A stretch of 64,000 bases of DNA. It comes from an uncultured bacterium (lineage in GTDB: Bacteria > UBP14 > UBA6098 > B30-G16). This document shows positions 1-64,000 of this stretch, in pieces; positions within the stretch are counted from its first letter, which is position 1; the number at the start of each line of letters is the position of its first letter. The translations under genes and the position numbers were made by a program. The notes beneath the pieces are model-generated. The model saw only the letters and a list, made by a program, of their open reading frames with translations, did not search any database and was not told where the DNA came from. The DNA lies in assembly GCA_964443405.1 (NCBI GenBank), contig CAYUDB010000001.1, positions 2,752 through 66,751 on the forward strand. Direction: 5' to 3'.

Positions 1-3000
1 CGCCAATGAGTGTAAGCTCGGGCGATGCGATTGTGTAAATGCGACCTTCGACAATAAGCATAATCGAAGCGGGATCAACACCGAGGTTGTCGCCAAGCAA
101 AATCTGTATGGGCTGTGTGGCACAAGCTGTGACGGTAGCATCCTGAGGACCAAGTGCGGTAGCTGTAGGAGCTGCATTGTCCACGTGGAAAGACCAGCAA
201 GCAGGTGTGTCTTCTGCGCGGTTGGGATATCTGTCGCAATAATAATCGACACCATCGTAAACATCGTCGAGACATGCGGTGATAAGTGTGCCATCGGCAA
301 AACGAACACCGGCTTCAGCGAAGTTCATGGTGAAGCGTTCGCCATCCCATGTGCAGAAAGGTGTGGTCACTGTGCTGTAAATAACACCGTTAACAGAAAG
401 TGTAACATGCGCTGCGTCGATTTCGTGTGTAATGGAATCGACAATGGCAATCGAGACAACAAGATCGCTGCCAGATGCGAAGGTGCCGGGCGCAGGTTGA
501 GGATCGAAGAAGATAGGCGGTGTTCTATCGACGGTGAATGTCCAAGCATAATCGCCAACATACCAAAGTGGATCGCCACCAATGTCTTCTGCGTTGAGGA
601 TCATGCAGTTGATTTGACGACCATCGTAATATGTGCCCAAAGGTGCGCGGAATTCGAAGTATCCGCCGCCAAGGTGCACGAGAGGTGAATAGATGGTTGT
701 GTCGCAATCGAGAAGACTGTCGGTAGGACCAAAATGCATCCATGTGCAAACAATATCACTGTCGATATCGGCAATGGTGTAAATTCTGTCTTCGAAAAGG
801 AACTGCACGCTACCGGGGTTGATGCCATCTTCATCGAAAATGGTGAAGCTGACAACTTGTTCTTCACACGACGTAACTGTGAGGTTCGCAGGTTGAACAT
901 TCTGGACGAAAGGTCCGTTGAGGATGAAGAATGTCCAAGCCACAAGCGGATATTCGTGTGCGTAGTGGTTGGGCTCGCAGATTTCGATGGAATCGGTAAC
1001 GTCGTAGAAGATGACACTGACTGTATCGCCTTCTGCCCACATGACACCATCGCGCTCGGGGAAGTAAGTGAATGTGCCGGTTACGGCATTCCACTCAAAC
1101 TGGGGTGCGAAAGGCGATGCGGGGTTGTCGATATTGATGACGCCACCAGAATATTCGATGCGGATGCGCATTGTGGTGGGGTCGATAGCGCCAAATCTGT
1201 CGGCAAGTGTAACAGAAATAGGCATGTAGTTGTCGGCGGTAATGGTGTTGTGTGCTGGGGTGTAACCGACAAGGTAAGGTGCTGTTCTGTCGGCAGTTAT
1301 GTTCCAATTTACATTGTTGGGCAAAACTGCATTGCCATAAACATCGTCGCAGGTGAGAAGACGCACGTTGAGATCTTCGCCCTGATAGATCGGGGGATTG
1401 GGCGTGATGGTAACACGTGTGCCAACCTGTGCGAGGTCGGTGGTGGTGGTGAGAATTGGGTGAAGCACAGAAGGCTCTTCCCAAGGCCAGCGGAATGTGC
1501 CGTCGTAATAGCCCCAGCCGAAGCGGCAATAAATGCTCTTCGCAACAGGTGCTATTCTGTCGTATGTGGTAACGACAGTATCGTAGATGTAATGGACATT
1601 GGGATCGAGATAGCTGATGAACATCACTTCGAGTTCATCGCCAGCCATCTCGTCATCACCAAAAGCGCAGCCTAAAGTATCGTAAGGCATGTAAGCGTAG
1701 GATTCGGTTCCGAGCACGTTGAAAACTGCGTCGAAATCGAGACCGATAGTGTTGTCCCAAACAAGCGCAAGGCGTTTTTTGGGGAACGAACGATAGGCGG
1801 ACATGGCATAGAGATCTTCGGAAGCTTCGAGCGACGCAGTGCGAGTGTTAGCTCTACCCGATGCGATCATCGAGTGATACCAGCTCCAGCTTGCGACATT
1901 GGAAGTGGGTGTCACGAAGAAAAGTGTGTCGTAGATGGTTGTGCCATCGATAACAAGTGTATCGACAACGAAGTTGCGAATAATACACGCAGAACGCCAA
2001 TAAAAACCAGAGCGGGGCCAGACAACTTCAAAGAAGGTGTCGGGCACGCAGATGTGCCAATATGTGGCTGCATAATCCCAAATCGGCTCAAGCTCCACAA
2101 GCGGAGATGTGAAATCGTGAGTGGCGCCGCGGAATTCGAAAGTGAGCGTTGTGGGATCAATGCCGTTTTCGTCGTAAACGTCGAAAACGAAGCGCTGATC
2201 GGTGCACGATGTGCGAATGAGATCGGTGCCTGTGCGCAAAGGCTCAACAGCACGCGCTTCGGGACCAAGATAGTCGAGGAAGAAAGATATTGCATTAAGC
2301 TCTGCATAGGCAAGCGCGCTTGCGGTGCCATAATCGGGAGCATCGGCAAATGTGAGTATCTCGGCAAAAATTGTGTCCATTGCATGCCAATCGAAAAGAT
2401 GGAAAGCAACATAATCGGCATACTGTGGAACGAAAGTTGTGTCGGTGTCAACTACGATTGTATCGACGGAAAGGACGATGCCGTCGTTTATCCATTCGAG
2501 TTCGGGGCAAGGATAGGTGTAAACTACACCTTCAACCTCTACCGAAAGCGTGATGGGATCGAGATCGGAATATTCGTCCATAACATACCATTCGATGACA
2601 ATTTCATCGGACGGTTCGGCAAATGTGTTCGGACCCAAGATGACAGGGAAAGTGTCGGATTCGACACCAGCAATGCCACGATGCACAACAACAGGACCGC
2701 TCTGGTCAACTGTAAAATGTGTGACGAAAGGCATACCGGGTATCATTTCGCCCGACCAATCGCGTGCCACAGCAAGCGAACATGTAACTTCGCCAGCAAG
2801 TGGTGTCGTTGGGTTGAAATACAGGTTGGCAGGTATCCAACGCACTTCTGGCGAGGCTGTGGTATAAAGCACGCCTTCGACCCAAAGTTCGATGGTGGCG
2901 GGATTCACCGCGCTCGAGCTGCTGAAAGTAAGCACAATTCCTTGCATGTTATTCGAGGTTGTGCTCCCGTCAGTCGGCAGTGTGGCGGAAATACCCTGTG

Positions 3001-3062
3001 CGAATGCAGCCGCCGCAAAACACAGCACGGCTGTGAGCACCGCAAAAACCTTCCTACTCATC
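1..3062 (-). CDS. Large secreted repeat protein, 5'-partial in the window (N-terminus at 3062; C-terminus lies beyond the window start). Contains repeated Ig-like (Big/SbsA-type) modules.
   Basis: ATG at 3060-3062 with upstream GGAGGAG RBS. The N-terminus MSRKVFAVLTAVLCFAAAAFAQG is a signal peptide. The minus-strand frame stays open for >3 kb to the window edge. Recurring ~90-aa modules (e.g. PPIFFDPQPAPGTF..., APTATALGPQDATVTAC...) resemble the Ig-like repeats in the 10080-12560 protein. The overlapping plus-strand ORFs are Cys-rich low-complexity artefacts. Confidence 0.7.
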
Positions 3063-3272
3063 ACTCCTCCTTAGATTTGATTTGTTAATACTCTTTGTTT
3101 TTTCGCTTATTCTCTCAAACAGTGTGAAAGCACGCCGAATTAAATATATTTCTTAAAATTAAGACCACCCTCGATGTTGTCAAGGGAAATTTGCCTTAAA
3201 CAATCTTTGCGCACGCGCAGTTTTCCAACACGCTCAAACAACTGCGCGGGAAAACGTTCCACTGTTTCCAAA

Positions 3273-3297
3273 ACACGTGCGCATTGCGCGCACGTGT
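3273..3297 (-). terminator. GC-rich perfect 10-bp inverted repeat (ACACGTGCGC-attgc-GCGCACGTGT) followed by TTTTGG on the minus strand. Candidate terminator of the 3315-3944 lipoprotein gene.
   Basis: Perfect 10-bp stem seen directly; it lies 18-42 nt downstream of the stop of the minus-strand gene. The T-run is only 4 nt. Confidence 0.35.
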
Positions 3298-3314
3298 CTG
3301 ATATGTCTTTACAC

Positions 3315-3944
3315 TCAATGAATAGTGTAGCTTTTGAGCTTCATGTCTTTAACATCGGTAGAATCGGCGTTGAACGACGCGAGAATACGCACAGGACCGA
3401 TTTCCGGAGCAAGCCAATTGTAGATTTTCATACTGCCGAGCATGCCTAATGAGACACTCACTTTTTCTTTGTAGCACTCGAAGCTGCCAGCACCGACTGT
3501 TATCGTCTCTTTTGCCAAAACTTCACCGTTTATTGTTGCCAAACCCGAAGTCTGAGACCAAGTTTGTCCGACAGATGGCGCAAGCGGCGAAACAGGGAAC
3601 CGAAGTAACATGGATCCGTTGTAAACTATGGCTTGTAAGTAGTTGGAATCCTTGCGGTAATAGGTGGAATCATCTGTGTCATCGCCGGGTTCCACTTCGA
3701 GCAGAACATACCATTCGAAACTATCTTTGGTTGCCATGTGAATGAGTGTTTGAGTTGCCTCATATGTGAACTGCCCTGTGCTATCGGGGCTAATTGCCGT
3801 AACGTCGTACACCCACTGGTTTTCGACAGTAAGCGGGAAATAATCTCCAGGGGTATTGTTATCGTCATCGTCATCGCCACAACCCACAAAAAGCAGAGCG
3901 AACGCCGCAAAAATCAGTGTTGCCAAAAGTGTAGCTCTTTTCAT
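3315..3944 (-). CDS. Lipoprotein of unknown function
   Basis: ATG at 3944 preceded by AAGGAGGAG. N-terminus MKRATLLATLIFAAFALLFVGCGDDDDD carries a lipobox (VGC) followed by an acidic stretch. No recognisable catalytic motifs. Confidence 0.6.
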   Translation of the reverse strand: MKRATLLATLIFAAFALLFVGCGDDDDDNNTPGDYFPLTVENQWVYDVTAISPDSTGQFTYEATQTLIHMATKDSFEWYVLLEVEPGDDTDDSTYYRKDSNYLQAIVYNGSMLLRFPVSPLAPSVGQTWSQTSGLATINGEVLAKETITVGAGSFECYKEKVSVSLGMLGSMKIYNWLAPEIGPVRILASFNADSTDVKDMKLKSYTIH

Positions 3945-4396
3945 TACTCCTCCTTGTTTTAGGCAAAATAGAGAGTTTTGCATAAAAGTCAAATTAAAAG
4001 CGCAGTTTACGCAAATTTTTGCGCGCAAATTTTTCTGTGTAAAAAGTTGAGCGCAGAAAATAGTGAGTTATGATTAATTGCGCAACATTTTTTTGCAAAG
4101 CTTGTTTGAACCATTGATTTTAGATACATCTCAATATTTTGCTACAACTCTTTTCAAATTAATAAGTTCAACATCTTACATAATAATTACAGCACACAAA
4201 GCAGCTAATCAATCGAGAAAATTGTTCATTGAATGTGCTTTCTTAATAACGTAAAAATCGTTACTTAAAAACTAGAGTTTCAAAATCAAACGCGCCAAAT
4301 GCATTGAAATTATGCACAAATAGCAACTAAACCTCACAAAGTGCTAGTAGGTTTCGCGTGTTATGCAAATATTGCACTTCAGCAACAACCGTGATT

Positions 4397-6256
4397 TCAG
4401 AAACTCCATTTGCACCCACGTACAGAAAAAATGCTATCTACAACAAAAATAACAGTATCTCCGTTCATAGGTTCATGTGATGAAAACAGTTCGAACCATG
4501 AGCGCGTATGCGAAAAACTCAAAATGCGCACGCCCAAACTGTGAGATACTCGTATGAATTCGCTTACCCCAGTAGAGTGCCGCAGCTCGATTGTGCCGAA
4601 AATGCGCATGGTATCGAGTCTATCGCGTGCATCGAAGTTTGCCTCAAAAATTGCGCGCGGCGTGGTGCACGAGAAAAGTTCGAAAGCGCTCGATGGGCAA
4701 ATATGCTCTGCCGAAATAGGCAAACATTCAGGACAAGTATTTTTCACTCGCAAATCTGTGCCAATGCAAACTAATGTGTCGCAAAGTGTTTCTCCAATTT
4801 GCGCCGCCACTACAACCACTTCAGCAAAACAATCACCATCGATATCGGCAATGGCGGGCGAAGTTACTACAGAATATCCTATGCGAATAGAATCGCGCAC
4901 CACGCCAAAACCATCAAGCTCATAAACATACCCACCGAGCGTGCCAATATAAATGCGCACACCACCCGAAAGTTCTACAAAACCAGTTTTAGCTGCATTT
5001 GCGCGAAATTGCCCCCATGCAATTTGCGAAGTTGTATCGGCAAGCGACGGCGACGAGATAATTAGAGTATCAGAAATCTTTGTTTGCCAAACAGTTACAA
5101 CGCTATCACCAGCAGGAAAGTAGCGAATGCAATTAACAAAACCGTGCCCATCGCCAAAGACTATTTCCACATTACCATCGCCATCGATATCACCGGCAGC
5201 AGCTGAAGAGTAAATGGGCGCTCCAAAAGAAGTTCCAGCCATCTCCCAATATGATATGTGACGATCGCCATTTTCATCGCCGTCGATGCAATAAAACCAG
5301 CCGTCGGAGGCACCAATGAATACTTCTGAATCAACATCGCCATCAACATCGGCAACAGCAGGAGAAGCAGGCACGTGTGGATAAGCACCAGCTGTGGAAA
5401 TTGCCCACAAAAGCGCACCTGTTTTGTCGAAACAGACAATTGAGCCGCCAACACCATCTCGAGCACCGCATTCCCACATTCGACGCCAACCTGTGCCCAA
5501 AACGATCTCGTTTTCGCCATCGTCATTGAGGTCTGCCACTGCTGGCGTTGAAATCGTTGGACCGTCAAGCGGCGCAAACCATAACACATCGAAATTGCCC
5601 ACAGCACCGTCTGTGCCGATACTGCTAGGTACCCAACAAGCATGTTCTGCACCAGAATAACCTATGTAACCATCGTCGATGCCTGCGGAAATATCTGCCT
5701 GCAAACAAAATAGCGCCGGACACAACGCATTCGAACAACCGATAACAACCTCACTGCCAACAAAAGCCGTGTCAATGTCGGCAATGGCTGGCGATGAATG
5801 CCACATGTAAGTTCCCGTTCCCGTAATCAAGCCAAAGCGCCACAAAAATGCACCGCGACTGTCAAAAGCTTCCACCGACCAACCAGAAGTGGTGCCACCC
5901 ACAACTTCGGGCACGGCATCGCCTGCAAAATTGCTCACAGCAGGCGAACTTCGCGATTCATCTGTGCGCGTACAAAGATGCCACTCGAGGTTACCATATG
6001 CATCGATTAGGCGCCATGCACCATAAAGTGGATAATAAGGCGCCCGAATTTCATCCGATCCAACCACAATTTCCAAAAACGAATCGGGTTCTCCACCCAA
6101 AGCATTATATTCGAAATTCGCCACAGCAGGTGAGCTGCCATATATCATCCAGTCATTATAGTCGCCCGAAAAAGCAAATTTCCACTTTACAAACATGTGC
6201 CCATGAGCAATTGACACTATGCAGAGCAAAAGCAGCAAAATTCTTATTTTCTTCAT
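4397..6256 (-). CDS. Secreted FG-GAP/VCBS-repeat (integrin-alpha-like beta-propeller) protein
   Basis: Signal peptide MKKIRILLLLLCIVSIAHG after the internal ATG at 6256. Multiple repeats of the form AVADVDGDVDSEVFIGASDG, IADIDGDGNVEIVFGDGHG and IADIDGDCFAEVVV are typical of FG-GAP/VCBS calcium-binding propeller blades. Confidence 0.7.
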   Translation of the reverse strand: MKKIRILLLLLCIVSIAHGHMFVKWKFAFSGDYNDWMIYGSSPAVANFEYNALGGEPDSFLEIVVGSDEIRAPYYPLYGAWRLIDAYGNLEWHLCTRTDESRSSPAVSNFAGDAVPEVVGGTTSGWSVEAFDSRGAFLWRFGLITGTGTYMWHSSPAIADIDTAFVGSEVVIGCSNALCPALFCLQADISAGIDDGYIGYSGAEHACWVPSSIGTDGAVGNFDVLWFAPLDGPTISTPAVADLNDDGENEIVLGTGWRRMWECGARDGVGGSIVCFDKTGALLWAISTAGAYPHVPASPAVADVDGDVDSEVFIGASDGWFYCIDGDENGDRHISYWEMAGTSFGAPIYSSAAAGDIDGDGNVEIVFGDGHGFVNCIRYFPAGDSVVTVWQTKISDTLIISSPSLADTTSQIAWGQFRANAAKTGFVELSGGVRIYIGTLGGYVYELDGFGVVRDSIRIGYSVVTSPAIADIDGDCFAEVVVVAAQIGETLCDTLVCIGTDLRVKNTCPECLPISAEHICPSSAFELFSCTTPRAIFEANFDARDRLDTMRIFGTIELRHSTGVSEFIRVSHSLGVRILSFSHTRSWFELFSSHEPMNGDTVIFVVDSIFSVRGCKWSF

Positions 6257-6485
6257 AACAGGAATATACTCTATCCCCATGAACCTACAAATTTTTTGTA
6301 TGTCTATGCCCACTTTGTCTTTTGGAACAAAACAGCTTTTCGCCAAAAATTAAGCTTTCTAGAATTAGCAAATTTCATTTTGTCTAAACGGTTTTGTAAC
6401 GCACAAACCGCGCAGATATAATGCCAAGTAACGTTGACAACGAGAACAGAATGAGTAGATTTGTAAAAAAATATGCGCAAGGATA

Positions 6486-8291
6486 ATGATGATCCGCAAA
6501 TTACCCGAACTACTTGCAAACCGCATTGCCGCTGGTGAAGTTGTGGAACGCCCTGCTTCAGTAGTGAAAGAGTGCGTAGAAAACTCCATCGACGCCGGCG
6601 CAACATATATCGAAATCATCATTCGCGATGGTGGAAAAACGCTAATGCAAATTGTCGATGATGGAAGCGGCATAGCGCCAGACGATTTGCCGCTCGCCCT
6701 CGAACGCCACGCCACAAGCAAAATTTCCACATTCGATGACCTCGATGCCATAACCACACTCGGTTTTCGAGGTGAAGCACTCGCGTCGATAGCATCAGTT
6801 GCCGAAGTCGAAATTGTCTCACGCCTTCGCGGAGAAAAAACAGCTCATGCCATACGCTGCGATTTCGGAAAAATCACAGATTTCGGACCTACCGCTGCGC
6901 AACAAGGAACTACTGTTACAATAAAAAACCTTTTCGCACTTGTACCCGCACGCAAAAAATTCCTCAAAACCGACAAAGTCGAAACGAACCGCATTATTGC
7001 TCAAGTGCAAAAACTAGCCCTCGCAAAACCCGAAATTTCCTTTCGCCTCGAATGCGACACACGCGAAATAATATATTCACCTGCCACAGGAACTTACATC
7101 GAGCGCATCGAGCAGCTTTTTGGAGCGGAAATAAGCGAAAAACTCATGCCCGCCCACGGTTCAAACGAGCTTTACGCAGTGGAAGCCTATGTTTCACCGC
7201 GAGATTTCTGCACATCATCGTCTTCGGAAGTGTATATGTTTTTGAACTCGCGCCCGATAGCGAGTGCACTTTTGCTGGGTGCCATAAGGCGAGTCTATGC
7301 GCAAATTCTGCCACACGGACGTTACCCGTATGTTTTTATGTTTCTCGAAGCTTCGCCCGATTCCGTTGATGTGAATGTTCATCCTGCAAAAACCGAAGTT
7401 CGTTTTAAGCGTGAGGAAACAGTATTTGGCATTGTTTACAAAGCACTTGCAGCACAACTAGAAACCGATTTTGCACCTGCAGCACAGGTTTTGCCGTCGC
7501 AGCCCATTGTAACCCCAGCTCAGAGCGAAACCCCAGCCAAAATTTCGCGCTCAAACGCCCTCTTCGATGACGTGCCACGCCCATATGCGGGCAAAAAAAT
7601 GAAGGGCTTACCCGAAAAACCTATTGGCACTTTCGACGATGCTTTCTCGCTGACCAAAACCGAGCTTGCCATGCGCGATGCAGCAAACACTATCGAACGT
7701 GAAAGCCTTTTTGCCGAAGGTATGCAGTTTTTGCAGATTCTAGACAGTTATATAATCATCCGTTCGCCGCGCGGTGCAATGATAATAGACCAACATGCCG
7801 CACACGAACGCGTGCTTTTCGAACGCGTTTATGCAGCCATCGACCACGAACCAGCTGTAGTTCAACGGTTGCTTTTCGGCATAGAGCTTTCGCTCTCCCC
7901 ACGGCAACTCGATGCAACATCAGTGCTTAGTGAACACTTTTTGCACACAGGTTTCGAGGTATCACTTTCGGAAAAATCGCGCGGAAAAATCGAAATAACC
8001 GGTGCTCCATCTTTTGTAAAAACATCCGAAATCGAAAGCATAGTGCGCAAAATACTCGACGATTTTTGCAATACCGAGGTGCGCACATCCGATATCCCAC
8101 GCGAATTTGCCGCATCGGTGGCATGCCATTCTGCAATTCGCGCTGGGCAACGCCTGTCCGACGACGACATGCGTTCACTTTTCGAAAGCCTTTTCGCCTG
8201 CGACAATCCCACCACATGCCCACACGGGCGCCCAACTATCGTTGAGTTTTCTGCAATTGATTTCGAAAAAATGTTCGCTCGCCGCCAATAA
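6486..8291 (+). CDS. mutL: DNA mismatch repair protein MutL
   Basis: The N-terminal GHKL ATPase motifs (LANRIAAGEVVERPASVVKECVENSIDAGAT...DDGSGI) are diagnostic of the MutL family. Length 601 aa. Confidence 0.93.
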   Translation: MMIRKLPELLANRIAAGEVVERPASVVKECVENSIDAGATYIEIIIRDGGKTLMQIVDDGSGIAPDDLPLALERHATSKISTFDDLDAITTLGFRGEALASIASVAEVEIVSRLRGEKTAHAIRCDFGKITDFGPTAAQQGTTVTIKNLFALVPARKKFLKTDKVETNRIIAQVQKLALAKPEISFRLECDTREIIYSPATGTYIERIEQLFGAEISEKLMPAHGSNELYAVEAYVSPRDFCTSSSSEVYMFLNSRPIASALLLGAIRRVYAQILPHGRYPYVFMFLEASPDSVDVNVHPAKTEVRFKREETVFGIVYKALAAQLETDFAPAAQVLPSQPIVTPAQSETPAKISRSNALFDDVPRPYAGKKMKGLPEKPIGTFDDAFSLTKTELAMRDAANTIERESLFAEGMQFLQILDSYIIIRSPRGAMIIDQHAAHERVLFERVYAAIDHEPAVVQRLLFGIELSLSPRQLDATSVLSEHFLHTGFEVSLSEKSRGKIEITGAPSFVKTSEIESIVRKILDDFCNTEVRTSDIPREFAASVACHSAIRAGQRLSDDDMRSLFESLFACDNPTTCPHGRPTIVEFSAIDFEKMFARRQ

Positions 8292-8563
8292 ACGCAAAAC
8301 AAGTGCACCGTTACTATCCATTGATACGCTGCTAGGCTCAATCTTTCTGTTTAATCGGTTTTACAATCATTCCCAAGCACAAAATCGCAAATGGGCAAAT
8401 ACTTTTTCTACATAGGCAGCAAGCACCGAATATGTGGGCAGTATTGGCACAGTGCTGGTTGCAAAAATGCGAAGCACCACATGAGAAAAAAGTTGCAAAG
8501 TCGAGTTAAAGTGTTATTATTATTGCCTTTTTTCAATGGATAAAGAACCCAAAAGGAGGAGAT

Positions 8564-9766
8564 ATGGCTTACCCAAAAGCATTGCGCGATTTCCTTACCA
8601 CCGAGCTTGCCGGCATAAAAGAAGCTGGTCTGTGGAAAGATGAGCGCATCATCGTATCGCAACAAGGTGTAGAAATTGAAGTTGCGGGCGGGAAAAAAGT
8701 GCTGAATTTCTGCGCGAACAACTATCTGGGGCTTTCGTCGCATCCCGAAGTCATAAAGGCAGCGCACGCGGGTCTCGATTTTCGCGGATATGGGCTTTCT
8801 TCGGTACGTTTCATCTGCGGCACACAAGACATTCACAAAAAGCTCGAAGCTAAAATCTCCGAGTTTTTGGGCACCGACGACACCATCCTCTATTCGTCTT
8901 GTTTCGATGCCAATGGTGGTCTTTTCGAAACTCTGCTCAAAGAAGAGGACGCCATCATCACCGAAGAGCTTAACCATGCATCCATCATCGACGGCGTACG
9001 CCTTTCGAAGGCAAAACGTTATCGCTTTAAGCATTCGAGCATGGAAGACCTTGAAGAGCAGTGCAAAGTCGCTCGCGCCGAAGGTGCCCGTTTTATGATA
9101 ATCGCCACCGATGGCGTGTTCTCCATGGACGGCGACATTGCCAATTTGCCCGGCATAGTAGAAATCGCCGAACGTTACGATGCGCTTGTTATGGTTGACG
9201 ATAGCCATGCCACAGGTTTCATGGGCAAGCACGGTCGCGGCACGCATGAACACCACAATCTCATCGGCAAAATCGACCTCATCACCACGACACTTGGCAA
9301 AGCTTTGGGCGGAGCTTCTGGTGGCTGCATTTCGGGTCACAAAGAAATCATCGATTTGTTCCGTCAGCGTAGCCGCCCTTATCTTTTCAGCAACACGATA
9401 CCGCCTGTTGTTGCGGCAGCAGCGCTTCGCGTACTCGAAATTCTTTCCACCACCACCGAAAGACGCGATAAGCTCGAATGGAACACCACATATTTCCGCG
9501 AAGGCATGAGCAAAATCGGTCTCGCCATTCGCCCCGGTGTGCATCCGATTGTGCCCATTATGCTTTATGAAGGCAAACTCGCCCAAGACTATGCACGTGA
9601 GCTTCTCAACGAGGGCATTTACGTTATTGGTTTCTACTATCCCGTTGTCGCGAAAGGACAAGCGCGCATACGCGTGCAGATTTCTGCAGCACACGAAAAA
9701 GAACACCTCGACAAAGCCATCGCCGCTTTCGAGAAAGTGGGCAAGAAACTCGGCTGCATCAAATAA
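8564..9766 (+). CDS. kbl: 2-amino-3-ketobutyrate CoA ligase (glycine C-acetyltransferase), PLP-dependent
   Basis: Strong RBS AAAAGGAGGAG. The sequence ([14 protein letters not shown]...[15 protein letters not shown]...[16 protein letters not shown]...[24 protein letters not shown]...[12 protein letters not shown]...[22 protein letters not shown]) matches Kbl rather than BioF nearly motif for motif. Confidence 0.9.
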
Positions 9767-9824
9767 ACACAGCAGCTTCACAACTACACCGCTGTGTCGA
9801 TAACTTACCAGCGGCACATACACA

Positions 9825-9858
9825 AAACCACCAAACTTTCGTTTGGTGGTTTTTTTGG
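9825..9858 (+). terminator. Rho-independent terminator downstream of kbl (stem ACCACCAAAC/GTTTGGTGGT, loop tttcg, then T7)
   Basis: Hairpin followed by a TTTTTTT run seen directly, about 60 nt after the kbl stop. Confidence 0.75.
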
Positions 9859-10079
9859 TGGGTAAAATTTTGCTGGTGCGGTGCTGATACTCTGGAAAAA
9901 CCGTTTGGTTAATGCATACGCCAAAAAACATTATGCACAGAAATGCCGCAATTGCTGCCAGTGTTTCACATCGGGAAAAAACTTATTTTTGCTAACATTA
10001 TGCACACAAGTGCGTTAGAAATACAGGCACAGTTAGTTTTTGTAAAATCACACCGCGTGCAAAATTATTATAGCTGGCA

Positions 10080-12560
10080 TTACTTTATGAATGTAATGTC
10101 TCGCGCAAAGGTAGAACTGCCATGCCAAATAATTGTATATGTGCCCGATGGCAAGTTTTCTGGTTGCCACAAATACGTGCCACCCTTCGATATGCCTGCA
10201 AAAAGAAGCTCCACTTGTTTGCCCATTCTGTCGAAAACCGCAAGTTGCCCATATTCTGGCGTGGCAAGCGATAATGTGATGGCACTTTGGGCATTAAATG
10301 GGTTCGGATAGGCAAAAAGCGCCGATGCACGCGGCAAAGAAGATGCGTCGGCAATGCCTGTGGTGTCGGCAAAGAAAGTGTAACAGAAATCAGGTGTCAG
10401 CACGTTCGCACCGCAGTATTCCGCCTTGTCCTGTAAGTTGCGCACGCACAAGGTGTGATTCGAATGCGAAATCTCATCGGGTGAATAAATACCTATTACT
10501 CCGCCAGTTGTAGGCATAAAGTCGAGCGCATCGAAAGGTATTTCCACACCATCGAAAAGAAATGCGGCGTGCGCATAGCTTAGTGCCGTAAACTCATCCA
10601 CAAGCTCAAATGATATTTCGGGATGTCGCGTGTGTGTTGTGCCACCCGAAACTGGCGAAATCGGTATAACTTGTGGCGGTGTATAATCGACGAGAAAATA
10701 AAAATCGAACGGTGCCGCAGTGTTGCCACGAGTGTCCTTGAGGTTTTCAACAGTTACGTTCACACGTCCTTGCATCCATTCTATCATGGGCGTAAAAATT
10801 ACCGTGTCGCCGTGGATAACAAGCGTTGAACCTGTGTGCACATAATCGTTTATGATCACACGAAGCGAATCCCACATTACGCCATCGGCATCGACGCAGA
10901 CAATCTTTATGCTCTGCCCAATACACGATGACGAACTGCCCATAGCTGGTTCTACGTAATCGATAATTGGTGCACCCACTCCGGGCACATAGTTAAACGA
11001 CCAACATTCCGATGGCATACAGTTTGGAGCGCACATTGTGGCGAGGTCGCAGATGTTTTGAACGCACACAACATGCACACCCGGTGAAAGCGCCGAAACA
11101 GACGAAAAAATCGTGTAACCTCCAGCTATCGCCGATGACGAAAAAGTGCGCGAAGCTCCATCTAGTGTCATTTGAACGCCTGTTAAGTTTATACCTGCAC
11201 CGGCATTGGTTATGTTCGCACGGATTTCAGTTATAGCAGTAGTGAGTGTTTCGCCTTCGCTGGGCGAGACTATGGTCATTGTTGGCGCCTGCAAATCCAC
11301 ACGGAAATTCGACGTGAAGGGTGTTGGCAAAATGTTGCCGGCAATGTCGCTAACTCTAAGCGATAGGTTTACATTTGCACCATTTGCCCAAGTGAACGAC
11401 GGTGTAAAAATTAATGTGTCGCCCGAATGCGAAATCTCCGGCGATGATGATGTGTATGTTCCCGAACCATAAGGAATTGTAAGCGTCGTCGAAGTCCAAT
11501 CAACACCAGAGCCGTCGGTGATGCGCAATTTTATGCGGGCATTGTTGCAGCTAACAAACGATGAGGGTGTTGGTGAAACCAATGACACAACAGGCGGATC
11601 AATATCGAAACCCGAACCGGTAGTGTCGGCAAGTGAGCTGCTCGAAAGTATCAGAAATTGATTCATGGTAACCGCAAAAATATACGGATATTGCACGCTA
11701 CAATCTGCAGTCATGGAGGTTGTGCGATATTCATCCACAGGCGCAGGCGTTGCAGTAGTTGTCCAGTCGAGAAGCTGGAAGCCATAGTTGCCGTTTGCAA
11801 CGATGTATTGTGTTCCGTTCGAGCAACCGTGCCGACAATTGCCATCAGTTGATGAAAAACGACCGGCTATTGTCGAAAAACTGTCGAAGCTCACAGCGAG
11901 AACATTGCCCGTGCCAACACCAAGTTCTGCACCATCGGCAACGTAAACCCTTCGTGAATCGACAGATACATCAACACTATACCCGGGAGTGGCTGTGCCG
12001 CCCACAATAAGCGGCAAAGATGGATCTGATATATCGTAGATAAAAATGCCACCTGTAAGACCAATAGCACATATATTACCTTGCACAGCAACGGTTTGTG
12101 CAGCATAAGGTGACGAATACACTTCTGTTAGCGTAGAAGGTGGCGTGAAGCGCAGAATTTTAAAAAAGTTCGTGACGGCAGCATAAACATACCCATCGTC
12201 ATAGGCAATGCCTCGCACCAAATCGGATGTCCCAAAATTGTAAAGAGCGGTGGAAAACAAATGACGCGGGTTCGACATGTCGGCAACAACAATTTGACTT
12301 GTTGCGGTAATAAACGCATAACCATCGCCGATAGCCATGTGCATCACATAACCCGAACACACAAGCGAATCGATTTTTTCGGGCGCTGCAGGGTTGGAAA
12401 CATCTACAATAAACACTGTGCTTCTGTCGAGCACATACACCAAATCCTCATACGGCAGGCAAAACTGCGCGTTCGTAAAACCGCCAAGCGAACCAGTGAG
12501 TGTCATGGCATTAGCCATGCTGAAACACAAAATAAGCACAAGTAGCAAAATTTTTTTCAT
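10080..12560 (-). CDS. T9SS C-terminal-domain (Por_Secre_tail) cargo protein with N-terminal LVIVD-repeat beta-propeller and several Ig-like domains
   Basis: ATG at 12560 with AAGGAGA RBS and signal peptide MKKILLLVLILCFSMANA. LVIVD-type repeats (LVYVLDRSTVFIVDVSNPAAP..., IVVADMSNPRHL). Ig-like modules (PPVVSLVSPTPSSFVSC..., APTMTIVSPSEGETL...). The C-terminus (YPNPFNAQSAITLSL...GTYLWQPENLPSGTYTIIWHGSS...ITFIK) matches the T9SS type-A CTD signature. Confidence 0.8.
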   Translation of the reverse strand: MKKILLLVLILCFSMANAMTLTGSLGGFTNAQFCLPYEDLVYVLDRSTVFIVDVSNPAAPEKIDSLVCSGYVMHMAIGDGYAFITATSQIVVADMSNPRHLFSTALYNFGTSDLVRGIAYDDGYVYAAVTNFFKILRFTPPSTLTEVYSSPYAAQTVAVQGNICAIGLTGGIFIYDISDPSLPLIVGGTATPGYSVDVSVDSRRVYVADGAELGVGTGNVLAVSFDSFSTIAGRFSSTDGNCRHGCSNGTQYIVANGNYGFQLLDWTTTATPAPVDEYRTTSMTADCSVQYPYIFAVTMNQFLILSSSSLADTTGSGFDIDPPVVSLVSPTPSSFVSCNNARIKLRITDGSGVDWTSTTLTIPYGSGTYTSSSPEISHSGDTLIFTPSFTWANGANVNLSLRVSDIAGNILPTPFTSNFRVDLQAPTMTIVSPSEGETLTTAITEIRANITNAGAGINLTGVQMTLDGASRTFSSSAIAGGYTIFSSVSALSPGVHVVCVQNICDLATMCAPNCMPSECWSFNYVPGVGAPIIDYVEPAMGSSSSCIGQSIKIVCVDADGVMWDSLRVIINDYVHTGSTLVIHGDTVIFTPMIEWMQGRVNVTVENLKDTRGNTAAPFDFYFLVDYTPPQVIPISPVSGGTTHTRHPEISFELVDEFTALSYAHAAFLFDGVEIPFDALDFMPTTGGVIGIYSPDEISHSNHTLCVRNLQDKAEYCGANVLTPDFCYTFFADTTGIADASSLPRASALFAYPNPFNAQSAITLSLATPEYGQLAVFDRMGKQVELLFAGISKGGTYLWQPENLPSGTYTIIWHGSSTFARDITFIK

Positions 12561-12889
12561 TGAATCTCCTTTTTTGCATATCAGAATTTACCTATATCAA
12601 ACCATCTGTCAAGCCTCATGCGGCGCGCGGGAGCGTGCGTTTCAGAGACTGCACCACCTTAGTCTTCAACAATTGGCGAAAAATCACAAACCAGAGCTTA
12701 CCGGATCTCTATTTCATCGCTAATCTCGCCAAGAGCAGGAGGCGTAGCCACTTCTAGAGGTGACCACTTGGCACACACCTTTTTGGCACTTCGTGCCGTT
12801 TCTGTCGTTGGAAGAAAATAAAAACCGGCTACGAGTTGAATTTTTGCAAGAGGCGTAGCCTCTGACAAAAGTGCCCACTGTCACCGGCA

Positions 12890-13312
12890 CTAGACATTCC
12901 AGAGGAAGAGGTGCGTATCGTCATCGAAGGTGCGGGAAATTGTGTCCCAGTGCCAAGGGATGACGGTTATTTCGCCTGTGATGGAGATTTCACCCGAGAA
13001 AAGATGCCCACCAAACGTCTCAAAACTGCTACTACCCAAAATCGCATGCGCATGAACTACAAAAGTGCCATCCTTAGCGGTAATGTTGCCAGAAAGCGAA
13101 AGAATTTCGAAATCGCCCTCGAAGGATTTGCGCATATACTTTTTTGTGCTCAGTTCAAAACACCCAAGCTCAGCTTTTCCCATAGCACCGATGCCCGAAA
13201 TCGAGCCGCCGATGTGCTCTTTTTCGGCAAAATCGGTGAGACTCGCAATTAGATCTTCACCTTTGTAAAGGCGAACAACATAAATGCCGGTGTCGGTTTT
13301 TTTGAATTTCAT
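12890..13312 (-). CDS. PPC (DUF296, plants-and-prokaryotes-conserved) domain protein
   Basis: 140 aa. RBS AGGGAGGGAAC before the ATG at 13312. The overall sequence (MKFKKTDTGIYVVRLYKGEDLIASLTDFAEKEHIGGSISGIGAMG...VVHAHAILG) is typical of the PCC/DUF296 fold. Confidence 0.6.
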   Translation of the reverse strand: MKFKKTDTGIYVVRLYKGEDLIASLTDFAEKEHIGGSISGIGAMGKAELGCFELSTKKYMRKSFEGDFEILSLSGNITAKDGTFVVHAHAILGSSSFETFGGHLFSGEISITGEITVIPWHWDTISRTFDDDTHLFLWNV

Positions 13313-13374
13313 GTTCCCTCCCTAGTTAAAAAAAAGGGGACGCCTATTGCGCCCCCAATAACGTTTACATGCGT

Positions 13375-15117
13375 TTAACGTGCTGCAGTTTCAGTAGAAT
13401 CCTCTTCGCCCATTGTGGGTGAAAAACTAGAGCACAAAAACTCGAATGTTTTGCGCAATGCCGTAGTAACGCGTCCGTTAGAATTGTCCATGTAATAGAG
13501 TGGGAAGGCGAAAATTGCGCCACGAGTGTCGGGTTTGGCAAAACGTATGTGAACTTGGCGACCGGTAATGTCGGAAGTGTCGGATTCGCCGATGCCACCG
13601 TAAAGCGACATAGCATATGGCACTCCCATAAAGTGACCGTATGTGCCCAAACCTTTGATGCCCGGCAAAAGTCCGTCGGTGAGTTTGGTGGCATCAACTG
13701 TAATGTCGCTCATGCCAAAACGCGAGGCATCGGCAATTTTTGCGCCGCGGATACGTTGTTGGTCGCTCGATTGCCACGTTACACCAAACATGTCAAATGG
13801 AATCTGTCCAACAGGATTGGTGGTGGATGAATCGACAAAGCCTGGTATGTTCTCAAAAAAGCCGCGACCGTCGAAAATCACGCGACCGCCAGCAATGACG
13901 TAGTCACGTAACATGTCGAGTGCTTTTTGACTGAGAGCATTACGCGGCAAAACCGGCGATGTGGGGCACAAAAACACATACACAATGCTGTAATTGCGCA
14001 AATCTATTGGTGTTACGTTTAAATCGACACCGGTGAACGAAGCACGATACGAAGTATCGACATCGTAAGATGAGAACAAGCCACTACCACCGCGCAATTG
14101 GTCGAAAATGCCGTTGTAGAACGTTTTCATTGCGGGGTTCCAAGCACTGGGACCGGGAGCCAAATAAAACGCCTTCATGCGATGGTTGAAAGTGCCCGCC
14201 AGCATAGCGCTTTTGTTGGCATCGATGCTTGGGTCGAAGTAGGGCTGCACCGCATAGAAAGTTACGGTATCCTGCACACCTTCGTAACGGGCATCGTCGC
14301 GCACCTTCACTATGAAGCGACAAAGTCCTGTGGGTATGTCGCCACGAATGGTCGTCGAATTGTTGCGAATCCAACCGTCATCGGGAAACTCGCCTTGGTA
14401 CGCGAAAAATACCGAGTCGTCCGCACGCGAATCGCGAACAACTCTGCCCGAATCGACATTTTCTATCCACCAATAATACTCAAGGATAATGGATTTGTCG
14501 GGGTCGTGCGCATCCCAAGTTTTGCGGTAACCGTACCAATCCCAAGTTGTGTTTTCGAGAACCCAAAGTGTATCGACATAAGCCTCGAGTTCGGCTGTGG
14601 AATCTTCTTTGTCGGCACGGATGATAAGGGAATCTGGAGGACGGTTTGTGCGATAAATTATGCGGCATTTCGCATCGGATACGAGTGAATCGTTATCGAA
14701 AGCGCGCACACAGAACAAGTGCTTCGTAACGCTGTCGCCCGCTTCGAGTGAAAGGTAGATGGTATCGGCGCTGCTGGTTGTGTTTTTCCATTTGAAAACA
14801 CGTTTCGCAACACCTGTGCCAAAGATTATGGAATCGGGAATTTCGAGTGTGCCTACATAAAAACTATCGAAGCGTGCAGCAGCAACAAAATTGGCTGGCA
14901 CATCGATGTATTGGTATTTGCCGATGATGCCGTCTTTATCGGAAGCCCACCAGTAAATGACCGGTGCATTGCTCAATGTGTCGCCATCAGCGGGATTATC
15001 GTAAACATTCACGTGAGGGGGCGTGTTTTCGATGTAGTCGCCCTTGATATCGCCGCAGCCTGTGAACATTTGCGCTGCAACGAAAATCAGTGTGAGTATC
15101 GTAAGTTTTAATTTCAT
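13375..15117 (-). CDS. Lipoprotein of unknown function (580 aa)
   Basis: Internal ATG at 15117 preceded by AGGAGTGCGAAG. N-terminus MKLKLTILTLIFVAAQMFTGCGD carries a lipobox. It is the fourth gene of the five-gene minus-strand operon with the T9SS components. No recognisable catalytic motif. Confidence 0.6.
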   Translation of the reverse strand: MKLKLTILTLIFVAAQMFTGCGDIKGDYIENTPPHVNVYDNPADGDTLSNAPVIYWWASDKDGIIGKYQYIDVPANFVAAARFDSFYVGTLEIPDSIIFGTGVAKRVFKWKNTTSSADTIYLSLEAGDSVTKHLFCVRAFDNDSLVSDAKCRIIYRTNRPPDSLIIRADKEDSTAELEAYVDTLWVLENTTWDWYGYRKTWDAHDPDKSIILEYYWWIENVDSGRVVRDSRADDSVFFAYQGEFPDDGWIRNNSTTIRGDIPTGLCRFIVKVRDDARYEGVQDTVTFYAVQPYFDPSIDANKSAMLAGTFNHRMKAFYLAPGPSAWNPAMKTFYNGIFDQLRGGSGLFSSYDVDTSYRASFTGVDLNVTPIDLRNYSIVYVFLCPTSPVLPRNALSQKALDMLRDYVIAGGRVIFDGRGFFENIPGFVDSSTTNPVGQIPFDMFGVTWQSSDQQRIRGAKIADASRFGMSDITVDATKLTDGLLPGIKGLGTYGHFMGVPYAMSLYGGIGESDTSDITGRQVHIRFAKPDTRGAIFAFPLYYMDNSNGRVTTALRKTFEFLCSSFSPTMGEEDSTETAAR

Positions 15118-15142
15118 CTTCGCACTCCTAATTGGGTTGCAG

Positions 15143-16054
15143 TTAAAATTGTGCCCCAAGCGTAAAGCGATGAACATGCTCGAGTTTTTCCATATATGTA
15201 AACGAATAATCGGCACGAACAAACATTCCCGCAACGGGATATTTTACGCCCGCACCAAGCGTGAATTTTTCGGCATCGTAGTTGAGTTTTATGCCGCCAC
15301 GCACGAAAGCCATTTCTTTGAAAGCGTATTCGGTGCCGAACTGAAACTTCTCGAGGTTATCGCTCGGGTGAGAACCTTCAGCATCGAGTGTGAGCCTGTG
15401 TGTTGAGTTTTTGATAAGCTCGCCTGCAGCGCCAAAATGAAATGCCATAGGCAACGGTGCCGATTCTTGAATAAATTCGATGTCGGGACCAAAATTTGAG
15501 AGCTTCATGCCGAGACGCACATCTTTGAAAGCGGTTTTATACATTGTGCCAATGTCCATAGCCCAACCGTGCGCGTGAATGTCGGCGAGATATTCGCCGA
15601 GGTATTTTGCATTTATACCCACAGCAAAACGGTCGGTGAGACGAGTGGAATAGGAAAGACCAATGGACAAATCGCCAGCTGTGAAAGTTCTGCCTGTGCC
15701 TTCGGGATACAGCGGCGTAGTTTCATCCATTTCGCCCGCGTTTAACCCTACGAAGAAAACACCCATAACTCCACCAGCCATAGGCATCGAAACTGCGCCA
15801 AATTCATGGCTCATATCGGCATACAAAACCGAATGCGTAAAGCATGCCTGACGAGAAAGTTGCCATGCCATGCCCGCAGGGTTGTAAATTATCGCCGAAA
15901 TATCGTCGGAAACACTGATAAACGATCCACTCATGCCTTCGGCGCGTGCGCTTACCGGCATTTCGAGAAATTGCGCCACGCTTTGCCCTACTTTTGCCTG
16001 TGCCAAAAGTAAAGCCGGAAGCGCTAGTGCGAGTATAGTCAATATTCTTTTCAT
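15143..16054 (-). CDS. PorV/PorQ-family T9SS-associated outer-membrane beta-barrel protein
   Basis: RBS AAGGAG; signal peptide MKRILTILALALPALLLAQA. The N-terminal motif GQSVAQFLEMPVSARAEGMSGSFISVSDDISAIIYNPAGMA matches the PorV/PorQ (UPF0164-like) signature G-sAaeFL-I-vsARA-gMGGAf-DDa-A-ywNPAGL. The C-terminal aromatic residue (…TLGAQF) is typical of OMP barrels. At 303 aa it is PorQ-sized. Confidence 0.6.
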   Translation of the reverse strand: MKRILTILALALPALLLAQAKVGQSVAQFLEMPVSARAEGMSGSFISVSDDISAIIYNPAGMAWQLSRQACFTHSVLYADMSHEFGAVSMPMAGGVMGVFFVGLNAGEMDETTPLYPEGTGRTFTAGDLSIGLSYSTRLTDRFAVGINAKYLGEYLADIHAHGWAMDIGTMYKTAFKDVRLGMKLSNFGPDIEFIQESAPLPMAFHFGAAGELIKNSTHRLTLDAEGSHPSDNLEKFQFGTEYAFKEMAFVRGGIKLNYDAEKFTLGAGVKYPVAGMFVRADYSFTYMEKLEHVHRFTLGAQF

Positions 16055-16072
16055 CTATTTCTCCTTTGCGCC

Positions 16073-18352
16073 TTATTTGATTATGACGAACTTGCCGGTT
16101 TGAATTTCGCCGTCTGCATCTTCCACGCTCAAAACATATATGCCCGAAGTTACAGCCTGATCGTTGCGTGTGATGAGGTTCCAGTCTTCGGCGCCGACCA
16201 TTTCGCTGCCAGCAGATGCAGATGCGGTTTCATCGTGATCTAGCGTCTGCACCAAGTCGCCATCGAGGGTGTAGATGCGAATCTTGCATTTGGTGGGTAT
16301 GTTGTAGAAACGCAATTTGCGTGAATACTCGCTCCATTCGCCGGTATAGGATTTTTCCCAATGCTCGGAATAATCGTGGTCAACGCGGTAAGGGTTTGGC
16401 ACAACACGAACGATATTGTCCTTCGACGACTTGCCCGCAGGCACAACCCATTTTGCAAAGTTCACTTTGTTCGATTCGATTGGGTCGAGCATTTTGGAAG
16501 GTTGACCATAATCGAAAGATGTGATGACTATGAATTTGTCGTCGCCGGGCAAGAGATTTTCGATTTCGTAGTAGTAGTAGGTTTCGCCTGCGATGGTTGT
16601 TTCGGGTGGCATGCCGTTGTTTGACGAGATGCGCGTTGGGCGACGCTGCACCCAATCGACTGTATCCACACCATCCACAACAGGAACACGATAAAGCGAA
16701 TCGGAATAGACTACTGTGTCGGATGGCATATCGGCATAGGTGTGCATGCCCAAAGTGTCGGTAGTGCGGCGCACATAGTCGATTGTGTAGTAATCGACTT
16801 TGTCGAACTGAGCAATAGGCACAAAGTAGTTTTCGATTTTAGCTTCGGAGACATAAATACGATATCCCTCAAAATCGTAAAGACCCGTTATGTTGTCGAA
16901 AAAGTTTTCGACTAAGGTATCGGGTTTCCAGAGAATAGTAACTTTGTTCTCGCCGGTTACAATTGAAAAATTGGGTGTAGGTGGCGGCTGTGGACCTTTG
17001 TAATCGTTATCGTAGATTTGTTTAACCCAATATGCAGCGTAAGTTAGCTCGGTGAAGTTGAACTCGGAAGCACTCCATGCGGGGTTTGTGTTTGGGTTTG
17101 CATTGCGCGGGTTGACGTGAAAATTATTGCCCACAATGAAGCCAATTGTGAATTCGACCGAATCGTGCGGGGCTATGTTCATAGGACCAAACGATAACAA
17201 ATAACGAGTATCGTAACCGTTGGCGATGTCTTTCATTGTAGCATTGTCGGTGAGCGGTGCACCTTGCCAGTTTGCGGAGGTGGCGGAGTCGGTGGTGGCT
17301 GTTTGGTCGAAGTCGAATTCGCCATTTGAGAGCACTTTGTATTTGTTGATGTCGCCCGAAGGTGTGCCATCGAAACCGGGGTTGGACCCAGTGCGTGCAG
17401 GACCCCAGTCGTAAGATTCGGTGCTGTTGGAGATCCACCAGTTGTAAGAATAGCGATCGACGTCTTCTGGCACTTGCAAAACACGTGCTGCCATTGCGCC
17501 AACAGGGCTTTGTGCTGTGTAAACCTGATCGGTAGGATCGCCATCATTATCTGCAATCCATGCGAGGTTCACTTCGACTGTTTCACCTGTGGCGGAGTTG
17601 AAGTATTTTTGAATAAAGCCCGTTATATCGTCTTGGGCATAGTCACTAACATCAACATGACCTACGTCACCGTCGATGTATAGACCAATATACATGTCGC
17701 TGATGGTTCTATCGTCGTCGCGGATATTTTTGAACTTGTAGTTGATGAAGACGAAGTTGGCGGAATAATTGTAGCTCCAAGCATAGCTCTTTTGCTCCAC
17801 TTGCACGCCAATTGGTTTGTGGTCGGGTGGCGAAAAACCCGAAACAGTGATGTCGCTAAATTTGCCCAGATAATCCTCTTCGGAAATGGCAGTAGAATCG
17901 CCATTGAGGATTGAACGGTAAACCAACGTATCATCTGCGGCGTCTGTTGGGAAAAGTTCGTTTGCGTCGCGTTCCCAACCATCTTCGCCTACCGAAACCA
18001 AAGTATCACCGTTGATGACCGCGCCAATCCAGAGTGCGCCCATAAATAGGTATTCCAAACCAGAGCACCCCGGATATTCACCCGAAGGCGCACATACACC
18101 CGAATTTCCGCACACTTCCTGTGCGTCGAGAATGCAGTCGGGATCGCTGTTACCACGTTGCGAGCCAAAGAAACCGTAGTTTGAAACGGTCATGTAGAGG
18201 TCGCCGGCATGGTGTGTTTTCTCATCGGTAGAAGGACCAAGCGAAACATTGGTTCTCAAAAAACGATGCTGAGAATTGCCGCTGTTGGTCTTATCGGTTG
18301 CCCATGCGCACACGAGCAAAACCGTCAGTAGTGATATGATTATCTTTTTCAT
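16073..18352 (-). CDS. Secreted T9SS cargo-type protein (759 aa) with a variant C-terminal sorting domain
   Basis: Signal peptide MKKIIISLLTVLLVCAWA. The C-terminal ~80 aa (VVPNPYRVDHDY...CKIRIYTLDGDLVQTL...SGIYVLSVEDADGEIQTGKFVIIK) has the T9SS CTD pattern. The middle has fibronectin-III-like segments. It sits immediately upstream of the PorV-like gene. Confidence 0.6.
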   Translation of the reverse strand: MKKIIISLLTVLLVCAWATDKTNSGNSQHRFLRTNVSLGPSTDEKTHHAGDLYMTVSNYGFFGSQRGNSDPDCILDAQEVCGNSGVCAPSGEYPGCSGLEYLFMGALWIGAVINGDTLVSVGEDGWERDANELFPTDAADDTLVYRSILNGDSTAISEEDYLGKFSDITVSGFSPPDHKPIGVQVEQKSYAWSYNYSANFVFINYKFKNIRDDDRTISDMYIGLYIDGDVGHVDVSDYAQDDITGFIQKYFNSATGETVEVNLAWIADNDGDPTDQVYTAQSPVGAMAARVLQVPEDVDRYSYNWWISNSTESYDWGPARTGSNPGFDGTPSGDINKYKVLSNGEFDFDQTATTDSATSANWQGAPLTDNATMKDIANGYDTRYLLSFGPMNIAPHDSVEFTIGFIVGNNFHVNPRNANPNTNPAWSASEFNFTELTYAAYWVKQIYDNDYKGPQPPPTPNFSIVTGENKVTILWKPDTLVENFFDNITGLYDFEGYRIYVSEAKIENYFVPIAQFDKVDYYTIDYVRRTTDTLGMHTYADMPSDTVVYSDSLYRVPVVDGVDTVDWVQRRPTRISSNNGMPPETTIAGETYYYYEIENLLPGDDKFIVITSFDYGQPSKMLDPIESNKVNFAKWVVPAGKSSKDNIVRVVPNPYRVDHDYSEHWEKSYTGEWSEYSRKLRFYNIPTKCKIRIYTLDGDLVQTLDHDETASASAGSEMVGAEDWNLITRNDQAVTSGIYVLSVEDADGEIQTGKFVIIK

Positions 18353-18377
18353 CTATTCCATCCTTTGGGATATGAAT

Positions 18378-21300
18378 TTACCATGCCATCTCTATGCCAA
18401 GACGAATGTCGGTAGGTGTGCTCCAGTTCGCCGGATTTTTATCGTAATCGGTGCCGATGAGAGTATAGGTGCCGTCGGCATTGTAAACAATCCAGCTTTT
18501 ATCGGGTTCGCCTGTGTCGGAAGAAACTGCCAACACACTGCGCGAGTTTGTTACGTTGCCCACGAGTAAGTAGGCGCTGTAGTTGAATTTGCCAATGCGA
18601 AAATCTTTGTTCAGCTTCACATCGAGGTTGAACTGCGAGGGCATGCGAAGGATATTTGTTCTTTCCCATGCTTTTTCGCCAGGGCGAATTTCGTAATGTG
18701 GATTGTACTTTGAAGGTGTGTACGGATAACCACTACCCCAACTAAGCACACCGTTTATACCCCATCTGTCGGGCATTTTCAAACCGAACACTTCGGGATG
18801 CTCATCTTTTGAGGCACGCAAATCTACAACCAAGTTCACAAGATGGCGCTGATCCCAGTTGAGCGGCAAGTCGCGCAGAGGAATTGCAGATTGATCGAAG
18901 AGTGCATCGTAGCCGCTGCGTTCGGAAGAGCTTTTGCCATTGGCGAAAGCGAAGGTGTAGTTGAAGTTTACAGACCAATAATGCGAAAGTGCTTTGTCGA
19001 TGTTGAACTCCACACCGCGAGTGCGCGCATAATCGGAGTTTACATATACGGATTGTTCGAGAGGACCAATTCTCTGTTGAGATGTATTGAGCAAATCGTA
19101 GATGTCTTTGTAGTAGCCCGAAAACTGAACCGACCAGTTATCGGCAAAAGCATATGCAACACCAAGTTCGTATGCAACTGTCTTCTCAAACGAAAGGTTC
19201 GGGTTGCCCATAAGACGCCCTGCGCTTGAGCCTTGAGTAGGTGTTTGGTAGAAGTTGTCGAAACCCGGCAGCTGATAGAAGTGACCATAGCTGAAGAAAA
19301 GCTTAGATTTGTCGGTAATTGGATAGCTCATGCCCAAACGTGGCGAAACTTTTACTTTGGTGCGCGAAACTTTGTCGGTTTCCCACCAAGGCTCAAGGAA
19401 GACCGCGAGATCTTCTTGAATGGAATCGTTCATGACCTCATTTGCCTGAATAAGCGCGTCGAGACGCAAACCTATATTGGCAATAAGCCCGCCGTATTCC
19501 ATTTTGTCTTGAACATATGCCGCAAAAGTCATAGGTGTGCGCGTGTAGAAACTGCGGAAAATACCGTTGTCGGAATATGGCATGCCATCGTAAATGCCGT
19601 TGTATTTGGCTTCGGGATATTGAATTTCGTTCATGTTCATGCGAATCCATTGATACTCGATACCAGTTTTGACCAAATTGTTTTTGTCGAGCTGGTTGGA
19701 ATAATCGCCCTTCACCAAAATCATATCGACTGTTCTTTCATGCCACACAGCGTATCTGTCGTAACCGCGATACTGGAAACCCGAGTATTCGTCGTAGTTG
19801 GTGTTGCCGTTACGGTCGATGTATGGTTCCCAATCGTCGCGCAAATAGTTGGGACCATCATATTTGCCATTGCCATTGAGGTCTAAGAACGGCTCGCCAT
19901 ATTCGCTTACATCGTATCTGCCGTTGCCGTTTTCATCGTAATAGTTGCAATAGCCATCACGTGGGGTGTATTGACCATCGCCGTTGAGATCTTCGTATTC
20001 GCCCCAGTCAGCTGTGCCGTTATCGTTGGCGTCGTACCATGTGTATTCTTCGACAATGTTATTGCCGGGTGTATCGTAGTAGCTACCATAAACGTATTCG
20101 CCAACATCCTTTCTTCCATCCTCGTTGATATCAACCCATAAGGTTTCCATCACAAAAGGATATGGACCGGTGCCGTTTATGAGAGCCTGATAGCTCATTC
20201 CATAAGGATAACCGTCAAGGAACGGTTCACCATCCATAAACATTTCGCCAATATTGAAGCCGAAGAAACTGGAATATGGCGAGTTGAAATTTGTCGTGCG
20301 AGGCTCAAATATACCGTTGGCGTTCCAGTCGAACCAAGGTTCTTCGCCAATCTGCGGGCGTAATGTGTCGCTGAAAAGTGTGTCGGTGCGAATGATTGAG
20401 TCGCGCAATGCAGGGTTATTCCAAATTGTGTCCACACGCGAGATGTTCGGTTCCCAATATTCGCCGAAATCCCACATGCCATTGCCGTTTATGTCTATCC
20501 ATTGGACACGCACATTGGCAATACCATCGTTGTTCACGTCCACCCAATCGTCGAGTGTGCGCCAAGCGGAACTGTCGGTGGCGAAATCGCCAGGGGTAAG
20601 CCCACCTGGGCTATACGTTCTATCGTTGCGGAAATATCCGAAGCGAAGCTCGTAGAACGATTTTTGCGTAACATTGTGCGTAATGTTCAACGCTGCCTGA
20701 TATGAACTTTGCGTGCTCAAATACGCAAACTCTGGGCAGTAGTAATAGTACCAGTTGAAAGTGCGCCAACGCGACCAGTTGCCGTTGAACGACAACACAT
20801 AACGGAAGGAAGGCGTGATGTATTGCTTGAGTTTTATGGTAGCTTGGTATTGGTTCACTCGTTTTTCGGGGAAGAAACCGTACCAATCGTAGTCGATGTT
20901 GTAGGGTGAAACGAGATCGTCGGTTGTGGCTATAGGTGCGCCACCGTTCTCGTAATCGAGATCGAAGACTTTATTGTAAGGCGTTGTGCCATCAGAATTT
21001 TCGCCGGTGATTGAGAAGAAATATGAGATTCTTTTGTCGCGTGGCATTTTGAAGCCGAACACAGGCAAAAGATATGTGGACACAGGTTCGGGACCTGAAA
21101 GTGAGAATTCGAGTTTGTCGGCATTTGTGGTAAACTTGTTCAAAGCATCGATGCGGAAATTTGTGGTGCTGTAACCCAAAGAGCCAGAAACTTTATTCGG
21201 GTCGCCTTCTTTTGTGATGATCGAGACGATAGCTGAAAGTGCACCGCCATATTCAGCATTGAAGGTACCGGTTTGCACCTGAACTTCTTGCACAGAGCTT

Positions 21301-21911
21301 TTCGACACATCCATTGCCTGACCACCATAAGTGGGGTCGTTAACTGTCATGCCGTCAACGCTATATTGGACTTCTGAGCCTCTGCCACCACGGAAGTGGA
21401 GTTCACTACCCTGACGCTTGACACCAGATTTTGTGGCAATGACTTCTGAGACCGAGTTGAAAGCACCTTTTTGGATGTCTTCGGCAGAAGTTGTTGAACT
21501 TGAGCCGGTTACATCGCGCTTGACGAGGTCGGTTTTCTGAGCGCTCACAACCATTTCCTCGCCTTTCATAGCTTCCGACTTCAATTTGACGTTTGCAGTA
21601 GAAGTTCTGTCGGCGCTTACGGAAATACGTTGAACCGTCATTGTGGCATAGCCCACCGAAGAGACGATTATATCGTAGAAGCCGGGACGAACATCAAGAA
21701 ACAGATAGTTACCATCGAGGTCGGTGGTGGAATAGTTGATGGTATCTTTGGTGCCCGGATTGATGAGCATAACATCGGCAGCAGCAACTGCATCTCCATC
21801 GTCGTCAATAACTTCGCCGACGATTTTTCCGGTTGTTCCTGCGAATAGAGCACCTAAGAACGACATTATGGCAAGCATGAAAGCTGCCAAAAACATGCCA
21901 GTCCTTCGCAT
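18378..21911 (-). CDS. Giant TonB-dependent-receptor-like outer-membrane protein (1177 aa): N-terminal carboxypeptidase-regulatory-like domain, plug, beta-barrel, and inserted Asp/Asn-rich calcium-binding (thrombospondin-type-3/EF-hand-like) repeats
   Basis: N-terminus after the signal peptide, TGKIVGEVIDDDGDAVAAADVMLINPGT...DLDGNYLF...GFYDIIVSSVGYAT, is a CarbopepD_reg-like fold. The plug-like segment is VVSAQK...RQGSELHFRGGRGSEVQYSVDGMTVND. The terminal aromatic (…RLGIEMAW) fits an OMP barrel. The middle region carries DANDNGTADWGEYEDLNGDGQYT, DENGNGRYDVSEYGEPFLDLNGNGKYDG and YIDRNGNTNYDEY. Confidence 0.65.
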   Translation of the reverse strand: MRRTGMFLAAFMLAIMSFLGALFAGTTGKIVGEVIDDDGDAVAAADVMLINPGTKDTINYSTTDLDGNYLFLDVRPGFYDIIVSSVGYATMTVQRISVSADRTSTANVKLKSEAMKGEEMVVSAQKTDLVKRDVTGSSSTTSAEDIQKGAFNSVSEVIATKSGVKRQGSELHFRGGRGSEVQYSVDGMTVNDPTYGGQAMDVSKSSVQEVQVQTGTFNAEYGGALSAIVSIITKEGDPNKVSGSLGYSTTNFRIDALNKFTTNADKLEFSLSGPEPVSTYLLPVFGFKMPRDKRISYFFSITGENSDGTTPYNKVFDLDYENGGAPIATTDDLVSPYNIDYDWYGFFPEKRVNQYQATIKLKQYITPSFRYVLSFNGNWSRWRTFNWYYYYCPEFAYLSTQSSYQAALNITHNVTQKSFYELRFGYFRNDRTYSPGGLTPGDFATDSSAWRTLDDWVDVNNDGIANVRVQWIDINGNGMWDFGEYWEPNISRVDTIWNNPALRDSIIRTDTLFSDTLRPQIGEEPWFDWNANGIFEPRTTNFNSPYSSFFGFNIGEMFMDGEPFLDGYPYGMSYQALINGTGPYPFVMETLWVDINEDGRKDVGEYVYGSYYDTPGNNIVEEYTWYDANDNGTADWGEYEDLNGDGQYTPRDGYCNYYDENGNGRYDVSEYGEPFLDLNGNGKYDGPNYLRDDWEPYIDRNGNTNYDEYSGFQYRGYDRYAVWHERTVDMILVKGDYSNQLDKNNLVKTGIEYQWIRMNMNEIQYPEAKYNGIYDGMPYSDNGIFRSFYTRTPMTFAAYVQDKMEYGGLIANIGLRLDALIQANEVMNDSIQEDLAVFLEPWWETDKVSRTKVKVSPRLGMSYPITDKSKLFFSYGHFYQLPGFDNFYQTPTQGSSAGRLMGNPNLSFEKTVAYELGVAYAFADNWSVQFSGYYKDIYDLLNTSQQRIGPLEQSVYVNSDYARTRGVEFNIDKALSHYWSVNFNYTFAFANGKSSSERSGYDALFDQSAIPLRDLPLNWDQRHLVNLVVDLRASKDEHPEVFGLKMPDRWGINGVLSWGSGYPYTPSKYNPHYEIRPGEKAWERTNILRMPSQFNLDVKLNKDFRIGKFNYSAYLLVGNVTNSRSVLAVSSDTGEPDKSWIVYNADGTYTLIGTDYDKNPANWSTPTDIRLGIEMAW

Positions 21912-22506
21912 TGTAATACCCCCCTACGCATTTGTTAATCAATATGTAATTACGAAATCAAGCCCCTTATGTCAACGCTATTTGACAATTATTTAATTTC
22001 CAGCAAACAAGCTCTAAAAAATATTTTATCAAAAAAAAATTTCAATACCTTTTTCGCACCTGTCGATTTTTTATTCTGAAAATTGTGAGCTGCCCAAATT
22101 TCTATTCCAACACGATGATAGCATCGCGACTTTCATTGCAGCTGTGCCAAAACCAGCCATTACCACGGCGCAAAACAGTAAAACATTCTATTTTTCAATA
22201 ACTTAGTTTTGCAGCATTTTGATCTTCACTTCAACGGAGCGTCCGGTGACAAAAACCTGCCGCCCTTTTTTTGCTCTTCGTGCCGTTTCTCCCCCGTGTG
22301 AAGAAAATGAAACTGATTACGATGGGCTTATGCAGCGGCATACGAAGCGTGCGTTTCAGTAATTTGCCATCTTATCATTCGAAACTTTCCACAAATCTCA
22401 ATAAGAGCAGACAGCGTAAAGGTGCCAGTTGGCACTGGTGGAGACAAAAACTTTGATTTTTGGGAAAAATGCTGTAATTTATTTTATGATCTTTGCAAGG
22501 TGGAAA

Positions 22507-23607
22507 ATGGCTTTTTACGACGAAAATGTTTATGCAGCAATGGGTTTATGCTTGGTACGCGGAATTGGCGCAAATATGTTTGCGCAATTGTGCAAGACCT
22601 TTGGCAGCGCAAAGGATGTGATAAATGCCGATTTTGAAACATTAGCTCAGTCTTTGGGCAATGATATGGCACAAAAGATTGCGAATTGCCGACAAAACGA
22701 TGCCATCGACAAAAAACTAGAGAGCTGCGAAAAATTGGGCATTGATGTTTTGGTTTATGGCACACGCGAATATCCCGCACGTTTGCTCGATATTTATTCG
22801 CCACCACCGCTTCTGTTCATGCGCGGCACAATCGAAACACAAGATGACCGTGCTGTTGCAATTGTAGGCACAAGACGACCAACTCATTACGGCATACGTG
22901 CTTGCGAAAGCATTTGCGCCGAACTCGCTGCCTCAGGGGTAACTATAGTTTCGGGGCTTGCTTCGGGCATAGATGGTGAAGCACACAGAACAGCACTTTC
23001 GGCAGGTGGCAGAACCATTGCTATTTTAGGCTCCGCTATCGACAACATTTACCCAGCCGACCACAAAACATTAGCCGCACAAATTATCGAACACGGCGCT
23101 CTTATTTCAGAATATCCACCTGGTACAGCGACACATCCATCAAATTTTCCGCATAGGAACAGAATAATAAGCGCGCTCTCACTGGGAGTACTTGTTGTGG
23201 AAGCAGGGTTAAAAAGCGGCGCACTCATTACCACGCAGCACGCAGCCGAACAAGGACGTGAGGTTTTCGCAGTGCCGGGCACACTTTTTGCCGAAAGCAG
23301 CGCCGGCACAAACAAACTCATCAAAGATGGCGCCAAATGCGTTACCACAGCGCAGGACATACTCGATGCACTTTCAATGCCAACGCTCACTATCCCGCAG
23401 GTGAACGAAGCCGCCACAAAAGTGAAAACCCTCACCGGTGTTGCCAAAACTCTTTTCGATACGCTCACTAACGAACCCATGCACATCGATGCACTGGTCC
23501 GCGAGGCGCACGTAGATTTGCCCGCAGCACTCACTGCGCTTCTTGTGCTCGAATTCGAAGGCATAGTGCGCCAACTCCCAGGTAAGCTTTTCGTGCGAAA
23601 TATCTAA
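22507..23607 (+). CDS. dprA: DNA-processing protein DprA (Smf)
   Basis: ATG at 22507 with AAGGTGGAAA RBS. The Rossmann-like DprA core (VAIVGTRRPTHYGIRACESICAELAASGVTIVSGLASGIDGEAHRTALSAGGRTIAILGSAID...FPHRNRIISALSLGVLVVEAGLKSGALITTQHAAEQGREVFAVPG) is diagnostic of the family. Confidence 0.9.
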   Translation: MAFYDENVYAAMGLCLVRGIGANMFAQLCKTFGSAKDVINADFETLAQSLGNDMAQKIANCRQNDAIDKKLESCEKLGIDVLVYGTREYPARLLDIYSPPPLLFMRGTIETQDDRAVAIVGTRRPTHYGIRACESICAELAASGVTIVSGLASGIDGEAHRTALSAGGRTIAILGSAIDNIYPADHKTLAAQIIEHGALISEYPPGTATHPSNFPHRNRIISALSLGVLVVEAGLKSGALITTQHAAEQGREVFAVPGTLFAESSAGTNKLIKDGAKCVTTAQDILDALSMPTLTIPQVNEAATKVKTLTGVAKTLFDTLTNEPMHIDALVREAHVDLPAALTALLVLEFEGIVRQLPGKLFVRNI

Positions 23608-23910
23608 AACACAGTGATTTTTCCATCGCACAGTCGCTACAATTTTTCACATTGGCGATATTTGAAAATGTGCGTGAGTGAAATTTTGTGATTGTGGAAT
23701 CTTTTGGGCATGTTGTGAATGGTGAAATTACGATAATTTGATTTTTAGGATTAATCTACACTCTCATTTTTTGCTCAAAAAGTAGCAAATAGCGGCTTTT
23801 TTATGCGTTATTTTTGGTACGAGCCCTTCGAACGTGACGTGATGCTCGACAAAAAACTTGATTTGTGAAGGAAAAATGTTTGCTTTAATAAATATTTTCG
23901 TGGAGTTGAA

Positions 23911-26253
23911 ATGAGAAAATTTAGCGTTGTCATCGCCGCAATTGCAACGTTTTGCGCAGTTTGCGCAGCCCAAAGCCTCGTAAAAATCCCGTATTCTGCC
24001 AAAGATAAACTCGATTTCACAACACTCGATATAGCATTCACGCGTGCGGGCGCGTATTTTTTGGCTGTGGCGGATGACGCAACGGTTACTAGATTTGCAC
24101 AACAGCATATTCCATATGAAGTTATTCACGAAAACCTACCAGAATTCTATGTTTCACGTTTTGCTCCAGTTGACTATGGTGGTTATCACACATATGCACA
24201 GATAATCGCTGCAATCGATTCTATGCAAATGCTCTATCCAGAAATTATTTCTCAAAAATTTTCGATTGGTACAACAACACAGGGACGCGATATCTGGGCT
24301 ATAAAAATCTCCGATAATCCCACTTACGATGAAGATGAGCCAGAAGTTTTGTTCGATTTCAACATTCACGCGCGCGAGGTAATTGGTTTTGAGCTATCAC
24401 TTTACTTCTTGAGCTGGCTTTGCGACAACTACGGCACAGATCCGCTTGCGCGATTTATCGTTGATGAACGTGAGGTATTTATGGTTCCGGTGCTCAACCC
24501 CGACGGCGTTTTGATAAATGAAGCACTCTACCCTTCTGGCGGGGGCACATGGAGAAAAAACACACGTGATAACAACGCTTCCGGTGCTTTCGAAATCGCT
24601 TCGGATGGCGTTGATCTCAACAGGAATTTTGGTTACATGTGGGGTGTCGGCGGCTCATCAAGCACACCTAGCGACGACACCTACATGGGTCCCTCAGATT
24701 TTTCCGAGCCGGAGACACGCGCTATACGCGATTTTTGTGCGGCACATGAAATTCGATTTTACATGAACGTGCACAGCTTTTCCAACTACTATCTTTTCCC
24801 ATGGGGTTACACAGCCGACCACTGCGCCGATTATGATTATTTCATGCTGATAACCGATTGGATGGCAAGCAGAAATGGCTATGTACACGGCGATGCTTTC
24901 ACAACCATCTACATGGTTTCGGGTGGCAGTTTCGACTGGAGTTATGGCGAAGAAAGCATTTATGGTCTTTCACCCGAAATAGGTGGCGAAGAAGACGGTT
25001 TTTGGCCCTCAACCGATCGCATTATTCCACTATGTGAAGAAAACCTGCTCGCTTGCATAGTGCATTGTCTGGTGGCAGGTTATGCGCCACGCGCAATGAG
25101 CGCCACCGTAAGCGAGATTAGCGGTGATGGCGACGGTTGTTGCGACGTGGGCGAAAGCGCAAACATCGACGTATCGCTCATAAACTTAGGTTTGGATGCG
25201 GCAAGTGGGGTTACAGTGCTCGCACGTGCTATAACTCCCGGCATAATTTTCATTGAGAGCCTAAAAACTGTGTCCGCGCCAATTGCGCCAAAGGGCGGTG
25301 TCGCAACAGTTTCGAATTTTATCTGTCGTCTGGCACCACCGCTTTTACCGGGCAGCACAGCCAGAGTCGAATTCACCGTTCGCACAGCTGAGGGTTATTC
25401 CATGCCCGACACACTGTCATTTTTGGTAGGCACTCCCCTAACTGTAACTAGCGTTACTTACGACGCAGGTTCGGCAGGATGGACACTTTCGGGCGACTGG
25501 CAAATAGGCGCATCCGAACGACCACTGCCGCACAGCGCACCTGCAATTTTAGCCACGCGCCTCAACGAAACCTATTCGAATAACCGCCTTTCCGAGGCGA
25601 TAAGCCCTATTTTTTACATTCCTACCGAAGGTTTTGCGCCCGAACTGACTTTTTGGCAGCTACTCGCAATCGAAGGCAGTGCGGCTCTTGTTTACGACGG
25701 CGGAAACGTAAAAATACGCCGACGTGGCGAAACTTCTTGGCGCATTATTTTTCCTGATGGTGGATATACAGGCACTTGTTATACATCAAACCCACATATT
25801 GGCGGCGAGCCGGCTTTTTCAGGAAACACGTACGAATGGGTGTTTACACGCTTTCCGCTTGATGATTTTGTTGGCGACAGTGTGCAGTTCAAATTCGTTT
25901 TCGGCACCGATCTTTACGTAGGCTATGAAGGTTGGCACATCGACGACTTATCCATTCGTGCCTATGAACCAGAGACAACGGCAAACATCGACGAAATTGT
26001 AGCGCGCCCAACATCTTTGAATATTCACATATCGCCAAACCCATTCAACTCCATATGCCACATATCATTTGCACCAATTGCGCGCGCAAGAAAGCTGCAA
26101 ATATTCGACATTCACGGGAAAATTGTTGCAACACAAACAGTTCCATCGAATTCAACCCACATTGCCTTCGATGGCGCGAATATAAACTCGGGGCTCTATC
26201 TCGTCACTTTTGAGGGCGAAACTAACTGCACAAAATTGATTTTACTCGAATAA
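23911..26253 (+). CDS. Zinc carboxypeptidase (peptidase M14) with T9SS C-terminal sorting domain
   Basis: Signal peptide MRKFSVVIAAIATFCAVCAA. M14 motifs (NIHAREVIG, DLNRNFGYMW, NVHSFSNYYLFPWGY). The C-terminus (ISPNPFNSICHISF...LQIFDIHGKIVATQ...NSGLYLVTFEGET...LILLE) is a T9SS CTD. Confidence 0.85.
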   Translation: MRKFSVVIAAIATFCAVCAAQSLVKIPYSAKDKLDFTTLDIAFTRAGAYFLAVADDATVTRFAQQHIPYEVIHENLPEFYVSRFAPVDYGGYHTYAQIIAAIDSMQMLYPEIISQKFSIGTTTQGRDIWAIKISDNPTYDEDEPEVLFDFNIHAREVIGFELSLYFLSWLCDNYGTDPLARFIVDEREVFMVPVLNPDGVLINEALYPSGGGTWRKNTRDNNASGAFEIASDGVDLNRNFGYMWGVGGSSSTPSDDTYMGPSDFSEPETRAIRDFCAAHEIRFYMNVHSFSNYYLFPWGYTADHCADYDYFMLITDWMASRNGYVHGDAFTTIYMVSGGSFDWSYGEESIYGLSPEIGGEEDGFWPSTDRIIPLCEENLLACIVHCLVAGYAPRAMSATVSEISGDGDGCCDVGESANIDVSLINLGLDAASGVTVLARAITPGIIFIESLKTVSAPIAPKGGVATVSNFICRLAPPLLPGSTARVEFTVRTAEGYSMPDTLSFLVGTPLTVTSVTYDAGSAGWTLSGDWQIGASERPLPHSAPAILATRLNETYSNNRLSEAISPIFYIPTEGFAPELTFWQLLAIEGSAALVYDGGNVKIRRRGETSWRIIFPDGGYTGTCYTSNPHIGGEPAFSGNTYEWVFTRFPLDDFVGDSVQFKFVFGTDLYVGYEGWHIDDLSIRAYEPETTANIDEIVARPTSLNIHISPNPFNSICHISFAPIARARKLQIFDIHGKIVATQTVPSNSTHIAFDGANINSGLYLVTFEGETNCTKLILLE

Positions 26254-26302
26254 GGCATCGCAAAATTTTTGATTACACTGCCAATAAAAAAGTAGTTTTA
26301 AT

Positions 26303-27541
26303 ATGAAAAGCATGTTTGAAGGCAAAAAAATCTTGTTGGGTGTATGTGGTTCTGTTGCTGCGTACAAGGCAATTGTGCTTGGGCGTGCACTGGAGAAATC
26401 TGGTGCAACAGTTCGTGTTGCGCTCACTGCCAACGCTGCAAAATTCGTAACTCCATTGCAATTTCGATCAGCACTACGTTGTGAAGTAACTGTAGATGAG
26501 TTTTCACAGCCAAACGAATGGAGCCTCGAGCACATATCATGGGCACGCTGGGCAGACACTTATCTCATCGCACCTGCAACTGCAAATGTGATAGGCAAAT
26601 GCGCCAACGGCATCGCCGACGACTTTGTCACAACCACGGCACTTGCTGCCACCTGCCCTGTTATTTTTGTGCCGGCGATGAACACCGTCATGTTCACACA
26701 CGCGACTGTGCAGCGTAACATCTTACAGCTCAAAAAATTCGGCTATCACGTGATGGAAACTGCCACAGGCGAGCTAGCTTGTGGCGAATTTGGTGCCGGG
26801 CGTTTTCCCGATATTCCTCACATTATCGATTACGTATTGCCGTTTTTTCATGTTTCCGACGCGTTTCGCAATGCACATGTGCTTATAACCGCTGGTCCAA
26901 CACACGAATACATCGATGACGTGCGTTTTTTGTCAAATGCTTCTACAGGGAAAATGGGCTTAGCCTTAGCACGCGCTTTTCTGACTTTCGGCGCTAAGGT
27001 TACTCTCGTAACCGGTCCCATCACCGAAACCATCCCGTTCGGAGCACGCGAAATTCGTGTTGTCTCTGCTGCAGAAATGTTCGAAGCCACCATACAAGAA
27101 TTTGCCAACTGCAACTTAGCTATTATGGCTGCTGCTGTCGCTGATTATACTCCTAAATTGAGAACGCAGGGAAAAATTAAGAAAAACTCCGACACATTAA
27201 CCCTCGAGTTTGCAAGAACTCGCGACATACTCGCCGAGCTTGGCAAAATCAAGGGCAAACAGCTACTAATTGGTTTTGCGCTCGAAAGCTCGAACGTGGA
27301 ACTCTATGCCCGTGAAAAACTTGCATCCAAAAACCTCGACGCTATCGTGGCAAACTCGCCATCGCCATGCACCGGTTTTGGCGCCGCCACAAATGCCGGC
27401 ACACTCTTTTTTCGTGATGGCACGCAAGTCAATTTGCCGCTCGAGAGTAAGCAGGAAATGGCTTTTCGCATTGCCAGCCTTTTAGCAGCGATTGCGCCAC
27501 CTGCTCAAAATGATTCTGAAGCAGCTTCGCCTACAAGATAA
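26303..27541 (+). CDS. coaBC: Bifunctional phosphopantothenoylcysteine decarboxylase / phosphopantothenate-cysteine ligase
   Basis: N-terminal flavoprotein half (KKILLGVCGSVAAYKAIVLGRALEKSGATVRVALTANAAKFVTPLQF) and CoaB ligase half (HVLITAGPTHEYIDDVRFLSNASTGKMGLALA...IMAAAVADY), 412 aa in total. Confidence 0.9.
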   Translation: MKSMFEGKKILLGVCGSVAAYKAIVLGRALEKSGATVRVALTANAAKFVTPLQFRSALRCEVTVDEFSQPNEWSLEHISWARWADTYLIAPATANVIGKCANGIADDFVTTTALAATCPVIFVPAMNTVMFTHATVQRNILQLKKFGYHVMETATGELACGEFGAGRFPDIPHIIDYVLPFFHVSDAFRNAHVLITAGPTHEYIDDVRFLSNASTGKMGLALARAFLTFGAKVTLVTGPITETIPFGAREIRVVSAAEMFEATIQEFANCNLAIMAAAVADYTPKLRTQGKIKKNSDTLTLEFARTRDILAELGKIKGKQLLIGFALESSNVELYAREKLASKNLDAIVANSPSPCTGFGAATNAGTLFFRDGTQVNLPLESKQEMAFRIASLLAAIAPPAQNDSEAASPTR

Positions 27542-27747
27542 TTATTTCAACACCAATAACTAATATTACGCAGTAGCAGTTTTAAAAATCGCTATCATGT
27601 GTGTTATTTTTGAATTTCTGAAAATATGTACTAATCACCAAATTCAACAGTTACGTCAAAGTGCGTACCCTTTTGTAAAGCACGCTAATACAAGAAATTT
27701 TGTCATGTAGCATTCCATTTTCAACGATGCTGCATGCCAAGCAAAAC

Positions 27748-27786
27748 CTTCCACAACAAAAACCACCAAACTCTCGCTTGGTGGTT
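27748..27786 (-). terminator. Rho-independent terminator for the SPFH gene (stem AACCACCAAGCG/…GTTTGGTGGTT followed by TTTTTGTTG on the minus strand). It also lies downstream of the convergent coaBC gene.
   Basis: Hairpin and T-run seen directly in the convergent intergenic region 27542-27831. Confidence 0.6.
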
Positions 27787-27831
27787 CTTCGTAAAATTTT
27801 GGCAGACGACAAACATCGCCGCAAATGCTTG

Positions 27832-28752
27832 CTAATCAACCTTTTTGATGACATTAGTGAGCGCTGCGATGGTGCCGGCAATGTCCGATAGGTTTGACGG
27901 TATAATCATGGTATTGTTGGACTTGGCAAGGTGTCCGAATTGCATGATCCACTGCTCGGCAATGCGCAAGTTGACAGCCTCTTTGCCGTTAGTAGAGCCG
28001 ATAGCGTTTGCAATTTCGCGAATACCAGCGGCGGTGGCAACTGCAACAAGCTCAATCTCTTTCGAGCGACCAGTTGCCTCGTTGATACGTTTTTGCATTT
28101 CGCCTTCCGAAACAAGTGTCATTTCTTGGCGATCGCCTTCGGCGCGGTTAATTTTGGACTGACGTTCCCCTTCGGATAACGCTATTTGCGCGCGCTTTTC
28201 GCGTTCGGCACGCATTTGCTTTTCCATAGCTTCTTGCACAGAAGTGGGCGGCGTGATGTTGCGGATTTCGTAACGGGTTACCTTGATGCCCCATGGATCT
28301 GAAGCCTTATCCACAGCATCTACGACATTGCCGTTGATGGATTCGCGCTCGACGAAGGTTTTGTCCAAATCGAGCTTACCGATTTCGGAACGCATGGTGG
28401 TCATTGCAATTTGCGTTACGGCAAAAACGTAATTGCTTATGCCATAAACCGCTTTTACAGGATCCATCACGCGCATGTACAAAATGCCGTCCACCTCGAC
28501 CGAAACATTGTCTTTGGTGATGCAGATTTGCGGCGGCACGTCTATAGCCATTTCCTTTAGGCTCACTTTGTAGGCAACTTTGTCGATGAACGGGATGAGA
28601 ATGTGAAAACCCGCATCGAGTGTTTTTGAATATTTGCCCAAAGTTTCGACAATGTAAGCACTTTTCTGTGGAACAATACGTGCAGTTTTAAATAACGTTA
28701 TCAGCACAAAAAAAATGCCGATAATAATGATCCAAACAATCGCAGCTTCCAT
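27832..28752 (-). CDS. SPFH/band-7 (stomatin/prohibitin-like) membrane protein
   Basis: RBS GGGGAGGA. N-terminal TM helix followed by the band-7 core (IVPQKSAYIVETLGKY...GFHILIPFIDKVAYKVSLKE...ITKDNVSVEVDGILYMRV) and a coiled-coil tail. Confidence 0.88.
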   Translation of the reverse strand: MEAAIVWIIIIGIFFVLITLFKTARIVPQKSAYIVETLGKYSKTLDAGFHILIPFIDKVAYKVSLKEMAIDVPPQICITKDNVSVEVDGILYMRVMDPVKAVYGISNYVFAVTQIAMTTMRSEIGKLDLDKTFVERESINGNVVDAVDKASDPWGIKVTRYEIRNITPPTSVQEAMEKQMRAEREKRAQIALSEGERQSKINRAEGDRQEMTLVSEGEMQKRINEATGRSKEIELVAVATAAGIREIANAIGSTNGKEAVNLRIAEQWIMQFGHLAKSNNTMIIPSNLSDIAGTIAALTNVIKKVD

Positions 28753-28834
28753 GATCCTCCCCTTGGAATTTGTTGATAACTAAGTTTTTTTAAATTTAAC
28801 GGTCACGTTTTGGAACGTACTTTTTGATGGACAA

Positions 28835-29299
28835 TTAATTGCCATTATTTTTGTCAATTGGCTTTACAAAAAACGTGATGTTCTTTTTGCCTACAATCTC
28901 GACAATTTCGCCACGCTCGATTTCGACATCGGCAATGGCTTTCCAATCGGTGCCGTCAAATTCGATTTTACCTTCGTCGCTTTGAGGCACGATTTTCTTT
29001 GAAACTTTCACGCGTTTGCCCAAAAATTCAGCCGAATCGCCCACTTTTTCTTCGCTGTCGAGCTTTCCTTTGAGGTATTTCGAAAAAACTCTGCGCAGCG
29101 AAAACAGCAATATCAAAGAGCCTACTGCAAAAAATAACAGCTGCACTTCTATTGATGGTAGCACGCCAATCCAAGTGAGCAGCGCCGTTATAACCGCTCC
29201 CATGCCGAAAAAGATTAGAATTATGCCGGGCACCACAAATTCCAGAAACATGAGCACTAATCCCGCCACCAGCCACGCGAGTTCAGGGCTAAGGCACAT
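28835..29299 (-). CDS. NfeD-family membrane protein (short form, C-terminal OB-fold), partner of the SPFH protein
   Basis: Internal ATG at 29299 with GGAGG RBS. Two TM helices followed by an OB-fold-like tail (GKRVKVSKKIVPQSDEGKIEFDGTDWKAIADVEIERGEIVEIVGKKNITFFVKP). The NfeD-SPFH gene pairing is classic. Confidence 0.75.
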   Translation of the reverse strand: MCLSPELAWLVAGLVLMFLEFVVPGIILIFFGMGAVITALLTWIGVLPSIEVQLLFFAVGSLILLFSLRRVFSKYLKGKLDSEEKVGDSAEFLGKRVKVSKKIVPQSDEGKIEFDGTDWKAIADVEIERGEIVEIVGKKNITFFVKPIDKNNGN

Positions 29300-29516
29300 C
29301 GCAAAACCTCCGAGTTTGTTCTTCACAAAATATACACTTATTCGCATAAAAAATTCATTTTTTTTTGTTTCCAGCCAAATGCTAAACACCTAGAGTGGTT
29401 TTCAAAATTGCCTGCCTGTGCCGATAAAAATCCCCGCCTTGCAGCACTTCTTCTTAGGCAAGAAAGAAGCACAATGCAAGACGGGGAACATTTGTCAGCG
29501 GTCAGTTAGCTGATTT

Positions 29517-30152
29517 TTAGTTGAACATCTGCATGCCAAAGGCGTCTTTGAGCAAGAAAATTATGCGACCGATGAAAAGCGACAGTCGCGCCATAACTGT
29601 ATAGCCAAACGTTGCGCCAAAACCTATCATCAAAAACCAAATGCCAACGCTCGCCACACCACCAAACCAACCTTTGTGTTCCTTTGAAAAGAAGAAATAC
29701 ACCAAGCCCGAAAGCACTCCCACAACAATAATTAGATTGTAGAAAATGCCTTCGACTGTGAAGGAAACAGGCAACATTGTGGCATAAAGCTGCTGCATTA
29801 TTCCAGTTTGGATAACACGAGGCAGCGCATAACCCGAAGATGCACCAATGAGCAAGGCAAGGCTGTATCGCGAAAGCCATGCGTATTTTGGCACAATACG
29901 GGTTATCATAAGCAATCCCATAAGGGCTGGTATCACAAGATGCAAAGTGGACGGGAAATTCGCGACAAACGGCTCCCAAAATTTTCCCACAACAGTGAGC
30001 GTCCACCAGAGAACAATGCCGTAACCCATGCCGATGCCAACGGTAACCGATTCGGCAAATTTATAGAAAATGTTGTCCTTCCACAGAAACGAAAAGACCG
30101 AGAGGGTGAAGAAAACTGCCACCCAAACCCAAGGGTCGGTACTCGGATGCAT
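29517..30152 (-). CDS. Polytopic membrane protein of unknown function (211 aa, ~6 TM)
   Basis: RBS CACGGAGG. The protein is entirely hydrophobic helices (WVWVAVFFTLSVFSFLW..., IVLWWTLTVVGKFW..., IIVVGVLSGLVYFFF...). No recognisable motif. Confidence 0.55.
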   Translation of the reverse strand: MHPSTDPWVWVAVFFTLSVFSFLWKDNIFYKFAESVTVGIGMGYGIVLWWTLTVVGKFWEPFVANFPSTLHLVIPALMGLLMITRIVPKYAWLSRYSLALLIGASSGYALPRVIQTGIMQQLYATMLPVSFTVEGIFYNLIIVVGVLSGLVYFFFSKEHKGWFGGVASVGIWFLMIGFGATFGYTVMARLSLFIGRIIFLLKDAFGMQMFN

Positions 30153-30175
30153 ATTTTAACCTCCGTGCTTGCGGT

Positions 30176-30994
30176 TTACTTTTTCTTGGACATGAAATAG
30201 CCCAAGTTACCCAAAACAATAAATAGTATTATAGCAATGTGCGCCCATGACTGCGCTTCCATGCCTGCCATGCCTACAGCCGGTCTGTTGACGAGCTGCT
30301 CGTATTCGGCAGCGCCACGCAAACCACCAAGTATGCCAATAAGCTGACCCGCTTGCATATTCGGGTAAGCATCGGCAGCCATGACAGCTGTAATGCCCGC
30401 AGCAATTTTAACTTTGTACTGCGCATAGGCAAACACAATCCACGAAGCATATGCACTGCTGCCCGTAAGACAAACTATCAGGTCGATGTCGTCGTAGTTT
30501 TTGAGCTCGCGGGTGAGCGGTAAATCGCGAAGCTTGGTTTGGTAAAAATCGGATTGCCAAGCGCCTATGAAGTTTTTGCCCATCTGCATGACGAGCAAGC
30601 TCGCGCCGTATTTCCAGCCAAGGAAAACATAATCGACGCCATAGACTTTTTGATACTCGTCGGCAATGCGCTTTAGACGGGGTTCTACCAAACCTGTGCC
30701 CTGCAAGTTGAAAACATTTGCCACCACGACTTTCACGTTTTTTTGAAAGCAATGATGCAAAATTGCCTCATACATGGGCGAAAGTTCGGCGTCCACCTGT
30801 GGGTCGTAATCGCCGGAGATGAAAACAATGTCGGTCGGTTTGAGTTTATCGATATAGTTGTATATTGCGCTAACTTCGGGCGAAGGCTTGATCGGTAGCC
30901 CGAGCCTGAAGAAGAACGGTAACACCACCGCAATTGTGATGATGGCGTAAATTATACGCCTGTCGAGTTTTTCTAGTTTTTGCCAAAAATTCAT
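30176..30994 (-). CDS. Bitopic membrane-anchored protein of unknown function (272 aa; N- and C-terminal TM helices flank a ~220-aa soluble domain)
   Basis: RBS AAGGAG. TM helices near both termini (IIYAIITIAVVLPFFF; HIAIILFIVLGNLGYF). No recognisable motif. Confidence 0.55.
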   Translation of the reverse strand: MNFWQKLEKLDRRIIYAIITIAVVLPFFFRLGLPIKPSPEVSAIYNYIDKLKPTDIVFISGDYDPQVDAELSPMYEAILHHCFQKNVKVVVANVFNLQGTGLVEPRLKRIADEYQKVYGVDYVFLGWKYGASLLVMQMGKNFIGAWQSDFYQTKLRDLPLTRELKNYDDIDLIVCLTGSSAYASWIVFAYAQYKVKIAAGITAVMAADAYPNMQAGQLIGILGGLRGAAEYEQLVNRPAVGMAGMEAQSWAHIAIILFIVLGNLGYFMSKKK

Positions 30995-31018
30995 GGTTTG
31001 CTCCTTGGTAAGTTAGGC

Positions 31019-31669
31019 TCAGTCGCCACCGAGATAAGACCTTTCGATACCCAAAATGATCTTCAAGCTCACCAAAAGCGAGCCTAAACCCACGCCCAAA
31101 GCGATGGCGCGTTTTGCCGCCATGTTTGGAACGTTTAAAATCCATTGCGACACATCGTAGAACGTGATGTTGATGCCAAAATGTGTCCAAAAGCTAAGTG
31201 GCTCGCCAATGGGCACGCGCCCTAACATAACGATGATGGCGGCAATGAGCAATGCCACAGCTTGCATAGAGCGCGCGCGGAAAGCTCTGTATGCTGCCGA
31301 CGAAATGTAGAACGCGAGTAACGCAAAAACGGTGGCGTTCACCGCAACAGATACGTAAGTGAACAAATTCATGAACATACCAGCACTTGTGCCGTCGAAA
31401 ATTGCCGAAACTATCATAGCGAGAAGTGCAAGTAAGTTGATAGCCGAAAAATACCAGTCGTGCGAACGCTTGATGACTTTGTAGATGTGCACGCGCAAAA
31501 AGCTAAAATAGCCAAGCACGGCACCAAAGATTCCTATAGTTATAACCCAGTTGATATAGAAATCGTTCAGGAATATGTCGGAAGCCCTATGGGGTGCAAA
31601 ATATTGGAACCCCAAAAGGATACCCATCACGAGAACTATAAGCAAAGGTAGTGTTTTTTTCCAAAACAT
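31019..31669 (-). CDS. Polytopic membrane protein of unknown function (217 aa)
   Basis: Internal ATG at 31669 (MFWKKTLPLLIVLVMGILLGF) with AAGGGGG RBS, 12 nt after the stop of the upstream gene. About 6 predicted TM helices. Confidence 0.55.
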   Translation of the reverse strand: MFWKKTLPLLIVLVMGILLGFQYFAPHRASDIFLNDFYINWVITIGIFGAVLGYFSFLRVHIYKVIKRSHDWYFSAINLLALLAMIVSAIFDGTSAGMFMNLFTYVSVAVNATVFALLAFYISSAAYRAFRARSMQAVALLIAAIIVMLGRVPIGEPLSFWTHFGINITFYDVSQWILNVPNMAAKRAIALGVGLGSLLVSLKIILGIERSYLGGD

Positions 31670-31680
31670 CGGTGCCCCCT

Positions 31681-34455
31681 TTATTCGCCAAGAGATTGGA
31701 AGATGTTCACGAGCCACCATGCACCAGCCGAAGCCGCAGCTGTGCCAATTACGATGATGACCATTTCGATAGCTTTGAGCACATCCTGCGATTTGAGTGA
31801 GCCACGCTGCATTGGGTCATTGGACATGTATGCGGAAGCTGCGTAAAGCTCTTCGCCTATGAGCGTGTAATCGCAAGCGGTGATGAAAAATGGCAGTTGA
31901 GTCATGTCGTCTGTGCCCGCAACCTGAATGGCTCCGGTAGATGCACCTGTTTCTGCCAAGATTAGTGATTCGGCATAGAACTTACCTACGAAGAAGTTGG
32001 CGGCGGTTTTCTCGCGAATCATCAAACCAGCCACTGCTGCTGCATAGGCAAATTGTTGTGCTGCAAAGTAATAGATATCGTCTTCGCGATAAAGATCGGG
32101 TCTGCCCGCATCGGTGTATGCGTTGCGAACAGTTTCTTGTGCCACAATCATGATGATAGGATCGTAGCAAGGCACCAAAAGCCTGTTTTGATATTGTGCC
32201 GATTTTTTCGCTACACGTCCCAAAATAGTGAGCGATGCGAGAGTAGCTATCTCTTCGATGTAGCCCAAGCCAGTAACGTAAACAATGGGACGACCCATTT
32301 CGGTAGCTCTGCCCAATGCCTCGTCGATGTGCACAATACCCGCAATTGGGCGAATGAAAAACTGCGAGCCTTTTCTCGCCAAAAGTATGAAAAACAAAGC
32401 CACCGCAACAAATATAAAAGTGGCAATAAGCAAGTTTACTTTGTGCGTGTTGAACCAGTTGCTCTGAGGCACCACGGGACCAAGTGGTTCGGTTTGTGCC
32501 ACAGCACCATCGGGACCGACAACCTGCACAATGTAATAGTAGTCTTTTTTGTGCGGTGGATTGCGGAAAATGCGGAGCAAGCTTTTATCTGTTGTGTCGG
32601 GTTCAAACTGGTCGATTATTTGGCGGTTGTCGAAACTGCCATCGGCAAAAAGCTCAAATGTCGAAAGATCGTTTTTGTCGGTGCCACGATAGAATAAATA
32701 GGTGTATTCAGAAGATGGTGCATCGACTATGTGGATTTTTGTGGCATCGATTTCCATGTCGATTACAGCTTCGGGATTGTTGAAGCTTCCGCCGTTTGAG
32801 CGGATAATTTTGCCCGTGAGCCTGTATTTGCCTTCGGGCACATCGTCAAATTTGAAAGAAAAAGTGTTGTCTTTGTCGAGAATTTCTGCGGGCTCGGGCA
32901 AACCAAGTGTGAAATCACCGTAAAGTGCGTCGTCTTCGCTGTTTGTGAGCATGTTGTATTCGATTTTGAGCGTCCTTTTATCGCCAACGGTGGTGTAGGC
33001 ATAGGTGGAGATCTTTTGTGCGCCCTCGGGTTTTGCTGCGCCCGGTTCGAGTTTTATAATCTGTTCACTCGTATCAGTTTTAACATAATAAAGGTTTTGC
33101 GCGCTCACGTCTTCGATTTTGGGTGTAGGCGCCGCATCTTCGACAGAATAGGCAACTGTGAGTGCTGGCGGTCCCCATCTGAGGAGAAGTTTTGTGCCAT
33201 CGTCGTTGGGAAAATCTTCGGCAACGATGTCGGCAATGGGAACAACACCAAGTGGTGCGGGCACAGATTGCAAAAGTGTGGTTTTTGTAGATTGCCCTGC
33301 TTTATCGACATTTTCGATGTAAAATCTGTCGGCACCTTTTACATCTTTTATCGCGAAAAACATCCAAGACGCATTGATTTCGCCTACTGGTGTGCCTTCT
33401 TTGCATGATGTGTCTTTGGCTGTGGTTTTGAAAATGCGATATTTGGCATTGTCGAAAAACTGTGCATATCTTTGCGCTGCAGGGTCGAAATTGAAATGAA
33501 TGGCAGCGGTGTTTGATGTCGTGTCGAAAAGCACCATCGATGCAACCGGTGCAAAAGGCGGTTCATCTTTTGTGATTATTTCGACAGGAGCAGATTCGTC
33601 AAAGATTTTTGCCGTAGTGAAAAGGTTTTGTGCTGCGGGCTTGTTTTTTTGGTAAAGGCGAATTGTGTAGGTATATTTTTTCCCTGGTGCTGCACTGCGG
33701 TCAACAAACGAAAAATCGCTGGCTTGCATAGTGTAACGTGCTTTAGTGGTGACCACTGATGCTATTTTTTTGCCATATTTTGCCAAAAATGCGCTCTCTA
33801 CACCGTCTGCGGTGGAGATGAAGCTACCCTTTTTTACAAATTCAAATTCAGCATCTTTCGCCGAAACTTCAAGACCAATTTTGCCGTTTTGTGGCACTGT
33901 GAAGCCACATTTTGCAAAGAGCTCGGGCATAACATTGACTGGTTGAAGTTTTTCGGCTATGCGCATGTCGGGGACAACTTGATAATAAAGTCCATCGACA
34001 AAAACATTAGGAAGCGCATTGACGCTCTCTTGTGGTGGAATTTGGAACTCGATGCGCACGAGTTGTTCGGCACCGTGCGACATGAGCGATTCGGCATTTT
34101 CCACAGTAGGCTTTGTGACAATAAGCTTGGGCAAGCCGGCACACGACGAATCGATAGAGACAAGATAGCCCAAATTTTTTACGTCGTTGTCGGTGGTGTT
34201 TTCCCAAACCGTGTTCACCTTTTTCATCTGCAGAGGAGTTATGAGAACTGGCGCACCACCTTCCTCGGTGCGGTAGATCTCATATAAAATCCCGGGCACG
34301 GTTTCAAAGTGTTTCCACTTTATGACGACATTTGTGCCATCATCGCCCGGGATGTCTGTAAGTTGTGGGTTTTGCGGTTTAGGAGCTGCAATTGCCGCCA
34401 TGGCGCACGACAAAAGCAACGACAGAACGGCAAAGGATACGTACGTTCGCCTCAT
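31681..34455 (-). CDS. Large membrane protein of unknown function (924 aa): signal peptide, ~660-aa extracytoplasmic domain, TM helix, ~210-aa domain, C-terminal TM helix
   Basis: RBS ATAGGAGGAC. N-terminus MRRTYVSFAVLSLLLSCAMAAIAAP. TM helix at about aa 690 (VNLLIATFIFVAVALFFILLARK) and a terminal hydrophobic segment (VIIVIGTAAASAGAWWLVNIF). No recognisable catalytic motif. It is the first gene of a tightly packed cluster, 34455 down to 27832, containing only membrane proteins. Confidence 0.6.
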   Translation of the reverse strand: MRRTYVSFAVLSLLLSCAMAAIAAPKPQNPQLTDIPGDDGTNVVIKWKHFETVPGILYEIYRTEEGGAPVLITPLQMKKVNTVWENTTDNDVKNLGYLVSIDSSCAGLPKLIVTKPTVENAESLMSHGAEQLVRIEFQIPPQESVNALPNVFVDGLYYQVVPDMRIAEKLQPVNVMPELFAKCGFTVPQNGKIGLEVSAKDAEFEFVKKGSFISTADGVESAFLAKYGKKIASVVTTKARYTMQASDFSFVDRSAAPGKKYTYTIRLYQKNKPAAQNLFTTAKIFDESAPVEIITKDEPPFAPVASMVLFDTTSNTAAIHFNFDPAAQRYAQFFDNAKYRIFKTTAKDTSCKEGTPVGEINASWMFFAIKDVKGADRFYIENVDKAGQSTKTTLLQSVPAPLGVVPIADIVAEDFPNDDGTKLLLRWGPPALTVAYSVEDAAPTPKIEDVSAQNLYYVKTDTSEQIIKLEPGAAKPEGAQKISTYAYTTVGDKRTLKIEYNMLTNSEDDALYGDFTLGLPEPAEILDKDNTFSFKFDDVPEGKYRLTGKIIRSNGGSFNNPEAVIDMEIDATKIHIVDAPSSEYTYLFYRGTDKNDLSTFELFADGSFDNRQIIDQFEPDTTDKSLLRIFRNPPHKKDYYYIVQVVGPDGAVAQTEPLGPVVPQSNWFNTHKVNLLIATFIFVAVALFFILLARKGSQFFIRPIAGIVHIDEALGRATEMGRPIVYVTGLGYIEEIATLASLTILGRVAKKSAQYQNRLLVPCYDPIIMIVAQETVRNAYTDAGRPDLYREDDIYYFAAQQFAYAAAVAGLMIREKTAANFFVGKFYAESLILAETGASTGAIQVAGTDDMTQLPFFITACDYTLIGEELYAASAYMSNDPMQRGSLKSQDVLKAIEMVIIVIGTAAASAGAWWLVNIFQSLGE

Positions 34456-34506
34456 CAGTCCTCCTATTTTTTTAAATTGTTATACTGAATGCAATCATTT
34501 TTGCAT

Positions 34507-34553
34507 CAAAAAAAGCACCGCCAAAACCATTTCTTTAGGCTGTGTGGCGGTGC
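34507..34553 (-). terminator. Rho-independent terminator of the 34566-35684 gene (stem GCACCGCCA…TGGCGGTGC followed by T8 on the minus strand)
   Basis: 9-bp stem with a T-run seen directly. It separates the upstream gene from the membrane-protein operon promoter. Confidence 0.6.
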
Positions 34554-34565
34554 ATTTTTACAAAA

Positions 34566-35684
34566 TCATTCTTCGATCATTTCGAGGTTGGCGCGTGGCA
34601 CCATAACCTTTTCGCCATCGAGAAATTCTATTTCGCAAACGCGAGCATGTGTTTCCGATTCGAGTGCGCGCAGTTCGGGCGGTAAACCTGCGATTTTGCC
34701 AATTTTGCCAAAATATGGCACGCGAATAACACGAACGAGCGATCCTATTTCGATGCCCTTAAGCTCGCTTTTTGTAACATTTTCGGCTTCGATGTTCTGT
34801 TGGATTATGACTTCGGGACGGATGACACCAGCACGTATTTGGGTGGCACCATTTATCGAGGCTTCGCAGTCATTGTATTTTTTGAGCATTTCGAAGGTTT
34901 TTTTTGCCATAGGGATATTGCCAAATCCCTCGGTAACCAAAACAGTGAGCGGTATATCCTCAGAACCGGTAATGGCAACACCGATGTCGTAACCGAGATA
35001 TTCGGCAACATCTTGTGCATCGATGCCACCTGCAACTATGCCGCGCACGTTGAGTTGCTGGGCTTTGCGAATTGCAGCAGCGGTGATTCTTCCGCCACCT
35101 ATGATGATTTTATCGTGGCAACTGTCGTCAATTTGGGCTGCATCTAAAATTTCGTCACACGAACGCGAGACGATGTGAATTTTGCCCGTGCGTTCGCCGC
35201 CAATGCCGAAAATTCCCTGCACAAATGTGGCGACTGTCTCGACAACCACGCCCTCTTTTTCGATTATTTCTACAACTTTGCCGGGAATATAAGCCTTAAC
35301 TTCGATGGGTATTGGCTCGGCATTGAGAACAGCTTGTCCTGTAACGCGCGATACTTCTTTCAGGGTACCTGAGAAAGGTGCTTTAATTTGGGTTTTGAAA
35401 AGCCCAAAGAAACCTTTGTTCTCTGCTAAAATTTGTCCTACGTCGAAATGTTCACCCTGTTTGACCTTAAGAAACATTTCTGCATCAGCAGCATCGATGC
35501 CAAGCAAACCGGCTATGTTCAAAAGCTCCACCGAGCCAGGCAAAAACGCGCGCGCAACAGTGTCATTGGGTTTCACTGCATCACCTTTTTTGACAACCAC
35601 TTCACCCTTGAGAGGCAATATACGCCTTTTCGAGACAAGTTCGCGTTCGGTTACTTTAAGCCCGGGTATATATACGTGCCCCAT
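34566..35684 (-). CDS. Hypothetical soluble protein, possibly of the GGGtGRT family
   Basis: ATG at 35684 with strong AAGGAGAGAAGC RBS; the ORF-track start at 35714 is a TTG. Contains GIFGIGGERTGKIHIV, reminiscent of the GGGtGRT-family name motif. Otherwise unrecognised. Confidence 0.4.
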   Translation of the reverse strand: MGHVYIPGLKVTERELVSKRRILPLKGEVVVKKGDAVKPNDTVARAFLPGSVELLNIAGLLGIDAADAEMFLKVKQGEHFDVGQILAENKGFFGLFKTQIKAPFSGTLKEVSRVTGQAVLNAEPIPIEVKAYIPGKVVEIIEKEGVVVETVATFVQGIFGIGGERTGKIHIVSRSCDEILDAAQIDDSCHDKIIIGGGRITAAAIRKAQQLNVRGIVAGGIDAQDVAEYLGYDIGVAITGSEDIPLTVLVTEGFGNIPMAKKTFEMLKKYNDCEASINGATQIRAGVIRPEVIIQQNIEAENVTKSELKGIEIGSLVRVIRVPYFGKIGKIAGLPPELRALESETHARVCEIEFLDGEKVMVPRANLEMIEE

Positions 35685-35842
35685 GCTTCTCTCCTTGTGA
35701 ATATTGTATTTCAATAAAGCAAGTTTTGCTCATAGCACAAGCATTTTGTTAGTGGCGTCGGCACAAGTGGGTGCCTTTCTAAGCTGCTACGCCACGCAAC
35801 TTGAGTAGAAATCTGTTTTATTAGCAGATGCTACCTCTCAAT

Positions 35843-35871
35843 AAAAAAACCACCAAACTTTTGTTTGGTGG
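35843..35871 (-). terminator. Rho-independent terminator of pmbA/tldE (stem CCACCAAAC/GTTTGGTGG, T7 on the minus strand)
   Basis: Hairpin and A7 on the plus strand (T7 on the minus strand), about 90 nt downstream of the 35959 stop. Confidence 0.65.
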
Positions 35872-35958
35872 CATCAGTGAATATTTTTGCAAACGGCTTA
35901 GTCGTCCACTTTGAACAAAAACTTTTTGTAAACCAGTGGGTGCCGTCTCTGAAATAAA

Positions 35959-37269
35959 TCATTCGGAAATGACGGAGATGTTGTCGAAGCGCATATATGG
36001 GAAACAGTAAACGCCATAAAGCCATTCGCGATCGGAGCTTATTGCCGAAATATCGCGCAGACAATCGTAAACATTGCCAGAAATAGCAACATTTTTCACT
36101 CTACCGACAATTTTCCCGCCTTCGATTTTGTAAGCGCTCCCCACAGGGTTTGAGAAGGCGCCCGAAAGGACATTGCCTTGTCCCATGCCGAGCACCGATT
36201 CAATCAAAATGCCCTCGTCGATGCTCGCGATTATGTCTTGGGAAGGTTGTGTGCCCGGCTCTATAAGCACATTGCTCGAAGATGGGGAGACCGGTCCGAA
36301 AAGCGAGCGCGTGCCACAACCATTGCTGGTATAACCGCTTTTTTTGGCAGTAGTCAAGTCGAAATAGAAGGCAGACAAGACGCCATTTTCTATCATGGTT
36401 TGGCGACGTTTGAGTGTGCCTTCTGCGTCGAAAGGTGCGCTGCCTGCACGAAATGCAAGTGTTGGATCGTCGATAAGCGAGAATTTTTCGTCGAAGAGAG
36501 TTTGCCCAAGTTTGTCGAATATGGGGCTAGATTTTGTGTATATGCTCGACCCGTTCAAGCCGATGGAAAGTGGGTAGAGTATCACAGGTACAGCGCGAGG
36601 AGTAAAAATAATCGGGCAATTTCCAGTGGGTGGTGCGACGATGCGGTCGGCAAATGACATGGCGTTTTTGATGCGCGCTTCAATAGGTGCGACAAAAGCA
36701 TCAACGCTTGTGGGTGACGCTGTTGCTGTGTTGTAATCCCATGTCATGTAAATGTCGCCCTCGCGAACTCGCGTTACACTCCCCGAAAGCGATATAGATG
36801 ATTTCGAAAATTCCGCATCAAAGCCTTCGGTGTTCGTTATGCGAAAATGTGCCGCCGAACTTCCACAGCCAAATTCGCCGTCGCAATCGGTTTTGAATTC
36901 TAAAAGCGAATTTTTTGCTTTTTCGGCAATAGCCGCAAGGTCGGGTATGGTAACCGATTCAAGTTGAGCATCAAAGATTTGAGGCATGCGCATGTCGGCT
37001 GGCTTTGAAGGAAAGGTCAAATCGAGTTTTTCGCCGAGTTTTGCCGCAGAAATAGCATTTTCGACCATGTCGTCGAGTCTGTCGGCATCAGATGTGGCAC
37101 AGAAGCCGAGTTTGCCGTCGATGATGACGCGCAAAGCCCAACCGCGCTCGTTTGTGCTCTCAGTGCCGCGTATTTTCCAGCCTTTAAACTCCACCGAACG
37201 CGACGAACTTTCGGTAAAAAACAGTTCGGCGCTGTCCACACGACCTTTCACTTTGGCAAGTATATCCAT
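35959..37269 (-). CDS. pmbA: PmbA/TldE metalloprotease-family protein (the TldD partner, which lacks the HExxxH motif)
   Basis: ATG at 37269 with AAGGAGGATTCG RBS. TldD/PmbA family fold. It lies immediately downstream of tldD. Confidence 0.8.
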   Translation of the reverse strand: MDILAKVKGRVDSAELFFTESSSRSVEFKGWKIRGTESTNERGWALRVIIDGKLGFCATSDADRLDDMVENAISAAKLGEKLDLTFPSKPADMRMPQIFDAQLESVTIPDLAAIAEKAKNSLLEFKTDCDGEFGCGSSAAHFRITNTEGFDAEFSKSSISLSGSVTRVREGDIYMTWDYNTATASPTSVDAFVAPIEARIKNAMSFADRIVAPPTGNCPIIFTPRAVPVILYPLSIGLNGSSIYTKSSPIFDKLGQTLFDEKFSLIDDPTLAFRAGSAPFDAEGTLKRRQTMIENGVLSAFYFDLTTAKKSGYTSNGCGTRSLFGPVSPSSSNVLIEPGTQPSQDIIASIDEGILIESVLGMGQGNVLSGAFSNPVGSAYKIEGGKIVGRVKNVAISGNVYDCLRDISAISSDREWLYGVYCFPYMRFDNISVISE

Positions 37270-37312
37270 CGAATCCTCCTTATTTTGCGAAAACATTGTT
37301 GTGAAAAGGCAA

Positions 37313-38695
37313 TTATTCCTTGCCGCCTACTTTTACGTTGTGGATGCGAATGTGAGGTGCGCCAACGTCAACTGGTGCTGCCTGACCGCCTTTGCCACAG
37401 TTGCCGCCCCATTTTGCCCAAGAGAAGTCGGTGCCCACTGCGTCGATGTTTTCGAGCGTTTGGAACAAATTGCCCTGAAGCACGACATCACGCACAAGTT
37501 CGCCGGGTTTGCCATCTTCGATAATGTAAGCCGCGCCAGCCGAAAAAGAGAAGTTTTCAAGCTGCGTTTGACCACCGTAAGCATCGGTGCAATAGAGACC
37601 ATTTTTCACTTCGGCAAACATTTTTTTCACATCGTGCGGTCCTGCCTCGATGGCAGTGTTGGTCATGCGCACAATGGGTTCGTTGCGATAGCTTTGGGCA
37701 CGCGCATTACCTGTGGGTTGTTCGCCGAGCTTGGCTGCTGTCTCGCGATTGTGCAGACGACCTGCGAGCACGCCTTCGCGAATGAGATATGTTTTGTGCG
37801 CAACAATGCCTTCGTCATCGTAATGGATGGTGCCGTGAAGGTCGGGTTGTATTGTGCCATCATCGATGACATTGAGAAAATCTTTGCCGAAAACGCGACC
37901 CAAATTCATCATTTGCTGTGCTTGCGGGTTCTCGAGGATGAAATCGGATTCGGAGAGATGTCCAAAGGCTTCGTGGATGAAAACACCTGCAAGCTTTGGA
38001 TCGAGGACAACGGTGTATGTGCCACCTGTAACACTTTTTGCTGAAAGTAGGCGAAGCGCCATTTCGGCAGTTTCGCGTGCCTGAGCTTGTCTTTGTGCAA
38101 AATCAGAAAATCTGTGCTTGGTGCTCCAACCTTGCGTCCAAGCTTGTGTGTCCGAGCCTCTGCGTGCACGTGCAGCACAATAGAGAACACCATCGCGCAC
38201 AACATGTTCGATGCGTCCGCCGAAAGTGTTTGCAAAAAATTTCTCATTGCACCAATCGGCGTAATTGTTGATGGCAAGTATGATCTCTTCGCCGGTAGAT
38301 TTCATGATTTCATTGTATTCGCGGCAGAGAGCGATTTTAGTTTCGGCAGAATGGCTGTCGAAGGGGTCGATCATTTTTGTCTCGACATGCGTTTCGATTG
38401 GGTCTGACTCGGCAATGCGAATCGGCTCATCGGGTATGATTATCCGTGAGCTGTCGCAGGCATCGGCGAAAGCTTTTGGCAACGATGCGTAATCGTTGAA
38501 AGTGGCTATGCCCCAACCGTGGTTGTGCAGGAGCACACGAACAAAACCGCCTGCATCGTTTTTGCGCGAAAAGTTTTCGACTATGCCGTTTTTCACCACG
38601 AAAGATAGAGCGCTAGCCCTTTCGAGGCGAATTTCCGCGTAGCCTCCAACATTTTTCAGCAGGCTTTCGATTGTGTCGCGGTAGTTTTCGAACAT
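37313..38695 (-). CDS. tldD: TldD metalloprotease
   Basis: RBS CAGGGAGGCAAA. HEAFGH zinc-binding motif and the C-terminal glycine-rich tail typical of TldD. Confidence 0.88.
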   Translation of the reverse strand: MFENYRDTIESLLKNVGGYAEIRLERASALSFVVKNGIVENFSRKNDAGGFVRVLLHNHGWGIATFNDYASLPKAFADACDSSRIIIPDEPIRIAESDPIETHVETKMIDPFDSHSAETKIALCREYNEIMKSTGEEIILAINNYADWCNEKFFANTFGGRIEHVVRDGVLYCAARARRGSDTQAWTQGWSTKHRFSDFAQRQAQARETAEMALRLLSAKSVTGGTYTVVLDPKLAGVFIHEAFGHLSESDFILENPQAQQMMNLGRVFGKDFLNVIDDGTIQPDLHGTIHYDDEGIVAHKTYLIREGVLAGRLHNRETAAKLGEQPTGNARAQSYRNEPIVRMTNTAIEAGPHDVKKMFAEVKNGLYCTDAYGGQTQLENFSFSAGAAYIIEDGKPGELVRDVVLQGNLFQTLENIDAVGTDFSWAKWGGNCGKGGQAAPVDVGAPHIRIHNVKVGGKE

Positions 38696-38987
38696 TTTGC
38701 CTCCCTGTGTAGTTTTTTGTGCAATTTACCCCTTCATGACCAAATGCGCAATCAATAAAACGGTGTTCTCGCGTTATTAAAGTTTTACGCAAAAATTTGA
38801 ATGCCGTTTTAACATTTACCACAAGCTATAATGCACAAATTTCAAAAAATGTCAATGCAAATTTTCACTTTTTCAAATTTTTTACTAAAAAATGAAAAAT
38901 GAAGGAATATTTTGCTCAATTTGCGAAACCCATTGTGCGGTGCTTTTTCTTTGTGAAATTGCTGTTTTCTGTTGCTATTCCATAAAA

Positions 38988-40091
38988 ATGCGTCAAATTA
39001 TTCGCATGGACGACAAACTAAAGCTAATACTTGAGGCTTCGGCAAAGCTCGCGGAAGTACGCGACTTGCACACGATACTCATAACCGTAACCGACCTAAC
39101 CAAAAAGCTTTTGGCTGCGGATAGATGCGCGCTTTTTTTGCACGATAAAAAACGCTCCGAATTGTGGACTATTGTGGCACATGGAGTTTCCGAAATTCGC
39201 GTGCCCGATAATGCAGGTGCAGTAGGCGCTGCTTTTCACACGCGGCAAATCATCAATATCCCCGATGCGTACGCCGACAGCCGTTTCAATCCCGAAGTCG
39301 ATAAGCGCACGGGATATCGCACCCGCAATATACTTGCTATGCCCATGTTAAATTTGCAGGATGAAATCATTGGTGTATTTCAGGTTATAAACAAGCTCAC
39401 TTCCGATATTTTTTCGCCCGAAGACATAGACCTGGCACGTTATCTCACTGCATTTGCCGCATCAAATGTAGAAAACGCTTATCTTTACGAGCGGTTGAGG
39501 CTTGCACAACAAGATGTCGTTCATCGACTTTCGCACGCCACGAGTTACAAAGACCCCGAAACCGAAAATCACATTGTCCGTGTTGGGCTATATTGCGAGC
39601 TGATGGCACAAATAATGGGTTTTTCGCCCGAACGCGCGGAACTTGTGAAATTGGCAGCACCAATGCACGATATTGGTAAAGTGGGCATACCCGATCGCAT
39701 TTTGCTCAAGCCCGGCAAACTCGATGCCGATGAATGGGCATTTATGCAAAAGCATGCGCAATTTGGCTTTGAGATTTTGCGCGAAGCCGAAAGTGAGCTT
39801 TTGCAGGTGGCGGCATTAATTGCGCTCGATCATCACGAAAAATGGTCGGGTGGCGGTTACCCAAACGGCAAAATTGGCGCTGATATAACAGTTTACGGGC
39901 GTATGGTGGCTTTGGCGGATGTTTACGATGCGCTCACTTCGAAACGCCCCTACAAAGATGCTTGGTCGCATGAACAGGCTTTTGAGCTTATTGCCACCGA
40001 ATCGGGCAAGCATTTCGACCCAAAACTTGCGGCGATTTTCATCGAAAATGCCGACCGCATAGTTGAGCTTAAGCGCATCTACAAAGACTAA
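38988..40091 (+). CDS. GAF-domain-containing HD-GYP phosphodiesterase (c-di-GMP signalling)
   Basis: GAF N-terminus (CALFLHDKKRSELWTIVAHG...GAVGAAFHTRQIINIPDAY). HD-GYP domain with HD (MHDIGKVGIPD) and GYP (HHEKWSGGGYPNG) motifs. The start is placed at the in-frame ATG at 38988 because the upstream 32 codons are Cys-rich and non-protein-like. Confidence 0.8.
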   Translation: MRQIIRMDDKLKLILEASAKLAEVRDLHTILITVTDLTKKLLAADRCALFLHDKKRSELWTIVAHGVSEIRVPDNAGAVGAAFHTRQIINIPDAYADSRFNPEVDKRTGYRTRNILAMPMLNLQDEIIGVFQVINKLTSDIFSPEDIDLARYLTAFAASNVENAYLYERLRLAQQDVVHRLSHATSYKDPETENHIVRVGLYCELMAQIMGFSPERAELVKLAAPMHDIGKVGIPDRILLKPGKLDADEWAFMQKHAQFGFEILREAESELLQVAALIALDHHEKWSGGGYPNGKIGADITVYGRMVALADVYDALTSKRPYKDAWSHEQAFELIATESGKHFDPKLAAIFIENADRIVELKRIYKD

Positions 40092-40135
40092 TTTCCTCTC
40101 CAGTTGTAAATTTCGACTCAAAGCTTGTGGCAAAG

Positions 40136-40246
40136 CCATTTCAGGGTGCAAAGCGGTGCTCGGAGCCACTTTTAAGGCACCGAAACACTTTCAAAGCGCC
40201 ACTGGTGCAAGATGCACTTTGAATGGTGCAAAGCGGTGCTCGAAGT
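40136..40246. repeat. Four direct copies of a ~14-nt core (CAYTTYNAANGNGC), two of them extended to a 22-nt near-identical repeat GGTGCAAAGCGGTGCTCG(G/A)AG. They lie immediately upstream of a TATAAT box at 40249 and the 40376 gene.
   Basis: Seen directly. 40145-40166 and 40225-40246 are 21/22 identical; intervening copies are at 40166 and 40186. Confidence 0.6.
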
Positions 40247-40375
40247 CATATAATATATGCCATTGTTACAAATGGAAACCGCCATAAAAACACTATGCCG
40301 CGAGTTTTGAGATAATAAAACCATACAACGCTCGATCGAGAGCTTCAAAAACGCAACTGGCGCAAGGAGAAGGAG

Positions 40376-43276
40376 ATGAAATACTATGTAGCAGTTTTGC
40401 TGGCATTTATGGTGACGATGGCATTTGCTTTTGTGGCGGGGAATAATTGTGGCAATGTGAATTTGAGCACACCGAAACTCAAGCGCATGGAAACACAGGA
40501 TTTTCACATGCTCTACGATGATGGTCGTGCCTGCGCACGTTGGGCTTTTCCCAAGCGACGCATGAACTTTTCGGGCGATGACGAAACCATAAAGCAACGT
40601 ATTAGAGCTTTTTGCGCGGCAAACGAACGTTATTTTGGAAATTCGACAACTTTAGGCGAAATATCGGTTTTACGCCGTGCAAATAAAACTTTCGTTAACG
40701 TATCGCAAGAGTTTTGCGGCAGGCAAGTTCTCGACGGTGGAATGTATTTTCGTGTAGCATCGAACGGTTACTTGTGGGCTTGCGGCAGCAAATTTTTCGC
40801 GAATTTCGAAAACGCCACATCGTTCGATGCGAGAGAATACGATGCTGCAATTTTTGCAGCTCAACTTTTTTTACGCGAAGAACTTGGCGTAAGTTCACCT
40901 GTTTTTTTGGGAAATGTGCGCGAGTTATTTTTTCCCGATGGCGACACTGCACGCGCAGCATATGAAATTCAAATGAGCGGAAATTATCCCGACCGCTACA
41001 ATTTATGGTTGAGTTCCAAAGACTTACGCATTTTGGGTTGGGAAAACGAAATTCGATATTACGATGTGAATGGTGATGTGGGAATTTTTCATCAGCCTGC
41101 GTTTTTCGACGATGAACAGGATTCGGCTGCATTTGCGCATGGGCGAATTAGTTTTAGCCAAGTGCAAGATACGCTTACAGATGCACATGGACACTATTAT
41201 TACAATGTGCTTTCGGACGGTGGTTTTCAGCCGTTTAAGAGCTGGCTTTGCGGGTTATATTGCCAGGTGTGGCGCATGGACGGACCTTCGGCATATTTGT
41301 GGGCATATTTTTCGGTTCCATCGGATTGGAGTTTTTGTTGGCGCGATGGCAACTCAATAGTCGATGAACGCAATTTATATTATCACACAACATATTACCA
41401 CGATTACATGAAGTCGCTCGACACAGATTTCGATGTCATGGATTATGCGGTTCCATCACGATGTCGTGTGCCCGACCAGCCCGAAAACGCGTATTGGGAC
41501 GGTTATGGCGCGAACTTTGGCGGCGGCGGCGAACGTTTACGCAACCTCGCTCAATTTAGTAATGTAATATATCACGAATACACACACGGCATAAGCGACA
41601 AAATGTATCGCGACGTTTTTTTTCCATACTCTGCTGAGAGTGGTGCACTTAATGAGGCTTTCAGTGATTTTTTTGCCTGCAGTCGAAATAATACACGTTA
41701 CGCAGGCGAGCGCCTGATGACCGACGATAGTTTTTTGCGCGACCTCATAAACACAAAAACGATGCCGCGTGATTGGGTGAACGAGCCGCATGGCGACGGT
41801 GAAATTGTCGCCGCCGCGTTTTGGAATATTCGTTCGCTTGTTGCACCAACATATGCGACAGCCGAGAGTATTGTGCATTTTGCGCGTTACAGCGGGGCTA
41901 ACACGTTCTACGACTTTGCAATAGAGTGTTTTTTCGTTGCCGATGACGACGACAGTATCGAAAACGGTTGCCGTCTGCTTTCGCCGATAGCGAACAGTTT
42001 TGCAGCACATGGCATTGGTCCTGGACGGTTTCCAACTTTGCTGGGAAATTTCGCCGCAGTTGCTGATGCCGATGGTGATGGATTTATTTCGGCGGGCGAG
42101 GACTTTGTTATTGAGACTAACGTTAAATATATCAACGAGTTTCCATATCCGCGCGCGGAAGGGCTTTTGGCTTATGTTGAGCTTGTGGACGAGCTGGGCA
42201 TATTAGCTTGCGATACGGTTGTTGTGGGCACGCTCGCGCGTAACGACTCGCTTGGTTTAACTTTTTCGCTTACTTTGCCTTACGAGCTTTTGCCGCACTA
42301 TGCGCACGCAGTTTTCTACTGTGGCACTGCGGGCGATTTTGCCGCTATCGACACTATAGAAATACCTGTTGGATATCCTCAGTTGCTCTTGGCAATGGAG
42401 CACGGTAATGACCATATTTTGCGCTTTTTCGCAAATGCACTTCGGGCACATAATGTGGTTTACGATATCGACACTGTGGATGGATCGTTTTCAAACGTCG
42501 ATAACTTATCGAATTATGATGTGGTGCTGCATTTTTCGGGCGATAGCATGAGTTCGCTGAATTCTTTTGCGCAGGAAAGAATATTATCATATTTTAATGC
42601 TGGCGGCAATGTTTTATTCACAGGTCAAGATGTGGCTGACAACACAAGTGCCGCGCTGTTCCTCGACGAATTGTTTGGTGCACAAGTGGCTTCTCTTTCT
42701 ACTGGTGCGCGCATGGTTTCGGGGGTTGATGGCACGGAACTTGGTGATGATGCAAGCTTTACGCTAATTGGTGCACCAGGTGCCGCAAATCAGCGCACGC
42801 CATCGGTGCTTACTCCTAGTGCTGGCGAGGGTTTTGCATTCTATGCGGGCACTGCCGAGGCTTTTGCAGGCGTATCGAAACGTGCCGCCGGCAGAGCAGT
42901 GCTTTTCTCGTGCGGCATTGAAGCCATAGGCAGTGGCACCGGCGGTCGAAAAACGCTTGTTCAGCTGATGCGCAGTTTGCTTGATTATTTCGCTGTGGAA
43001 ACTTACTCGGCTATAGATGCACAAACTATTGTGCCACAAAAATTTATAGTGCGAGCTTACCCAAACCCGTTCAATGCGGCTGTTACAATAGAAACCGCGG
43101 ACACCGGCGATAAACATCTGATTATCTATGATTTACGCGGACAAATCGTCGATGAAAATCGTTTTTCATCCCGTTCTTTCACATGGAACGCGCAAAACAT
43201 ACCATCTGGCGTGTATTTTTATCGTCTCAAGACACCCAAAAGCTCAACTTGCGGCAAACTTCTCCTCACCCGTTAA
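40376..43276 (+). CDS. Secreted M4/M36-like (thermolysin-type) zinc metalloprotease with T9SS C-terminal sorting domain (966 aa)
   Basis: RBS AGGAGAAGGAG. Signal peptide MKYYVAVLLAFMVTMAFAFVAG. Zincin motif HEYTHGISD plus the third zinc ligand ESGALNEAFSDFFA. C-terminal CTD (YPNPFNAAVTIET...LIIYDLRGQIVDE...PSGVYFYRLKTP...LLLTR). Confidence 0.75.
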   Translation: MKYYVAVLLAFMVTMAFAFVAGNNCGNVNLSTPKLKRMETQDFHMLYDDGRACARWAFPKRRMNFSGDDETIKQRIRAFCAANERYFGNSTTLGEISVLRRANKTFVNVSQEFCGRQVLDGGMYFRVASNGYLWACGSKFFANFENATSFDAREYDAAIFAAQLFLREELGVSSPVFLGNVRELFFPDGDTARAAYEIQMSGNYPDRYNLWLSSKDLRILGWENEIRYYDVNGDVGIFHQPAFFDDEQDSAAFAHGRISFSQVQDTLTDAHGHYYYNVLSDGGFQPFKSWLCGLYCQVWRMDGPSAYLWAYFSVPSDWSFCWRDGNSIVDERNLYYHTTYYHDYMKSLDTDFDVMDYAVPSRCRVPDQPENAYWDGYGANFGGGGERLRNLAQFSNVIYHEYTHGISDKMYRDVFFPYSAESGALNEAFSDFFACSRNNTRYAGERLMTDDSFLRDLINTKTMPRDWVNEPHGDGEIVAAAFWNIRSLVAPTYATAESIVHFARYSGANTFYDFAIECFFVADDDDSIENGCRLLSPIANSFAAHGIGPGRFPTLLGNFAAVADADGDGFISAGEDFVIETNVKYINEFPYPRAEGLLAYVELVDELGILACDTVVVGTLARNDSLGLTFSLTLPYELLPHYAHAVFYCGTAGDFAAIDTIEIPVGYPQLLLAMEHGNDHILRFFANALRAHNVVYDIDTVDGSFSNVDNLSNYDVVLHFSGDSMSSLNSFAQERILSYFNAGGNVLFTGQDVADNTSAALFLDELFGAQVASLSTGARMVSGVDGTELGDDASFTLIGAPGAANQRTPSVLTPSAGEGFAFYAGTAEAFAGVSKRAAGRAVLFSCGIEAIGSGTGGRKTLVQLMRSLLDYFAVETYSAIDAQTIVPQKFIVRAYPNPFNAAVTIETADTGDKHLIIYDLRGQIVDENRFSSRSFTWNAQNIPSGVYFYRLKTPKSSTCGKLLLTR

Positions 43277-43329
43277 TTTTGTTTAGTGTAGGCGCATAGA
43301 CGTTACAAAACACTGGCGAAAGCACTAAC

Positions 43330-43360
43330 AAAAAAGCCCTCGGGGAGGTGAGGGCTTTAT
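43330..43360. terminator. Bidirectional terminator hairpin (AGCCCTC-ggggaggt-GAGGGCT) between convergent genes, flanked by A5 and TTAT. It is stronger for the minus-strand kinase gene.
   Basis: 7-bp GC-rich stem seen directly between the stops at 43276 (+) and 43404 (-). Confidence 0.55.
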
Positions 43361-43403
43361 CGTATTGGGATAACTTCGACCTGAGCCGAAGACGGGAGTT
43401 TCG

Positions 43404-44888
43404 TTATTTGCGTTCGGCTGGGAGCCAGACGATGAACTTGGTACCCATGCCAACCTCCGATTCGATATCGATGCGCCCACGGTGCATTTTGACCACGCGT
43501 TGAGCGATAGCCAAGCCCAAACCTGTGCCCTGAATTTTTTTTGTGGCATCAGATTTGACGCGGAAAAATGGGTCAAAAATCGTGGCGACTGCCGATTTTG
43601 GTATGCCTATGCCTGTGTCGGCAACGGTGAGTTCTACGCCATCGCCAGCAATATGCGCGCAAACCGTTACTGTGCCTTCATCTTTGTTGTATTTGATGGC
43701 ATTTGAGACCAAATTTGTGATAAGCTGCATCATAGCGGTTTCATCGGCAGCAATGGGCGGAATTTCGCCAAGTTCAAGCACCACAGTAAGTTTCTTCTCA
43801 AGTGCCGACGATTCGAGCGATGACACAACCTCTTTTACGAGCGCGCCAAAATCGAGTGGCGAGAAATTGCCCTTAAGCTCGGCGGCTTCGGCACGTGTAA
43901 TCGAAAGCAAATCCTTAACCATATCGATTAGCCCTTCGAGCCGGCGTTTCGAGCGCATAAGGTATTCGGTTTTCTTTTCTTCTTCGGTAACGTATCCTTG
44001 TAAAATCATGTCGGTGAAACCGATAACTGCCGCTACGGGTGCTTTAATCTCGTGGCTTACTATGCGCACAAAATTCGATTTGGCGCGATCTAGTTCTGCC
44101 TGATGCGTAACATCTTGCAATATTATTGTTCTGCCGGCTTCCGAACCGTCTTTCGATGGCACGGGAGTTGCGTAAACCGAAAACATTTGTCCTTCGGCAA
44201 GTCCTTCCACTTCAAAAAGTTTTTCATTTTCTTCATTTTCGGGCAATTGGAGCAGTTCGAGCACTGCATCTTTGAGTTTTGATTCGGGCAGTTGCGGTGC
44301 AAGTTGCGATCCTACATCGAGTTTTGAAAGCTGAAGCATCGTTAGCGCTATGCCATTGTAGAGAACGATCTCGCCACGTGTGTTGACTACGAGAACGCCT
44401 TCGCGCAGTGTTGAGAGTATGGATTTTGTGCGTGTGCGTTCTGTGGCAAGTTCCATAAGCCGCTCTTCGCGTTCTTTTCGCAAACGTTCTGCCTCGAGCA
44501 AAAGTCGTCGTCGCTCGGCAACCCTATTTACAACTTGCCGAAGCTGTTGCGGTGTAAACGGTTTTGCCACAAAATCAAATGCACCCTTGCGTGTTGCTTC
44601 CACTGCCGCGTCGAGTGTGGCATAGGCGGTTACTATGAGGAAAACAGAATTTGGGCTTTGGGTGTGGAATTCATCCAAAAGTGTTATGCCATCTACGTCG
44701 GGGAGTTTCAAGTCGAGCAAGTAGATGTCATGGATTTTTTGTGCGGCAATGGCACGTGCGGTCGCACCACTTTCGGCTATGTCCACGTCGAAGCCTTCTG
44801 CCAAAAGTATTCTTTTGCTGCCTTCGCGCATGCCCCATTCGTCATCGACGATGAGCACTCGCATTTTATTTTCGGTTTCGGGTGTCAT
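43404..44888 (-). CDS. Hybrid sensor histidine kinase: N-terminal receiver (REC), PAS-like, HisKA and HATPase_c domains
   Basis: Start placed at ATG 44888 (MTPETENKMRVLIVDDE). REC motifs (LIVDDE...DLKLPDVDG...KPF). HisKA (SHEIKAPVAAVIGF). HATPase (NLVSNAIKY...DTGIGIP...GTGLGLAI). Confidence 0.8.
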   Translation of the reverse strand: MTPETENKMRVLIVDDEWGMREGSKRILLAEGFDVDIAESGATARAIAAQKIHDIYLLDLKLPDVDGITLLDEFHTQSPNSVFLIVTAYATLDAAVEATRKGAFDFVAKPFTPQQLRQVVNRVAERRRLLLEAERLRKEREERLMELATERTRTKSILSTLREGVLVVNTRGEIVLYNGIALTMLQLSKLDVGSQLAPQLPESKLKDAVLELLQLPENEENEKLFEVEGLAEGQMFSVYATPVPSKDGSEAGRTIILQDVTHQAELDRAKSNFVRIVSHEIKAPVAAVIGFTDMILQGYVTEEEKKTEYLMRSKRRLEGLIDMVKDLLSITRAEAAELKGNFSPLDFGALVKEVVSSLESSALEKKLTVVLELGEIPPIAADETAMMQLITNLVSNAIKYNKDEGTVTVCAHIAGDGVELTVADTGIGIPKSAVATIFDPFFRVKSDATKKIQGTGLGLAIAQRVVKMHRGRIDIESEVGMGTKFIVWLPAERK

Positions 44889-44922
44889 GTTATTATGAAT
44901 CTCAGCCAATTGTTTTCGTTGC

Positions 44923-44950
44923 GCGCACTTGCGCAAATTAGCAAGTGCGC
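44923..44950. promoter_or_regulatory. Perfect 10-bp inverted repeat GCGCACTTGC-gcaaatta-GCAAGTGCGC in the 5' leader of the hybrid kinase gene, flanked by an A/T-rich -10-like element. Candidate operator.
   Basis: Seen directly, 35-62 nt upstream of the 44888 start codon on the minus strand. Confidence 0.45.
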
Positions 44951-45073
44951 ATATAAAAATCACTTCGCGCATTCAATTTTGGCTTTTGCCAAACTGCCAA
45001 ATTCTTAAACACTGCGCCAATGGCTTCGCATTTGCTCTGTCGCAAGTGAAGGCAGTTTTGCTTTGGCACAAAA

Positions 45074-45463
45074 CTATTTTTCGAGCAGCTTGCGCAGGCG
45101 TGCCAAAAGGTCGATGGGCGAAATTGGTTTATCGACAAAGTCATCTGCCTTTATCCATTCGCGTTCACCAGCAGAGTCGAGACCAAACGAAAAACCAGTA
45201 ATCGACGCCACTGCAGTGAGCATGAGCAAAGGCATATTCGCAGTGATGGCATTGGCTTTTAGCTTGTGGCACAATACAAAACCTGCGTCGTCGGTTTCCA
45301 TCATGAGGTCCACTATCGCAGCATCTGGGCGCTCGCGAAGCGCAACTTCATATCCGGTGGCACCCGAATTTGCGGTTATAGTCTCGTAACCCGCCGAATT
45401 CAAAACTGCCGACATCTGTTCGCGCAAATCTGGGTCATCGTCCACAATGAGGATTTTCGTCAT
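45074..45463 (-). CDS. Single-domain response regulator (CheY-like REC)
   Basis: ATG at 45463 with AGGAGG RBS. MTKILIVDDDPDLRE...AAIVDLMME...KPI receiver motifs. No output domain. Confidence 0.8.
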   Translation of the reverse strand: MTKILIVDDDPDLREQMSAVLNSAGYETITANSGATGYEVALRERPDAAIVDLMMETDDAGFVLCHKLKANAITANMPLLMLTAVASITGFSFGLDSAGEREWIKADDFVDKPISPIDLLARLRKLLEK

Positions 45464-45531
45464 TTTATTGCCTCCTGTTTTCGTGTAATCGTTTTTTTTC
45501 GCGCTACTGCGCATTTTAAATAGCACGTGTT

Positions 45532-47556
45532 TTATTGAGAATGCATTTCACCAATTAGATTTGTGTCGCCCAAGCCAAAAGGTATTTCAACAGTGATGAC
45601 AGCACCTTTTTCGGGCGCAAGTTTTGATGTGGCACGGATATTGCCTCGGTGCAATTTCACTATGCCATAGGCTATGGCAAGCCCCAAGCCAGTGCCTTTG
45701 CCGATGGGTTTGGTGGTGAAAAACGGTGTGAAAATTCTCGGCAGCACATCATCGGCAATGCCGGCGCCGCTGTCGGAAATTTCGATAATAGCACGAGCGC
45801 CATCTGGTGATTTTCGACAGCTGATTTTGAGTGCGCCGAAACCGCCCATAGCCTCGATGGCGTTTTGAATTATGTTTATGATTACCTGCCGCATTTGGTC
45901 AGAATCGATGTTGATATGTGGCATCTCGGCAAAATCGAACTCAACTTTGACCCCTGCGTTTTTGGAATCGCGTATAAAAGGTTCGACAACTTCGCGCAAA
46001 AAAGCCTGCAAATCGACTTCTGAAAGCACCAGCTTGTTCTGGCGAGCAAAGTTGAGCAAATCGGCAACTATGCGTCGGCAGCGATCGGTTTCGCGCACTA
46101 TAACTTCGATATCCTCACGGCGCGGATCGGTGTTTTCGAAGCTTTCGAGCATAAGGTTCGAATAGAGCAGCACCGTGCCAAGTGGATTATTTACTTCATG
46201 CGCAACACCTGCGGCGAGTTGCCCCATTGCCGCCATTTTTTCGGATTGTATGAGCTGTTTTTGCGCTTCTTTGAGTTGTTTGTGGCTTTCTTCGAGGTCA
46301 CGCACAGCCTTTTCGTGAGCCTCGACTGTGTAGGGTAAGCACATTTCCGATTCGGCAAGCCCTTGTAAAACAGCTATGGCATGTTCGCGACATGTTTTGT
46401 AACCGCATGCACCGCAATCGAGTTCATCGGCACGCACAGTTTTGCCCATGCGCTGAAGCTGAAATTGTATTTGACTTTCGGTAGGTGTGGGCAAAGTGCG
46501 CAAATCGTCACTAAAATTCCGCGACAGGTCGATGTCGGAAACTAAATCCATGTTCGCGCGCCAACGCACCTCGTCAAATTCTTCGGTGCGCTCGCGATAG
46601 TATCGAAGCACATTGTCGCGATGGGCAAAAAGCTTTTCGCGATCTTTAGCTAAAGGTCCGTTAACGCAGCCTTCGCAGAAAAGTAGATCTAAAAAGCGAG
46701 GCTCCATTTCGCCTGCGGCAAAACTGTGCAAAAGTGAGACGATTCGATCTTTGCCTTCGGCGATAAGCAGATCGTTTTTGCTTATGTCGTATTCGATGCC
46801 CGCACTTCGCAGAAGCCCACCCGAAACAGGGAAAAGCGTGCCACGTGAAGGTTGAGGTCCATCGAAAGGCAGCGGCATAGCTTTTGATGTATCGATGCCA
46901 GCTTTTCGGAACATTTCTTTTATCTCGTTGAAAGTGAGCACGATATCGACATCGCCAGCTACTTGTGGCTCGGCGGCTTCAACTTTTTTTGCCACACAAG
47001 GACCCAGAAAAACCACTTTCGATTTTGGGGCAAAAATCTCTTTTACCGCGCGCGCCATGGCTATCATAGGGCTTATAACCGGTGCCAGATTTGGAATGAT
47101 TTCGGGCAAGTATTTTATAACGTAAAACGATATTGCCGGGCAGGGAGTGGCGATTATTGGACTTTTGAGTTTATCGTAAAGACGTTTGTACTCGCGAGCA
47201 ACCATGTCGGCGCCAAAAGCTACTTCCATTACATGCTCAAAACCGAGCACTTTGAGCGCACCTACAAGGCGTTCGGGCGGCTCACAATTTGGAAAAAACG
47301 CCGGAAAGGATGGCGCTACAATGGCGGTTAGCTCATGTGAATTATCCTTGAGCATTTCCCAAACGCGATCGGTGTAGTTTTCGAAGACTTTCGCCTTTTG
47401 ACTGCACACGCGCACGCAGTTACCACAGGAGATGCATCTATCTTCCACTATGAGCGCCTGCCCGCCCACGATTTGGATAGCGTGGGCTGGGCATTCGCGA
47501 ACACAAGTGTAGCATTTACGACATTTTTCGGGTATGGTGTGGACTACTCCACGCAT
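45532..47556 (-). CDS. Sensor histidine kinase with an N-terminal [FeFe]-hydrogenase-like (HydS-like) sensory domain: 2x[4Fe-4S] ferredoxin motifs, an H-cluster-type domain, a Cys-rich linker, HisKA and HATPase_c
   Basis: RBS GGAGGA. CxxCxxCxxxCP twice at the N-terminus. Hydrogenase large-subunit-like region with L1-like ATPCPA, L2-like [10 protein letters not shown] and L3-like [11 protein letters not shown]. Then CGACGYKTC, a coiled coil, an H-box (AHEVNNPLG) and a G-box (DSGAGIA...[10 protein letters not shown]). Confidence 0.75.
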
Positions 47557-47570
47557 TTAATTTTCCTCCA

Positions 47571-49283
47571 TCAAATGCCGAACTCGCCGCGCGGCACATA
47601 ATGTGTGTGCAAAAGATGATGGCTTGTTTCGGAAAGTGGTTTGCCCAAACATTCGCGATAAAGTGCTATGATCTCGGGATTTTCGTGGCTTTTGCGCATG
47701 GGCATGGCACGATCGACCATGTTGAGAGCTTCGATGCGAAGCTTCACCGCTTGCGCATCGGCATAAGGTTGACCGCCACCGTTAATGCAACCGCCCGGGC
47801 ACGCCATTATCTCGATGAAATGAAATTGCTCTCCCGAAACAACGCGCTCCATAAGTGCTTTTGCGGCACCCAAACCCGAAGCTGTGGCAACTTTGAGAAC
47901 CAGCCCGCCCACGGGTATTTCGGCTTCGCGCAAGCCTTCGCCACCAATTTGGCGAAACTCTACTTTTGCAAGTTCTTCATCGGTAATGAGTTTATAAGCC
48001 GTGCGAAGTGCCGCTTCCATAACTCCACCGCTGCGACCAAAAATAACCGCAGCACCTGTCGATGAGCCTAGTGGATGATCGAAATCTTCGTCTGCCATTT
48101 TAGTCAAGTTCACGCCAAATTGCTTCAAAAGCCTTGCTGCTTCGCGAGTTGTGAGGACTGCATCCACATCTTGAATTGAGTCGCTCGAAAGCTCTGGGCG
48201 CTGTGATTCGAATTTTTTGGCAGTGCAGGGCATTATGCTAACTACAAAAACCTTTTTGGGGTCGATGCCAGCTTTTGGTGCCCAACAATGTTTTACAACT
48301 GCACCGAGCATCTCATGCGGCGATTTTGCCGAAGAGACGTTGGGCAAAAGATTTGGAAAATTATGCTCGACAAATTTCACCCAACCGGGGCTGCACGAAG
48401 TGAGCAAAGGAAGTGCGCCACCCTCTTTGATGCGGTGCACAAGCTCGGAACCTTCTTCCATGATAGTGAGGTCGGCGGCGAAATCTGTGTCGAGAACTTT
48501 ATCGAAACCCACGCGGCGAAGCGATGCGGCAAGTTTGCCGGTTACGATGGAACCGGGTGCCATGCCAAACTCTTCGCCAATGGATACGCGAATGGCAGGC
48601 GCCACCTGCACCACCGTTGTGATGTCGGGGTCGGCGAGAGCACGCAAAACTTTATCGAGATGGCTCTTTTCGTGCAATGCGCCTGTGGGACAAACCTTTA
48701 TACATTGACCGCAAAATGTGCACTGTGTAGCGCCCATACTTTGATGAAAAGCAGGCGAAACTGTGCTCTGTGCTCCACGATGAGAGAAATCTATGGCGCC
48801 AACGTGTTGAATTTCGTTGCATACGCGCACGCATTTGCCGCAGAGTATGCACTTTTCGGGTTCGCGCACAAGCGATGGGTTGGCGATATCGGGAAAACGA
48901 CGCTCGTAACCGCGTGGCAATTGCACACGTTCTATATTGTATTGACGCGCAAGTTCTGCAAGCTCGCACATATCCGATTTGAAGCAAGTGGTGCATTCGT
49001 TGGGGTGCGCTGCCAAAAGCATTTCCAAAATCGTGCGACGAGCAAAAAGCACTTTCGGCGAACGAGTTTTAACGTCCATGCCCTCCGAAACCGGAGTGGC
49101 GCAAGATGGCAACAGTCTGCCGCCAACTTCCACAATGCAAATTCTGCATGCGCCCGCAGGGTCCAAGCCTTCGAGATAGCAGAGTGTAGGAATATCGATG
49201 CCGATTTTTTTTGCGGCTTGAAGTATGGTTTCGCCGGCTTCGGCAGTGGTTTTAATACCGTCTATTGTGATGTTCAATGGCAT
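47571..49283 (-). CDS. hydA: [FeFe]-hydrogenase catalytic subunit HydA (N-terminal 2Fe-2S and 4Fe-4S domains plus the H-cluster domain)
   Basis: RBS AAGGAGGTAAAA. H-cluster motifs LTSCSPGWVKF (L1), MPCTAKKFE (L2) and EIMACPGGCINGGGQP (L3). N-terminal ferredoxin-like cysteine clusters. Confidence 0.9.
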   Translation of the reverse strand: MPLNITIDGIKTTAEAGETILQAAKKIGIDIPTLCYLEGLDPAGACRICIVEVGGRLLPSCATPVSEGMDVKTRSPKVLFARRTILEMLLAAHPNECTTCFKSDMCELAELARQYNIERVQLPRGYERRFPDIANPSLVREPEKCILCGKCVRVCNEIQHVGAIDFSHRGAQSTVSPAFHQSMGATQCTFCGQCIKVCPTGALHEKSHLDKVLRALADPDITTVVQVAPAIRVSIGEEFGMAPGSIVTGKLAASLRRVGFDKVLDTDFAADLTIMEEGSELVHRIKEGGALPLLTSCSPGWVKFVEHNFPNLLPNVSSAKSPHEMLGAVVKHCWAPKAGIDPKKVFVVSIMPCTAKKFESQRPELSSDSIQDVDAVLTTREAARLLKQFGVNLTKMADEDFDHPLGSSTGAAVIFGRSGGVMEAALRTAYKLITDEELAKVEFRQIGGEGLREAEIPVGGLVLKVATASGLGAAKALMERVVSGEQFHFIEIMACPGGCINGGGQPYADAQAVKLRIEALNMVDRAMPMRKSHENPEIIALYRECLGKPLSETSHHLLHTHYVPRGEFGI

Positions 49284-49293
49284 TTTTACCTCC

Positions 49294-51246
49294 TTATATT
49301 ACCAAAACCGCACCGAACTTACACACTTCGGCACAAGTTCCGCAGCCTATACATTTTTCTTGCACTATGTGATGCGGATGCTTGGTGGCGCCCAAAATAC
49401 AGCCTACAGGACAATTTTTGGCGCACAAAGTGCATCCCACGCATTTATCGGGGTTTATGGTATATGTTTTGAGAGCAGTGCAACTACCGGCAGGGCATTT
49501 GCGGTCGAAAAGATGTGCTTCGTATTCTTCGCGGTAGTATTTGAGCGTGGAAAGAACGGGGTTTGGTGCTGTTTGACCCAAACCACAGAGCGCTGTTTCG
49601 CGAACTGTTTTTGCCAATTCTTCGAGCTGTGCCAAGCCTTTGAAGCGAGCAAGTATGCCGCCTTCTTCGGGCATGCCCTGACGTGTGGTAAGATTTTCGA
49701 GTATGTGCTTCATGCGACGGGTGCCTTCGCGACATGGCACGCATTTGCCGCATGATTCGTTTGTAGTGAACTCTAAGAAATAACGCGCGATATCGACCAT
49801 GCATGTGCCTTCATCCATGATGACCAGACCGCCGGAACCCATCATGGCGCCGATTTCTTTAAGCGACTCATATTCCACAGGCGTGTTCCATAGTCTCACC
49901 GGAACACAAGCGCCCGAAGGTCCACCTATCTGAACAGCTTTGCAAGGCTTACCTGTAGAGCTTCCGCCACCGATACCATCGACAATCTCGCCAACCGATA
50001 TACCCATAGGTACTTCGACCAAACCTGTGTTGGCTACTTTGCCCGAAAGTGCAAATACTTTGGTACCTGCAGATTTCGACGTGCCAACAGAGTTGAAAGC
50101 CGAAGCACCGTTGGCAATAATCCAACCGACATTGGCGTAAGTTTCAACGTTATTGATGATTGTGGGTTTGCCCCAAAGCCCCGACACTGCCGGATACGGC
50201 GGACGAGGACGAGGTGTGCCACGTTTTCCTTCTATCGATGCGAGTAATGCCGTCTCTTCGCCGCAAACAAAAGCGCCAGCACCCATTTTTATGCGAATTT
50301 CGAAAGAGAAATTTGTGCCGAGTATGTTTTTGCCCAATATGCCTGTCGCATGAGCATCGGCAATTGCTTCGGTAAGTCGTTTTATGGCAAGTGGATATTC
50401 TGCACGACAATAGATGTAACCAACAGATGCACCAATGGCATAACCTGCAATGATGATGCCTTCCAAAGCTTCATGCGGGTCACCTTCCAAAACTGAACGA
50501 TCCATAAAAGCACCAGGGTCGCCTTCGTCGGCGTTCATAACAGCATATTTGACATCGTTTTTTTCTTGAGCAGCCAAACGCCATTTTCTACCGGTAGGAA
50601 AACCGCCGCCGCCTCTACCGCGCAAGCCCGATTTCTCAACTTCGGTGAGAACTTGTTCGGGAGAATACTCAAGTAGCGCTTTTGCCAAACCGCGATATCC
50701 ACCCCAAGCTATGGCTTCGGAGAGATTTGACGGGTCGAAACGACCAATTTTGCCGAGCACTATGCGTCTCTGTTTGGCAAAAAATGGGTGCTCCGGAAAA
50801 GTGGGAATGCCATCTATTGGCTTTTCGCCATCCTCGACTATTTGAACTATTGCCGATTCGGTATCGTGTTCGCCTGTGGCAAGAACACGGTGCACTAAAT
50901 ATTGAACATCGGTGGCACGAAGGTTGCCGTATAATACAGCTGGTTGCCCGGGCAATTTGATTTCGGCAAGAGGTTCCATTTGGCAGAAACCTATACAGCC
51001 TACTTCTTTGAGTTCGGCGCGAACATTGGCACGTTTGAGTTCGGTTTTGAAGGCATCGATAATATCGGCGGCGCCGGTGGCAAGACCGCAGGTGCTTGTG
51101 CCGATAAGTATGGATGTTGTGTTGCCTGCGGTGCGTCTGCGCAAACGCAGCGATTCGGTTTGTGCTTCGGCGCTGGAAATTGCCCAGAGCAAAAACGGTT
51201 GTGTGCTACCCGAAGCGGTATATTTTTCGAAAAGTGTGCCTTTCAT
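49294..51246 (-). CDS. hydB: NuoF-like flavoprotein subunit HydB of the trimeric (bifurcating-type) hydrogenase (FMN/NAD(H) site, 4Fe-4S; N-terminal thioredoxin-like and C-terminal 2x[4Fe-4S] domains)
   Basis: RBS AGGGAGG. GGGGFPTGRKW FMN motif, a NuoF-type 4Fe-4S cysteine cluster (ESCGKCVPCREG), and C-terminal CxxCxxCxxxCP pairs. Overlaps hydC by 4 nt (ATGA). Confidence 0.88.
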   Translation of the reverse strand: MKGTLFEKYTASGSTQPFLLWAISSAEAQTESLRLRRRTAGNTTSILIGTSTCGLATGAADIIDAFKTELKRANVRAELKEVGCIGFCQMEPLAEIKLPGQPAVLYGNLRATDVQYLVHRVLATGEHDTESAIVQIVEDGEKPIDGIPTFPEHPFFAKQRRIVLGKIGRFDPSNLSEAIAWGGYRGLAKALLEYSPEQVLTEVEKSGLRGRGGGGFPTGRKWRLAAQEKNDVKYAVMNADEGDPGAFMDRSVLEGDPHEALEGIIIAGYAIGASVGYIYCRAEYPLAIKRLTEAIADAHATGILGKNILGTNFSFEIRIKMGAGAFVCGEETALLASIEGKRGTPRPRPPYPAVSGLWGKPTIINNVETYANVGWIIANGASAFNSVGTSKSAGTKVFALSGKVANTGLVEVPMGISVGEIVDGIGGGSSTGKPCKAVQIGGPSGACVPVRLWNTPVEYESLKEIGAMMGSGGLVIMDEGTCMVDIARYFLEFTTNESCGKCVPCREGTRRMKHILENLTTRQGMPEEGGILARFKGLAQLEELAKTVRETALCGLGQTAPNPVLSTLKYYREEYEAHLFDRKCPAGSCTALKTYTINPDKCVGCTLCAKNCPVGCILGATKHPHHIVQEKCIGCGTCAEVCKFGAVLVI

Positions 51247-51713
51247 TTTTTCGCACCTCCCTTAAGCGCGTCCACGAGCTGCAAAATGCCATTGGGTGTC
51301 ATGTGCCCGTAAAATTTGTCGTCGATCATTATTGCCGGCGCAATGGAGCACGAACCCAAACACGCCACCTCTTCGATAGTGAAAAACCCATCTTTGGTCG
51401 TCTCGCCCGATTTCACGCCGAGGTGTTTGCACAAGAGATCTAATATTTTTGCGCTGCCCTTAACATGACAGGCTGTGCCGCGACAAACACGAATTATGTG
51501 CTTGCCCGGGGCGTTGAGCTTGAACTGGTTGTAAAACGTTACCACGCCAAAAATGCGGGCGGGCGTCGTTTCGAGTTTGCGCGCAACCTCGAACACCGCC
51601 TCTTGCGGAATGTAACCGGCTATTTCCTGCACCTTTTGCAGAACAGGAATTATCGAATCCTGCTTGCCGGCTTCGAGGTCGTCTATTATCATTTTGATGC
51701 GGTCATCGAGCAT
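51243..51713 (-). CDS. hydC: NuoE-like thioredoxin-fold 2Fe-2S subunit HydC
   Basis: RBS AGGGAGG. 2Fe-2S ligands in a CRGTAC...CLGSC arrangement. 156 aa. Confidence 0.85.
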   Translation of the reverse strand: MLDDRIKMIIDDLEAGKQDSIIPVLQKVQEIAGYIPQEAVFEVARKLETTPARIFGVVTFYNQFKLNAPGKHIIRVCRGTACHVKGSAKILDLLCKHLGVKSGETTKDGFFTIEEVACLGSCSIAPAIMIDDKFYGHMTPNGILQLVDALKGGAKK

Positions 51714-51767
51714 CTATTCCTCCCTAAATTCGATGCGACTAACTTCGTTCCGAATTTCACAATGTCT

Positions 51768-51785
51768 AAGCAGCTTTTGTGCCAT
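51768..51785 (-). promoter_or_regulatory. Candidate sigma-54 (-24/-12) promoter of the hydCBA-kinase operon: minus-strand TGGCAC-aaaag-CTGCT, ~55 nt upstream of the hydC ATG
   Basis: Reverse complement of 51770-51784 reads aTGGCACaaaagCTGCt, with the canonical GG-N10-GC spacing. A sigma-54 activator gene is encoded divergently 280 bp away. Confidence 0.5.
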
Positions 51786-51993
51786 TTTTCACAATTTTCC
51801 CAAGCTGCCGATTGAAATTTCATATAACCTTGCACAATAATCTTTTACCCAGATTCCAACAAATCTGAGTTTTGCAATTTTTTTTGCATTTAGTTGTTTT
51901 AGTGTCACAAAAAAGATGAGACCACATAATTTTTTTTGCTGTGGCAGCTTCGAGAAAAAGTTATATATTTAAAAATCATAAGCTTAAAAAGAT

Positions 51994-53349
51994 ATGGATC
52001 AAAAAGAAATTCACATAGCGGTTGTAGATGACAACACACAGATGCGCGGCGTTTTGTCGCATGCGCTAGCTGTGGATGGTTATAGCGTGGAGAGTTTTCC
52101 CGACGGCAGAAGCTTTTTGGAAAGCTTTTCGCCAAACAAGTATCACCTTGTGTTGCTTGATCTTATGATGCCAGACATAACAGGAATCGAGGTAGTGCAT
52201 TTGGCGCGGCAAATCGACCCATTTGCTGTGATTGTCATTGTAACCGGTTATAGCAGCAACGAGAATATAGTTGAAGCCATTCGCGCGGGTGCCTTTGATG
52301 TGCTTTCAAAACCATTCAACCTCGATGAACTTAGATTGATGTTGCACAAAGCGTTACGTCAATCCAAGATCAACATTGAGCTTGCCGCCGCACGCGTGGA
52401 AAATTTTGAAGATAGCTTTCACGGGCTTCTGGGGCGATCGTCTGAGATGCGCCGCATTTTCCAAAAAGTGCGGCAAATTGCCGCGCGCGACGTAACTGTT
52501 TTAATTCAGGGTGCATCCGGCACGGGAAAGGAGCTTTTGGCGCGCGCAATACATAAAATATCGCACAGAGCGCTAAAACCTTTTGTAGCAGTCAATTGCG
52601 GCGCCATACCCGAAACGCTCATCGACGCTGAACTTTTTGGTTTCAAGAAAGGTGCTTTCACCGGCGCTGTTGCAAACCGTGATGGACTAATACGTTCGGC
52701 TGCAGGCGGCACACTGTTTTTGGATGAAATTGGCGATTTGCCACAGCCAACGCAACTGCGCCTGCTGCGTTTTTTGCAGGAAAAAGAGGTGAGACCAGTA
52801 GGTTCGGACGAGACTTTTACTGTGGACGTGCGTGTTATTTCTGCCACAAACCGCGATCTTGCCGACCTTGTGGAGAAAAACGTCTTCCGCGACGACCTTT
52901 ATTACCGCCTGAGCGTTGTGCCGATAACTTTGCCAACTTTAGTCGCGCGGCGCGAGGACATACCACTTTTGACTGCACATTTCATTGAGAAAGTTTCGCG
53001 ACGGCATAGCATACAGCCACCGCGCATCGAACCCGATGCAATGGAATCACTTGTGAGATATCATTGGCCTGGCAATGTGCGACAGCTCGAAAACGTAGTT
53101 GAGCGGCTTGCTGTTTTCGCAACAGATTGCAGCATAAGGCTTTCCGACTTGCCGGAAGAAATTCGCGAGTATGGTAAAACACTTGCCACAATGGAAGTGC
53201 CATTGGGTTTAACTCTCGACGAACTGGAACGCTGGTACATTTCGCGTATCTTGTTGCGTGTCAATGGAAATCGCACACAAGCGGCAGAACTTTTAGGCAT
53301 CGATAGGCGCACATTACAACGCAAGCTCGCCGAATGGGGCAAACCGTGA
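51994..53349 (+). CDS. Sigma-54-dependent transcriptional regulator (NtrC family: REC, AAA+ sigma-54 activation domain, Fis-type HTH)
   Basis: REC (IAVVDDN...DLMMPD...KPF). AAA+ with GAFTGA (FKKGAFTGA) and Walker A (GASGTGKE). C-terminal HTH (QAAELLGIDRRTLQRKL). Confidence 0.9.
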   Translation: MDQKEIHIAVVDDNTQMRGVLSHALAVDGYSVESFPDGRSFLESFSPNKYHLVLLDLMMPDITGIEVVHLARQIDPFAVIVIVTGYSSNENIVEAIRAGAFDVLSKPFNLDELRLMLHKALRQSKINIELAAARVENFEDSFHGLLGRSSEMRRIFQKVRQIAARDVTVLIQGASGTGKELLARAIHKISHRALKPFVAVNCGAIPETLIDAELFGFKKGAFTGAVANRDGLIRSAAGGTLFLDEIGDLPQPTQLRLLRFLQEKEVRPVGSDETFTVDVRVISATNRDLADLVEKNVFRDDLYYRLSVVPITLPTLVARREDIPLLTAHFIEKVSRRHSIQPPRIEPDAMESLVRYHWPGNVRQLENVVERLAVFATDCSIRLSDLPEEIREYGKTLATMEVPLGLTLDELERWYISRILLRVNGNRTQAAELLGIDRRTLQRKLAEWGKP

Positions 53350-53507
53350 TTTGCATATAACATTTTACATTTCAATGCATTGCATTATTGCAAGGTTGCT
53401 TGCAAATAGTTCCACAGCTGTGCGTGGGTTGTTTTGGCAGTGTGGAGTGCGTGAGAAGCGAGAGATTCGACCAGATGCTTACTGCGGCAAAATGCCTCAT
53501 TAAGCCG

Positions 53508-53536
53508 AAAGCAAAGGCGGACATTTCTGTCCGCCG
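53508..53536 (-). terminator. Rho-independent terminator downstream of serS (stem GGCGGACA/TGTCCGCC, loop tttc, T-rich tail on the minus strand)
   Basis: 8-bp GC stem seen directly, about 65 nt after the serS stop. Confidence 0.5.
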
Positions 53537-53601
53537 TAAAACGTTTGCGCTAAATACGTTCAAGCTTTCACAAACTTATGCCGTTGCGGCAAAATGCCAC
53601 A

Positions 53602-54879
53602 CTACGCTGGCAGTATTTTTTCGGCGCCAAAATATGGCACGAGCGCTTGTGGAACGGTTATGCTACCATCTGCATTTTGGTAGTTCTCGAGAATGGCGAT
53701 AAGGAGACGCGGCATTGCCACGCCCGAACCGTTGAGTGTGTGCACAAAATGCAGTTTGCCATCCTTTGATGAGCGAAAACGCGTGTTCATGCGTCGAGCC
53801 TGAAAAGATGTGAGATTCGAACATGATGACACTTCTAGCCATTTTTGCGCGCCAGGTGCCCAAAGTTCAATGTCGTAAGTTTTTGCAGAACCGAAAGTTA
53901 AATCGCCAGTGCACAGAACGATAACTCTATAGGGCAGTTCGAGCGCACGTAAGATCGCTTCGGCGTCGGCAGTGAGATCTTCGAGTTCGTCGAAGGAGTT
54001 GTCGGGATGTGCTATTTTCACAAGCTCCACTTTATCGAACTGGTGCAAACGCATAAGTCCGCGCGTGTCTTTGCCATACGAGCCTGCCTCGCGACGGAAA
54101 CATCCCGAATAACATGTGTAGCGAATTGGCAAATCAGCTTCCTGAAGCACCTCGCCCGAGTGCAAATTCGTGACGGGCACCTCGCCCGTGGGGATGAGGA
54201 AAAGGTCGTCGAGGTCGCAGTGGTACATGTCATTTTCGAGTTTTGGGAGTTGACCGGTGCCAGTCATCGCCGCACGATTGACCAAAAACGGTGGAAATAC
54301 TTCTTTGTACTTGCCGCTTTTGGTGTGGAAATCAAGCATGAAGGCAATGATTGAACGCACAAGACGCGCACCTTGTCCCATGTAAATGGGGAAAGATGCA
54401 CCGCTGATTTTTGCGCCACGATCGAAATCGAAGATTTTTAGCGACTCGTTTAATGAAATGTGATCGCGGATTTTGTCAAATTCAAACTCGCGCATGCAAC
54501 CCCAACTGCGGATTACAGGATTGTCCTCGGCGGTATTGCCAACGGGCACGCTGTCGTGGGGAATGTTCGGGACGGTTAATAACAATGCCGCGAGCTCTTC
54601 CTCAACTTGCCGGAGACGTTCTTCAAGTTGCGACACGGTGTCGGAGATTTTACGCGCGCGTTCTTTAAGTTCACTTACATCGCCGCCCGATCGCGCGTGC
54701 TTCGCTATCTCCCCCGACACGCTGTTGAGCTCTGCACGGTTGGCGTCGCGTTGCATCACGACGGTTTTGCGAAGTTCATTGGCGCGCAAAATGTCATCCA
54801 CGCGATTTTTTTCCTTTTTCAAATCGCACGCGCGACGCACCAAGTCGGCGTTGTCAACGATAAACTTGAGTTCTAACAT
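53602..54879 (-). CDS. serS: Seryl-tRNA synthetase
   Basis: RBS GAGGTGAGAGA. N-terminal coiled-coil arm and class-II core motifs (FRRE...GLMRLHQFDKVE..., GSGVAMPRLLIAILENYQ). Confidence 0.92.
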   Translation of the reverse strand: MLELKFIVDNADLVRRACDLKKEKNRVDDILRANELRKTVVMQRDANRAELNSVSGEIAKHARSGGDVSELKERARKISDTVSQLEERLRQVEEELAALLLTVPNIPHDSVPVGNTAEDNPVIRSWGCMREFEFDKIRDHISLNESLKIFDFDRGAKISGASFPIYMGQGARLVRSIIAFMLDFHTKSGKYKEVFPPFLVNRAAMTGTGQLPKLENDMYHCDLDDLFLIPTGEVPVTNLHSGEVLQEADLPIRYTCYSGCFRREAGSYGKDTRGLMRLHQFDKVELVKIAHPDNSFDELEDLTADAEAILRALELPYRVIVLCTGDLTFGSAKTYDIELWAPGAQKWLEVSSCSNLTSFQARRMNTRFRSSKDGKLHFVHTLNGSGVAMPRLLIAILENYQNADGSITVPQALVPYFGAEKILPA

Positions 54880-54888
54880 TCTCTCACC

Positions 54889-55734
54889 TCATTTGTTCTT
54901 GGCACCGTTGCCGCGGATGAGCGACTCGGGAGCCGATATTCTTATCAACGCGGTGTTGGAACCCCGCGAGACGATTTTTATATAGTGCAAGCCCTTGCCT
55001 ATCTTTAACTTCACGCTGCTGCCAGATGACGGACGAAGTTCCGGAGAGTTCGGGAAACTCGAAACTTTCGACGGGGTGGTCTCGAATTCATACAACACGG
55101 GCGCGCCGTCGTCCATGCTGAGTTCTATCGAATAATGTTGAGTTCCAAACTTTTCCTTTGTGTAAATCATGCGTGTATAGAGAGTTATGTCGCCTTCACC
55201 GTAGATTGAAAACTTTACCGGGTCGGTTTCGGTGGAAATATAGTAGCCCATGTCATTTCCCGCGTTGCGCAAAACCATTCCCCCGGCATGTTCGCTTGGC
55301 ACAATGGCATACGCGGCAAACTTACGGCGATGTTCTGATTTAATATACACGGTTTTGCTCGATTGCAACTCGATTTTGTGCTCTCCTGCGCCGAGTTCGC
55401 GAGAAAACTTCTGAGCCCGCGTAACTTCCTTGCCGTTTGAGAGTTGCGACTTGTGAGACGCGCGCTGTGCCAAGTGGAATGAGTCAATCGCCGTGCCGTT
55501 TACGAGAAATCGCACTTTGGCTGTGTCGTTCGGCGCGCTGCGCATGTAAAATGTAACGACGCATGGTCCTTTTACATTGAAGCTCGCGCTTTTCGACATC
55601 TCATAATATAATGTTTTCACGCCGCCCGTTTCGAGTTGCAAGCTGGGCATTTTGTTTTGCGGCACAAGCGCTTGCGATGCCGACACGCATTTTAACAAAA
55701 GCAAGCCGCATGTGAACAAAAGTAGCCTATTCAT
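54889..55734 (-). CDS. Secreted hypothetical protein (281 aa)
   Basis: RBS GGAGGG. Signal peptide MNRLLLFTCGLLLLKCVSAS. No recognisable motifs. Confidence 0.5.
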   Translation of the reverse strand: MNRLLLFTCGLLLLKCVSASQALVPQNKMPSLQLETGGVKTLYYEMSKSASFNVKGPCVVTFYMRSAPNDTAKVRFLVNGTAIDSFHLAQRASHKSQLSNGKEVTRAQKFSRELGAGEHKIELQSSKTVYIKSEHRRKFAAYAIVPSEHAGGMVLRNAGNDMGYYISTETDPVKFSIYGEGDITLYTRMIYTKEKFGTQHYSIELSMDDGAPVLYEFETTPSKVSSFPNSPELRPSSGSSVKLKIGKGLHYIKIVSRGSNTALIRISAPESLIRGNGAKNK

Positions 55735-55749
55735 AACAATCCCTCCGTG

Positions 55750-56295
55750 TCATTTTTTCTCTACCGCGCCATTAAAAAACCATTCATTGCCATACATGAT
55801 CGACTGCAAGCCGTCTATGAGCTGTTTATGGCTGTTTGGAACGTGTATCCCGTAGATTTTGCTACGTTTAAACACGTCTTTGCGAGCCGCCGACACGTAT
55901 ATGGTAGGCAAATCGGTGATTTTTTCAATGTAATCGTCGAGTTCGAAGAATCCCGACTCGTCAAAAAGCTGTTCCAAGCCGTGCCAGCGCTTTTTCGACA
56001 CGCTTGCCACAAACCGCAAGCCGCTTCTGCTCGAAAGCAGGCTGTCTGGAATATCTTTACACAGACGTGCGAAAAACGTATCGTTGCGTGCGACAATCTC
56101 GCGTTTGAATGGATAAAGAATTAATTCCGCCGTAAAATCTTTGCGATAAACAATTTCATAAGATGCACACGCTCCAAAACAAGGTGTAGCCTCAAGTGAA
56201 AACATTTCATACGCCGGCAATTTTTTCGCCTTCGCGCCTGCAAAAACGCAACTCACAAGCGCCAAAATCACCACGACTTTTGACAAACATTTCAT
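55750..56295 (-). CDS. Secreted hypothetical protein (181 aa)
   Basis: Signal peptide MKCLSKVVVILALVSCVFAGA. No recognisable motifs. It lies 15 nt upstream of the next gene. Confidence 0.5.
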   Translation of the reverse strand: MKCLSKVVVILALVSCVFAGAKAKKLPAYEMFSLEATPCFGACASYEIVYRKDFTAELILYPFKREIVARNDTFFARLCKDIPDSLLSSRSGLRFVASVSKKRWHGLEQLFDESGFFELDDYIEKITDLPTIYVSAARKDVFKRSKIYGIHVPNSHKQLIDGLQSIMYGNEWFFNGAVEKK

Positions 56296-56404
56296 CGCTC
56301 ACCTACTTTTTACCGTCGAAATTTTTGTTATGCATGCCGCATCAAAACAGTTTTTTGCCAAATGAAACGTAGTTTTGGTTGAGTTTTTAGAGAAACATGC
56401 CGTC

Positions 56405-57082
56405 TCAGAAAGGTTGAAACACGGATAAATGACCGTGCATGATGAATTGCAAAAAAATCCCGACGGCTATGGGAACTGAAAAGTTGTCGTCGATGAAAAA
56501 CGACACGAGTTCGACAAGTGTCGCGACGGCTGCGCCTAAAAACGTGTCGAGCAGGGAAATGCCCGGGACGCATAAACCGGTTATCAAGGCGCCCACAAAA
56601 AACGCCGAGGAGCCTTCCCAAGTTTTCTTGCGGATTGTGCAATCGCTATTGCGGTGCGAGTAAATCACATGGCGACCGTAAATTTTTCCCACGAAGGCTG
56701 CGAAAATGTCCCCGACGATTATGAAGCCTGTCGAGACGGCTGCGATGTTCGGCTCAAAGAGATATAAGGATAGCGCGCCGCCCGTGAGCAAATACGTGGA
56801 GCCTGTCATACGTCGCAACTCCCATCTGCGATACATCTTGCCCCACAAGCGATAAATGAACTTGCGAAATGGTTTGTGATGGACGCGCAAAAAATCGTGC
56901 AAGGCGGAACCGAGCGCCACACAGACGATTATGCACAACGCCACGCCGCGTGGAATGAAAAGAAAGCCGAGCGGAATAGACAGCGCGACGATGTGTGTGC
57001 CTTTACGCATGATTTCGCCCTGATACTTTTCGTCTAAAATGGGGCTATTTTCGATGTTGAGATCTATATCTTTGATTTTCAT
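56405..57082 (-). CDS. CTP-dependent polyprenol/phytol/dolichol-kinase-like (CdsA/DolK/VTE5 superfamily) integral membrane protein
   Basis: Polytopic protein with RKxxH (MRKGTHIV) and GDxxAxxxG (GDIFAAFVGKIYG) signatures of the CTP-transferase-1 / dolichol kinase family. No SD sequence; start taken from the ORF track. Confidence 0.5.
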   Translation of the reverse strand: MKIKDIDLNIENSPILDEKYQGEIMRKGTHIVALSIPLGFLFIPRGVALCIIVCVALGSALHDFLRVHHKPFRKFIYRLWGKMYRRWELRRMTGSTYLLTGGALSLYLFEPNIAAVSTGFIIVGDIFAAFVGKIYGRHVIYSHRNSDCTIRKKTWEGSSAFFVGALITGLCVPGISLLDTFLGAAVATLVELVSFFIDDNFSVPIAVGIFLQFIMHGHLSVFQPF

Positions 57083-57096
57083 TTGTTTACCGTCGC

Positions 57097-57560
57097 GTTT
57101 GCACGATTACAAGTGGCTTTTGTAGAGTTACATGTTGGTTTTGTAAAGTTTTTAGTCGCTTTTGAAAAGTTTACAGTGACTTTTGCGGAGTTTCTGGTTA
57201 AGTTTGCAGAGTTTCAAATTGGTTTTAAGCAAAAACAAGTTGGTTACGAAAAAAATCGGGTTGATTTTGCAATGTTGCGCATGACGTCTGCACGACCGCC
57301 GATGGCTTCTGTAAAATTACGAGTGACACTTGAAAAATCGCGCGTTGCCTTTGTAAAATTGCTGACCATCTAAAATGAACTACGAGTGGAGCTTGCAAAA
57401 GTGCGAGTCGCTTCAGAAGAAATTACGGTTAGGTACGACGACTTGCGGAAAAGGTTTGCAGTGTTGCGGATGACATTAATTTTTCTGTGAACGGTATATA
57501 ATTTTTTGCGCGTAACACGCTATTTTTTGCGACAGCTGTTTGCAGAGATTTTTGTGCATC
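57097..57560. repeat. Array of ~20 tandem, degenerate 21-bp repeats (consensus roughly TTTTGYARAGTTTnnnGTKGRC) in a 1 kb non-coding region
   Basis: Strict 21-nt phasing seen directly. Examples: ttttgtagagttacatgttgg, ttttgtaaagtttttagtcgc, ttttgaaaagtttacagtgac, ttttgcggagtttctggttaa, gtttgcagagtttcaaattgg, ttttgcaatgttgcgcatgac. Confidence 0.7.
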
Positions 57561-57685
57561 TGGAAAAGTTTCGTATAAAAATAGTTATTTTTTGAATTGC
57601 AGTTGTTGTATTTTTCATTTAGTATAGCGTGACGCGAATGCAGTGGCGATTTGTGTTTTGCCTGTGAAAATTATTGCGTGCGGAG

Positions 57686-57961
57686 TTTGCAATTTCGCGC
57701 ACGACAGTGACTTGACAGACCATAAACTTTTACAAAGAGCGCATTACGTTTGAAAAACTGCGCATGAGATTTGTAACTTCGCGCAACGTTTTTGCAATAT
57801 CGCGAGTTGAATTTGTAATAACGCAACTCGTGCAAACCGTGTCGCGCATGAAATTTTTACACGTGCATGTCGCAATTGCAAAGCCTCGCGCGGTATTTGC
57901 AACTTCGCGCACGACAACTGCTTAACAAACTGTTAACTTTTACAAAGAGCGCGTAAAGTTT
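57686..57961. repeat. Second repeat family: two ~66-nt direct repeats (57686-57752 and 57895-57961, ~85% identical) flanking six or more 20-21-nt units of consensus TTTGCAAnnTCGCGCAnnnnn. Inverted partial copies occur at 58011-58040.
   Basis: Seen directly: tttgcaatttcgcgcacgacag..., tttgtaacttcgcgcaacgtt, tttgcaatatcgcgagttgaa, tttgcaacttcgcgcacgacaa... The shared block ends in acttttacaaagagcgc. Confidence 0.65.
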
Positions 57962-58090
57962 TTCAAAAAAAAAGTCGGGAAAAAAATTCTTCCCGCCATC
58001 GTGAAATTTTCGCGAACTGTGCGAAATTTTTTGCGAGCAATGAACTTAAAACTACGTTTGAGTTCGCATGCACCACGCGCGACGTTTAAA

Positions 58091-59461
58091 CTATTCCGCA
58101 TCGATTCCGTAATCTTTCAGTTTGTTGCGCAACGTGTTACGATGAACTCCCAAAATTCGCGCGGCTTCGGTTTGGTTGCGCGCGCAATGTTCGAGAACAG
58201 AAAGTATGTGTGTGCGTTCCATTTCCTCGAGCGTGCAAAATGTTTTGTCGTGTTCGCAAGGTTGCGCGCTGGGATTTTCTTGTGTCGCATCGGGTTGCAG
58301 AAAAAGCTCGGCGGGCAAAAGCTCGTTACGGGCGAGAATTACCGCTCGCTCGACGGCATTTTTAAGTTCCCGCACGTTTCCTGCCCACTGACGGCGAAGT
58401 ATGACGTCGCGCGCGTCGGGCGAAAAACCTTTCACGTCCTTGCCGTATTTTTGCGCGCAATTTTCGAGAAACATATCGGCGAGCGCAAGCAAATCCGCGC
58501 TGCGTTCGCGAAGTGGCGGAATGTGTATGCGTATGAGATTCAAGCGGTAAAACAAATCCTCGCGAAACGCGCCGCTTTTCACCATGCTCTCGATGTTGCG
58601 ATTGGTGGCGGATATAATACGCACGTCAGGTTGCACGTGTTCCGAGCCGCCGAGGCGATAAAACTTGCCGTCCTCGAGAAAACGCAACAGCTTTGCCTGC
58701 AAAATCGGGGGAAAATCGCCAATTTCATCGAGGAAAACGCTGCCGCCCGCGCCGAGTTCGAGCTTGCCCGCGGTGCGTTTTTTCGCGCCCGTGAAAGCCC
58801 CGCTCTCGTAACCGAAAAGCTCCGACTCGAGCAGGGTCTCGGGGATAGCTGCACAGTTGATAGCCATAAACGTGCGGTCGCGCCGCAAACTGCCCGCGTG
58901 AATCGCGCGCGCAATCACTTCCTTGCCGGTGCCGCTCTCGCCGGTTATCATGACGGGCGCGTCGGTTTCGGCAACTCGCGCCACAACGTTGAGAATTTCC
59001 TTCATGTGTGCCGATTCGGCAACTACGTTCAAAAATTGTTGCGCGTCGGTTAAAACATGTTGCAACTCACGGTTTTCCGTCATTTTCTGGCGTTTCTCAC
59101 ACAGCTGTTCGACAATGCGTTCAAGTTGTGCGATGTCAACGGGTTTCTCGAAAAAATCTGCGGCGCCCGCGCGCATGCCCTGCGCCGTTTTGCCGACTGT
59201 GGCATAAGCCGTGAGGATTATTGCGCCCAACTCGGGGTCTTTGGCACGCAACATGGCGAGCAAATCGACGCCCTCGCCGTCAGGCAAACGCAAATCGAGT
59301 ATCGCCACGTCGAAACCGTTGTGTTCGAAGAGCTTCATGGCGCTTGCGATGCTATCGGCAGTGCGCACAACATAGCCACGCTTAGCAAAAAAGCCTGCCA
59401 AAAGCTCACGTTGCGACGACTCATCATCCACTATAAGTAATTTGTAGTTCTTGCGTTCCAT
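58091..59461 (-). CDS. Second sigma-54-dependent transcriptional regulator (NtrC family)
   Basis: REC (LLIVDDE...DLRLPDGEG). AAA+ (GESGTGKE, ESGAFTGA, ISATNR). C-terminal HTH (QTEAARILGVHRNTLRNKL). Confidence 0.9.
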   Translation of the reverse strand: MERKNYKLLIVDDESSQRELLAGFFAKRGYVVRTADSIASAMKLFEHNGFDVAILDLRLPDGEGVDLLAMLRAKDPELGAIILTAYATVGKTAQGMRAGAADFFEKPVDIAQLERIVEQLCEKRQKMTENRELQHVLTDAQQFLNVVAESAHMKEILNVVARVAETDAPVMITGESGTGKEVIARAIHAGSLRRDRTFMAINCAAIPETLLESELFGYESGAFTGAKKRTAGKLELGAGGSVFLDEIGDFPPILQAKLLRFLEDGKFYRLGGSEHVQPDVRIISATNRNIESMVKSGAFREDLFYRLNLIRIHIPPLRERSADLLALADMFLENCAQKYGKDVKGFSPDARDVILRRQWAGNVRELKNAVERAVILARNELLPAELFLQPDATQENPSAQPCEHDKTFCTLEEMERTHILSVLEHCARNQTEAARILGVHRNTLRNKLKDYGIDAE

Positions 59462-59818
59462 GTTTTTCGCGGCAACTTTGTCGCATCGTCGTTAATAATT
59501 AAACCACAACTATTTTAAGGTATCAAGTTTTTACCGAAAATTTCCATACATTTTTGGGAGCGTAAGTTCTAATTCCCCATATCTAAAAGTGCTATCGAAA
59601 CTTAGAGCGTTGCGCAAAGAAAAGAGTCCGGTTTTGGTGCCGAGCAATGGTCGTATTGGTAACGCTTCCTATTCCATACTTTGCTACTTGAGGTGCCACG
59701 TGCATGCTAGCACAAGCCTTCAGCCGTTTCACCAGTTGCGCCAATCTCAAAACACTCGCCCCCTACTTTACAGCGCACGACGGCATTATCGGCAGAGTCG
59801 CGGGTTTGTGAGCACAGC

Positions 59819-60684
59819 TCAATACACGCGTTCTATGAAGAAATCGGCAAGCGAAACAAAACATTCGTTGCTGTGCCCGGGCAAAAGTGCCAGCTTTGCA
59901 TCGACAATGAGTTTTTGGGCAAGTGTTTGAGATTTCGCAATGCCGATCACTTTTGGATAAGTTGCCTTGTCTTGTTGAAGATCGGAGCCAATATCCTTGC
60001 CGAGTTTGGTCTGTTCGCCTTTGATATCGAGTATGTCGTCGATAATTTGGAATGCAAGCCCCAGATTTTGTGCATAGCGTGTGATCGATGCAAGTTCATT
60101 GGGGTGTGCGCCCGCCAAAATTGCACCGAGTCGCACAGATGTGACGAATAAGGCGGTGGTTTTGTGATTGTGAATGTACTCCACAGTGGGTAAATCTACG
60201 TCCTTACCAGCCATCTCGATGTCCACAACTTGCCCGCCCACAAGACCTTGCGTGCCAATAGCTGCCGCCACTTCGGCAATCACGCGCATGTTTTTGGTTT
60301 TTGCCAAAAGCTCAAAAGCCAAAGCATGAAGTGCATCGCCTGCCAAAATCGCCATGCCCTCACCGAAAACTTTGTGGCACGTGGGTTTGCCTCGTCGAAA
60401 ATTATCGTTGTCCATAGCGGGCAAATCGTCGTGGATGAGCGAATAAGTGTGAATTAGTTCGAGCGCACAGGCTGGCGGAAAAATTTTCTGCCCAGTGCCA
60501 CCTGCCCAACGAAAAGCCTCAATTGCCATAAATGGACGCAAGCGTTTGCCACCTGCAAAAACCGAATACCTCATCGCTTTGTAGATAGTTTGCGGTGGGG
60601 TATCTTCGCTGGGTATGAGCTTATCGAGCCAAGTGTTTATGATTGGCGTGTACATCAGCAATTTTTTTCTCGCACAGTTTTTCA
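59819..60684 (-). CDS. Polyprenyl diphosphate synthase (FPP/GGPP synthase, IspA-like)
   Basis: First and second aspartate-rich motifs (LIHDDLPAMDNDNFRRG; FQIIDDILD). The start is uncertain between 60684 and 60654; the ORF-track N-terminal extension is Arg-rich and non-protein-like. Confidence 0.75.
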
Positions 60685-60732
60685 TAAGCTTTGTGCCCGC
60701 AACGCATTTACGCTGCGGGCAAGTTTGTCGTT

Positions 60733-62739
60733 TTATGGGATGAGACGCATGATGACGCCTGCGTCGCCGCAAGTCCAGACATGAGTGGCATCGAGTGAGA
60801 AAACCGTGAGCAAATGTCTTTGGGTTATACCAGACATTTGCCTATACCATGTTTCGCCACCGTCAATAGTGTGCAAGATGTAACCGTAGTTTCCTACAAT
60901 CCACCCAGAGTTTTCGTTGATGAAAACGATGTCGTTGAACACACCCGAAAGATTGTTGACTATTTGTGAGGTTGTCCAAGTGGTGCCGCCATCTGTGGTG
61001 CGCATTATGAGATTGTCGCCACAAGCCCAGCCCTTGGTAGCGTTGAGGAAATAGATGCTGTAAACGCCGCTATTGGTTGGTGTGCTTTGAGGTGTCCATG
61101 TGGCGCCGCCGTCGGTGGTGCGCATAATTGTGCCAACTGCACCGCATACAAAGCCTTCGGTTGCGCTGATGAAATGCAGGTCCATGAGATCGGCGTGCAT
61201 TGCCAAATCGGTTACATTCCAACTGGCACCGCCGTCAGTTGTTTTGACGACAATGGCATTATCTTCGCGGTTGCGCCCAATAGCATAAGCAATGTTTTCA
61301 TCTATCATCTGCACGCGAGTGAAAAGTGCGATGGCAACAGTTGTATTTATCGCAGATGATGGCAAAACTCCCCAATGTTCGCCATTATCGGACGAGACGA
61401 TGATATTGCCCTGAGAACCCACAGCTATTGCTTTGCTGCCCTTCCATGCAACGTCGGCAATGGTAACATTGCGTGCATTGCCAAAAACTCTTTGCAAAAT
61501 CGTGTTTCCGCCGTCGTAAGATTTGTAAATTGCGCTCTCATTGCTCACAAAAATGCCTTCGTTGGCAGTTTTGAAAACAACGGAGTTGAGCGGCAATTTC
61601 GTGCCAAAATTTACACCTGTCCACGATGAGGCGTTGGCGGTGGCAAGGCGAATAGCACCTTTACCACGATAAGTGTCGTTAGCGGTTACAGTTGCCGTCG
61701 ATCCGTCGGCAGAAAAGTTCACACTTGTAACATCACCATAGATGCTCGGAACCATAGTGCGTGTCCAGGTATTGCCGCCGTCGGTGGAAACTGTAACTTC
61801 GCCCGCAGTGCCGCCAGCAACACCCACATTGCCCGCAAAATCGATGGCAAAAAGATAGTAGGATGAGGCTATCGCAGAAGAAACTGTTGCCCAGCTGCCG
61901 GTTAGTGAGGTTTTTACAATGCGACCGGCTTCGCCGCAAATGAAAAATGTAGTTTCGTTTTGTGCTGCAACACAATAGTAGCTAAAAGTATCGAGGCGTG
62001 CAGAGGATGTTATGCGGCGATATGTCCAGCTTGTGCCGCCATCAGTGGTGGTGAAATATACGGGTCCGGATGTTATGAGCATAGCTGTGCTAGTGTTTGA
62101 AAAGTCGAAAGATACAAGAGCATAGCTTGTGGTATCGAGTTCGGTGAAGTTCTTGGTGGTCCAAGTTCTGCCATTGTCGTTGCTCTTTATGAACGATGTG
62201 GAAGTAATTGCACCATAAGCTGTTCCAGAAACGTGGCGAACAAGTTTTATACGCGAATCGAGTAAGAAGCTTCCAGGCACAAATGTCCAATTTGCGCCGC
62301 CATCGGCAGTGTAGAACAAGCTTCTGTCGCCACCAGCAACGCCGTTTTGCGCATCGGCAAAATCGAAGCTGCGAACTGCTGCACCACTATCGGGCATTGA
62401 AAAAATATCGGGTGCGGTTATGTCTTTGACAAGTATGGTGTTCCAAGTGAGACCGGCATCGGTGCTCTTGTAAAATTTCCCTTCATCGCCACAGGCAAAG
62501 ATGGTCTGCCCACCTGCCGCCACCTCGCCCCAATACACTTCGGGCATAAGGTCGGAGTCGGTGTTGATTAGTTCCCAAGATGTGGAATCTTTGGGTACTG
62601 ATTCGTCGTCATCACCAGAATCGCAGCCCGAAAAAAACGTCGATGTGGCAAAAAGTGCCACCAAACCAAACACACACAATGAGCGATTTAGCCAATTGCG
62701 GCGTTTTGCCCCCTGCAAAACGAATAAACCGGTGCGCAT
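60733..62739 (-). CDS. BNR/Asp-box repeat (Ycf48-like beta-propeller) lipoprotein
   Basis: RBS AGGGGGG. Lipobox (FFSGCDSGDDDE). Repeated S/T-x-D-G-G-x-T-W units (TADGGANWT, TTDGGTSWT, STDGGNTWT, TTDGGASWN, TTDGGATWT, TTDGGTTWT, TIDGGETWY). Confidence 0.75.
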   Translation of the reverse strand: MRTGLFVLQGAKRRNWLNRSLCVFGLVALFATSTFFSGCDSGDDDESVPKDSTSWELINTDSDLMPEVYWGEVAAGGQTIFACGDEGKFYKSTDAGLTWNTILVKDITAPDIFSMPDSGAAVRSFDFADAQNGVAGGDRSLFYTADGGANWTFVPGSFLLDSRIKLVRHVSGTAYGAITSTSFIKSNDNGRTWTTKNFTELDTTSYALVSFDFSNTSTAMLITSGPVYFTTTDGGTSWTYRRITSSARLDTFSYYCVAAQNETTFFICGEAGRIVKTSLTGSWATVSSAIASSYYLFAIDFAGNVGVAGGTAGEVTVSTDGGNTWTRTMVPSIYGDVTSVNFSADGSTATVTANDTYRGKGAIRLATANASSWTGVNFGTKLPLNSVVFKTANEGIFVSNESAIYKSYDGGNTILQRVFGNARNVTIADVAWKGSKAIAVGSQGNIIVSSDNGEHWGVLPSSAINTTVAIALFTRVQMIDENIAYAIGRNREDNAIVVKTTDGGASWNVTDLAMHADLMDLHFISATEGFVCGAVGTIMRTTDGGATWTPQSTPTNSGVYSIYFLNATKGWACGDNLIMRTTDGGTTWTTSQIVNNLSGVFNDIVFINENSGWIVGNYGYILHTIDGGETWYRQMSGITQRHLLTVFSLDATHVWTCGDAGVIMRLIP

Positions 62740-63009
62740 GAAGCCCCCCTTTTATTTGAATTCAAAATCTCTCTGCTATTGCGCATAATTCTTTTTAATA
62801 TCGTCTTAACATGCGCGTTGTGCAAGAAAATTTATGCGATCACAGAAATTTCGCAGGCAATATTTTGCCAATACTAGGGGCATCTGCTCTAGCAAGAGTG
62901 CGCTGAATTTGCACGTATTTTGTCATTTCCGCACTCTGGAGAAACAAGTTGCTTGCACAATAACTACAGTATAAAATGTTGCTATAACCTATGATACCAT
63001 CGAAAGCAA

Positions 63010-64000
63010 ATGTCAACTGTGCGCATAGCTTTTTTGTCGGACACACATTTGGGAAACAGTTTCTCACGCGATGAAATCCGCAACTCCTATTGCGGAGAAG
63101 ATTATTTCTTTCGAGCATATCGTATTGCGCTCGAAATTGCACGCGAACGACAAGCAGATTTCATAGTTCACGGCGGAGATGTTTTTTATCGCAGCAAAAT
63201 TCCACCATACCTTGTTGACCTTGCTTTGACTCCACTTGTGGAACTAGCAATCGCGGGAATACCGGTGCTTGTTGTACCCGGAAATCACGAGAGATCGCAG
63301 ATACCTCGTTCACTTTTCACCACTCACCAAAACTTGCATATTTTCAGCGAACCTCGTTCCATCGTTTTGGAGAAAAACGGGTTGCGCATGTGTTTTGCAG
63401 GTTTTCCATACACAGCAGCGGTGCGTGCAAATTTTACATCATTGCTACGTCAAACGAACGCACACAAAACCGATGCGCACGTAAAATTTCTTGTGTTGCA
63501 TCAGCTTTTCGAAGGTTCAACAGTGGGACCGAGCGATTTCATGTTTACCAATCAACCGGATGTCATCGCTGCACACAATATGCCGAAAGGATTTGCTGCA
63601 GTCCTGTGTGGTCATGTGCATCGGCATCAGGTTTTGCGTGAAGATCTTTGGGGACAAAAACTTGCTTGCGAAGTTCTTTTTGCGGGTTCAACCGAACGCA
63701 CATCTTTTGCCGAGCTGAACGAAACGAAAGGTATTATCATGCTTGAACTTGCATCTGATGGCAGCTTTGAATGGGAATTTTGTCCACTGCCCGCGCGTCC
63801 TATGCATTCTGTGGTTCTTGACTGCGCAAATATGGATATTTTTGAGGCAACACAAAATCTTATTTCGCTGTTAAACCATTTTGAAGAAAATGCTTGCATA
63901 CGAGTTTGTTGTGTTTCGGCATCGCAGCAAGTGGAAAATGCTTTGCGTGCTTCTTTACGATCAGGCTTGTCGTCAAGCATGCAATGGATTCTTCTAAAAC
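63010..64000 (+). CDS. Calcineurin-like metallophosphoesterase, SbcD/Mre11-type nuclease family (3'-partial; continues past the window end)
   Basis: ATG at 63010. Motifs DTHLG, GGDVF and GNHE. The open frame runs to position 64000 without a stop. Confidence 0.7.
   Translation, partial: MSTVRIAFLSDTHLGNSFSRDEIRNSYCGEDYFFRAYRIALEIARERQADFIVHGGDVFYRSKIPPYLVDLALTPLVELAIAGIPVLVVPGNHERSQIPRSLFTTHQNLHIFSEPRSIVLEKNGLRMCFAGFPYTAAVRANFTSLLRQTNAHKTDAHVKFLVLHQLFEGSTVGPSDFMFTNQPDVIAAHNMPKGFAAVLCGHVHRHQVLREDLWGQKLACEVLFAGSTERTSFAELNETKGIIMLELASDGSFEWEFCPLPARPMHSVVLDCANMDIFEATQNLISLLNHFEENACIRVCCVSASQQVENALRASLRSGLSSSMQWILLK

Follow-up and report, generated by a model that had tools for sequence, protein, structure and literature searches.

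Two intergenic regions at the ends of a conserved outer-membrane operon share blocks that may be decayed copies of one non-coding repeat module

The window analysed in this study, by which we mean the whole 64-kb stretch of DNA, carries a five-gene operon with an intergenic region of interest at each end, region A at the operon 3' end and region B at its 5' end (Table 1). The 303-aa protein of this operon belongs to the PorV/PorQ family (NF033709, 189 bits versus a cutoff of 90), and its proteins of about 760 aa and about 570-620 aa have no family match. The 826-aa protein encoded beyond region A matches the T9SS sorting domain TIGR04183 only below threshold (20.7 versus 23 bits) and is a probable T9SS cargo, while the clear T9SS cargo genes in the window are two, encoding an M14 peptidase (23911-26253) and an M4 peptidase (40376-43276). 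The first-pass annotation placed both regions upstream of T9SS-related genes, and this is roughly correct, given the PorV/PorQ family protein of the operon and the sub-threshold sorting domain of the 826-aa protein. The sigma-70-type promoter predicted for the 826-aa gene lies outside the shared blocks described below, just past the end of block 2, whose A copy abuts the -35 hexamer, and the CTTGACA(G/C) type of this -35 element is also found in relatives. For the operon promoter, the -10 element (TAATTA) was assigned by reading the sequence. The DNA that bears the blocks has a coding-like G+C content of 44-54%, compared with 26-35% in the flanking promoter DNA; for the B unit the values are 41-51% versus 26-35% in promoter-proximal DNA.

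Table 1. Positions of the genes, intergenic regions, shared blocks and predicted signals in the window.
Feature	Position	Strand	Details
mutL	6486-8291		
826-aa gene	10080-12560	minus	LVIVD and Ig-like domains
Region A	12561-12889		between stop of 140-aa PCC-domain gene and start of 826-aa gene (both minus)
Predicted promoter of 826-aa gene, sigma-70-type	12585-12612	minus	TTGACA-16-TAAATT, 10/12
Block 2, A copy	12614-12674		14-mer AGCGTGCGTTTCAG at 12632-12645
Block 3' in A	12722-12774		AATCTC…AAGAGCAG…GCGTAGCC…GGTGACCACTTGGCAC
Block 1, A copy	12780-12848		exact 15-mer 12789-12803; hairpin GGCAC-TTC-GTGCC 12785-12797; GAAGAAAAT 12811-12819
Putative intrinsic terminator of five-gene operon	12812-12889	minus	65-nt hairpin 12888->12824, -26.5 kcal/mol
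Block 3'' in A	12846-12889		second copy of internal direct repeat; 5' arm and top of putative terminator hairpin
140-aa PCC-domain gene	12890-13312	minus	stop codon 12892->12890
Five-gene operon	12890-21911	minus	TonB-receptor-like, 759 aa, PorV/PorQ family, 619 aa, PCC
1177-aa TonB-dependent-receptor-like gene	18378-21911	minus	CarboxypepD_reg domain
Region B	21912-22506		between diverging starts of 1177-aa gene and dprA
Predicted promoter of TonB-receptor-like/PorV-Q operon	21947-21975	minus	TTGACA 21975->21970, TAATTA 21952->21947
Block 3* in B	22228-22266		weak, partial block-3-like stretch before block 1
12-nt direct repeat, copy 1	22245-22256		GGTGACAAAAAC; inside block 3*
Block 1, B copy	22267-22334		exact 15-mer 22276-22290
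Block 2, B copy	22326-22387		exact 14-mer 22346-22359; contiguous with block 1
Block 3 in B	22394-22435		ends with palindrome GTGCCAGTTGGCAC 22422-22435 (hairpin -7.9 kcal/mol)
12-nt direct repeat, copy 2	22440-22451		GGAGACAAAAAC; just after block 3 in B; 11/12
dprA	22507-23607	plus	ATG at 22507

Regions A and B are homologous. That the two intergenic regions share blocks, as had been proposed from a first reading of the sequence, is confirmed by three blocks of about 70 nt (block 1), 60 nt (block 2) and 45 nt (block 3, with a second copy in A), all on the same strand in A and B and all beyond shuffled controls. The 15-mer CTTCGTGCCGTTTCT of block 1 is exact, as described before, and occurs in the 64-kb window only at its two listed positions. 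The 13-mer GCGTGCGTTTCAG is likewise exact and confined in the window to 12633-12645 and 22347-22359, but it is actually part of a 14-mer that begins one base earlier. When A was shuffled 1000 times, the longest exact match to B never reached 14 nt, and the second-longest reached 11 nt in two of the shuffles. For block 1, local alignment of 12780-12823 with 22267-22312 gives 46 columns at 80% identity and a score of 46 (500 dinucleotide shuffles: 21.3 +/- 2.5, maximum 32); with softer scoring the alignment extends to about 71 columns at 73% identity and a score of 62 (shuffles 16 +/- 3.4, maximum 36). Block 2 under the softer scoring covers about 65 columns at 69% identity and scores 41 (shuffles 16 +/- 3.3, maximum 32). 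The third match claimed earlier is found at 12731 and 22403 rather than at 12727 and 22401, and AAGAGCAG-N3-GCGTA alone, 13/16, is at chance level by our own estimate. However, it belongs to the significant block 3, which joins the AAGAGCAG match and the TGGCAC palindrome across an indel of about 11 nt (12722-12774 in A versus 22394-22435 in B) and scores 26 versus third-rank shuffles of 16.6 +/- 1.2 with a maximum of 23. The TGGCAC-containing palindromes, listed before as a feature of their own, are present and fall in this same block, GGTGACCACTTGGCAC starting at 12759. Block 3' scores 36 against block 3 of B and 38 against block 3'', and neither score is reached in any of 500 shuffles; block 3* against block 3'' scores 21, which 14 of 500 shuffles equal or beat.

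When region A is compared with the whole window, its best two non-self matches both fall inside B, and in a self-comparison of the window the block-1 pair ranks fifth among the non-self matches. Could such a similarity arise by chance? About four exact 15-mer pairs would be expected in a 64-kb window by our own estimate, and many 16-mer matches appear in the self-comparison. However, the two regions share three separate same-strand blocks, each of which scores above all or nearly all of its shuffles, and we give coincidence almost no credence. Region A is also identical in two independent Logan assemblies (L007 and L010) and therefore is not an assembly artefact; the two Logan contigs that cover it are identical to the window and so offer no informative variation. 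The source organism is rare: one NCBI contig of 70,712 nt and two short Logan contigs represent it, and it is present in runs SRR10083293 and SRR10083294. Within blocks of 69-73% identity, the exact 15-mer and 14-mer are the cores that have been kept best, and their run lengths fit a uniform identity at this level (P = 0.10 and 0.057). The two tests combined give about P = 0.03 (our own Fisher combination), which is mildly unusual and may hint at some constraint on the cores. Our best reading is that they are the best-preserved stretches of repeats that are about 70% identical, not protein-binding motifs.

The anatomy of the blocks differs between the two copies. The hairpin of block 1 is intact in A but disrupted in B, where it reads TGCTC-TTC-GTGCC, and the spacing of the palindrome differs in every copy (4 nt, 4 nt with a 1-nt stem bulge, and 10 nt). 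The hairpins that had been described in region A do exist. The 11-nt internal repeat GAGGCGTAGCC of region A is also present, at 12739 and 12850, with its first copy thus placed a little differently than before, and it forms the core of a 34-nt direct repeat (12735-12768 and 12846-12879, 76% identical, spacing 111). On the plus strand, the order of blocks in B is 3*-1-2-3 (22228-22451, about 1.2 units), of which 1-2-3 follow one another without a gap (22267-22435), and the order in A is 2-3'-1-3'' (12614-12889, about 1.6 units, block 2 being deleted from the second unit). The different order of blocks noted in the first-pass annotation is therefore explained, because the two orders are related by a cyclic shift. 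Aligned with a tandem array of the 175-nt B period (22236-22410), A is collinear with a score of 91, beginning midway through one unit and reaching into the start of the unit after next; a single 175-nt unit gives 53, and shuffles give 21 +/- 4 with a maximum of 40, in a test with cheap gap extension whose unit was itself derived from these data. On either side of the B unit stands one copy of a 12-nt direct repeat with 11 of 12 bases identical, a level matched by 1 of 3000 flank shuffles. This repeat fits a target-site duplication and equally the overlap that arises where a periodic sequence exceeds one period in length. No equivalent flanking repeat was found around A, leftward extension of the B array (22040-22235) is at chance level, and there are no terminal inverted repeats at the ends of the 183-nt B insert (22257-22439; score 14 versus shuffles 12.4 +/- 2.4).

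Comparison with relatives reveals that the blocks are specific to this lineage. Orthologues of the 1177-aa protein that are 58-69% identical led to six loci (L021, L022, L023, L024, L028 and L029), all of which keep the operon; the PCC gene stands at the operon end in L028 and L029, and dprA-mutL adjoin the operon in L021. The window and L021 to L024 have in common an invariant TTGACA, some 60 nt ahead of the start codon, and an invariant GCG.AGGGGG ribosome-binding region, and CTTGACAG is also visible upstream of the operon in L028 and L029. The blocks are absent from all six loci, whose spacers are unrelated to ours apart from the promoter and the ribosome-binding region. Nor, in these relatives, does the spacer at the 5' end of the operon resemble the one at its 3' end. 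The upstream spacer measures 174-216 nt in the six relatives versus 595 nt in the window; such short, block-free spacers place the B unit, some 290 nt upstream of the operon promoter that relatives conserve, within about 400 nt of lineage-specific extra DNA. For the 826-aa protein, the closest orthologues are 42% identical and their upstream DNA is unrelated. In L021, mutL and dprA are adjacent and co-directional (6911-9826), whereas in the window they are 14 kb apart, with the operon, region A and the 826-aa gene between them, which points to a local rearrangement in this lineage.

Another finding concerns the end of the operon. Directly after the UAG stop codon of the PCC gene begins a hairpin that is followed by UUUUUAUUUUCUU (12823->12811), so that a stable stem-loop and then a U-run stand downstream of a stop codon at 12812-12889. 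By its anatomy this stretch is an intrinsic terminator, and it would function as such for the operon. Block 3'' supplies its 5' arm, and the first part of block 1 supplies the 3' arm and the U-run, both of which are thus carried by the A copy of that block. The block 1 copy in B is without this stem: the equivalent stretch folds at only -3.7 kcal/mol, and two remnants of the arms lie about 95 nt apart. With this stem missing from B, termination cannot account for the repeat in its entirety. The putative terminator in A is nevertheless the only function that the sequence itself appears to support.

Shared regulator-binding sites for T9SS cargo operons had been offered as one explanation of the blocks. 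In this case the cores would be sites of one transcription factor that co-regulates the 826-aa gene and the PorV/Q operon, or dprA. The core GAAACG(G)CACG, common to the 14-mer and the 15-mer, occurs four times in 64 kb (0.57 expected), every time within A or B and in the same sense as the genes downstream; however, it was defined after the fact, and an alignment of block 1 with block 2 is at chance level. The block-2 core of A has its centre about 60 nt ahead of the predicted transcription start, a usual position for an activator, but the block-1 core of the same region lies about 220 nt upstream; in B, measured from the promoter that relatives also keep, the block-2 and block-1 cores are about 410 and 340 nt upstream. 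The distances from block to promoter therefore differ several-fold between A and B, and no promoter follows block 2 in B. Region B does have a perfect palindrome, GTGCCA-GT-TGGCAC, whose centre falls about 60 nt ahead of the likely start of dprA transcription, but the palindrome spacing is not conserved among the copies. The combined run-length test of the cores is mildly unusual, but each exact core is no longer than expected at 69-73% identity. Furthermore, neither of the two clear T9SS cargo genes has a copy of the motif, the motif is absent from the six orthologous operon promoters in relatives, and the homology extends over 45-70 nt per block, well beyond what a binding site needs. These inconsistencies argue against shared regulator sites, and we consider such a co-regulation unlikely.

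Several narrower readings of the same motifs were tried and rejected. A sigma-54 promoter (TGGCAC-N5-TTGCW, with GG and GC ten bases apart) has its only match in A at 12769-12784, which lacks the -12 GC, and none in the intergenic part of B; two sigma-54 activators are encoded in the 64-kb window. An ECF-type -35/-10 reading of GAAAC, made by eye, shows no conserved -10 element, and TGGCAC as an intergenic motif fails because its pentamer is equally dense in coding and intergenic DNA. Separately from the repeat question, the palindrome at 22422-22435 could be a candidate operator of dprA, of which TTGATT at 22454 is the likely -35 element. Elsewhere in the window, TGGCACAAAAGCTGCT (51784->51769, minus strand) matches a sigma-54 promoter with one mismatch; it lies in the spacer upstream of an [FeFe]-hydrogenase / NuoE-F-like operon (51713 down to about 45532), as a candidate promoter divergent from the sigma-54 response-regulator gene at 51994-53349. 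Upstream of the T9SS M4-peptidase gene, a 24-nt direct repeat (40145-40168 and 40225-40248) reads GGTGCAAAGCGGTGCTCG(G/A)AG(C/T)CA, with a TGGTGCAAGATGCAC palindrome between the copies, and this pair seems a more convincing candidate for regulator sites than the blocks of A and B.

Another explanation put forward was a small RNA family, in which the minus strand of both A and B would code for a small RNA, the two being paralogous, or for a cis-acting leader RNA. The G+C content of the blocks, higher than in the flanks as given above, and several hairpins are consistent with such a product, as are promoter-like sites on the minus strand at 12868->12840 and 22401->22374 and one stem position, read from the sequence, that is doubly changed between A (GGCTACG/CGTAGCC) and B (TTTACG/CGTAAT). 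However, a search of Rfam gave no match in the window at gathering thresholds, and A and B gave only matches far below threshold, with E values of 1 or more in a search to E of 10. The fold z-scores of the full elements are -0.38 and -0.43. The block order differs between the copies, which leaves no common architecture; the block-1 hairpin of A does not survive in B, B has no terminator, the two regions share no unit of promoter plus terminator, and the blocks are absent from relatives. We therefore regard an RNA family as improbable. The blocks might also encode a short conserved peptide, since small open reading frames span block 1 in both regions, minus-strand frames of 56 aa and 36 aa with RNGTK, which read without gaps as FLFSSNDRNGTKCQKG and FIFFTRGRNGTKSKKR, and FVPFL on the plus strand. 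However, the best DNA alignment needs a 2-nt indel within block 1, which shifts the frame, no Shine-Dalgarno sequence can be read before either start, and the frame in A crosses the terminator hairpin. In Pfam there is no credible match at E up to 1 (E of 0.17 and 0.53, far under the curated cutoffs), and a peptide would leave blocks 2 and 3 unexplained. A coding role is thus very hard to credit.

To the extent of our searches, the blocks are confined to A and B. They occur in 2 of about 28 intergenic regions of the window, and nhmmer searches with a profile of each block turned up no further copy, either elsewhere in the window or among 29 fetched loci. Block-1 patterns searched in GTDB species genomes, JGI metagenomes and IMG/VR, none of which includes the source genome, gave unrelated matches only, as did the block-2 pattern in IMG/VR; these matches fell in a fliP coding sequence (FLLFVPFL in our own reading), a Ruminococcus repeat by tRNA genes, and phage genes. 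Comparison of A and B with plasmids by blastn gave nothing. The Ruminococcus repeat, found in a metagenome-assembled genome (L004 985-1037 and L005 18-69), is shared by these two contigs, lies beside tRNA genes and has the form …GTCCAC(C/A)GGACTGTTTTTGCACTTCGTGCCGTTTCTACCC…; it agrees with 21 of 22 bases of block 1 and has the same C-GAA-G mini-hairpin, but the scan pattern itself selected for the match, and the likeness is probably a coincidence. We also observed that one public contig (L023 1-20) begins with GATGTGTATAAGAGACAG, which we take to be the Nextera mosaic-end adapter, so that this contig end would be adapter contamination.

The window holds other repeats. A hairpin, AAACCACCAAAC-TTTCG-TTTGGTGGTT, partly with a T-run after it, occurs in the intergenic DNA at 9824-9856, 27759-27790 and 35846-35875 and looks like a reused bidirectional terminator or a REP-like unit. 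Its copy at 9824 probably terminates the 826-aa gene, and if so, the open reading frame at 8408-9931 starts later than listed. A 75-nt direct repeat (57677-57751 and 57887-57961, 79% identical, E = 2e-10) is the best non-self match in the window; it is located within a gene-poor stretch of 717 nt (57374-58090) that adjoins a sigma-54 activator gene (58091-59461, minus strand). Each of its copies has TTTGCAA(T/C)TTCGCGCACGACA, followed by CTTGACAG in the first and CTTAACAA in the second.

Short intergenic repeats have been described in several bacteria and provide a basis for comparison. BOX elements of Streptococcus pneumoniae are modular, consisting of boxA, boxB and boxC in a fixed order A-B-C, and number about a hundred copies. 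Like BOX, the blocks described here are modular, intergenic, hairpin-forming and lineage-specific, with sub-blocks in variable combination and number; unlike BOX, their order is cyclically shifted. The blocks resemble MITEs in their size range of 100-400 nt, their intergenic location, their absence from relatives and the short direct repeat that flanks the B copy and could be a target-site duplication, but they differ in that they have no terminal inverted repeats, the A copy is rearranged, and the 12-nt repeat is equally explained by periodic overlap. In common with Rho-independent terminators that have shared stems, the A repeat supplies a strong hairpin and a U-run after the last gene of the operon; unlike them, its hairpin is long (65 nt) and irregular, and the B copy has no stem. 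The REP elements of enterobacteria and pseudomonads are 20-40 bp long, usually exceed 100 copies per genome, are linked to a RAYT transposase and alternate in orientation within BIMEs, which are, as here, short non-coding extragenic mosaics of small motifs that include imperfect palindromes (PMC2817692, PMC3733652, PMC3337134). BIMEs and REPs are also often found, as A is, immediately downstream of the stop codon that closes an operon, and roles in termination or mRNA stability have been proposed for them. Blocks 3 and 1 contain GTGCC…GGCAC and GGCAC…GTGCC hairpins, but the blocks are 45-70 nt long and mostly not palindromic. Further unlike REP and BIME, the unit here is about 175 nt, two loci are known, one of the copies separates divergent genes, the window shows no transposase, and all blocks of A and B are in direct rather than alternating orientation. 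By analogy, mosaic or modular intergenic repeats such as BIMEs/REPs and BOX appear closest in kind to A and B, although the orientation of the blocks does not match theirs and no transposase was seen in the window.

Taken together, our preferred explanation, with a probability of roughly one half, is that A and B are decayed, phase-shifted copies of one lineage-specific non-coding module of about 175 nt with three sub-blocks. This favours the option of remnants of a small repeated element that had been raised before, since A is collinear with the 175-nt array and the blocks are absent from relatives. A duplication or copy-insertion of intergenic DNA in this lineage would have given rise to both copies, which now stand in direct orientation at the two ends of the conserved operon. 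The A copy appears to have been put to use, with blocks 3'' and 1 forming the hairpin and U-run that would end the operon, while the B copy seems to have lost the stem and to be decaying; it is probably neutral. The other short repeat families in the window, including one terminator hairpin in three intergenic regions, provide a supporting context for the repeat module, as does the local rearrangement indicated by the separation of mutL and dprA. Counting against it are its presence at two loci only, the lack of terminal inverted repeats and the lack of a match to transposase families among 40 window proteins scanned against Pfam. The module may have spread as a mobile element or by template-switch insertion, or it may be the scar of a local rearrangement. 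A more active role, in which the module is a cis element that brackets the operon as direct repeats 9.4 kb apart, serving as a recombination substrate for excision or amplification or representing a new non-autonomous mobile element that spreads in an uncultured FCB-type lineage, with hairpin ends and no inverted repeats, seems to us rather far-fetched.

What is the implication of a decayed repeat module for the study of secretion in this lineage? The finding is fairly ordinary, and its main value is cautionary: exact 14- to 15-mers beside secretion genes resemble a regulon motif, but those described here should not serve as the basis of a regulatory motif for T9SS. Further results are the delineation of a conserved outer-membrane operon of five genes in an uncultured lineage, of its sigma-70-type promoter and of a putative terminator derived from the repeat. 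If the repeat proves abundant genome-wide, it would be a new short interspersed repeat family from outside the well-studied phyla.

Follow-up and report, generated by a model that had tools for sequence, protein, structure and literature searches.

The 64,000-nt stretch of DNA analysed here (the window), from an uncultured bacterium, carries on its minus strand the genes T, X, V and L. They form a conserved and hitherto undescribed operon for outer-membrane proteins, found in uncultured Zixibacteria-like bacteria. The genes, their parts and their surroundings are as follows.

21912–22506, minus strand: leader, the intergenic stretch separating the divergent genes T and dprA, with the 15-mer AGAAACGGCACGAAG at 22276–22290
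18378–21911, minus strand: T, TonB-dependent transporter, 1177 aa (ORF call)
21579–21824, minus strand: CarboxypepD_reg N-terminal extension of T (PF13620)
21540–21560, minus strand: putative TonB box of T, EEMVVSA, aa 118–124, N-terminal to the plug (sequence motif only)
21240–21521, minus strand: plug of T (PF07715)
19782–20594, minus strand: barrel insert of T, about 270 aa long, aa 440–710 (motif scan)
16073–18352, minus strand: X, predicted secreted protein, 759 aa (ORF call)
17003–18235, minus strand: galactose-mutarotase-like supersandwich of X, aa ~40–450 (predicted structure)
16433–16981, minus strand: FN3-like beta domains of X, aa ~458–640 (predicted structure)
16076–16411, minus strand: putative T9SS-class C-terminal domain (CTD) of X with two insertions, aa ~648–759 (predicted structure and family profiles)
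15143–16054, minus strand: V, PorV/PorQ-family outer-membrane barrel, 303 aa (ORF call and NF033709)
13375–15117, minus strand: L, lipoprotein, 580 aa from ATG (ORF call)
15055–15066, minus strand: lipobox of L, FTGC (signal peptide and motif)
13423–14223, minus strand: ThuA/GIFT-like (GATase1-like) domain of L, aa ~299–565 (fold)
13336–13356, minus strand: intrinsic terminator, GGGGGCGC-AAUAG-GCGUCCCC followed by U8 (hairpin −18.2 kcal/mol, z −2.97)
12890–13312, minus strand: PCC/DUF296 gene, 140 aa (PF03479)
12789–12803, minus strand: second copy of AGAAACGGCACGAAG, upstream of an 826-aa LVIVD/Big gene (exact match)

The original prediction had listed five minus-strand genes, and all five ORFs were found at the sizes it gave; the mechanical ORF of L extends further back, to a TTG at 15234. 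The gaps between T, X, V, L and the PCC gene are 25, 18, 25 and 62 nt, in this order. The first four genes were read as an operon because they are separated by 18–25 nt only, an AGGAG-type ribosome-binding site stands ahead of each internal gene, and the first terminator is encountered only at 13336–13356; one operon of four genes, encoding an outer-membrane complex, is the best reading of the locus. The terminator, with T8 after the hairpin, sits between L and the PCC gene and closes the T-X-V-L unit. Thus, of the proposed five-gene operon the number of genes stands, but a single conserved five-gene unit does not, and the PCC gene, which had been placed in the same transcript, is preceded by a strong intrinsic terminator. 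The 140-aa product is the PPC/DUF296-domain protein it was taken for (PF03479, 1.9e-29, 102.8 bits, cutoff 25). It was rejected as a core part of the cassette on account of the terminator upstream and its presence in only 3 of the 35 complete related cassettes. Only the nearest clade (L009–L011/L084) has it behind L, and it is a bystander, a lineage-specific neighbour.

Motifs shared between the leader and the promoter of another T9SS cargo gene had also been claimed. The exact 15-mer AGAAACGGCACGAAG does occur in both places, where about 50 nt around the two sites are similar as well, and the chance expectation for matches with up to two mismatches is 0.16; however, it is absent from all 78 related loci. 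The second copy is flanked by 34-nt direct repeats (12735–12768 and 12846–12879), and the 826-aa LVIVD/Big protein is a probable T9SS cargo, its CTD scoring 20.7 bits, near the cutoff of 23. The spacing in the 15-mer, by manual reading, does not fit a sigma-54 site. Promoter-like hexamers were located at 21938–21910 and 22045–22018 by a sigma-70-type scan, in which their count was no higher than in shuffles, and Rfam gave no match over the whole window, leader included.

T begins with a signal peptide, and the domains expected of the TonB-dependent-receptor-like protein that had been proposed all scored above cutoff: CarboxypepD_reg (PF13620), plug (PF07715, 37.7 bits, cutoff 23.9) and the 22-strand TonB_dep_Rec barrel (PF00593, 83.9 bits, cutoff 27). 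It had been called giant, which overstates the case, as it is a large yet normal-range transporter with one long insert. A TonB-box motif resembling E-x-[IV]-[IV]-V-T-A is kept in the T orthologues, and with TonB box, plug and barrel T bears the full set of sequence hallmarks of a TonB-energised importer. Its nine NCBIfam hits included no equivalog above cutoff, and the SusC/RagA model was absent among them; the single T sequence found no hit among PDB sequences. A motif scan of the insert revealed eight DxNxDG calcium-loop-like motifs, among them four complete EF-hand-like loops of 12 residues, and each of the 45 cassette T orthologues examined had 5–15 DxNxDG motifs at the matching position. 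The names dockerin, TSP3 and EF-hand were not applied to the insert, since against Pfam it yielded no domain, the sole hit (GEVED) being at chance level.

In L, a lipoprotein, the ThuA/GATase1-like domain is non-catalytic. In agreement with the predicted 580-aa lipoprotein, its signal peptide is followed by a lipobox with an invariant G20–C21. Two beta-sandwich domains precede a C-terminal class-I-glutamine-amidotransferase-like domain, which has no catalytic Cys and does not possess the Cys-His-Glu triad that a class I glutamine amidotransferase requires; its fold resembles the GIFT/OST48/GldG type. A SusD-like identity was rejected for L, a beta plus alpha/beta and not a TPR-like protein, and the SusD families of Pfam and NCBIfam gave no hit with it. 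About 360 representatives of the L family exist at 50% identity. The L model was limited to 11 sequences because a second homologue search with the L alignment added no members, and its profile retrieved nothing useful from PDB sequences.

V reached 189 bits with the PorV_fam model NF033709 (cutoff 90), and five orthologues scored 202–227 bits, all above cutoff. With the equivalog models V scored 101 bits for PorQ (NF033711, cutoff 220) and 57 bits for PorV (NF033710, cutoff 250); the five orthologues also stayed below both cutoffs, and PorQ outscored PorV in all six proteins, V of the window included. Judged by these scores V is a PorV/PorQ-family barrel, as had been predicted for the 303-aa outer-membrane protein, and is nearer to PorQ than to PorV; it is not a PorP/SprF barrel. 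A search of PDB sequences with the single V sequence gave nothing useful. X adjoins V in every complete cassette, and the two genes are duplicated as a pair. At loci with two X-V units the V copies within a genome are 95–100% identical and the X bodies 53–70%, a pattern indicating, at the sequence level, that the V copies are homogenised by gene conversion reaching into the X CTD. Such loci provide a clean example of gene conversion keeping the barrels identical as their partners diverge. A mirror-tree analysis of CTD and V detected no co-evolution beyond shared phylogeny (partial r 0.10).

X belongs to a family of more than 1900 members annotated as ‘hypothetical’, for which no Pfam model exists. 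It begins with a signal peptide, and its predicted structure is confident (pLDDT 82). The predicted fold of aa ~40–450 matches solved galactose-mutarotase-like supersandwich domains, a type of fold common in carbohydrate-active enzymes; a glycan role is a guess from the fold alone. Fold comparison also placed the supersandwich in YidC and other carbohydrate-unrelated proteins, and the GH174 literature does not settle whether a supersandwich alone is catalytic. Many polar residues are invariant in the family, including H47, H178, H232, D227, D241, D242, D268 and R383. The X profile found nothing useful among PDB sequences, and X had no hit to the SusD families of Pfam and NCBIfam.

The predicted structure has beta strands at 679–757 that form a C-terminal beta-sandwich. 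The CTD of the window copy scored 16.3 bits with TIGR04183, under the cutoff of 23; among 40 X relatives the PorZ model was hit by 33, the PorU model by 12 and TIGR04183 by 10, the PorZ and PorU matches being confined to the CTD segments of those models. The X-family CTD scores better on these segments than on TIGR04183, the generic cargo CTD model, and the ordinary CTD-bearing T9SS cargo seen within the window has the opposite preference. From the family profiles and the structural model, X appears to end in a T9SS-class CTD, most like the retained CTDs of PorZ and PorU; for the claim that the 759-aa protein bears a CTD, the score of the window copy lies below threshold, and support comes from the family profiles and the predicted beta-sandwich. 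The T9SS link of the locus is supported: V, like its five orthologues, passes the curated family model NF033709. PorU and PorZ CTDs stay uncleaved, PorQ anchors PorZ, and a role in shielding CTDs from cleavage has been put forward for cognate PorV-like barrels (PMC10947112, PMC10202324).

The original prediction had gone further and speculated that X is a shuttle-associated processing factor and not simple cargo. In a wider form of this idea, X and V are an attachment module of the PorU-PorV or PorZ-PorQ type, and X serves T9SS processing or LPS delivery. In its favour, X stands immediately ahead of V, the place that porU takes relative to porV in Porphyromonas gingivalis, V is PorQ-like, and the X-family CTD best fits the PorZ/PorU segments. 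In addition, the supersandwich could bind glycan, as PorZ binds A-LPS (PMC8545088). The remainder of the protein speaks against this reading. The PorZ and PorU models gave 28–30 bits with X, over its last ~75 residues only, against cutoffs of 260 and 420, so the comparison upheld the CTD resemblance but did not extend it to the rest of X. PorU, a C25-type T9SS sortase, was ruled out for lack of a gingipain-like catalytic domain, and PorZ for lack of two beta-propellers and of a full-length model match: the X model contains neither a gingipain/C25 fold nor beta-propellers, and the family alignment no invariant Cys, consistent with the earlier remark that no catalytic Cys/His dyad is recognisable. 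Moreover, X forms a family of paralogues present in multiple copies, with tandem arrays lacking an adjoining V in some genomes, which is unlike a core T9SS part since such parts are single-copy. We know of no attachment complex that includes a TonB-dependent transporter, to which X and V are coupled here. The proposed pair of CTD protein and PorV-family barrel does exist and is conserved. X resembles PorU and PorZ in its CTD only, and a processing or delivery role is quite improbable.

The full T..X..V..L order was found in 35 of 78 related loci, as T-X-V-L or T-(X-V)2-L, and 15 more truncated loci were consistent with it; T-X-V-L is also present in L079–L081 and L085. Zixibacteria, UBP14 and Eisenbacteria are represented among these loci, as are MAGs labelled ‘Ignavibacteria’. 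The strict order is preserved at 33–60% identity across lineages, and T, X, V and L correlate with one another in their pairwise distances (r = 0.81–0.95). The four genes are thus inherited together, in the same order, across deeply diverged Zixibacteria-like lineages. Searches of the literature for Zixibacteria in connection with either T9SS or TonB-dependent transporters found nothing relevant.

This strict order weighs against the possibility that X is an ordinary cargo of the T9SS, which after cleavage is either released or linked to LPS. V would then be one more general shuttle, T and L would make up a separate uptake system, and the clustering would be due to outer-membrane co-regulation. 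Its CTD is of the T9SS class, some X paralogues stand alone or in arrays without T and V, and the CTD-V signal does not exceed phylogeny, all of which such a reading would accommodate. It accounts poorly for the order kept at such divergence, for the co-duplication of X and V with gene conversion that has its centre at V and the CTD of X, and for the preference of X for PorZ/PorU CTD models, the reverse of that of neighbouring cargo; we consider it unlikely.

The cassette lies among housekeeping genes, LplA/ETF being upstream in four lineages, and no CAZyme or glycoside hydrolase genes are consistently adjacent to it, for which reason a core function fits better than a niche polysaccharide locus. 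The core function might be that of a housekeeping machine for outer-membrane biogenesis or maintenance, one that handles lipid, LPS or surface-layer glycan for instance, instead of nutrient import. The cassette is single-copy and vertically inherited within conserved ETF-LplA synteny, all its parts co-diverge, the L domain is of GIFT/OST48/GldG-type fold, and FadL-type barrels can be subunits of essential machines, as BamG is a structural subunit of the Bacteroidota BAM (PMC12578637). Nevertheless, T has the conserved TonB box and plug typical of importers, and Omp85, LptD and other biogenesis families were not detected with Pfam and NCBIfam, which makes this alternative unlikely.

The reading that we favour, tentatively and with somewhat less than an even chance, is that T-X-V-L encodes a TonB-dependent uptake complex, in which X is exported by T9SS, held on V and serves T. 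X would leave across the outer membrane via the T9SS of the cell, and its CTD would be kept uncleaved and bound non-covalently to V, its probable anchor, like PorZ on PorQ. Because the uncleaved CTD would stay bound to V, X would be displayed on the surface beside T, where it may capture or trim a substrate outside the cell. A glycan or glycoconjugate is the likeliest candidate, going by the resemblance of the predicted X fold alone, and T would import the product using TonB. L would be an accessory or scaffold. In effect, such a complex would take up its substrate in the manner of SusC/SusD, except that T9SS parts, and not a surface lipoprotein, would fix the partner to the surface.

X directly follows T in all complete cassettes, and Oar of Myxococcus xanthus, which is needed for PopC secretion (PMC6434023), has the same N-terminal CarboxypepD_reg, plug and barrel as T. 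T could accordingly work outward as a TonB-powered exporter of X, V catching X by its CTD, but X has a T9SS-class CTD, the genome has other CTD cargo, X paralogues occur without any T, and none of the support for export is specific to this locus; we consider this very improbable. A hybrid machine, in which an Oar-like barrel translocates or gates X and a PorQ-like barrel catches the CTD without an SprA/Sov translocon, has a similarly slim chance; if true, it would represent a TonB-powered secretion and anchoring route made from T9SS-type signal and receptor parts. Oar itself is not known to have a PorV-family partner or CTD-bearing substrate.

The uptake complex that we favour shares features with several known systems. 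With PorZ-PorQ and PorU-PorV it has in common a protein with a T9SS CTD, putative in X, and a PorV/PorQ-family barrel; these pairs retain the CTD as barrel anchor (PMC10947112, PMC10202324), whereas retention of the X CTD is proposed. The X passenger is predicted to be a supersandwich with FN3 domains and not a gingipain-like sortase or double beta-propeller, X is multi-copy, the pair shares its operon with genes for a TonB-dependent transporter and a lipoprotein, and the hosts are Zixibacteria-like and not Bacteroidota; T-X-V-L thus does not replicate the secretion-processing machinery of PorU/PorV. In type B CTD systems such as SprB-SprF a cognate PorP/SprF-like barrel gene also lies beside the CTD gene and anchors its product to the surface (PMC10947112, PMC10202324), but V is of the PorV/PorQ family and the X CTD type-A/PorZ-like. 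The SusC/SusD utilisomes of Bacteroidota likewise combine a large TonB-dependent transporter bearing CarboxypepD_reg with neighbouring genes for surface-exposed partners, and the predicted X fold is common among carbohydrate-active enzymes. T, in contrast, has no SusC/RagA match, the cassette contains no SusD-like protein, glycoside hydrolases are not consistently adjacent to it, and X would attach via T9SS parts and not as a lipoprotein.

To our knowledge, T9SS biology is known almost wholly from Bacteroidota, where the only CTD proteins we know to be kept on dedicated barrels are those of the PorU-PorV, PorZ-PorQ and type-B/PorP pairs. The analysis defined three uncharacterised families, X, L and the T clade with the calcium-loop-rich insert, none of which has a Pfam or NCBIfam model. 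The locus suggests that the anchoring principle is reused in uncultured FCB phyla to give a TonB-dependent transporter its surface partner, which, if true, would explain by what means bacteria that lack surface lipoproteins of the SusD type make devices for capture at the cell surface.

Five consecutive ORFs lie on the minus strand of the window, as the original prediction had described. They encode a TonB-dependent transporter (T), the 759-aa putative surface protein (X), a PorV/PorQ-family barrel (V), a lipoprotein (L) and a PCC/DUF296 protein (PCC):

18378-21911, minus strand, T, ORF of 1177 aa
16073-18352, minus strand, X, ORF of 759 aa
15143-16054, minus strand, V, ORF of 303 aa
13375-15117, minus strand, L, ORF of 580 aa counted from the ATG
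13336-13356, minus strand, terminator hairpin (-18.2 kcal/mol) with a U8 tract behind it
12890-13312, minus strand, PCC gene, ORF of 140 aa

The T/X, X/V, V/L and L/PCC gaps are 25, 18, 25 and 62 nt, respectively, and an AGGAG-type ribosome-binding site stands ahead of every internal gene of the run. The hairpin is located immediately 3′ of the L stop codon, ahead of the ribosome-binding site of PCC, and no terminator-like sites were found between T, X, V and L in the window. X served as the query for retrieving 78 related loci, and in only three of them, all belonging to the nearest clade, is L followed by the PCC gene; in one of these it lies 14 nt past L and no terminator was detected there. 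The terminator and the presence in only three nearest-clade loci therefore make PCC a lineage-specific neighbour, expressed in the window by read-through at best. The cassette is composed of four genes, T-X-V-L, and the assignment of the fifth gene to the operon was wrong. The interpretation that we favour, at somewhat less than even confidence, is that T-X-V-L is a single transcript and that its products form an outer-membrane complex in which a T9SS-exported, V-anchored X serves T.

The complete T..X..V..L order was found in 35 of the 78 loci, and a truncated yet consistent order in 15 further ones. The cassette was also recovered, at 34-56% X identity, in independent gene calls with precomputed Pfam annotation, and complete Zixibacteria genomes, CP070742 among them, carry it as well. 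The protein collection contains more than 1900 relatives of X, all of them "hypothetical" and without Pfam domain. In species-representative genomes the X-encoding stretches number at least 573, the hosts being Zixibacteria, UBP14, Eisenbacteria, Cloacimonadota and MAGs labelled Ignavibacteria or FCB group. Since the pairwise distances among T, X, V and L are correlated (r = 0.81-0.95), the four proteins diverge together. X paralogues are also present as solitary genes or in tandem arrays without adjacent T or V. The cassette flanks are varied housekeeping genes, and no glycoside hydrolases were found consistently beside the cassette in the related loci. An LplA-type gene (lipoate-protein-ligase-like, LplA-B_cat) is located directly upstream of T in four diverged lineages (loci L001, L079, L080 and L085), which therefore places the cassette in conserved housekeeping synteny; ETF adjoins this gene in two of the four. 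That the cassette is itself a housekeeping outer-membrane machine is considered quite unlikely. In another related locus, L081, the flanks (596-6227 and 15217-16512) encode a cohesin-domain protein of 1276 aa with a FlgD_ig tail, along with a T9SS-tailed GH18 enzyme, and an MFS transporter directly follows L; carbohydrate-related neighbours were seen at no other locus. In L001 (2374-5295) a gene for a sigma-54 activator containing TPR_MalT repeats lies upstream of the cassette, and in L082 (1601-4066) such a gene precedes an X-X pair, a hint of sigma-54-dependent control in some lineages.

The domain assignments of T, V, L and the last gene agreed with those of the original prediction. In T, a signal peptide and an N-terminal CarboxypepD_reg domain are followed by a Plug and a TonB_dep_Rec barrel, and a TonB-box-like motif (EEMVVSA, aa 118-124) is conserved among the orthologues. 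T did not match the SusC/RagA model of NCBIfam, scored far under the cutoff of all NCBIfam equivalogs, and had no relatives in the PDB detectable by sequence. The barrel contains an insert that is not covered by any Pfam domain:

19782-20594 (T aa 440-710), minus strand, T barrel insert of ~270 aa with eight DxNxDG calcium-loop-like motifs

Four of the eight motifs are full 12-residue EF-hand-like loops, and 5-15 DxNxDG motifs were present at the same region of T in all 45 cassette orthologues examined. A precedent exists for Oar-like outward transport (PMC6434023); that T moves X outward in this way is regarded as very improbable, and the import role of T is retained in the interpretation that we prefer. 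The lipoprotein L carries a signal peptide, and the Gly-Cys of its lipobox is invariant across the L family. No Pfam or NCBIfam family was found for X or L.

V scored 189 bits against the PorV/PorQ family model of NCBIfam (cutoff 90). The window copy and five orthologues gave 189-227 bits with PorV_fam, 93-116 with PorQ, 57-94 with PorV and 57-84 with PorV2, all the equivalog scores (PorQ, PorV and PorV2) being under cutoff. The AlphaFold2 model of X, built from 40 homologues and of good confidence (pLDDT 82.4, pTM 0.78), comprises a supersandwich, FN3-like domains and a C-terminal beta-sandwich in this order, and Foldseek agreed with the supersandwich fold. The 82 invariant columns of the X family include many His, Asp and Arg residues and no Cys. 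When 40 family members were scanned against NCBIfam, 33 matched the PorZ model, 12 the PorU sortase model and 10 the generic CTD model, always within the last ~75 residues. The matches aligned to positions ~683-757 of the PorZ model (757 positions in all) and ~1024-1093 of the PorU model (1095 positions in all), that is, to the CTDs of these proteins, with at most 28-30 bits against cutoffs of 260 and 420, respectively. For ordinary cargo of the window (M14 and M4 peptidases and an 826-aa LVIVD protein), the matches were to the generic CTD model, with none to PorZ. The T9SS link and the structural analogy of a CTD protein beside its barrel were thus rightly recognised. The proposal that X is a PorU/PorZ-like processing factor is unsupported because its passenger is unrelated, it has no catalytic Cys and the family is multi-copy; the attachment complex suggested together with it is judged improbable.

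The CTDs of PorU and PorZ stay uncleaved and PorQ holds PorZ on the surface, and cognate PorV-like barrels may shield the CTD from cleavage (PMC10947112; PMC10202324). Ten loci (L001, L023, L025, L026, L028, L030, L032, L034, L040 and L077) have the arrangement T-X1-V1-X2-V2-L or a close variant. The two V copies of one genome are 95-100% identical as proteins and, in the four loci aligned, 97-100% identical at the DNA level over most or all of V; from one genome to another, V orthologues are 57-95% identical (a difference of 5-43%). The X1 and X2 bodies are 53-70% identical and their CTDs 62-100%. The X1 copies of different genomes are orthologous to one another, as are the X2 copies, therefore the X-V duplication is old, and the sequence comparisons indicate recurrent gene conversion that has V at its centre and reaches into the CTD of X. 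Assembly collapse is not the whole explanation of this pattern, since it was also seen in long contigs with a few residual differences (L001). A mirror-tree test gave no CTD-V correlation beyond shared phylogeny, thus the X-V pairing rests on adjacency, co-duplication and model preferences. That X is an ordinary cleaved cargo, and that the gene clustering reflects co-regulation only, appears unlikely.

The leader of T contains an exact 15-mer, AGAAACGGCACGAAG, which occurs twice in the 64 kb window:

22276-22290, minus strand, copy 1, 365 nt upstream of T
12789-12803, minus strand, copy 2, 229 nt upstream of the 826-aa LVIVD/Big gene (probable T9SS cargo)

The flanks of the two copies are similar over ~50 nt. 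The 15-mer was absent from the 78 related loci and matched no Rfam family. A 34-nt direct repeat (12735-12768 and 12846-12879, 76% identical) brackets the second copy in the PCC/826-aa intergenic region. The 826-aa protein (10080-12560, minus strand) has LVIVD repeats, Ig-like domains and a near-threshold T9SS CTD (20.7 bits, cutoff 23), and similar LVIVD/CTD genes stand beside the cassette in several related loci.

The surroundings in the window are ordinary chromosome, with dprA (divergent), coaBC, mutL, [FeFe]-hydrogenase genes and genes for several T9SS sorting-domain proteins. A 674-aa protein (45532-47556, minus strand) has the look of a sensory hydrogenase-kinase: its [FeFe]-hydrogenase-like domain (aa 18-302) is fused to a histidine kinase domain at aa 420-660. 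Its neighbours are a group A6 [FeFe] hydrogenase (47571-49283) and, at 49294-51246, a NuoF-like subunit. The C-terminal 250 aa of a 924-aa protein (31681-34455, minus strand) match DUF6754 (373 bits), the rest being unannotated.

In the complex that we tentatively propose, X would be exported by T9SS and kept on the surface by its uncleaved CTD bound to V. X would capture or trim a substrate, for which its own fold and that of L suggest a glycan as the probable kind, and T, in physical association with X, would import it using TonB energy, with L as an accessory. Gene structure, domain and fold assignments, synteny and the preferences of CTD and barrel are shown directly; export by T9SS, retention of the CTD, association with T and the substrate are inferred from them. 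The original observation was largely correct, and the cassette is a conserved combination of which no description was found in the literature searchable here. It couples TonB-dependent transport to putative anchoring parts of T9SS type.

Follow-up and report, generated by a model that had tools for sequence, protein, structure and literature searches.

A DUF6754 protein and three conserved membrane proteins as a probable self-contained inner-membrane module, encoded beside a separate NfeD/SPFH operon

Two units in the interval

The window, i.e., the whole stretch of 64,000 nucleotides analysed here, most probably carries one copy of a self-contained, uncharacterised inner-membrane module that is widespread in the FCB group, the PVC group and candidate phyla, and the interval at 27832-34455 was best read as parts of two independent units, gene A with B-C-D-E and an NfeD/SPFH pair, rather than as one six-gene unit; we put the probability of either statement at roughly 85%. 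Unit 1 would extend from 35684 to 29517 and be closed by the terminator at 29487-29423, and unit 2 would be an ordinary NfeD/stomatin operon, located downstream of the module by happenstance in this genome only. The features are as follows.

34566..35684, minus strand: gene A, cytoplasmic, ~372 aa (the mechanical ORF extends to TTG 35714)
34508..34553, minus strand: hairpin followed by U7 between A and B, dG -25 kcal/mol, z -3.9
34460..34465, minus strand: AGGAGG ribosome-binding site (RBS) of B, read directly from the sequence
31681..34455, minus strand: gene B, 924-aa ORF
31705..32466, minus strand: DUF6754 part of B (aa 664-917; PF20539, E 8e-112)
31019..31672, minus strand: gene C, 217 aa, cysteine-free, ~6 predicted TM helices with both termini inside
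30176..30994, minus strand: gene D, 272 aa; Rossmann-like alpha/beta domain flanked by two TM helices
29517..30152, minus strand: gene E, 211 aa, ~6 predicted TM helices, no cysteine
29423..29487, minus strand: terminator after E, a long GC-rich hairpin and then AUUUUUAU
28835..29299, minus strand: NfeD, short form of ~154 aa (PF01957, E 7e-10); ATG 29299 preceded by the RBS GGAGG (GTG 29389 in the mechanical ORF)
27832..28752, minus strand: SPFH/stomatin-like protein, 306 aa (Band_7, E 6e-39; Band_7_C, E 9e-23)
27755..27788, minus strand: terminator hairpin after the SPFH gene, seen in the sequence (fold z -4.6)

The preliminary description had presented a six-gene cluster beginning at B and possibly organised by the stomatin-like protein. 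The six minus-strand ORFs (924, 217, 272 and 211 aa, NfeD and SPFH) were all present in the ORF list at the positions and sizes it gave, although the 217-aa one becomes 233 aa when counted from its first ATG; the RBS was found 5 bases before ATG 34455, the terminator that it placed upstream of B corresponds to the hairpin and U7 listed above, and profile matches confirmed NfeD and SPFH. The gaps, given there as 12-83 nt, were measured as 8, 24 and 23 nt between the genes from B to E and 82 nt between the NfeD and SPFH genes, and the distance from E to NfeD is 127 nt if the GTG start is used but more probably 217 nt, to ATG 29299. The A/B hairpin resembles a terminator and might act as an attenuator. 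The terminator after E had a predicted folding energy of -44.4 versus -23.3 +/- 3.2 kcal/mol in shuffled sequences (z -6.6), and 0 of 200 shuffles were as stable. As judged from this terminator, the separate RBS and the terminator after the SPFH gene, NfeD/SPFH appears to be its own transcription unit.

SPFH/NfeD pairs are in general regarded as organisers of membrane partners, and this background, together with the adjacency of the genes on the same strand in the window, is what speaks for a stomatin-like protein that scaffolds or quality-controls a complex of the four membrane proteins. Against it, the pair adjoined the module in none of 82 loci scored by BLAST and was absent from the gene tables of nine further loci, including the closest relative, at 79% identity, and the strong terminator, the 217-nt spacer and the RBS of NfeD intervene between E and the pair. 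The scaffold proposal of the preliminary description is therefore unsupported and very improbable, and on sequence grounds nothing argues that the stomatin-like protein touches the module.

Conservation of the B-C-D-E module

The gene order B-C-D-E was retained in every complete locus among the 91 examined (the 82 scored by BLAST plus the nine read from gene tables), and at least 89 loci, in genomes or metagenomes that cover many bacterial phyla, carried the module; among the lineages were Zixibacteria, Ignavibacteria, WOR-3, Cloacimonadota, Eisenbacteria, Poribacteria and anammox Planctomycetes. In the BLAST set, B was detected in 82/82, C in 80/82, D in 76/82 and E in 75/82 loci, on a single strand and always in this order; the missing C, D or E genes mostly fell at cut contig ends, and two loci (L026 and L079) had B alone on longer flanks. 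The same picture was obtained for the nine further loci, the 79%-identity relative included. The grouping of genes B to E is far beyond chance, and that with NfeD/SPFH is not; conserved synteny in relatives, by which the preliminary description was itself to be judged, was kept for the B-C-D-E order and absent for the NfeD/SPFH pair. What stands of the proposed cluster is a conserved, undescribed set of four membrane-protein genes, of which the pair (0/91 loci) is not a member.

The B domain was encoded in at least 595 species-level genomes, and at least 8000 and 2444 matching protein clusters were found for B and D, respectively. At least 25 loci had two or three modules in tandem, with stops that overlap the next starts, and the array positions fall into separate clades, which points to an old triplication. 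The neighbouring genes varied between lineages, and no regulator gene was a conserved neighbour among the loci examined. Genes of central or fermentative metabolism were often nearby, such as those for PPDK, ETF, an aminotransferase with 2-oxoacid:ferredoxin oxidoreductase, and ADP-forming acyl-CoA synthetase.

Gene A as the recurrent partner

The preliminary description began the cluster at B; the minus-strand gene just upstream, however, accompanies B-C-D-E in all of the seven closest relatives. This gene, A, was the immediate upstream neighbour of B in 18 of 54 informative loci, with a spacing of 0-175 nt in relatives and, in one locus (L085), a stop overlapping the start of B. Its start was assigned to ATG 35684, where the family alignment (A5; 84 invariant columns) opens with MxHxYxPG. 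The protein begins with a barrel-sandwich hybrid domain of RnfC_N/NqrA_N type, which is followed by a conserved central region and ends in a KOW-like C-terminus; its match to RnfC_N was just above the cut-off (E 9.5e-6, 26.0 bits versus 25.6), and an RnfC_N or Biotin_lipoyl match was obtained for 13 of 20 family members.

A PF13941 gene immediately preceded A in 14 of 19 loci, and fusions of MutL to A, 995 and 1003 aa long, were found on many contigs. In P0260 and P0346, A is fused to a PF13941 MutL-like ASKHA protein. A and the MutL-like gene were not adjacent to the module in two thirds of the loci, and the window contains no MutL-like gene. A is the module's real recurrent partner, linked elsewhere to a MutL/GlmL-type ASKHA ATPase by adjacency and fusion.

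The DUF6754 protein B

The profile searches proposed in the preliminary description assigned B to DUF6754, a family of unknown function, and returned no match for C, D and E. Its statement that none of the four shows a recognisable catalytic or transport motif agrees with the searches, in which no such family was recognised, but B, counted there among the unknown proteins, does match a profile. C, D and E had no family in Pfam, NCBIfam or PADLOC and no match among PDB sequences.

The signal peptide, the huge ectodomain (here ~650 aa) and the two TM helices earlier described for B were all recovered. The protein comprises the signal peptide, an FN3-like ectodomain (~aa 24-665, with FN3-like segments at aa 22-69, 386-430 and 605-673), a TM helix at ~672-693, the Rossmann-like DUF6754 domain, predicted to be cytoplasmic from positive-inside charge counts, and a C-terminal TM helix at ~895-918. 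The structure prediction that had been suggested for B gave an AF2 model (pLDDT 88.2) with a six-stranded parallel alpha/beta domain between the two TM helices. Within the module this domain is the best conserved, with 53-64% identity across phyla versus 32-50% for C, D and E, and 47 invariant columns were counted in an alignment of 117 sequences. A G-x-G-T-A...A loop follows strand 1, an acidic residue follows strand 2, and the invariant residues line the C-terminal edge of the sheet; the folds nearest to the domain are SIS, eIF2B-like, KTN and GT-B half domains, and it may bind a phosphorylated or nucleotide-type ligand.

The ectodomain is highly variable in length, from absent in a 259-aa form to full proteins of ~1011 aa, and the cytoplasmic domain is constant. 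Such a pattern would suit a transmembrane receptor whose FN3 ectodomain senses an extracellular or periplasmic cue and whose cytoplasmic domain relays it to A and the ASKHA protein, and paralogous arrays could provide different specificities. We nevertheless consider signalling highly unlikely: no known output domain was recognised, no regulator belongs to the conserved neighbours, and a sensor would not usually have three more obligatory membrane subunits in strict stoichiometric coupling.

Proteins D, C and E

D had been described as bitopic, which was not the case, as one TM helix is present at either end. Its AlphaFold model (pLDDT 91.0) placed a Rossmann-like domain between the two helices. 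One TM helix carries an invariant His and Asn, and the N-terminal tail, predicted to be cytoplasmic, carries an invariant D-R-R. A periplasmic location of the D domain is predicted from charge counts alone (5.7 versus 3.5 K+R), the flanking charges giving B and D opposite orientations. In hhalign, B and D were colinear end to end (P 0.0099) at a probability of 4%, which falls short of establishing homology, and we infer that they may be distant paralogues inserted in opposite orientation; this arrangement would place one alpha/beta ligand-binding domain on either membrane face.

The best Foldseek matches of the B and D models were generic only, i.e., SIS, eIF2B, RCK and Moco-carrier folds. Another reading is an envelope-biogenesis enzyme and translocase, in which the B and D domains would act like the halves of a split GT-B glycosyltransferase (as in Alg13/Alg14) or like SIS-type sugar-phosphate-binding modules. 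A lipid-linked or polymeric product would then be flipped or exported by C and E and handled outside by the FN3 ectodomain. We regard that reading as unlikely.

C and E probably constitute the membrane core. The topology of C was derived from charge counts, and E has the invariant residues N26, E33 and R188 (alignment A4). The two proteins are not paralogues of each other, neither contained an internal repeat, and conserved charged residues were few within the TM helices of the module.

Proposed function

Our best guess, in which we have little confidence, is that the module forms a membrane complex that translocates a ligand. A small ligand would pass from one binding domain to the other by way of the C/E core, and the variable FN3 ectodomain of B would extend into the periplasm. 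A would dock on the cytoplasmic face and, where the ASKHA ATPase is present, couple the module to it. The paralogous modules of an array would each serve a different ligand or join in a hetero-oligomer. The scarcity of conserved charged residues inside the TM helices and the lack of internal repeats in C and E argue against transport, and none of the module proteins resembles a component of a known transporter. The explanation as a whole, in which the organisation and the transport function are taken together, is favoured by a small margin over its being wrong.

The B domain is far more conserved than C, D and E, as would be expected of a catalytic or energy-converting core rather than of an accessory domain of a transporter. 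An Rnf/Nqr-like ion-motive pump or motor would have A as a peripheral SBHM subunit, C and E as ~210-aa six-TM subunits, B and D as TM-anchored soluble domains, a catalytic site for nucleotides in the cytoplasmic domain of B, and the A/ASKHA pair as supplier or consumer of energy. Consistent with this are the RnfC_N/NqrA_N domain of A, the extreme conservation of B and A, subunit numbers and sizes like those generally known for NqrA-E, the invariant residues in the TM helix of D (His and Asn) and in E (E33 and R188), and the frequent metabolic neighbours. Conversely, none of 92 C and E sequences matched the Rnf-Nqr family, C and E are not mutual paralogues and, as encoded in this genome, lack cysteine, an FMN_bind domain and Fe-S motifs are absent, D is Rossmann-like rather than NqrC-like, and the neighbours differ by lineage. 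We consider this machine doubtful, and less probable than the ligand-translocating complex.

Comparison with known systems

Genes 5 and 6 of the interval are regular members of the NfeD-SPFH (stomatin/YbbK-YbbJ type) operons, with the C-terminal OB domain of NfeD and Band_7 plus Band_7_C; as a unit of their own, they were unlinked to B-E in every relative.

Na+-NQR/Rnf operons (NqrA-F, RnfCDGEAB) encode two ~210-aa six-TM proteins together with TM-anchored soluble-domain subunits. The module shares with them the barrel-sandwich domain in A and such a multi-subunit constitution, but has no Rnf-Nqr, FMN_bind, NQR2_RnfD or Fe-S family matches, its cysteine-free C and E are not homologous, and its gene order is different. 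By this analogy, the module seems to resemble Nqr/Rnf in overall plan only.

In PilM-PilN and FtsA-type pairings, a membrane protein has a short conserved cytoplasmic tail to which an ASKHA-fold protein docks. The PF13941 protein encoded with or fused to A and the D-R-R tail of D would recall this arrangement, although PF13941 belongs to the hydantoinase/GlmL branch rather than to actin/PilM, and no pilus or divisome genes were linked to the module among the loci examined.

The generic Rossmann-like ligand-binding domains compared (SIS, eIF2B-like, KTN/RCK, GT-B half and MTH777, PDB 1kjn) share 4-15% sequence identity, and searches of Pfam and of PDB sequences gave no match. Folds of this group are not known to be clamped between N- and C-terminal TM helices as the B and D domains are.

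For DUF6754 (PF20539) itself, our literature search found no paper mentioning the domain, and the Pfam entry covers one domain alone, the obligatory partners C, D and E being without any family entry. Its members are typically ~400 aa, with FN3, a TM helix and DUF6754, and commonly bear the annotation "fibronectin type III domain-containing protein"; B of the window is a full-length, high-scoring member over aa 664-917, distinguished from them by an ectodomain enlarged to ~650 aa.

Gene content and boundaries of the locus

The preliminary description placed six minus-strand ORFs in one cluster opening with the gene termed B here, and all six were found at their positions, as were the AGGAGG ahead of B and the upstream hairpin with its U7 tract. 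The features of the locus are listed below; B, C, D and E denote the first four genes, and A the gene directly upstream.

Genes and signals at the locus (window positions)
27832-28752, minus strand: SPFH (stomatin-like, Band_7) gene (ORF, Pfam)
28835-29389, minus strand: NfeD gene, with a better start at ATG 29299 having GGAGG upstream (ORF, Pfam)
29423-29487: predicted terminator between E and NfeD, a long GC-rich hairpin then AUUUUUAU (sequence, fold)
29517-30152, minus strand: E, 211 aa (ORF)
30176-30994, minus strand: D, 272 aa (ORF)
31019-31672, minus strand: C, 217 aa, or 233 aa with an earlier ATG (ORF)
31681-34455, minus strand: B, 924 aa (ORF)
34508-34553: terminator-like hairpin with U7 between A and B (sequence, fold)
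34566-35684, minus strand: A, the next minus-strand gene upstream of B

The NfeD-SPFH pair was likewise present: NfeD matched PF01957 (39.4 bits against a cut-off of 29.1), the SPFH protein matched PF01145 (Band_7, 134 bits) and PF16200 (Band_7_C, 80.6 bits), all above the gathering scores, and the neighbouring genes are co-oriented with 82 nt between them. The gaps, described as 12-83 nt throughout, proved longer between E and NfeD, where the spacer is 127 nt, or 217 nt counted from the better NfeD start. The hairpin lying in this spacer was predicted to fold at -44.4 kcal/mol, as against -23.3 ± 3.2 kcal/mol in shuffled sequences (z -6.6), and is followed by a U-run; with a GGAGG of NfeD's own, these signals argue against a single transcription unit running from B to the SPFH gene.

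At the other end, the cluster does not start at B as had been supposed, because A belongs with B-E. A PmbA/TldD metallopeptidase pair (35959-38695, minus strand) lies upstream of A, and since a clean hairpin terminator (35849-35872, 10-bp stem and T-run) separates the two, A appears to open a new transcription unit. Expression of A may differ in level from that of B-E, given the terminator-like hairpin that separates A from B. A mechanical ORF call for A starts at TTG 35714 (382 aa), a form absent from the protein collection; the family alignment starts at ATG 35684 (MGHVYIPG..., 372 aa). Neither paralogues of A-E elsewhere in the window nor Rfam elements within 27000-36500 were found.

Several other genes of the window were also recorded. 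An ORF of 759 aa (16073-18352, minus strand), without a Pfam match, sits directly 3' of a SusC-like TonB-dependent receptor (18378-21911, minus strand; CarboxypepD_reg, Plug and barrel domains), in the place expected of a SusD-like partner. Two secreted peptidases, an M14 carboxypeptidase and an M4-like enzyme (23911-26253 and 40376-43276, both plus strand), bear C-terminal sorting domains for type IX secretion, which fits an FCB-group host. A GAF and HD (HD-GYP-type) protein (38892-40091, plus strand) is divergent from TldD, with no evident link to the cluster.

Distribution and gene order

Only eight relatives of full-length B reach 48-54% identity or better, the window's own protein among them, while its C-terminal 269 residues match at least 8000 protein clusters at 55-64% identity; the usual protein among these is of about 400 aa, with an FN3 domain, a TM helix and DUF6754. 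When one genome per species was scanned, the B domain proved to be encoded in at least 595 species-level genomes. The best 80 of these loci, taken with 8-kb flanks, come from Zixibacteria, Ignavibacteria, WOR-3, Eisenbacteria, Cloacimonadota, Poribacteria, Brocadiales (Scalindua, Anammoxibacter), Edwardsbacteria, Stahlbacteria, Sabulitectum, CSSED10-310 and one Desulfuromonadaceae. DUF6754 was absent from 72,556 plasmids.

When the window proteins were compared by BLAST with all ORFs from 82 loci, B was matched in 82/82, C in 80/82, D in 76/82, E in 75/82 and A in 19/82, and contig ends account for most of the loci without a C, D or E match. The order B-C-D-E was constant and all matches lay on the same strand, so that the first four genes are indeed a strongly conserved set; nine further loci with gene tables (L083-L091) gave the same picture. 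In the closest relatives (L086, with D 79% identical, L087/L088 and L001-L004) the order is A-B-C-D-E, followed by an ORF with no Pfam match and/or an aminotransferase.

The NfeD and SPFH genes behaved otherwise. Each was matched in 0/82 loci, the L083-L091 tables list neither Band_7 nor NfeD genes, and in the closest relatives the pair never follows the module. The preliminary description, which had proposed a stomatin-like scaffold organising a four-protein complex, counted a lack of conserved synteny in relatives against its own reading, and this lack is what was found for NfeD/SPFH. Although the pair itself is real, such a scaffold is thus highly improbable. We conclude that the locus holds two units, namely A with BCDE, and a separate standard NfeD/stomatin operon with its own ribosome-binding site and terminator.

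Tandem arrays of two or three complete modules occur in at least 25 loci, 16 of which have three, and stop/start overlaps are frequent in these arrays, even from module to module. The modules gathered in this analysis number more than 100. Three-module arrays of 12 genes were recorded at L007, L012, L018, L021-L023, L032, L035, L036, L039, L042, L049, L052, L057, L060, L070, L083 and L090. When B was placed in a neighbour-joining tree, the sequences from Zixibacteria and Ignavibacteria grouped by their position in the array (1, 2 or 3), each position being a clade of its own, which suggests that these arrays go back to an ancient triplication; those of WOR-3 look like separate, more recent duplications.

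The other conserved neighbours were all lineage-specific and none was general: in Zixibacteria/Ignavibacteria, pyruvate phosphate dikinase (PPDK) with a 104-115-aa ORF, and elsewhere ETF, an aminotransferase accompanied by IOR-like genes, PMT_2 and penicillin amidase. An ORF of 104-120 aa, without a Pfam match, and then PPDK follow the last module at L083 (14000-17386) and L090 (13957-17366), and the same pair stands at about 10 further Zixibacteria/Ignavibacteria loci, being kept in these lineages only.

Sequence and structure of B, C, D and E

The first four proteins had been described as showing no recognisable catalytic or transport motif. C, D and E gave no match in Pfam, NCBIfam, PADLOC or the sequences of the PDB, and their families (45-46 diverse members each) showed no consistent Pfam family; B, in contrast, carries a full-length DUF6754 domain (PF20539; E 8e-112; 373 bits, cut-off 27; positions 2-255 of the 257-position profile). 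PDB sequence profiles matched B only to FN3 (titin), at the typical B N-terminus. The ectodomain of the window's B is an enlarged version of the usual single FN3, with FN3-like segments at residues 22-69, 386-430 and 605-673 and large inserts between them.

AlphaFold2 models of B residues 640-924 (pLDDT 88.2) and of D (pLDDT 91.0) share one plan, in which a Rossmann-like alpha/beta domain of six parallel strands stands between a first TM helix and a long C-terminal one. D, previously regarded as bitopic, accordingly has one TM helix at either end. In hhalign, B and D aligned colinearly from TM1 to TM2 with a P value of 0.0099 but a probability of only 4%, which is no significant homology; a common origin of the two is regarded as probable. 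Foldseek returned no match under E 0.011; the best were Moco-carrier, eIF2B-like, RCK and SIS folds, and such model-based matches are generic.

The flanking Lys and Arg residues of B (5.6 inside against 1.4 outside) place its domain in the cytoplasm, in agreement with the signal peptide, the FN3 ectodomain and the existence of a 259-aa form without any ectodomain. For D the corresponding values (5.7 against 3.5) indicate a periplasmic domain, less decisively than for B. Invariant residues of B gather at the C-terminal ends of the strands; among them are CYD after strand 2, AES, GTD, GEE and, following strand 1, a loop rich in Gly (family consensus GLGTAxDIAT). Such a pattern is typical of sites for nucleotides or phospho-ligands, and B would have a putative site of this kind.

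C has six predicted TM helices with both ends inside, and the window copies of C and E contain no cysteine. Profile-profile comparison revealed no significant homology between C and E (probability 1%), nor between the N- and C-terminal halves of either protein, with no internal repeats. Permease matches among the 46 C sequences were scattered and sub-threshold (FtsX in 2/46, ABC2_membrane_3 in 1/46).

Gene A and its link to a MutL-like protein

In 18 of the 54 loci in which that region is visible, and in 7/7 close relatives, A lies directly 5' of the first B, and at L085 its stop overlaps the B start. An alignment of 20 A sequences contains 84 invariant columns. An RnfC_N/NqrA_N-type barrel-sandwich domain was detected at 26.0 bits (cut-off 25.6), with RnfC_N matched by 13/20 family members, and the C-terminus bears a KOW-like tail; some JGI records call A homologues 'transcription antitermination factor NusG', a name probably due only to this tail. 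Against PDB sequence profiles, A yielded two leads, a weak one to RraA (residues 166-238, E 0.037) and a slightly better one to GGGP synthase 4jej (residues 183-224, E 0.0065).

Upstream of A in 14/19 loci stands a gene for an ASKHA-fold protein of about 600 aa (PF13941, 'MutL/GlmL', hydantoinase branch), often with one or two small membrane ORFs beside it; the window holds no such gene. Among 1.84 billion representative proteins, 2476 A relatives were found, including the MutL-A fusions P0260 (995 aa) and P0346 (1003 aa), each on several independent contigs, with the PF13941 part N-terminal and the A-like part C-terminal. The existence of these fusions provides a Rosetta-stone link between A and the MutL-like protein. 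One fusion is labelled 'glutamate mutase L' in Ozemobacteraceae. In a Planctomycetes MAG, the MutL-like gene is separated from A by a 1150-aa ORF without a Pfam match (L084, 3337-6789), and ETF beta and alpha genes come after the module.

Proposed function and significance

Taken together, A and BCDE are regarded as a self-contained inner-membrane complex. Our leading proposal for its function is a transporter-like complex, to which we assign a probability of roughly 0.25-0.3. C and E would form the membrane core, and B and D an inverted pair offering one ligand-binding alpha/beta domain at each membrane face; A, with the ASKHA ATPase where present, would work at the cytoplasmic face, and the FN3 ectodomain would touch periplasmic or envelope material. 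Array paralogues might differ in specificity or assemble into hetero-oligomers.

A and the cytoplasmic domain of B are far more conserved than the membrane subunits, a pattern better fitting a catalytic or energy-converting core. It is the chief argument against a transporter, and an ion-motive machine on an Rnf/Nqr-like plan stands as the second hypothesis, itself unlikely. A role in envelope biogenesis of the split GT-B or SIS-like kind is rather unlikely, and a receptor role very unlikely.

Beyond the transporter-like proposal, we consider with a little under even odds that B-C-D-E, with A and the MutL/GlmL-type ASKHA ATPase as cytoplasmic partners, represents a new class of inner-membrane machine rather than a remote branch of a known transporter, respiratory or secretion family. 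It would be present in hundreds of FCB-group, PVC and candidate-phylum species, combining two inverted TM-Rossmann-TM subunits with two unrelated six-TM proteins, and, after an old triplication, its arrays may form hetero-oligomers. A remote kinship of its proteins to a known fold may nonetheless exist. The literature searched held no paper on DUF6754, PF20539, PF13941 or this gene set, and nothing relevant on GlmL/MutL/ASKHA, Zixibacteria with FN3, or RnfC with barrel-sandwich; the four-gene module appears undescribed, as do its arrays and its connection with A and the MutL-like protein. DUF6754 is already a Pfam entry; for the other three obligatory proteins, C, D and E, none of the libraries searched has a family.

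A module found in at least 595 species-level genomes, with a core domain 53-64% identical across phyla and two or three copies common, shows the conservation that usually marks a central cellular machine. Since its carriers are mostly uncultured lineages important in sediments, bioreactors and sponges (Zixibacteria, Cloacimonadota, WOR-3, Poribacteria, anammox bacteria), metabolic and envelope models of these groups have a real gap here. The present analysis provides a correctly bounded unit for expression (A and BCDE, NfeD/SPFH left out), a defined soluble domain of B (about residues 700-890) for ligand screens and a testable link to the MutL-like ATPase.

Comparison with known systems

The searches made here assigned the module, its arrays and its link to A and the MutL-like protein to no known kind of system. 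An ABC or ABC-2/GldFG-type transporter was rejected, as none of the locus tables shows an ABC_tran gene within or next to the module, and so was a known anti-phage defence system, as PADLOC models matched none of the seven proteins at E <= 0.01. Membership of the Rnf/Na+-NQR group was also rejected. Neither PF02508 (E <= 0.1, 46 C and 46 E sequences) nor FMN_bind (NqrC/RnfG) or NqrB/RnfD Pfam matches were obtained, and the window's C and E are not paralogous (hhalign 1%) and lack Fe-S-binding cysteines. What the module does share with Rnf and Na+-NQR is the RnfC_N/NqrA_N barrel-sandwich domain, here carried by A, while D is Rossmann-like and B follows an FN3-TM-Rossmann-TM plan.

Follow-up and report, generated by a model that had tools for sequence, protein, structure and literature searches.

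HydDB lists a 'histidine kinase-linked' group C1 and a group C3 among the [FeFe] hydrogenases (PMC5037454), a kinase-domain group C3 gene adjoins a group A3 gene in Ca. Lernaella stagnicola (PMC9324843), and 'BfuT' sub-type V clusters have been described from Hydrogenedentota, Caldithrix abyssi (WP_006928132.1) and Bacteroidota (PMC11406978). Such BfuT-type clusters occur in the FCB group and in many other phyla (PMC5037454, PMC11406978, PMC9324843). Like the locus analyzed here, the BfuT, C1, C3 and Ca. Lernaella loci follow the order hydC-hydB-hydA-sensor/kinase, and BfuT-type proteins share with our sensor two [4Fe-4S] clusters, an H-domain, a C-terminal four-Cys cluster, HisKA and HATPase_c. 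The papers on BfuT, C1 and C3 do not discuss a downstream receiver, REC-kinase, sigma-54 activator or promoter, and the main text of PMC11406978 contains neither 'response regulator' nor 'sigma'.

Two putative sensory [FeFe] hydrogenases have been characterized, TmHydS from Thermotoga maritima (group C/M2f) and TamHydS from Thermoanaerobacter mathranii (group D/M2e), and both, like the sensor described below, are encoded together with a bifurcating HydABC (PMC8163306). At its C-terminal end TmHydS carries a PAS domain, and TamHydS lacks any output domain, whereas in our protein a single helix joins the sensor part to a complete histidine-kinase transmitter. The passages of PMC8924675 that treat Ruminococcus albus HydS and the Thermoanaerobacterium hfs clusters likewise place a sensor-type [FeFe] hydrogenase with a metabolic one and report some physiological data that point to regulation; output is thought to proceed there via PAS and a Ser/Thr kinase or phosphatase, in contrast to the fused two-component transmitter found here. 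In the literature we found no experiments on how any sensory [FeFe] hydrogenase passes on its signal, and papers from 2020–2026 call this untested (PMC8163306, PMC13104023, PMC8924675). The remark in a first-pass annotation of this DNA that the regulator partners lack assignment was therefore fair.

In the [NiFe] regulatory hydrogenase systems, HoxBC-HoxJ-HoxA of Cupriavidus necator and HupUV-HupT-HupR of Rhodobacter capsulatus, a low-activity hydrogenase signals H2 to a histidine kinase, which in turn governs a member of the NtrC family that regulates the hydrogenase operon; in C. necator this runs through a sigma-54 promoter. The logic is the one we propose here, but the sensors are unrelated in fold and cofactor ([NiFe] versus H-cluster), and sensor and kinase are separate proteins in HoxBC/HupUV as opposed to one polypeptide here. 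We regard the likeness to these systems, of HydDB group 2b (PMC5037454), as an analogy and not as family membership. Our preferred reading, held with moderate confidence, is a hydrogenase operon with its own sensor module, in which the activator closes a sigma-54 autoregulatory loop.

The hydrogenase genes and their spacing

The window, that is, the whole 64,000-nt stretch of DNA analyzed, carries on its minus strand hydC, hydB, hydA, a hydrogenase-domain kinase gene, a receiver (REC) gene and a REC-PAS kinase gene, and Pfam agrees with this order as first annotated. HydC (51243–51713) is a NuoE-like [2Fe-2S] subunit (PF01257, 1.1e-50), its ATG preceded by a GGGAGG ribosome-binding site. HydB (49294–51246) is NuoF-like by Pfam, with an FMN/NADH site, SLBB and two C-terminal [4Fe-4S] clusters, and over its full length it matches PDB entries for the B subunits of enzymes that bifurcate (7t2r, 2e-218; 7q4v, 1.5e-202; 8a6t, 1.6e-189; 7p5h, 1.7e-187). 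HydA (47571–49283) combines Fer2_4, NADH-G_4Fe-4S_3, Fer4, Fe_hyd_lg_C (4e-93) and Fe_hyd_SSU, scores 826 bits against the NCBIfam model NF040763 'NADH-dependent [FeFe] hydrogenase, group A6' (cut-off 765) and matches 8a6t (T. kivui HydA1) at 2.6e-193. It keeps the proton-path residues E279, E282, R286, S319 and C299, and its L1 motif, TSCSPGW, is the same in A. woodii HydA1. Together, these matches point to HydA as the catalytic [FeFe] hydrogenase of group A3/A6 and to HydCBA as a Bfu-type NADH- and ferredoxin-linked enzyme that either makes or consumes hydrogen.

The genes of the cluster are spaced as in an operon. hydC and hydB share a 4-nt ATGA start/stop overlap, the gaps from hydB to hydA and from hydA to the sensor kinase gene measure 10 and 14 nt, each with a GGAGG-type ribosome-binding site, and the sole good minus-strand intrinsic terminator (43358–43333; 9-bp stem with five G-C pairs, then TTTTTTG) lies 3' of the last kinase gene, 46 nt past its stop codon. 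The earlier proposal of one transcript cited gaps of 3–16 nt, but the sensor kinase and receiver genes are 68 nt apart if the receiver starts at ATG 45463, which has GGAGG 7 nt 5' of the start codon.

The hydrogenase-domain histidine kinase

The product of 45532–47556 (minus strand) comprises, by Pfam, two Fer4 domains, Fe_hyd_lg_C (1.4e-49), PF04060 FeS, HisKA and HATPase_c. Because Pfam places Fe_hyd_lg_C in the N-terminal part, this part is hydrogenase-like, as first annotated, and not an unrelated Fe-S domain. In a 24-sequence alignment of diverse members, invariant positions comprise the eight N-terminal ferredoxin Cys, the H-cluster Cys C138, C186, C293 and C296, the Lys and Glu of PCxxKKxE, the APS motif, the C-terminal C380-x2-C383-x4-C388-x16-C405 and H452 in AHEVNNPL. 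Substitutions (C299 to Pro, S319 to Ala, E282 to Arg, M353 to Gly and M497 to Leu) show that the proton path has been lost. [quoted passage not shown] In an AF2 model (pLDDT 84), a single unbroken helix links the H-box with the last cluster Cys. We therefore classify the fused domain as HydS-type and group C-like from its sequence features, with a putative sensory role in the cytoplasm.

A signal other than H2, namely ferredoxin/NADH redox state read through the three accessory [4Fe-4S] clusters, or cluster damage by O2 or CO, with the H-domain a degenerate scaffold, is in our view quite improbable. It would fit the L3 motif of the sensor, which is CxxC (FCEGC) where group A has Cx3C, the merely putative sensory role of group C/D enzymes (PMC8924675), the near absence of canonical P1–P3 motifs from some kinase-bearing group C1 proteins (PMC11406978) and the finding that the C-terminal cluster of TamHydS is not reduced by H2 (PMC13104023). 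However, the four H-cluster Cys, the PCxxKKxE Lys/Glu and the APS motif are kept in all 24 members, the changes at C299, M353 and M497 match those of TmHydS and TamHydS, which bind the H-cluster and react with H2 (PMC8163306), and relatives carry the genes for HydE, HydF and HydG beside the cassette, all of which speaks against this reading.

The kinase core of the sensor is nearest to AtoS and ZraS, kinases that pair with sigma-54 activators. AtoS/AtoC and ZraS/ZraR are the best-scoring families for the sensor transmitter, for the receiver and for the AAA+ part of the activator, and their output is a sigma-54 promoter, as predicted here; the input domain is wholly different and all scores fall far under the equivalog cut-offs, and the resemblance is one at family level only.

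Receivers, second kinase and the conserved cassette

The stand-alone receiver (45074–45463, minus strand; 129 aa, CheY-like, PF00072 1.2e-16) keeps the acceptor Asp, Thr and Lys. It is followed, at least 101 nt downstream, by the longest open reading frame (43404–44972, minus strand) of a kinase with Response_reg, PAS, HisKA and HATPase_c domains by Pfam and the H-box SHEIKAPV; its transmitter is nearest to PnpS, WalK and PhoR, and its N-terminal REC to the AtoC receiver. Alignment with orthologues (52–53% identity) places its true start probably at ATG 44864 or 44888, and the gap would therefore be about 185–210 nt. Within this spacer lie a perfect inverted repeat of 10 bp, GCGCACTTGC-N8-GCAAGTGCGC (44923–44950; arms 44941–44950 and 44923–44932), and a 6-bp TTTGGC-N4-GCCAAA. 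The repeat bears out the symmetry behind an earlier call of a palindromic operator, a function that is putative here. The spacer as a whole folds no better than shuffles (z = -1.06), no U-tract follows the 10-bp repeat, and orthologous loci lack the spacer. With its length and strong hairpin, it may give separate or attenuated expression of the second kinase.

We next consider conservation across a sample of 80 GTDB species loci plus L001. The REC-kinase gene overlaps or abuts the receiver gene in the closest relatives, and of the 72 loci that could be evaluated, 68 have a REC-containing kinase after the sensor; the second kinase is therefore part of the conserved cassette and not a separately controlled add-on. 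A stand-alone REC lies downstream of the sensor in 58 of the 72 loci, both elements are present in 55, and hydA is directly upstream of the sensor gene in 51/64 evaluable loci. The closest relatives keep the same gene order with hydG/hydE or hydF alongside, so the comparative synteny check supports the cassette order. At least 595 species-level genomes from many phyla encode the sensor-kinase fusion itself, and at least 7848 proteins match it at E ≤ 1e-10. Far from unusual, as had been supposed, a HydS-type/kinase fusion inside a hydCBA operon is thus the rule for a very large, already published family, and of the 'unusually complete circuit' first described, only the sigma-54 link is less usual.

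Conservation of the sensor/REC/REC-kinase triad across phyla, with a DNA-binding regulator usually absent within 10 kb, would also suit post-translational control, an alternative that we consider unlikely but the most serious. The sensor kinase would then belong to HydABC as a fourth subunit ('BfuT'), or work closely with it, and would act mainly through the stand-alone receiver; lacking a DNA-binding domain, this receiver would contact the enzyme or the second kinase. NtrC would be a lineage-specific extra or serve another kinase. The tight coupling of the sensor gene to hydA and the treatment of the protein as gene-cluster subunit T (PMC11406978) favor this account, whereas the AtoS/ZraS type of the kinase core and the persistence, in this lineage, of the activator beside the cassette in two arrangements, each time with a sigma-54 site before hydC, speak against it. 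Post-translational control and a transcriptional loop are not mutually exclusive.

The sigma-54 site, the activator and a proposed circuit

Divergent from hydC on the plus strand, as first annotated, lies the gene (51994–53349) for a predicted NtrC/AtoC-type sigma-54 enhancer-binding response regulator (Sigma54_activat 6.5e-69, Response_reg 8.9e-26, HTH_8 1.7e-12). Its translation contains GAFTGA, Walker A GASGTGKE, Walker B DEIGD and an acceptor Asp within LLDLMMPD, and its top NCBIfam match is AtoC (421 bits, under the equivalog cut-off). The 280-nt divergent control region (51714–51993) carries, 55 nt ahead of the start codon of hydC, the minus-strand -24/-12 promoter-like site TGGCACaaaagCTGCT (51769–51784; TGGCAC-N5-CTGCT), with one mismatch to TGGCAC-N5-TTGCW and a correct GG-N10-GC. 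It also holds small inverted repeats and a 12-nt exact direct repeat, GCAAAAAAAATT (51876–51887 and 51928–51939, 52-nt spacing); no activator-binding site was identified in this region, and no dyad or k-mer is common to it and its equivalents in L087 and L088. rpoN is absent from the window.

The sigma-54-type promoter of the first-pass annotation is not significant in the window alone, where eight one-mismatch matches compare with 4.0 expected (8/100 shuffles reach eight), but gains support from sites in the same place, between the activator gene and hydC, in L087 (TGGCACcatcgTTGCA) and L088 (TGGCATagcccCTGCA). The activator gene is codirectional with the cassette in these two loci and divergent here. 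The genes for the two closest activator orthologues, P0122 (60%) and P0123 (58%), well apart from the rest (≤49% identity), immediately precede hydC in L087 and L088; a third close orthologue, P0124 (58%), is not beside hyd genes. Sigma-54-like sites were also found in L008, L010, L011, L013, L021, L035, L059, L060 and L072, the first seven with an NtrC-type gene beside the cassette, and these seven or more loci belong to other phyla. Upstream of hydC, sites with at most one mismatch occur in 5 of 67 loci compared to 0.5% of random 400-nt segments, an enrichment of about 15-fold. The closest Zixibacteria-like locus has neither NtrC gene nor sigma-54 site. Only some 7–8 of the 80 loci contain an NtrC gene, so NtrC is not a defining partner of the sensor kinase. 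The NtrC/sigma-54 link is a minority variant but a non-random one, since the two nearest orthologues of the activator both adjoin this cassette and both have a sigma-54 site.

Chance adjacency, with the NtrC gene and TGGCAC-N5-CTGCT unrelated to hyd and transcription from a sigma-70-type or FCB-type promoter, would accord with the lack of enrichment in the window, the missing site in most loci, the unlinked P0124 and a 10/12 sigma-70-like match in the same intergenic region, albeit on the plus strand. We consider it very unlikely, given that adjacency and site recur together in the two nearest orthologous loci and in seven or more from other phyla, and given the enrichment over background.

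In the autoregulatory loop that we favor, H2 binding or turnover at the slowed sensor H-cluster would shift the kinase/phosphatase balance of the fused transmitter, possibly via the neighboring C-terminal [4Fe-4S] cluster; the last Cys of this cluster lies where the helix to the phospho-acceptor His begins. From there, phosphoryl groups would pass to the AtoC-like receivers, that is, the sigma-54 activator and probably also the receiver of the second kinase, a pairing for which the AtoS/ZraS- and AtoC-type resemblance is weak support. The activator would set the output of the sigma-54 promoter, and with it the level of enzyme and sensor, while the second kinase and stand-alone receiver may form a second branch or phosphate sink to which the PAS domain adds input. 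H2 as the signal, each phosphotransfer step and the sign of regulation are what we infer here. Since the predicted promoter serves the genes for enzyme, sensor kinase and REC, and probably that for the second kinase as well, the topology is one of feedback, and not the feed-forward arrangement first suggested. The locus may offer a test bed for [FeFe] hydrogen sensing.

Gene layout and identity of the hydrogenase

The ORF map and a Pfam scan of the window bore out the parts list of the first-pass annotation, coordinates included. On the minus strand, hydC (51243-51713), which encodes a NuoE-like [2Fe-2S] protein, is followed by hydB (49294-51246), whose NuoF-like product ends in a 2x[4Fe-4S] domain, by hydA (47571-49283), encoding a complete [FeFe] hydrogenase, and by genes for a 674-aa sensor kinase (45532-47556), a 129-aa stand-alone receiver (REC, 45074-45463) and a second kinase with the architecture REC-PAS-HisKA-HATPase_c (kinase 2, 43404-44972). 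Directly past kinase 2 lies an intrinsic terminator (43358-43333), the sole convincing one on the minus strand, and divergent from hydC on the plus strand is an activator gene (51994-53349) whose product combines REC, sigma-54 AAA+ and Fis-HTH domains. The genes had been described as separated by 3-16 nt with one 4-nt overlap. The overlap (ATGA, hydC/hydB) and gaps of 10 nt (hydB-hydA) and 14 nt (hydA-sensor), with a GGAGG-type ribosome-binding site at each, were recovered, whereas the sensor-REC gap would fall outside that range at 68 nt if REC starts at ATG 45463, in front of which stands a GGAGG of its own. Given the overlap, the short gaps with ribosome-binding sites and the position of the only convincing terminator, a single transcript running from hydC through the terminator is plausible. 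Shine-Dalgarno sites in the hyd operon are strong.

Alignment with orthologues places the start of kinase 2 at ATG 44864 or 44888, so that the spacer between REC and kinase 2 measures about 185-210 nt, and there may be an internal control point ahead of the kinase 2 gene. Within the spacer lies a GC-rich inverted repeat of 10 bp, perfect in sequence (44941-44950 / 44923-44932) and lacking a U-tract; RNA folding of the whole spacer was no better than that of shuffled sequences (z = -0.98 and -1.06), and the local 10-bp hairpin alone was robust. At 44865-45073 the spacer is unusually long and non-coding, the same genes overlapping or abutting in orthologous loci, and it also contains several TTGGC/GCCAA half-sites. 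Palindromes of the type TTGGCA-N4-TGCCAA were considered as an operator family and set aside: the window holds 13 against 5.8 expected, but they are scattered and mostly intragenic.

By Pfam, HydA has a full H-domain, with [2Fe-2S] and [4Fe-4S] domains at its N-terminus and a small-subunit-like tail at its C-terminus. It exceeds the curated cut-off of NCBIfam NF040763 ('NADH-dependent [FeFe] hydrogenase, group A6'; 826 versus 765 bits) and aligns with T. kivui HydA1 (8a6t) at 2.6e-193 across residues 4-565. The full-length matches of HydB are B subunits of structurally solved bifurcating enzymes (7q4v, 8a6t and 7p5h). Together, these data assign HydCBA, encoded in one operon, to the Bfu-type (group A3 / A6) [FeFe] hydrogenases, with bifurcation itself being predicted; NADH-only activity is known for some close HydABC homologues (PMC8924675). 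HydA retains E279, E282, R286, C299 and S319 (CpI numbering). Its H-cluster L1 motif (residues about 296-302) reads TSCSPGW, the second Cys of the textbook TSCCPxW being replaced by Ser. We dropped this as an anomaly of HydA, as it is the majority form (45 of 72 HydA proteins adjoining sensor kinases) and is present in A. woodii HydA1 (7q4v), and by this comparison TSCSPGW is a common natural variant of bifurcating HydA.

Immediately upstream of the cluster region are a TldD/PmbA peptidase pair (35959-38695, minus strand) and a gene for a GAF-HD(-GYP-like) protein (38892-40091, plus strand); no link of either with the hyd genes was seen in the window annotation. The window further encodes two secreted peptidases with type IX secretion sorting domains and a PorV-like gene (40376-43276, 23911-26253 and 15143-16054). 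Taken with the strong Shine-Dalgarno sites of the hyd operon, these genes are consistent with an uncultured member of the FCB superphylum that is not one of the Bacteroidota.

The sensor kinase and the distribution of the cassette

The sensor comprises two ferredoxin-type motifs, an H-domain, PF04060, HisKA and HATPase_c (Pfam). The proposal that its N-domain is hydrogenase-like held when checked by HMM against an unrelated Fe-S domain: the Fe hydrogenase H-domain matches at 1.4e-49 and the cofactor Cys are invariant. In an alignment of 24 sequences (45-62% identity), all 24 share the eight N-terminal cluster Cys forming two [4Fe-4S] motifs (C11, C14, C17, C21, C40, C43, C46 and C50), the four H-cluster Cys (C138 in (A/T)xPCP, C186 in GPCxAKKxE, and C293 and C296 in FCEGC), the phospho-acceptor H452 in AHEVNNPL, and the series C380-x2-C383-x4-C388-x16-C405 (PF04060, 8.7e-9). 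The last is an exact match to Cx2Cx4Cx16C, the C-terminal motif defined for group C/D enzymes (PMC8163306). Residues were placed on CpI numbering via the window's HydA, a pairwise alignment at 28% identity in which positions other than C299 are less certain; on this basis the proton-relay Cys299 is replaced by Pro, S319 by Ala, E282 by Arg and R286 by Lys, while M353 and M497 give way to Gly and Leu, the residues found there in TmHydS and TamHydS, respectively, both characterised putative sensory [FeFe] hydrogenases. Pfam found no PAS domain in the sensor, HisKA and HATPase_c following directly after the cluster motif, and because a C-terminal PAS defines M2f, the protein belongs to the kinase-bearing subclass and not to strict M2f. 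In an AlphaFold model (mean pLDDT 84), one unbroken helix, beginning just past the final Cys of the cluster, reaches the H-box His. By these features the domain is of the HydS type: its cofactor site is intact, its proton path is disabled, and a transmitter is attached to it without any intervening domain; its role in H2 signalling is putative. A less probable rival reading is that the sensor responds to redox state or cluster damage and not to H2.

Such fusions are widespread. A protein search returned at least 7848 matches at E<=1e-10; every one of the best 120 is a full-length fusion (660-720 aa), their sources being Zixibacteria, Calditrichia, Armatimonadota, Chloroflexota, Bacteroidota, Spirochaetota and Planctomycetota, among others. 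When GTDB was scanned at one genome per species, at least 595 genomes contained a relative. Synteny was counted in 80 loci from these genomes plus locus L001, with ORFs matched to the window's proteins. Immediately upstream of the sensor gene lies hydA in 51 of the 64 loci having enough upstream sequence; downstream, 58 of 72 loci have a stand-alone REC immediately after the sensor, 68/72 a kinase whose N-terminal domain is a REC (PAS being present in some and absent in others), and 55/72 both. The triad of sensor kinase, REC and REC-(PAS)-kinase beside hydCBA is kept across more than 10 phyla, and the gene order is identical in the closest relatives (56-62% identity), where hydG/hydE or hydF accompany the cassette. 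For the hyd proteins, the nearest relatives with a name come from Krumholzibacteriota and Zixibacteria MAGs, at about 57-62% identity. Thus, the synteny check proposed in the first-pass annotation found the cassette order kept in the closest relatives and in most sampled loci, and, from these counts and the identical order in the closest relatives, the six genes, REC-PAS kinase included, form a conserved, widely distributed unit.

Several loci carry additional genes. In ten Bacteroidales loci (L018, L025, L029, L031, L039, L043, L048, L073, L075 and L077), directly upstream of hydC at about 5.1-5.7 kb, is a gene for a 166-207 aa protein consisting of a receiver and about 70 further residues with no Pfam match, which may be that lineage's own output regulator. 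L041 and six Bacteroidales/Sphingobacteriia loci (L054, L062, L064, L067, L081 and L082) each contain another sensor-kinase-like gene of greater divergence (31-42% identity), which in the latter six lies upstream of and divergent from hydC; these second genes match the 'two bfuT' clusters of some Bacteroidota (PMC11406978). In L011, L013, L026, L038, L070-L072 and L080, a second hydrogenase cluster follows within 10 kb past the cassette. In the Ignavibacteria type it comprises REC and hydC together with a hydB that is short (about 405 aa) and a hydA that is long (about 625-668 aa), and in KSB1-type loci it is another hydCBA, so that the signalling module may control more than one enzyme.

Kinase-linked forms have been catalogued before. 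In HydDB, [FeFe] group C1 carries the label 'histidine kinase-linked (putative)', whereas C3 is the phosphatase-linked group (PMC5037454); kinase-domain forms are assigned to C3 and in some cases to C1 (PMC11406978), and in Ca. Lernaella the group C3 gene that adjoins the A3 gene encodes a histidine kinase domain (PMC9324843). A 2024 study of Hydrogenedentota described, downstream of bfuA, a 'BfuT' that includes a histidine kinase domain; this arrangement, termed sub-type V, also occurs in several isolates of Bacteroidota and in Caldithrix abyssi DSM 13497, and the study's main text mentions neither response regulators nor sigma factors (PMC11406978). The outline of the first-pass interpretation therefore stands, but its view of the locus as an unusually complete circuit overstated the rarity of the arrangement, given a sensor fusion present in at least 595 species genomes, a conserved cassette and an existing literature. 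What appears to be new here is the conserved downstream pair of receiver and REC-kinase, for which we found no description in the literature, and the lineage-specific sigma-54 activator with a predicted promoter completing the circuit, seemingly not written up.

The divergent activator and the sigma-54-like site

The translated activator contains GAFTGA, Walker A and B motifs, the receiver acceptor Asp and a C-terminal Fis-type HTH, consistent with an NtrC-family bacterial enhancer-binding response regulator. In the control region, a correctly oriented sigma-54-like site, TGGCACaaaagCTGCT (51784-51769, minus strand), lies 55 nt ahead of the hydC ATG; it has one mismatch to TGGCAC-N5-TTGCW and both the -24 GG and -12 GC elements. 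The site is non-significant by itself inside the window, and its support comes from comparison across loci. The activator has five clear orthologues (54-60% identity; next best <=49%), and the three on long contigs were checked for gene context. Two of them, P0122 (from a Krumholzibacteriota MAG; locus L087) and P0123 (L088), lie directly upstream of and codirectional with hydC-hydB-hydA-sensor-REC-REC/PAS kinase, with sigma-54 sites TGGCACcatcgTTGCA and TGGCATagcccCTGCA, respectively, whose position between the activator gene and hydC is conserved; the third has no hyd linkage. These gene contexts argue against the adjacency of the NtrC gene being a matter of chance, which we consider unlikely.

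NtrC-type genes (Pfam) also adjoin the cassette in seven loci drawn from several other phyla (L008, L010, L011, L013, L021, L035 and L059), and in every one of them a TGGCAC/T-N5-TTG(C/A) site precedes the hyd genes. Overall, 5 of 67 hydC upstream regions contain a sigma-54 site with at most one mismatch, compared with 0.5% of random 400-nt segments. Both the NtrC gene and such a site are absent from the closest Zixibacteria-like locus. Because gene and site recur across the compared loci, sigma-54 control is predicted to be a variant that recurs in a minority of cassettes and is fixed in the lineage to which the window belongs.

A search upstream of the sigma-54 sites of the window, L087 and L088 for a shared activator-binding motif yielded nothing of >=7 nt and no common dyad. 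Upstream of the window's site, an exact 12-nt direct repeat, GCAAAAAAAATT (minus strand), occurs at 51876-51887 and 51928-51939, 52 nt apart, and could reflect A-tract bending, binding sites or chance in A/T-rich DNA; being A-rich and of low complexity, it was given no weight as an activator-binding site. An 8-nt repeat in L088 likewise has a spacing of 52 nt. A second NtrC-type sigma-54 activator (REC, AAA+, HTH_8) is encoded at 58091-59461 on the minus strand, with no histidine kinase gene seen among its neighbours, and is a possible alternative partner for the sensor kinase or kinase 2. The 64-kb window lacks rpoN, which, given two sigma-54 activators, is expected elsewhere in the genome.

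Candidate signalling route

The sensor transmitter best matches AtoS and ZraS, whose partners are sigma-54 activators, and the receivers of the activator and of kinase 2 (N-terminal) both score highest against the AtoC receiver. The kinase-2 transmitter best matches PnpS, WalK and PhoR, and the top scores of the stand-alone REC are to the PleD, PhoB and MtrA receivers. Since all of these scores are far below equivalog cut-offs, we treat as a lead the wiring they suggest, in which the sensor kinase would address the activator and the kinase-2 receiver, and kinase 2 the stand-alone REC.

The best-supported reading is an autoregulatory loop from sensor through activator to sigma-54 promoter, whereby the state of the sensor's H-cluster would set its kinase or phosphatase activity, the phosphorylation state of the activator would determine transcription from the sigma-54 promoter, and that promoter would in turn supply enzyme, sensor and relay proteins alike. 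The arrangement had been called feed-forward; a predicted promoter driving all of these components would instead constitute feedback. The loop could have either sign: the enzyme may run either way, and the regulatory logic is inverted in the [NiFe] HoxJ/HoxA system, which is analogous. A less probable account, in which control is mainly post-translational and exerted through the CheY-like protein, is compatible with the autoregulatory loop. Both elements would be joined in a branched two-kinase relay, which we regard as rather improbable: the H2-sensing kinase would charge the sigma-54 activator, giving slow transcriptional feedback, as well as the kinase-2 receiver, and the CheY-like partner of kinase 2 would act on the hydrogenase or redox metabolism as fast post-translational control.

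The practical value of the locus is limited, its class being already catalogued and found in cultured species such as Caldithrix abyssi. It bears on how [FeFe] sensory hydrogenases relay their signal: reviews and biophysical papers to 2026 state the sensory role and signalling route as untested (PMC8924675, PMC8163306, PMC13104023), and of the two [FeFe] sensory enzymes studied to date, one has a PAS domain and the other lacks an output domain (PMC8163306, PMC13104023). The kinase-fused form offers a direct read-out via autophosphorylation and phosphotransfer, and in this lineage a stretch of 10 kb takes in the candidate partners (two receivers and the sigma-54 activator) as well as a candidate target promoter, making complete in vitro reconstitution possible. 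If true, the branched relay would be the first defined output pathway of any [FeFe] sensory hydrogenase.
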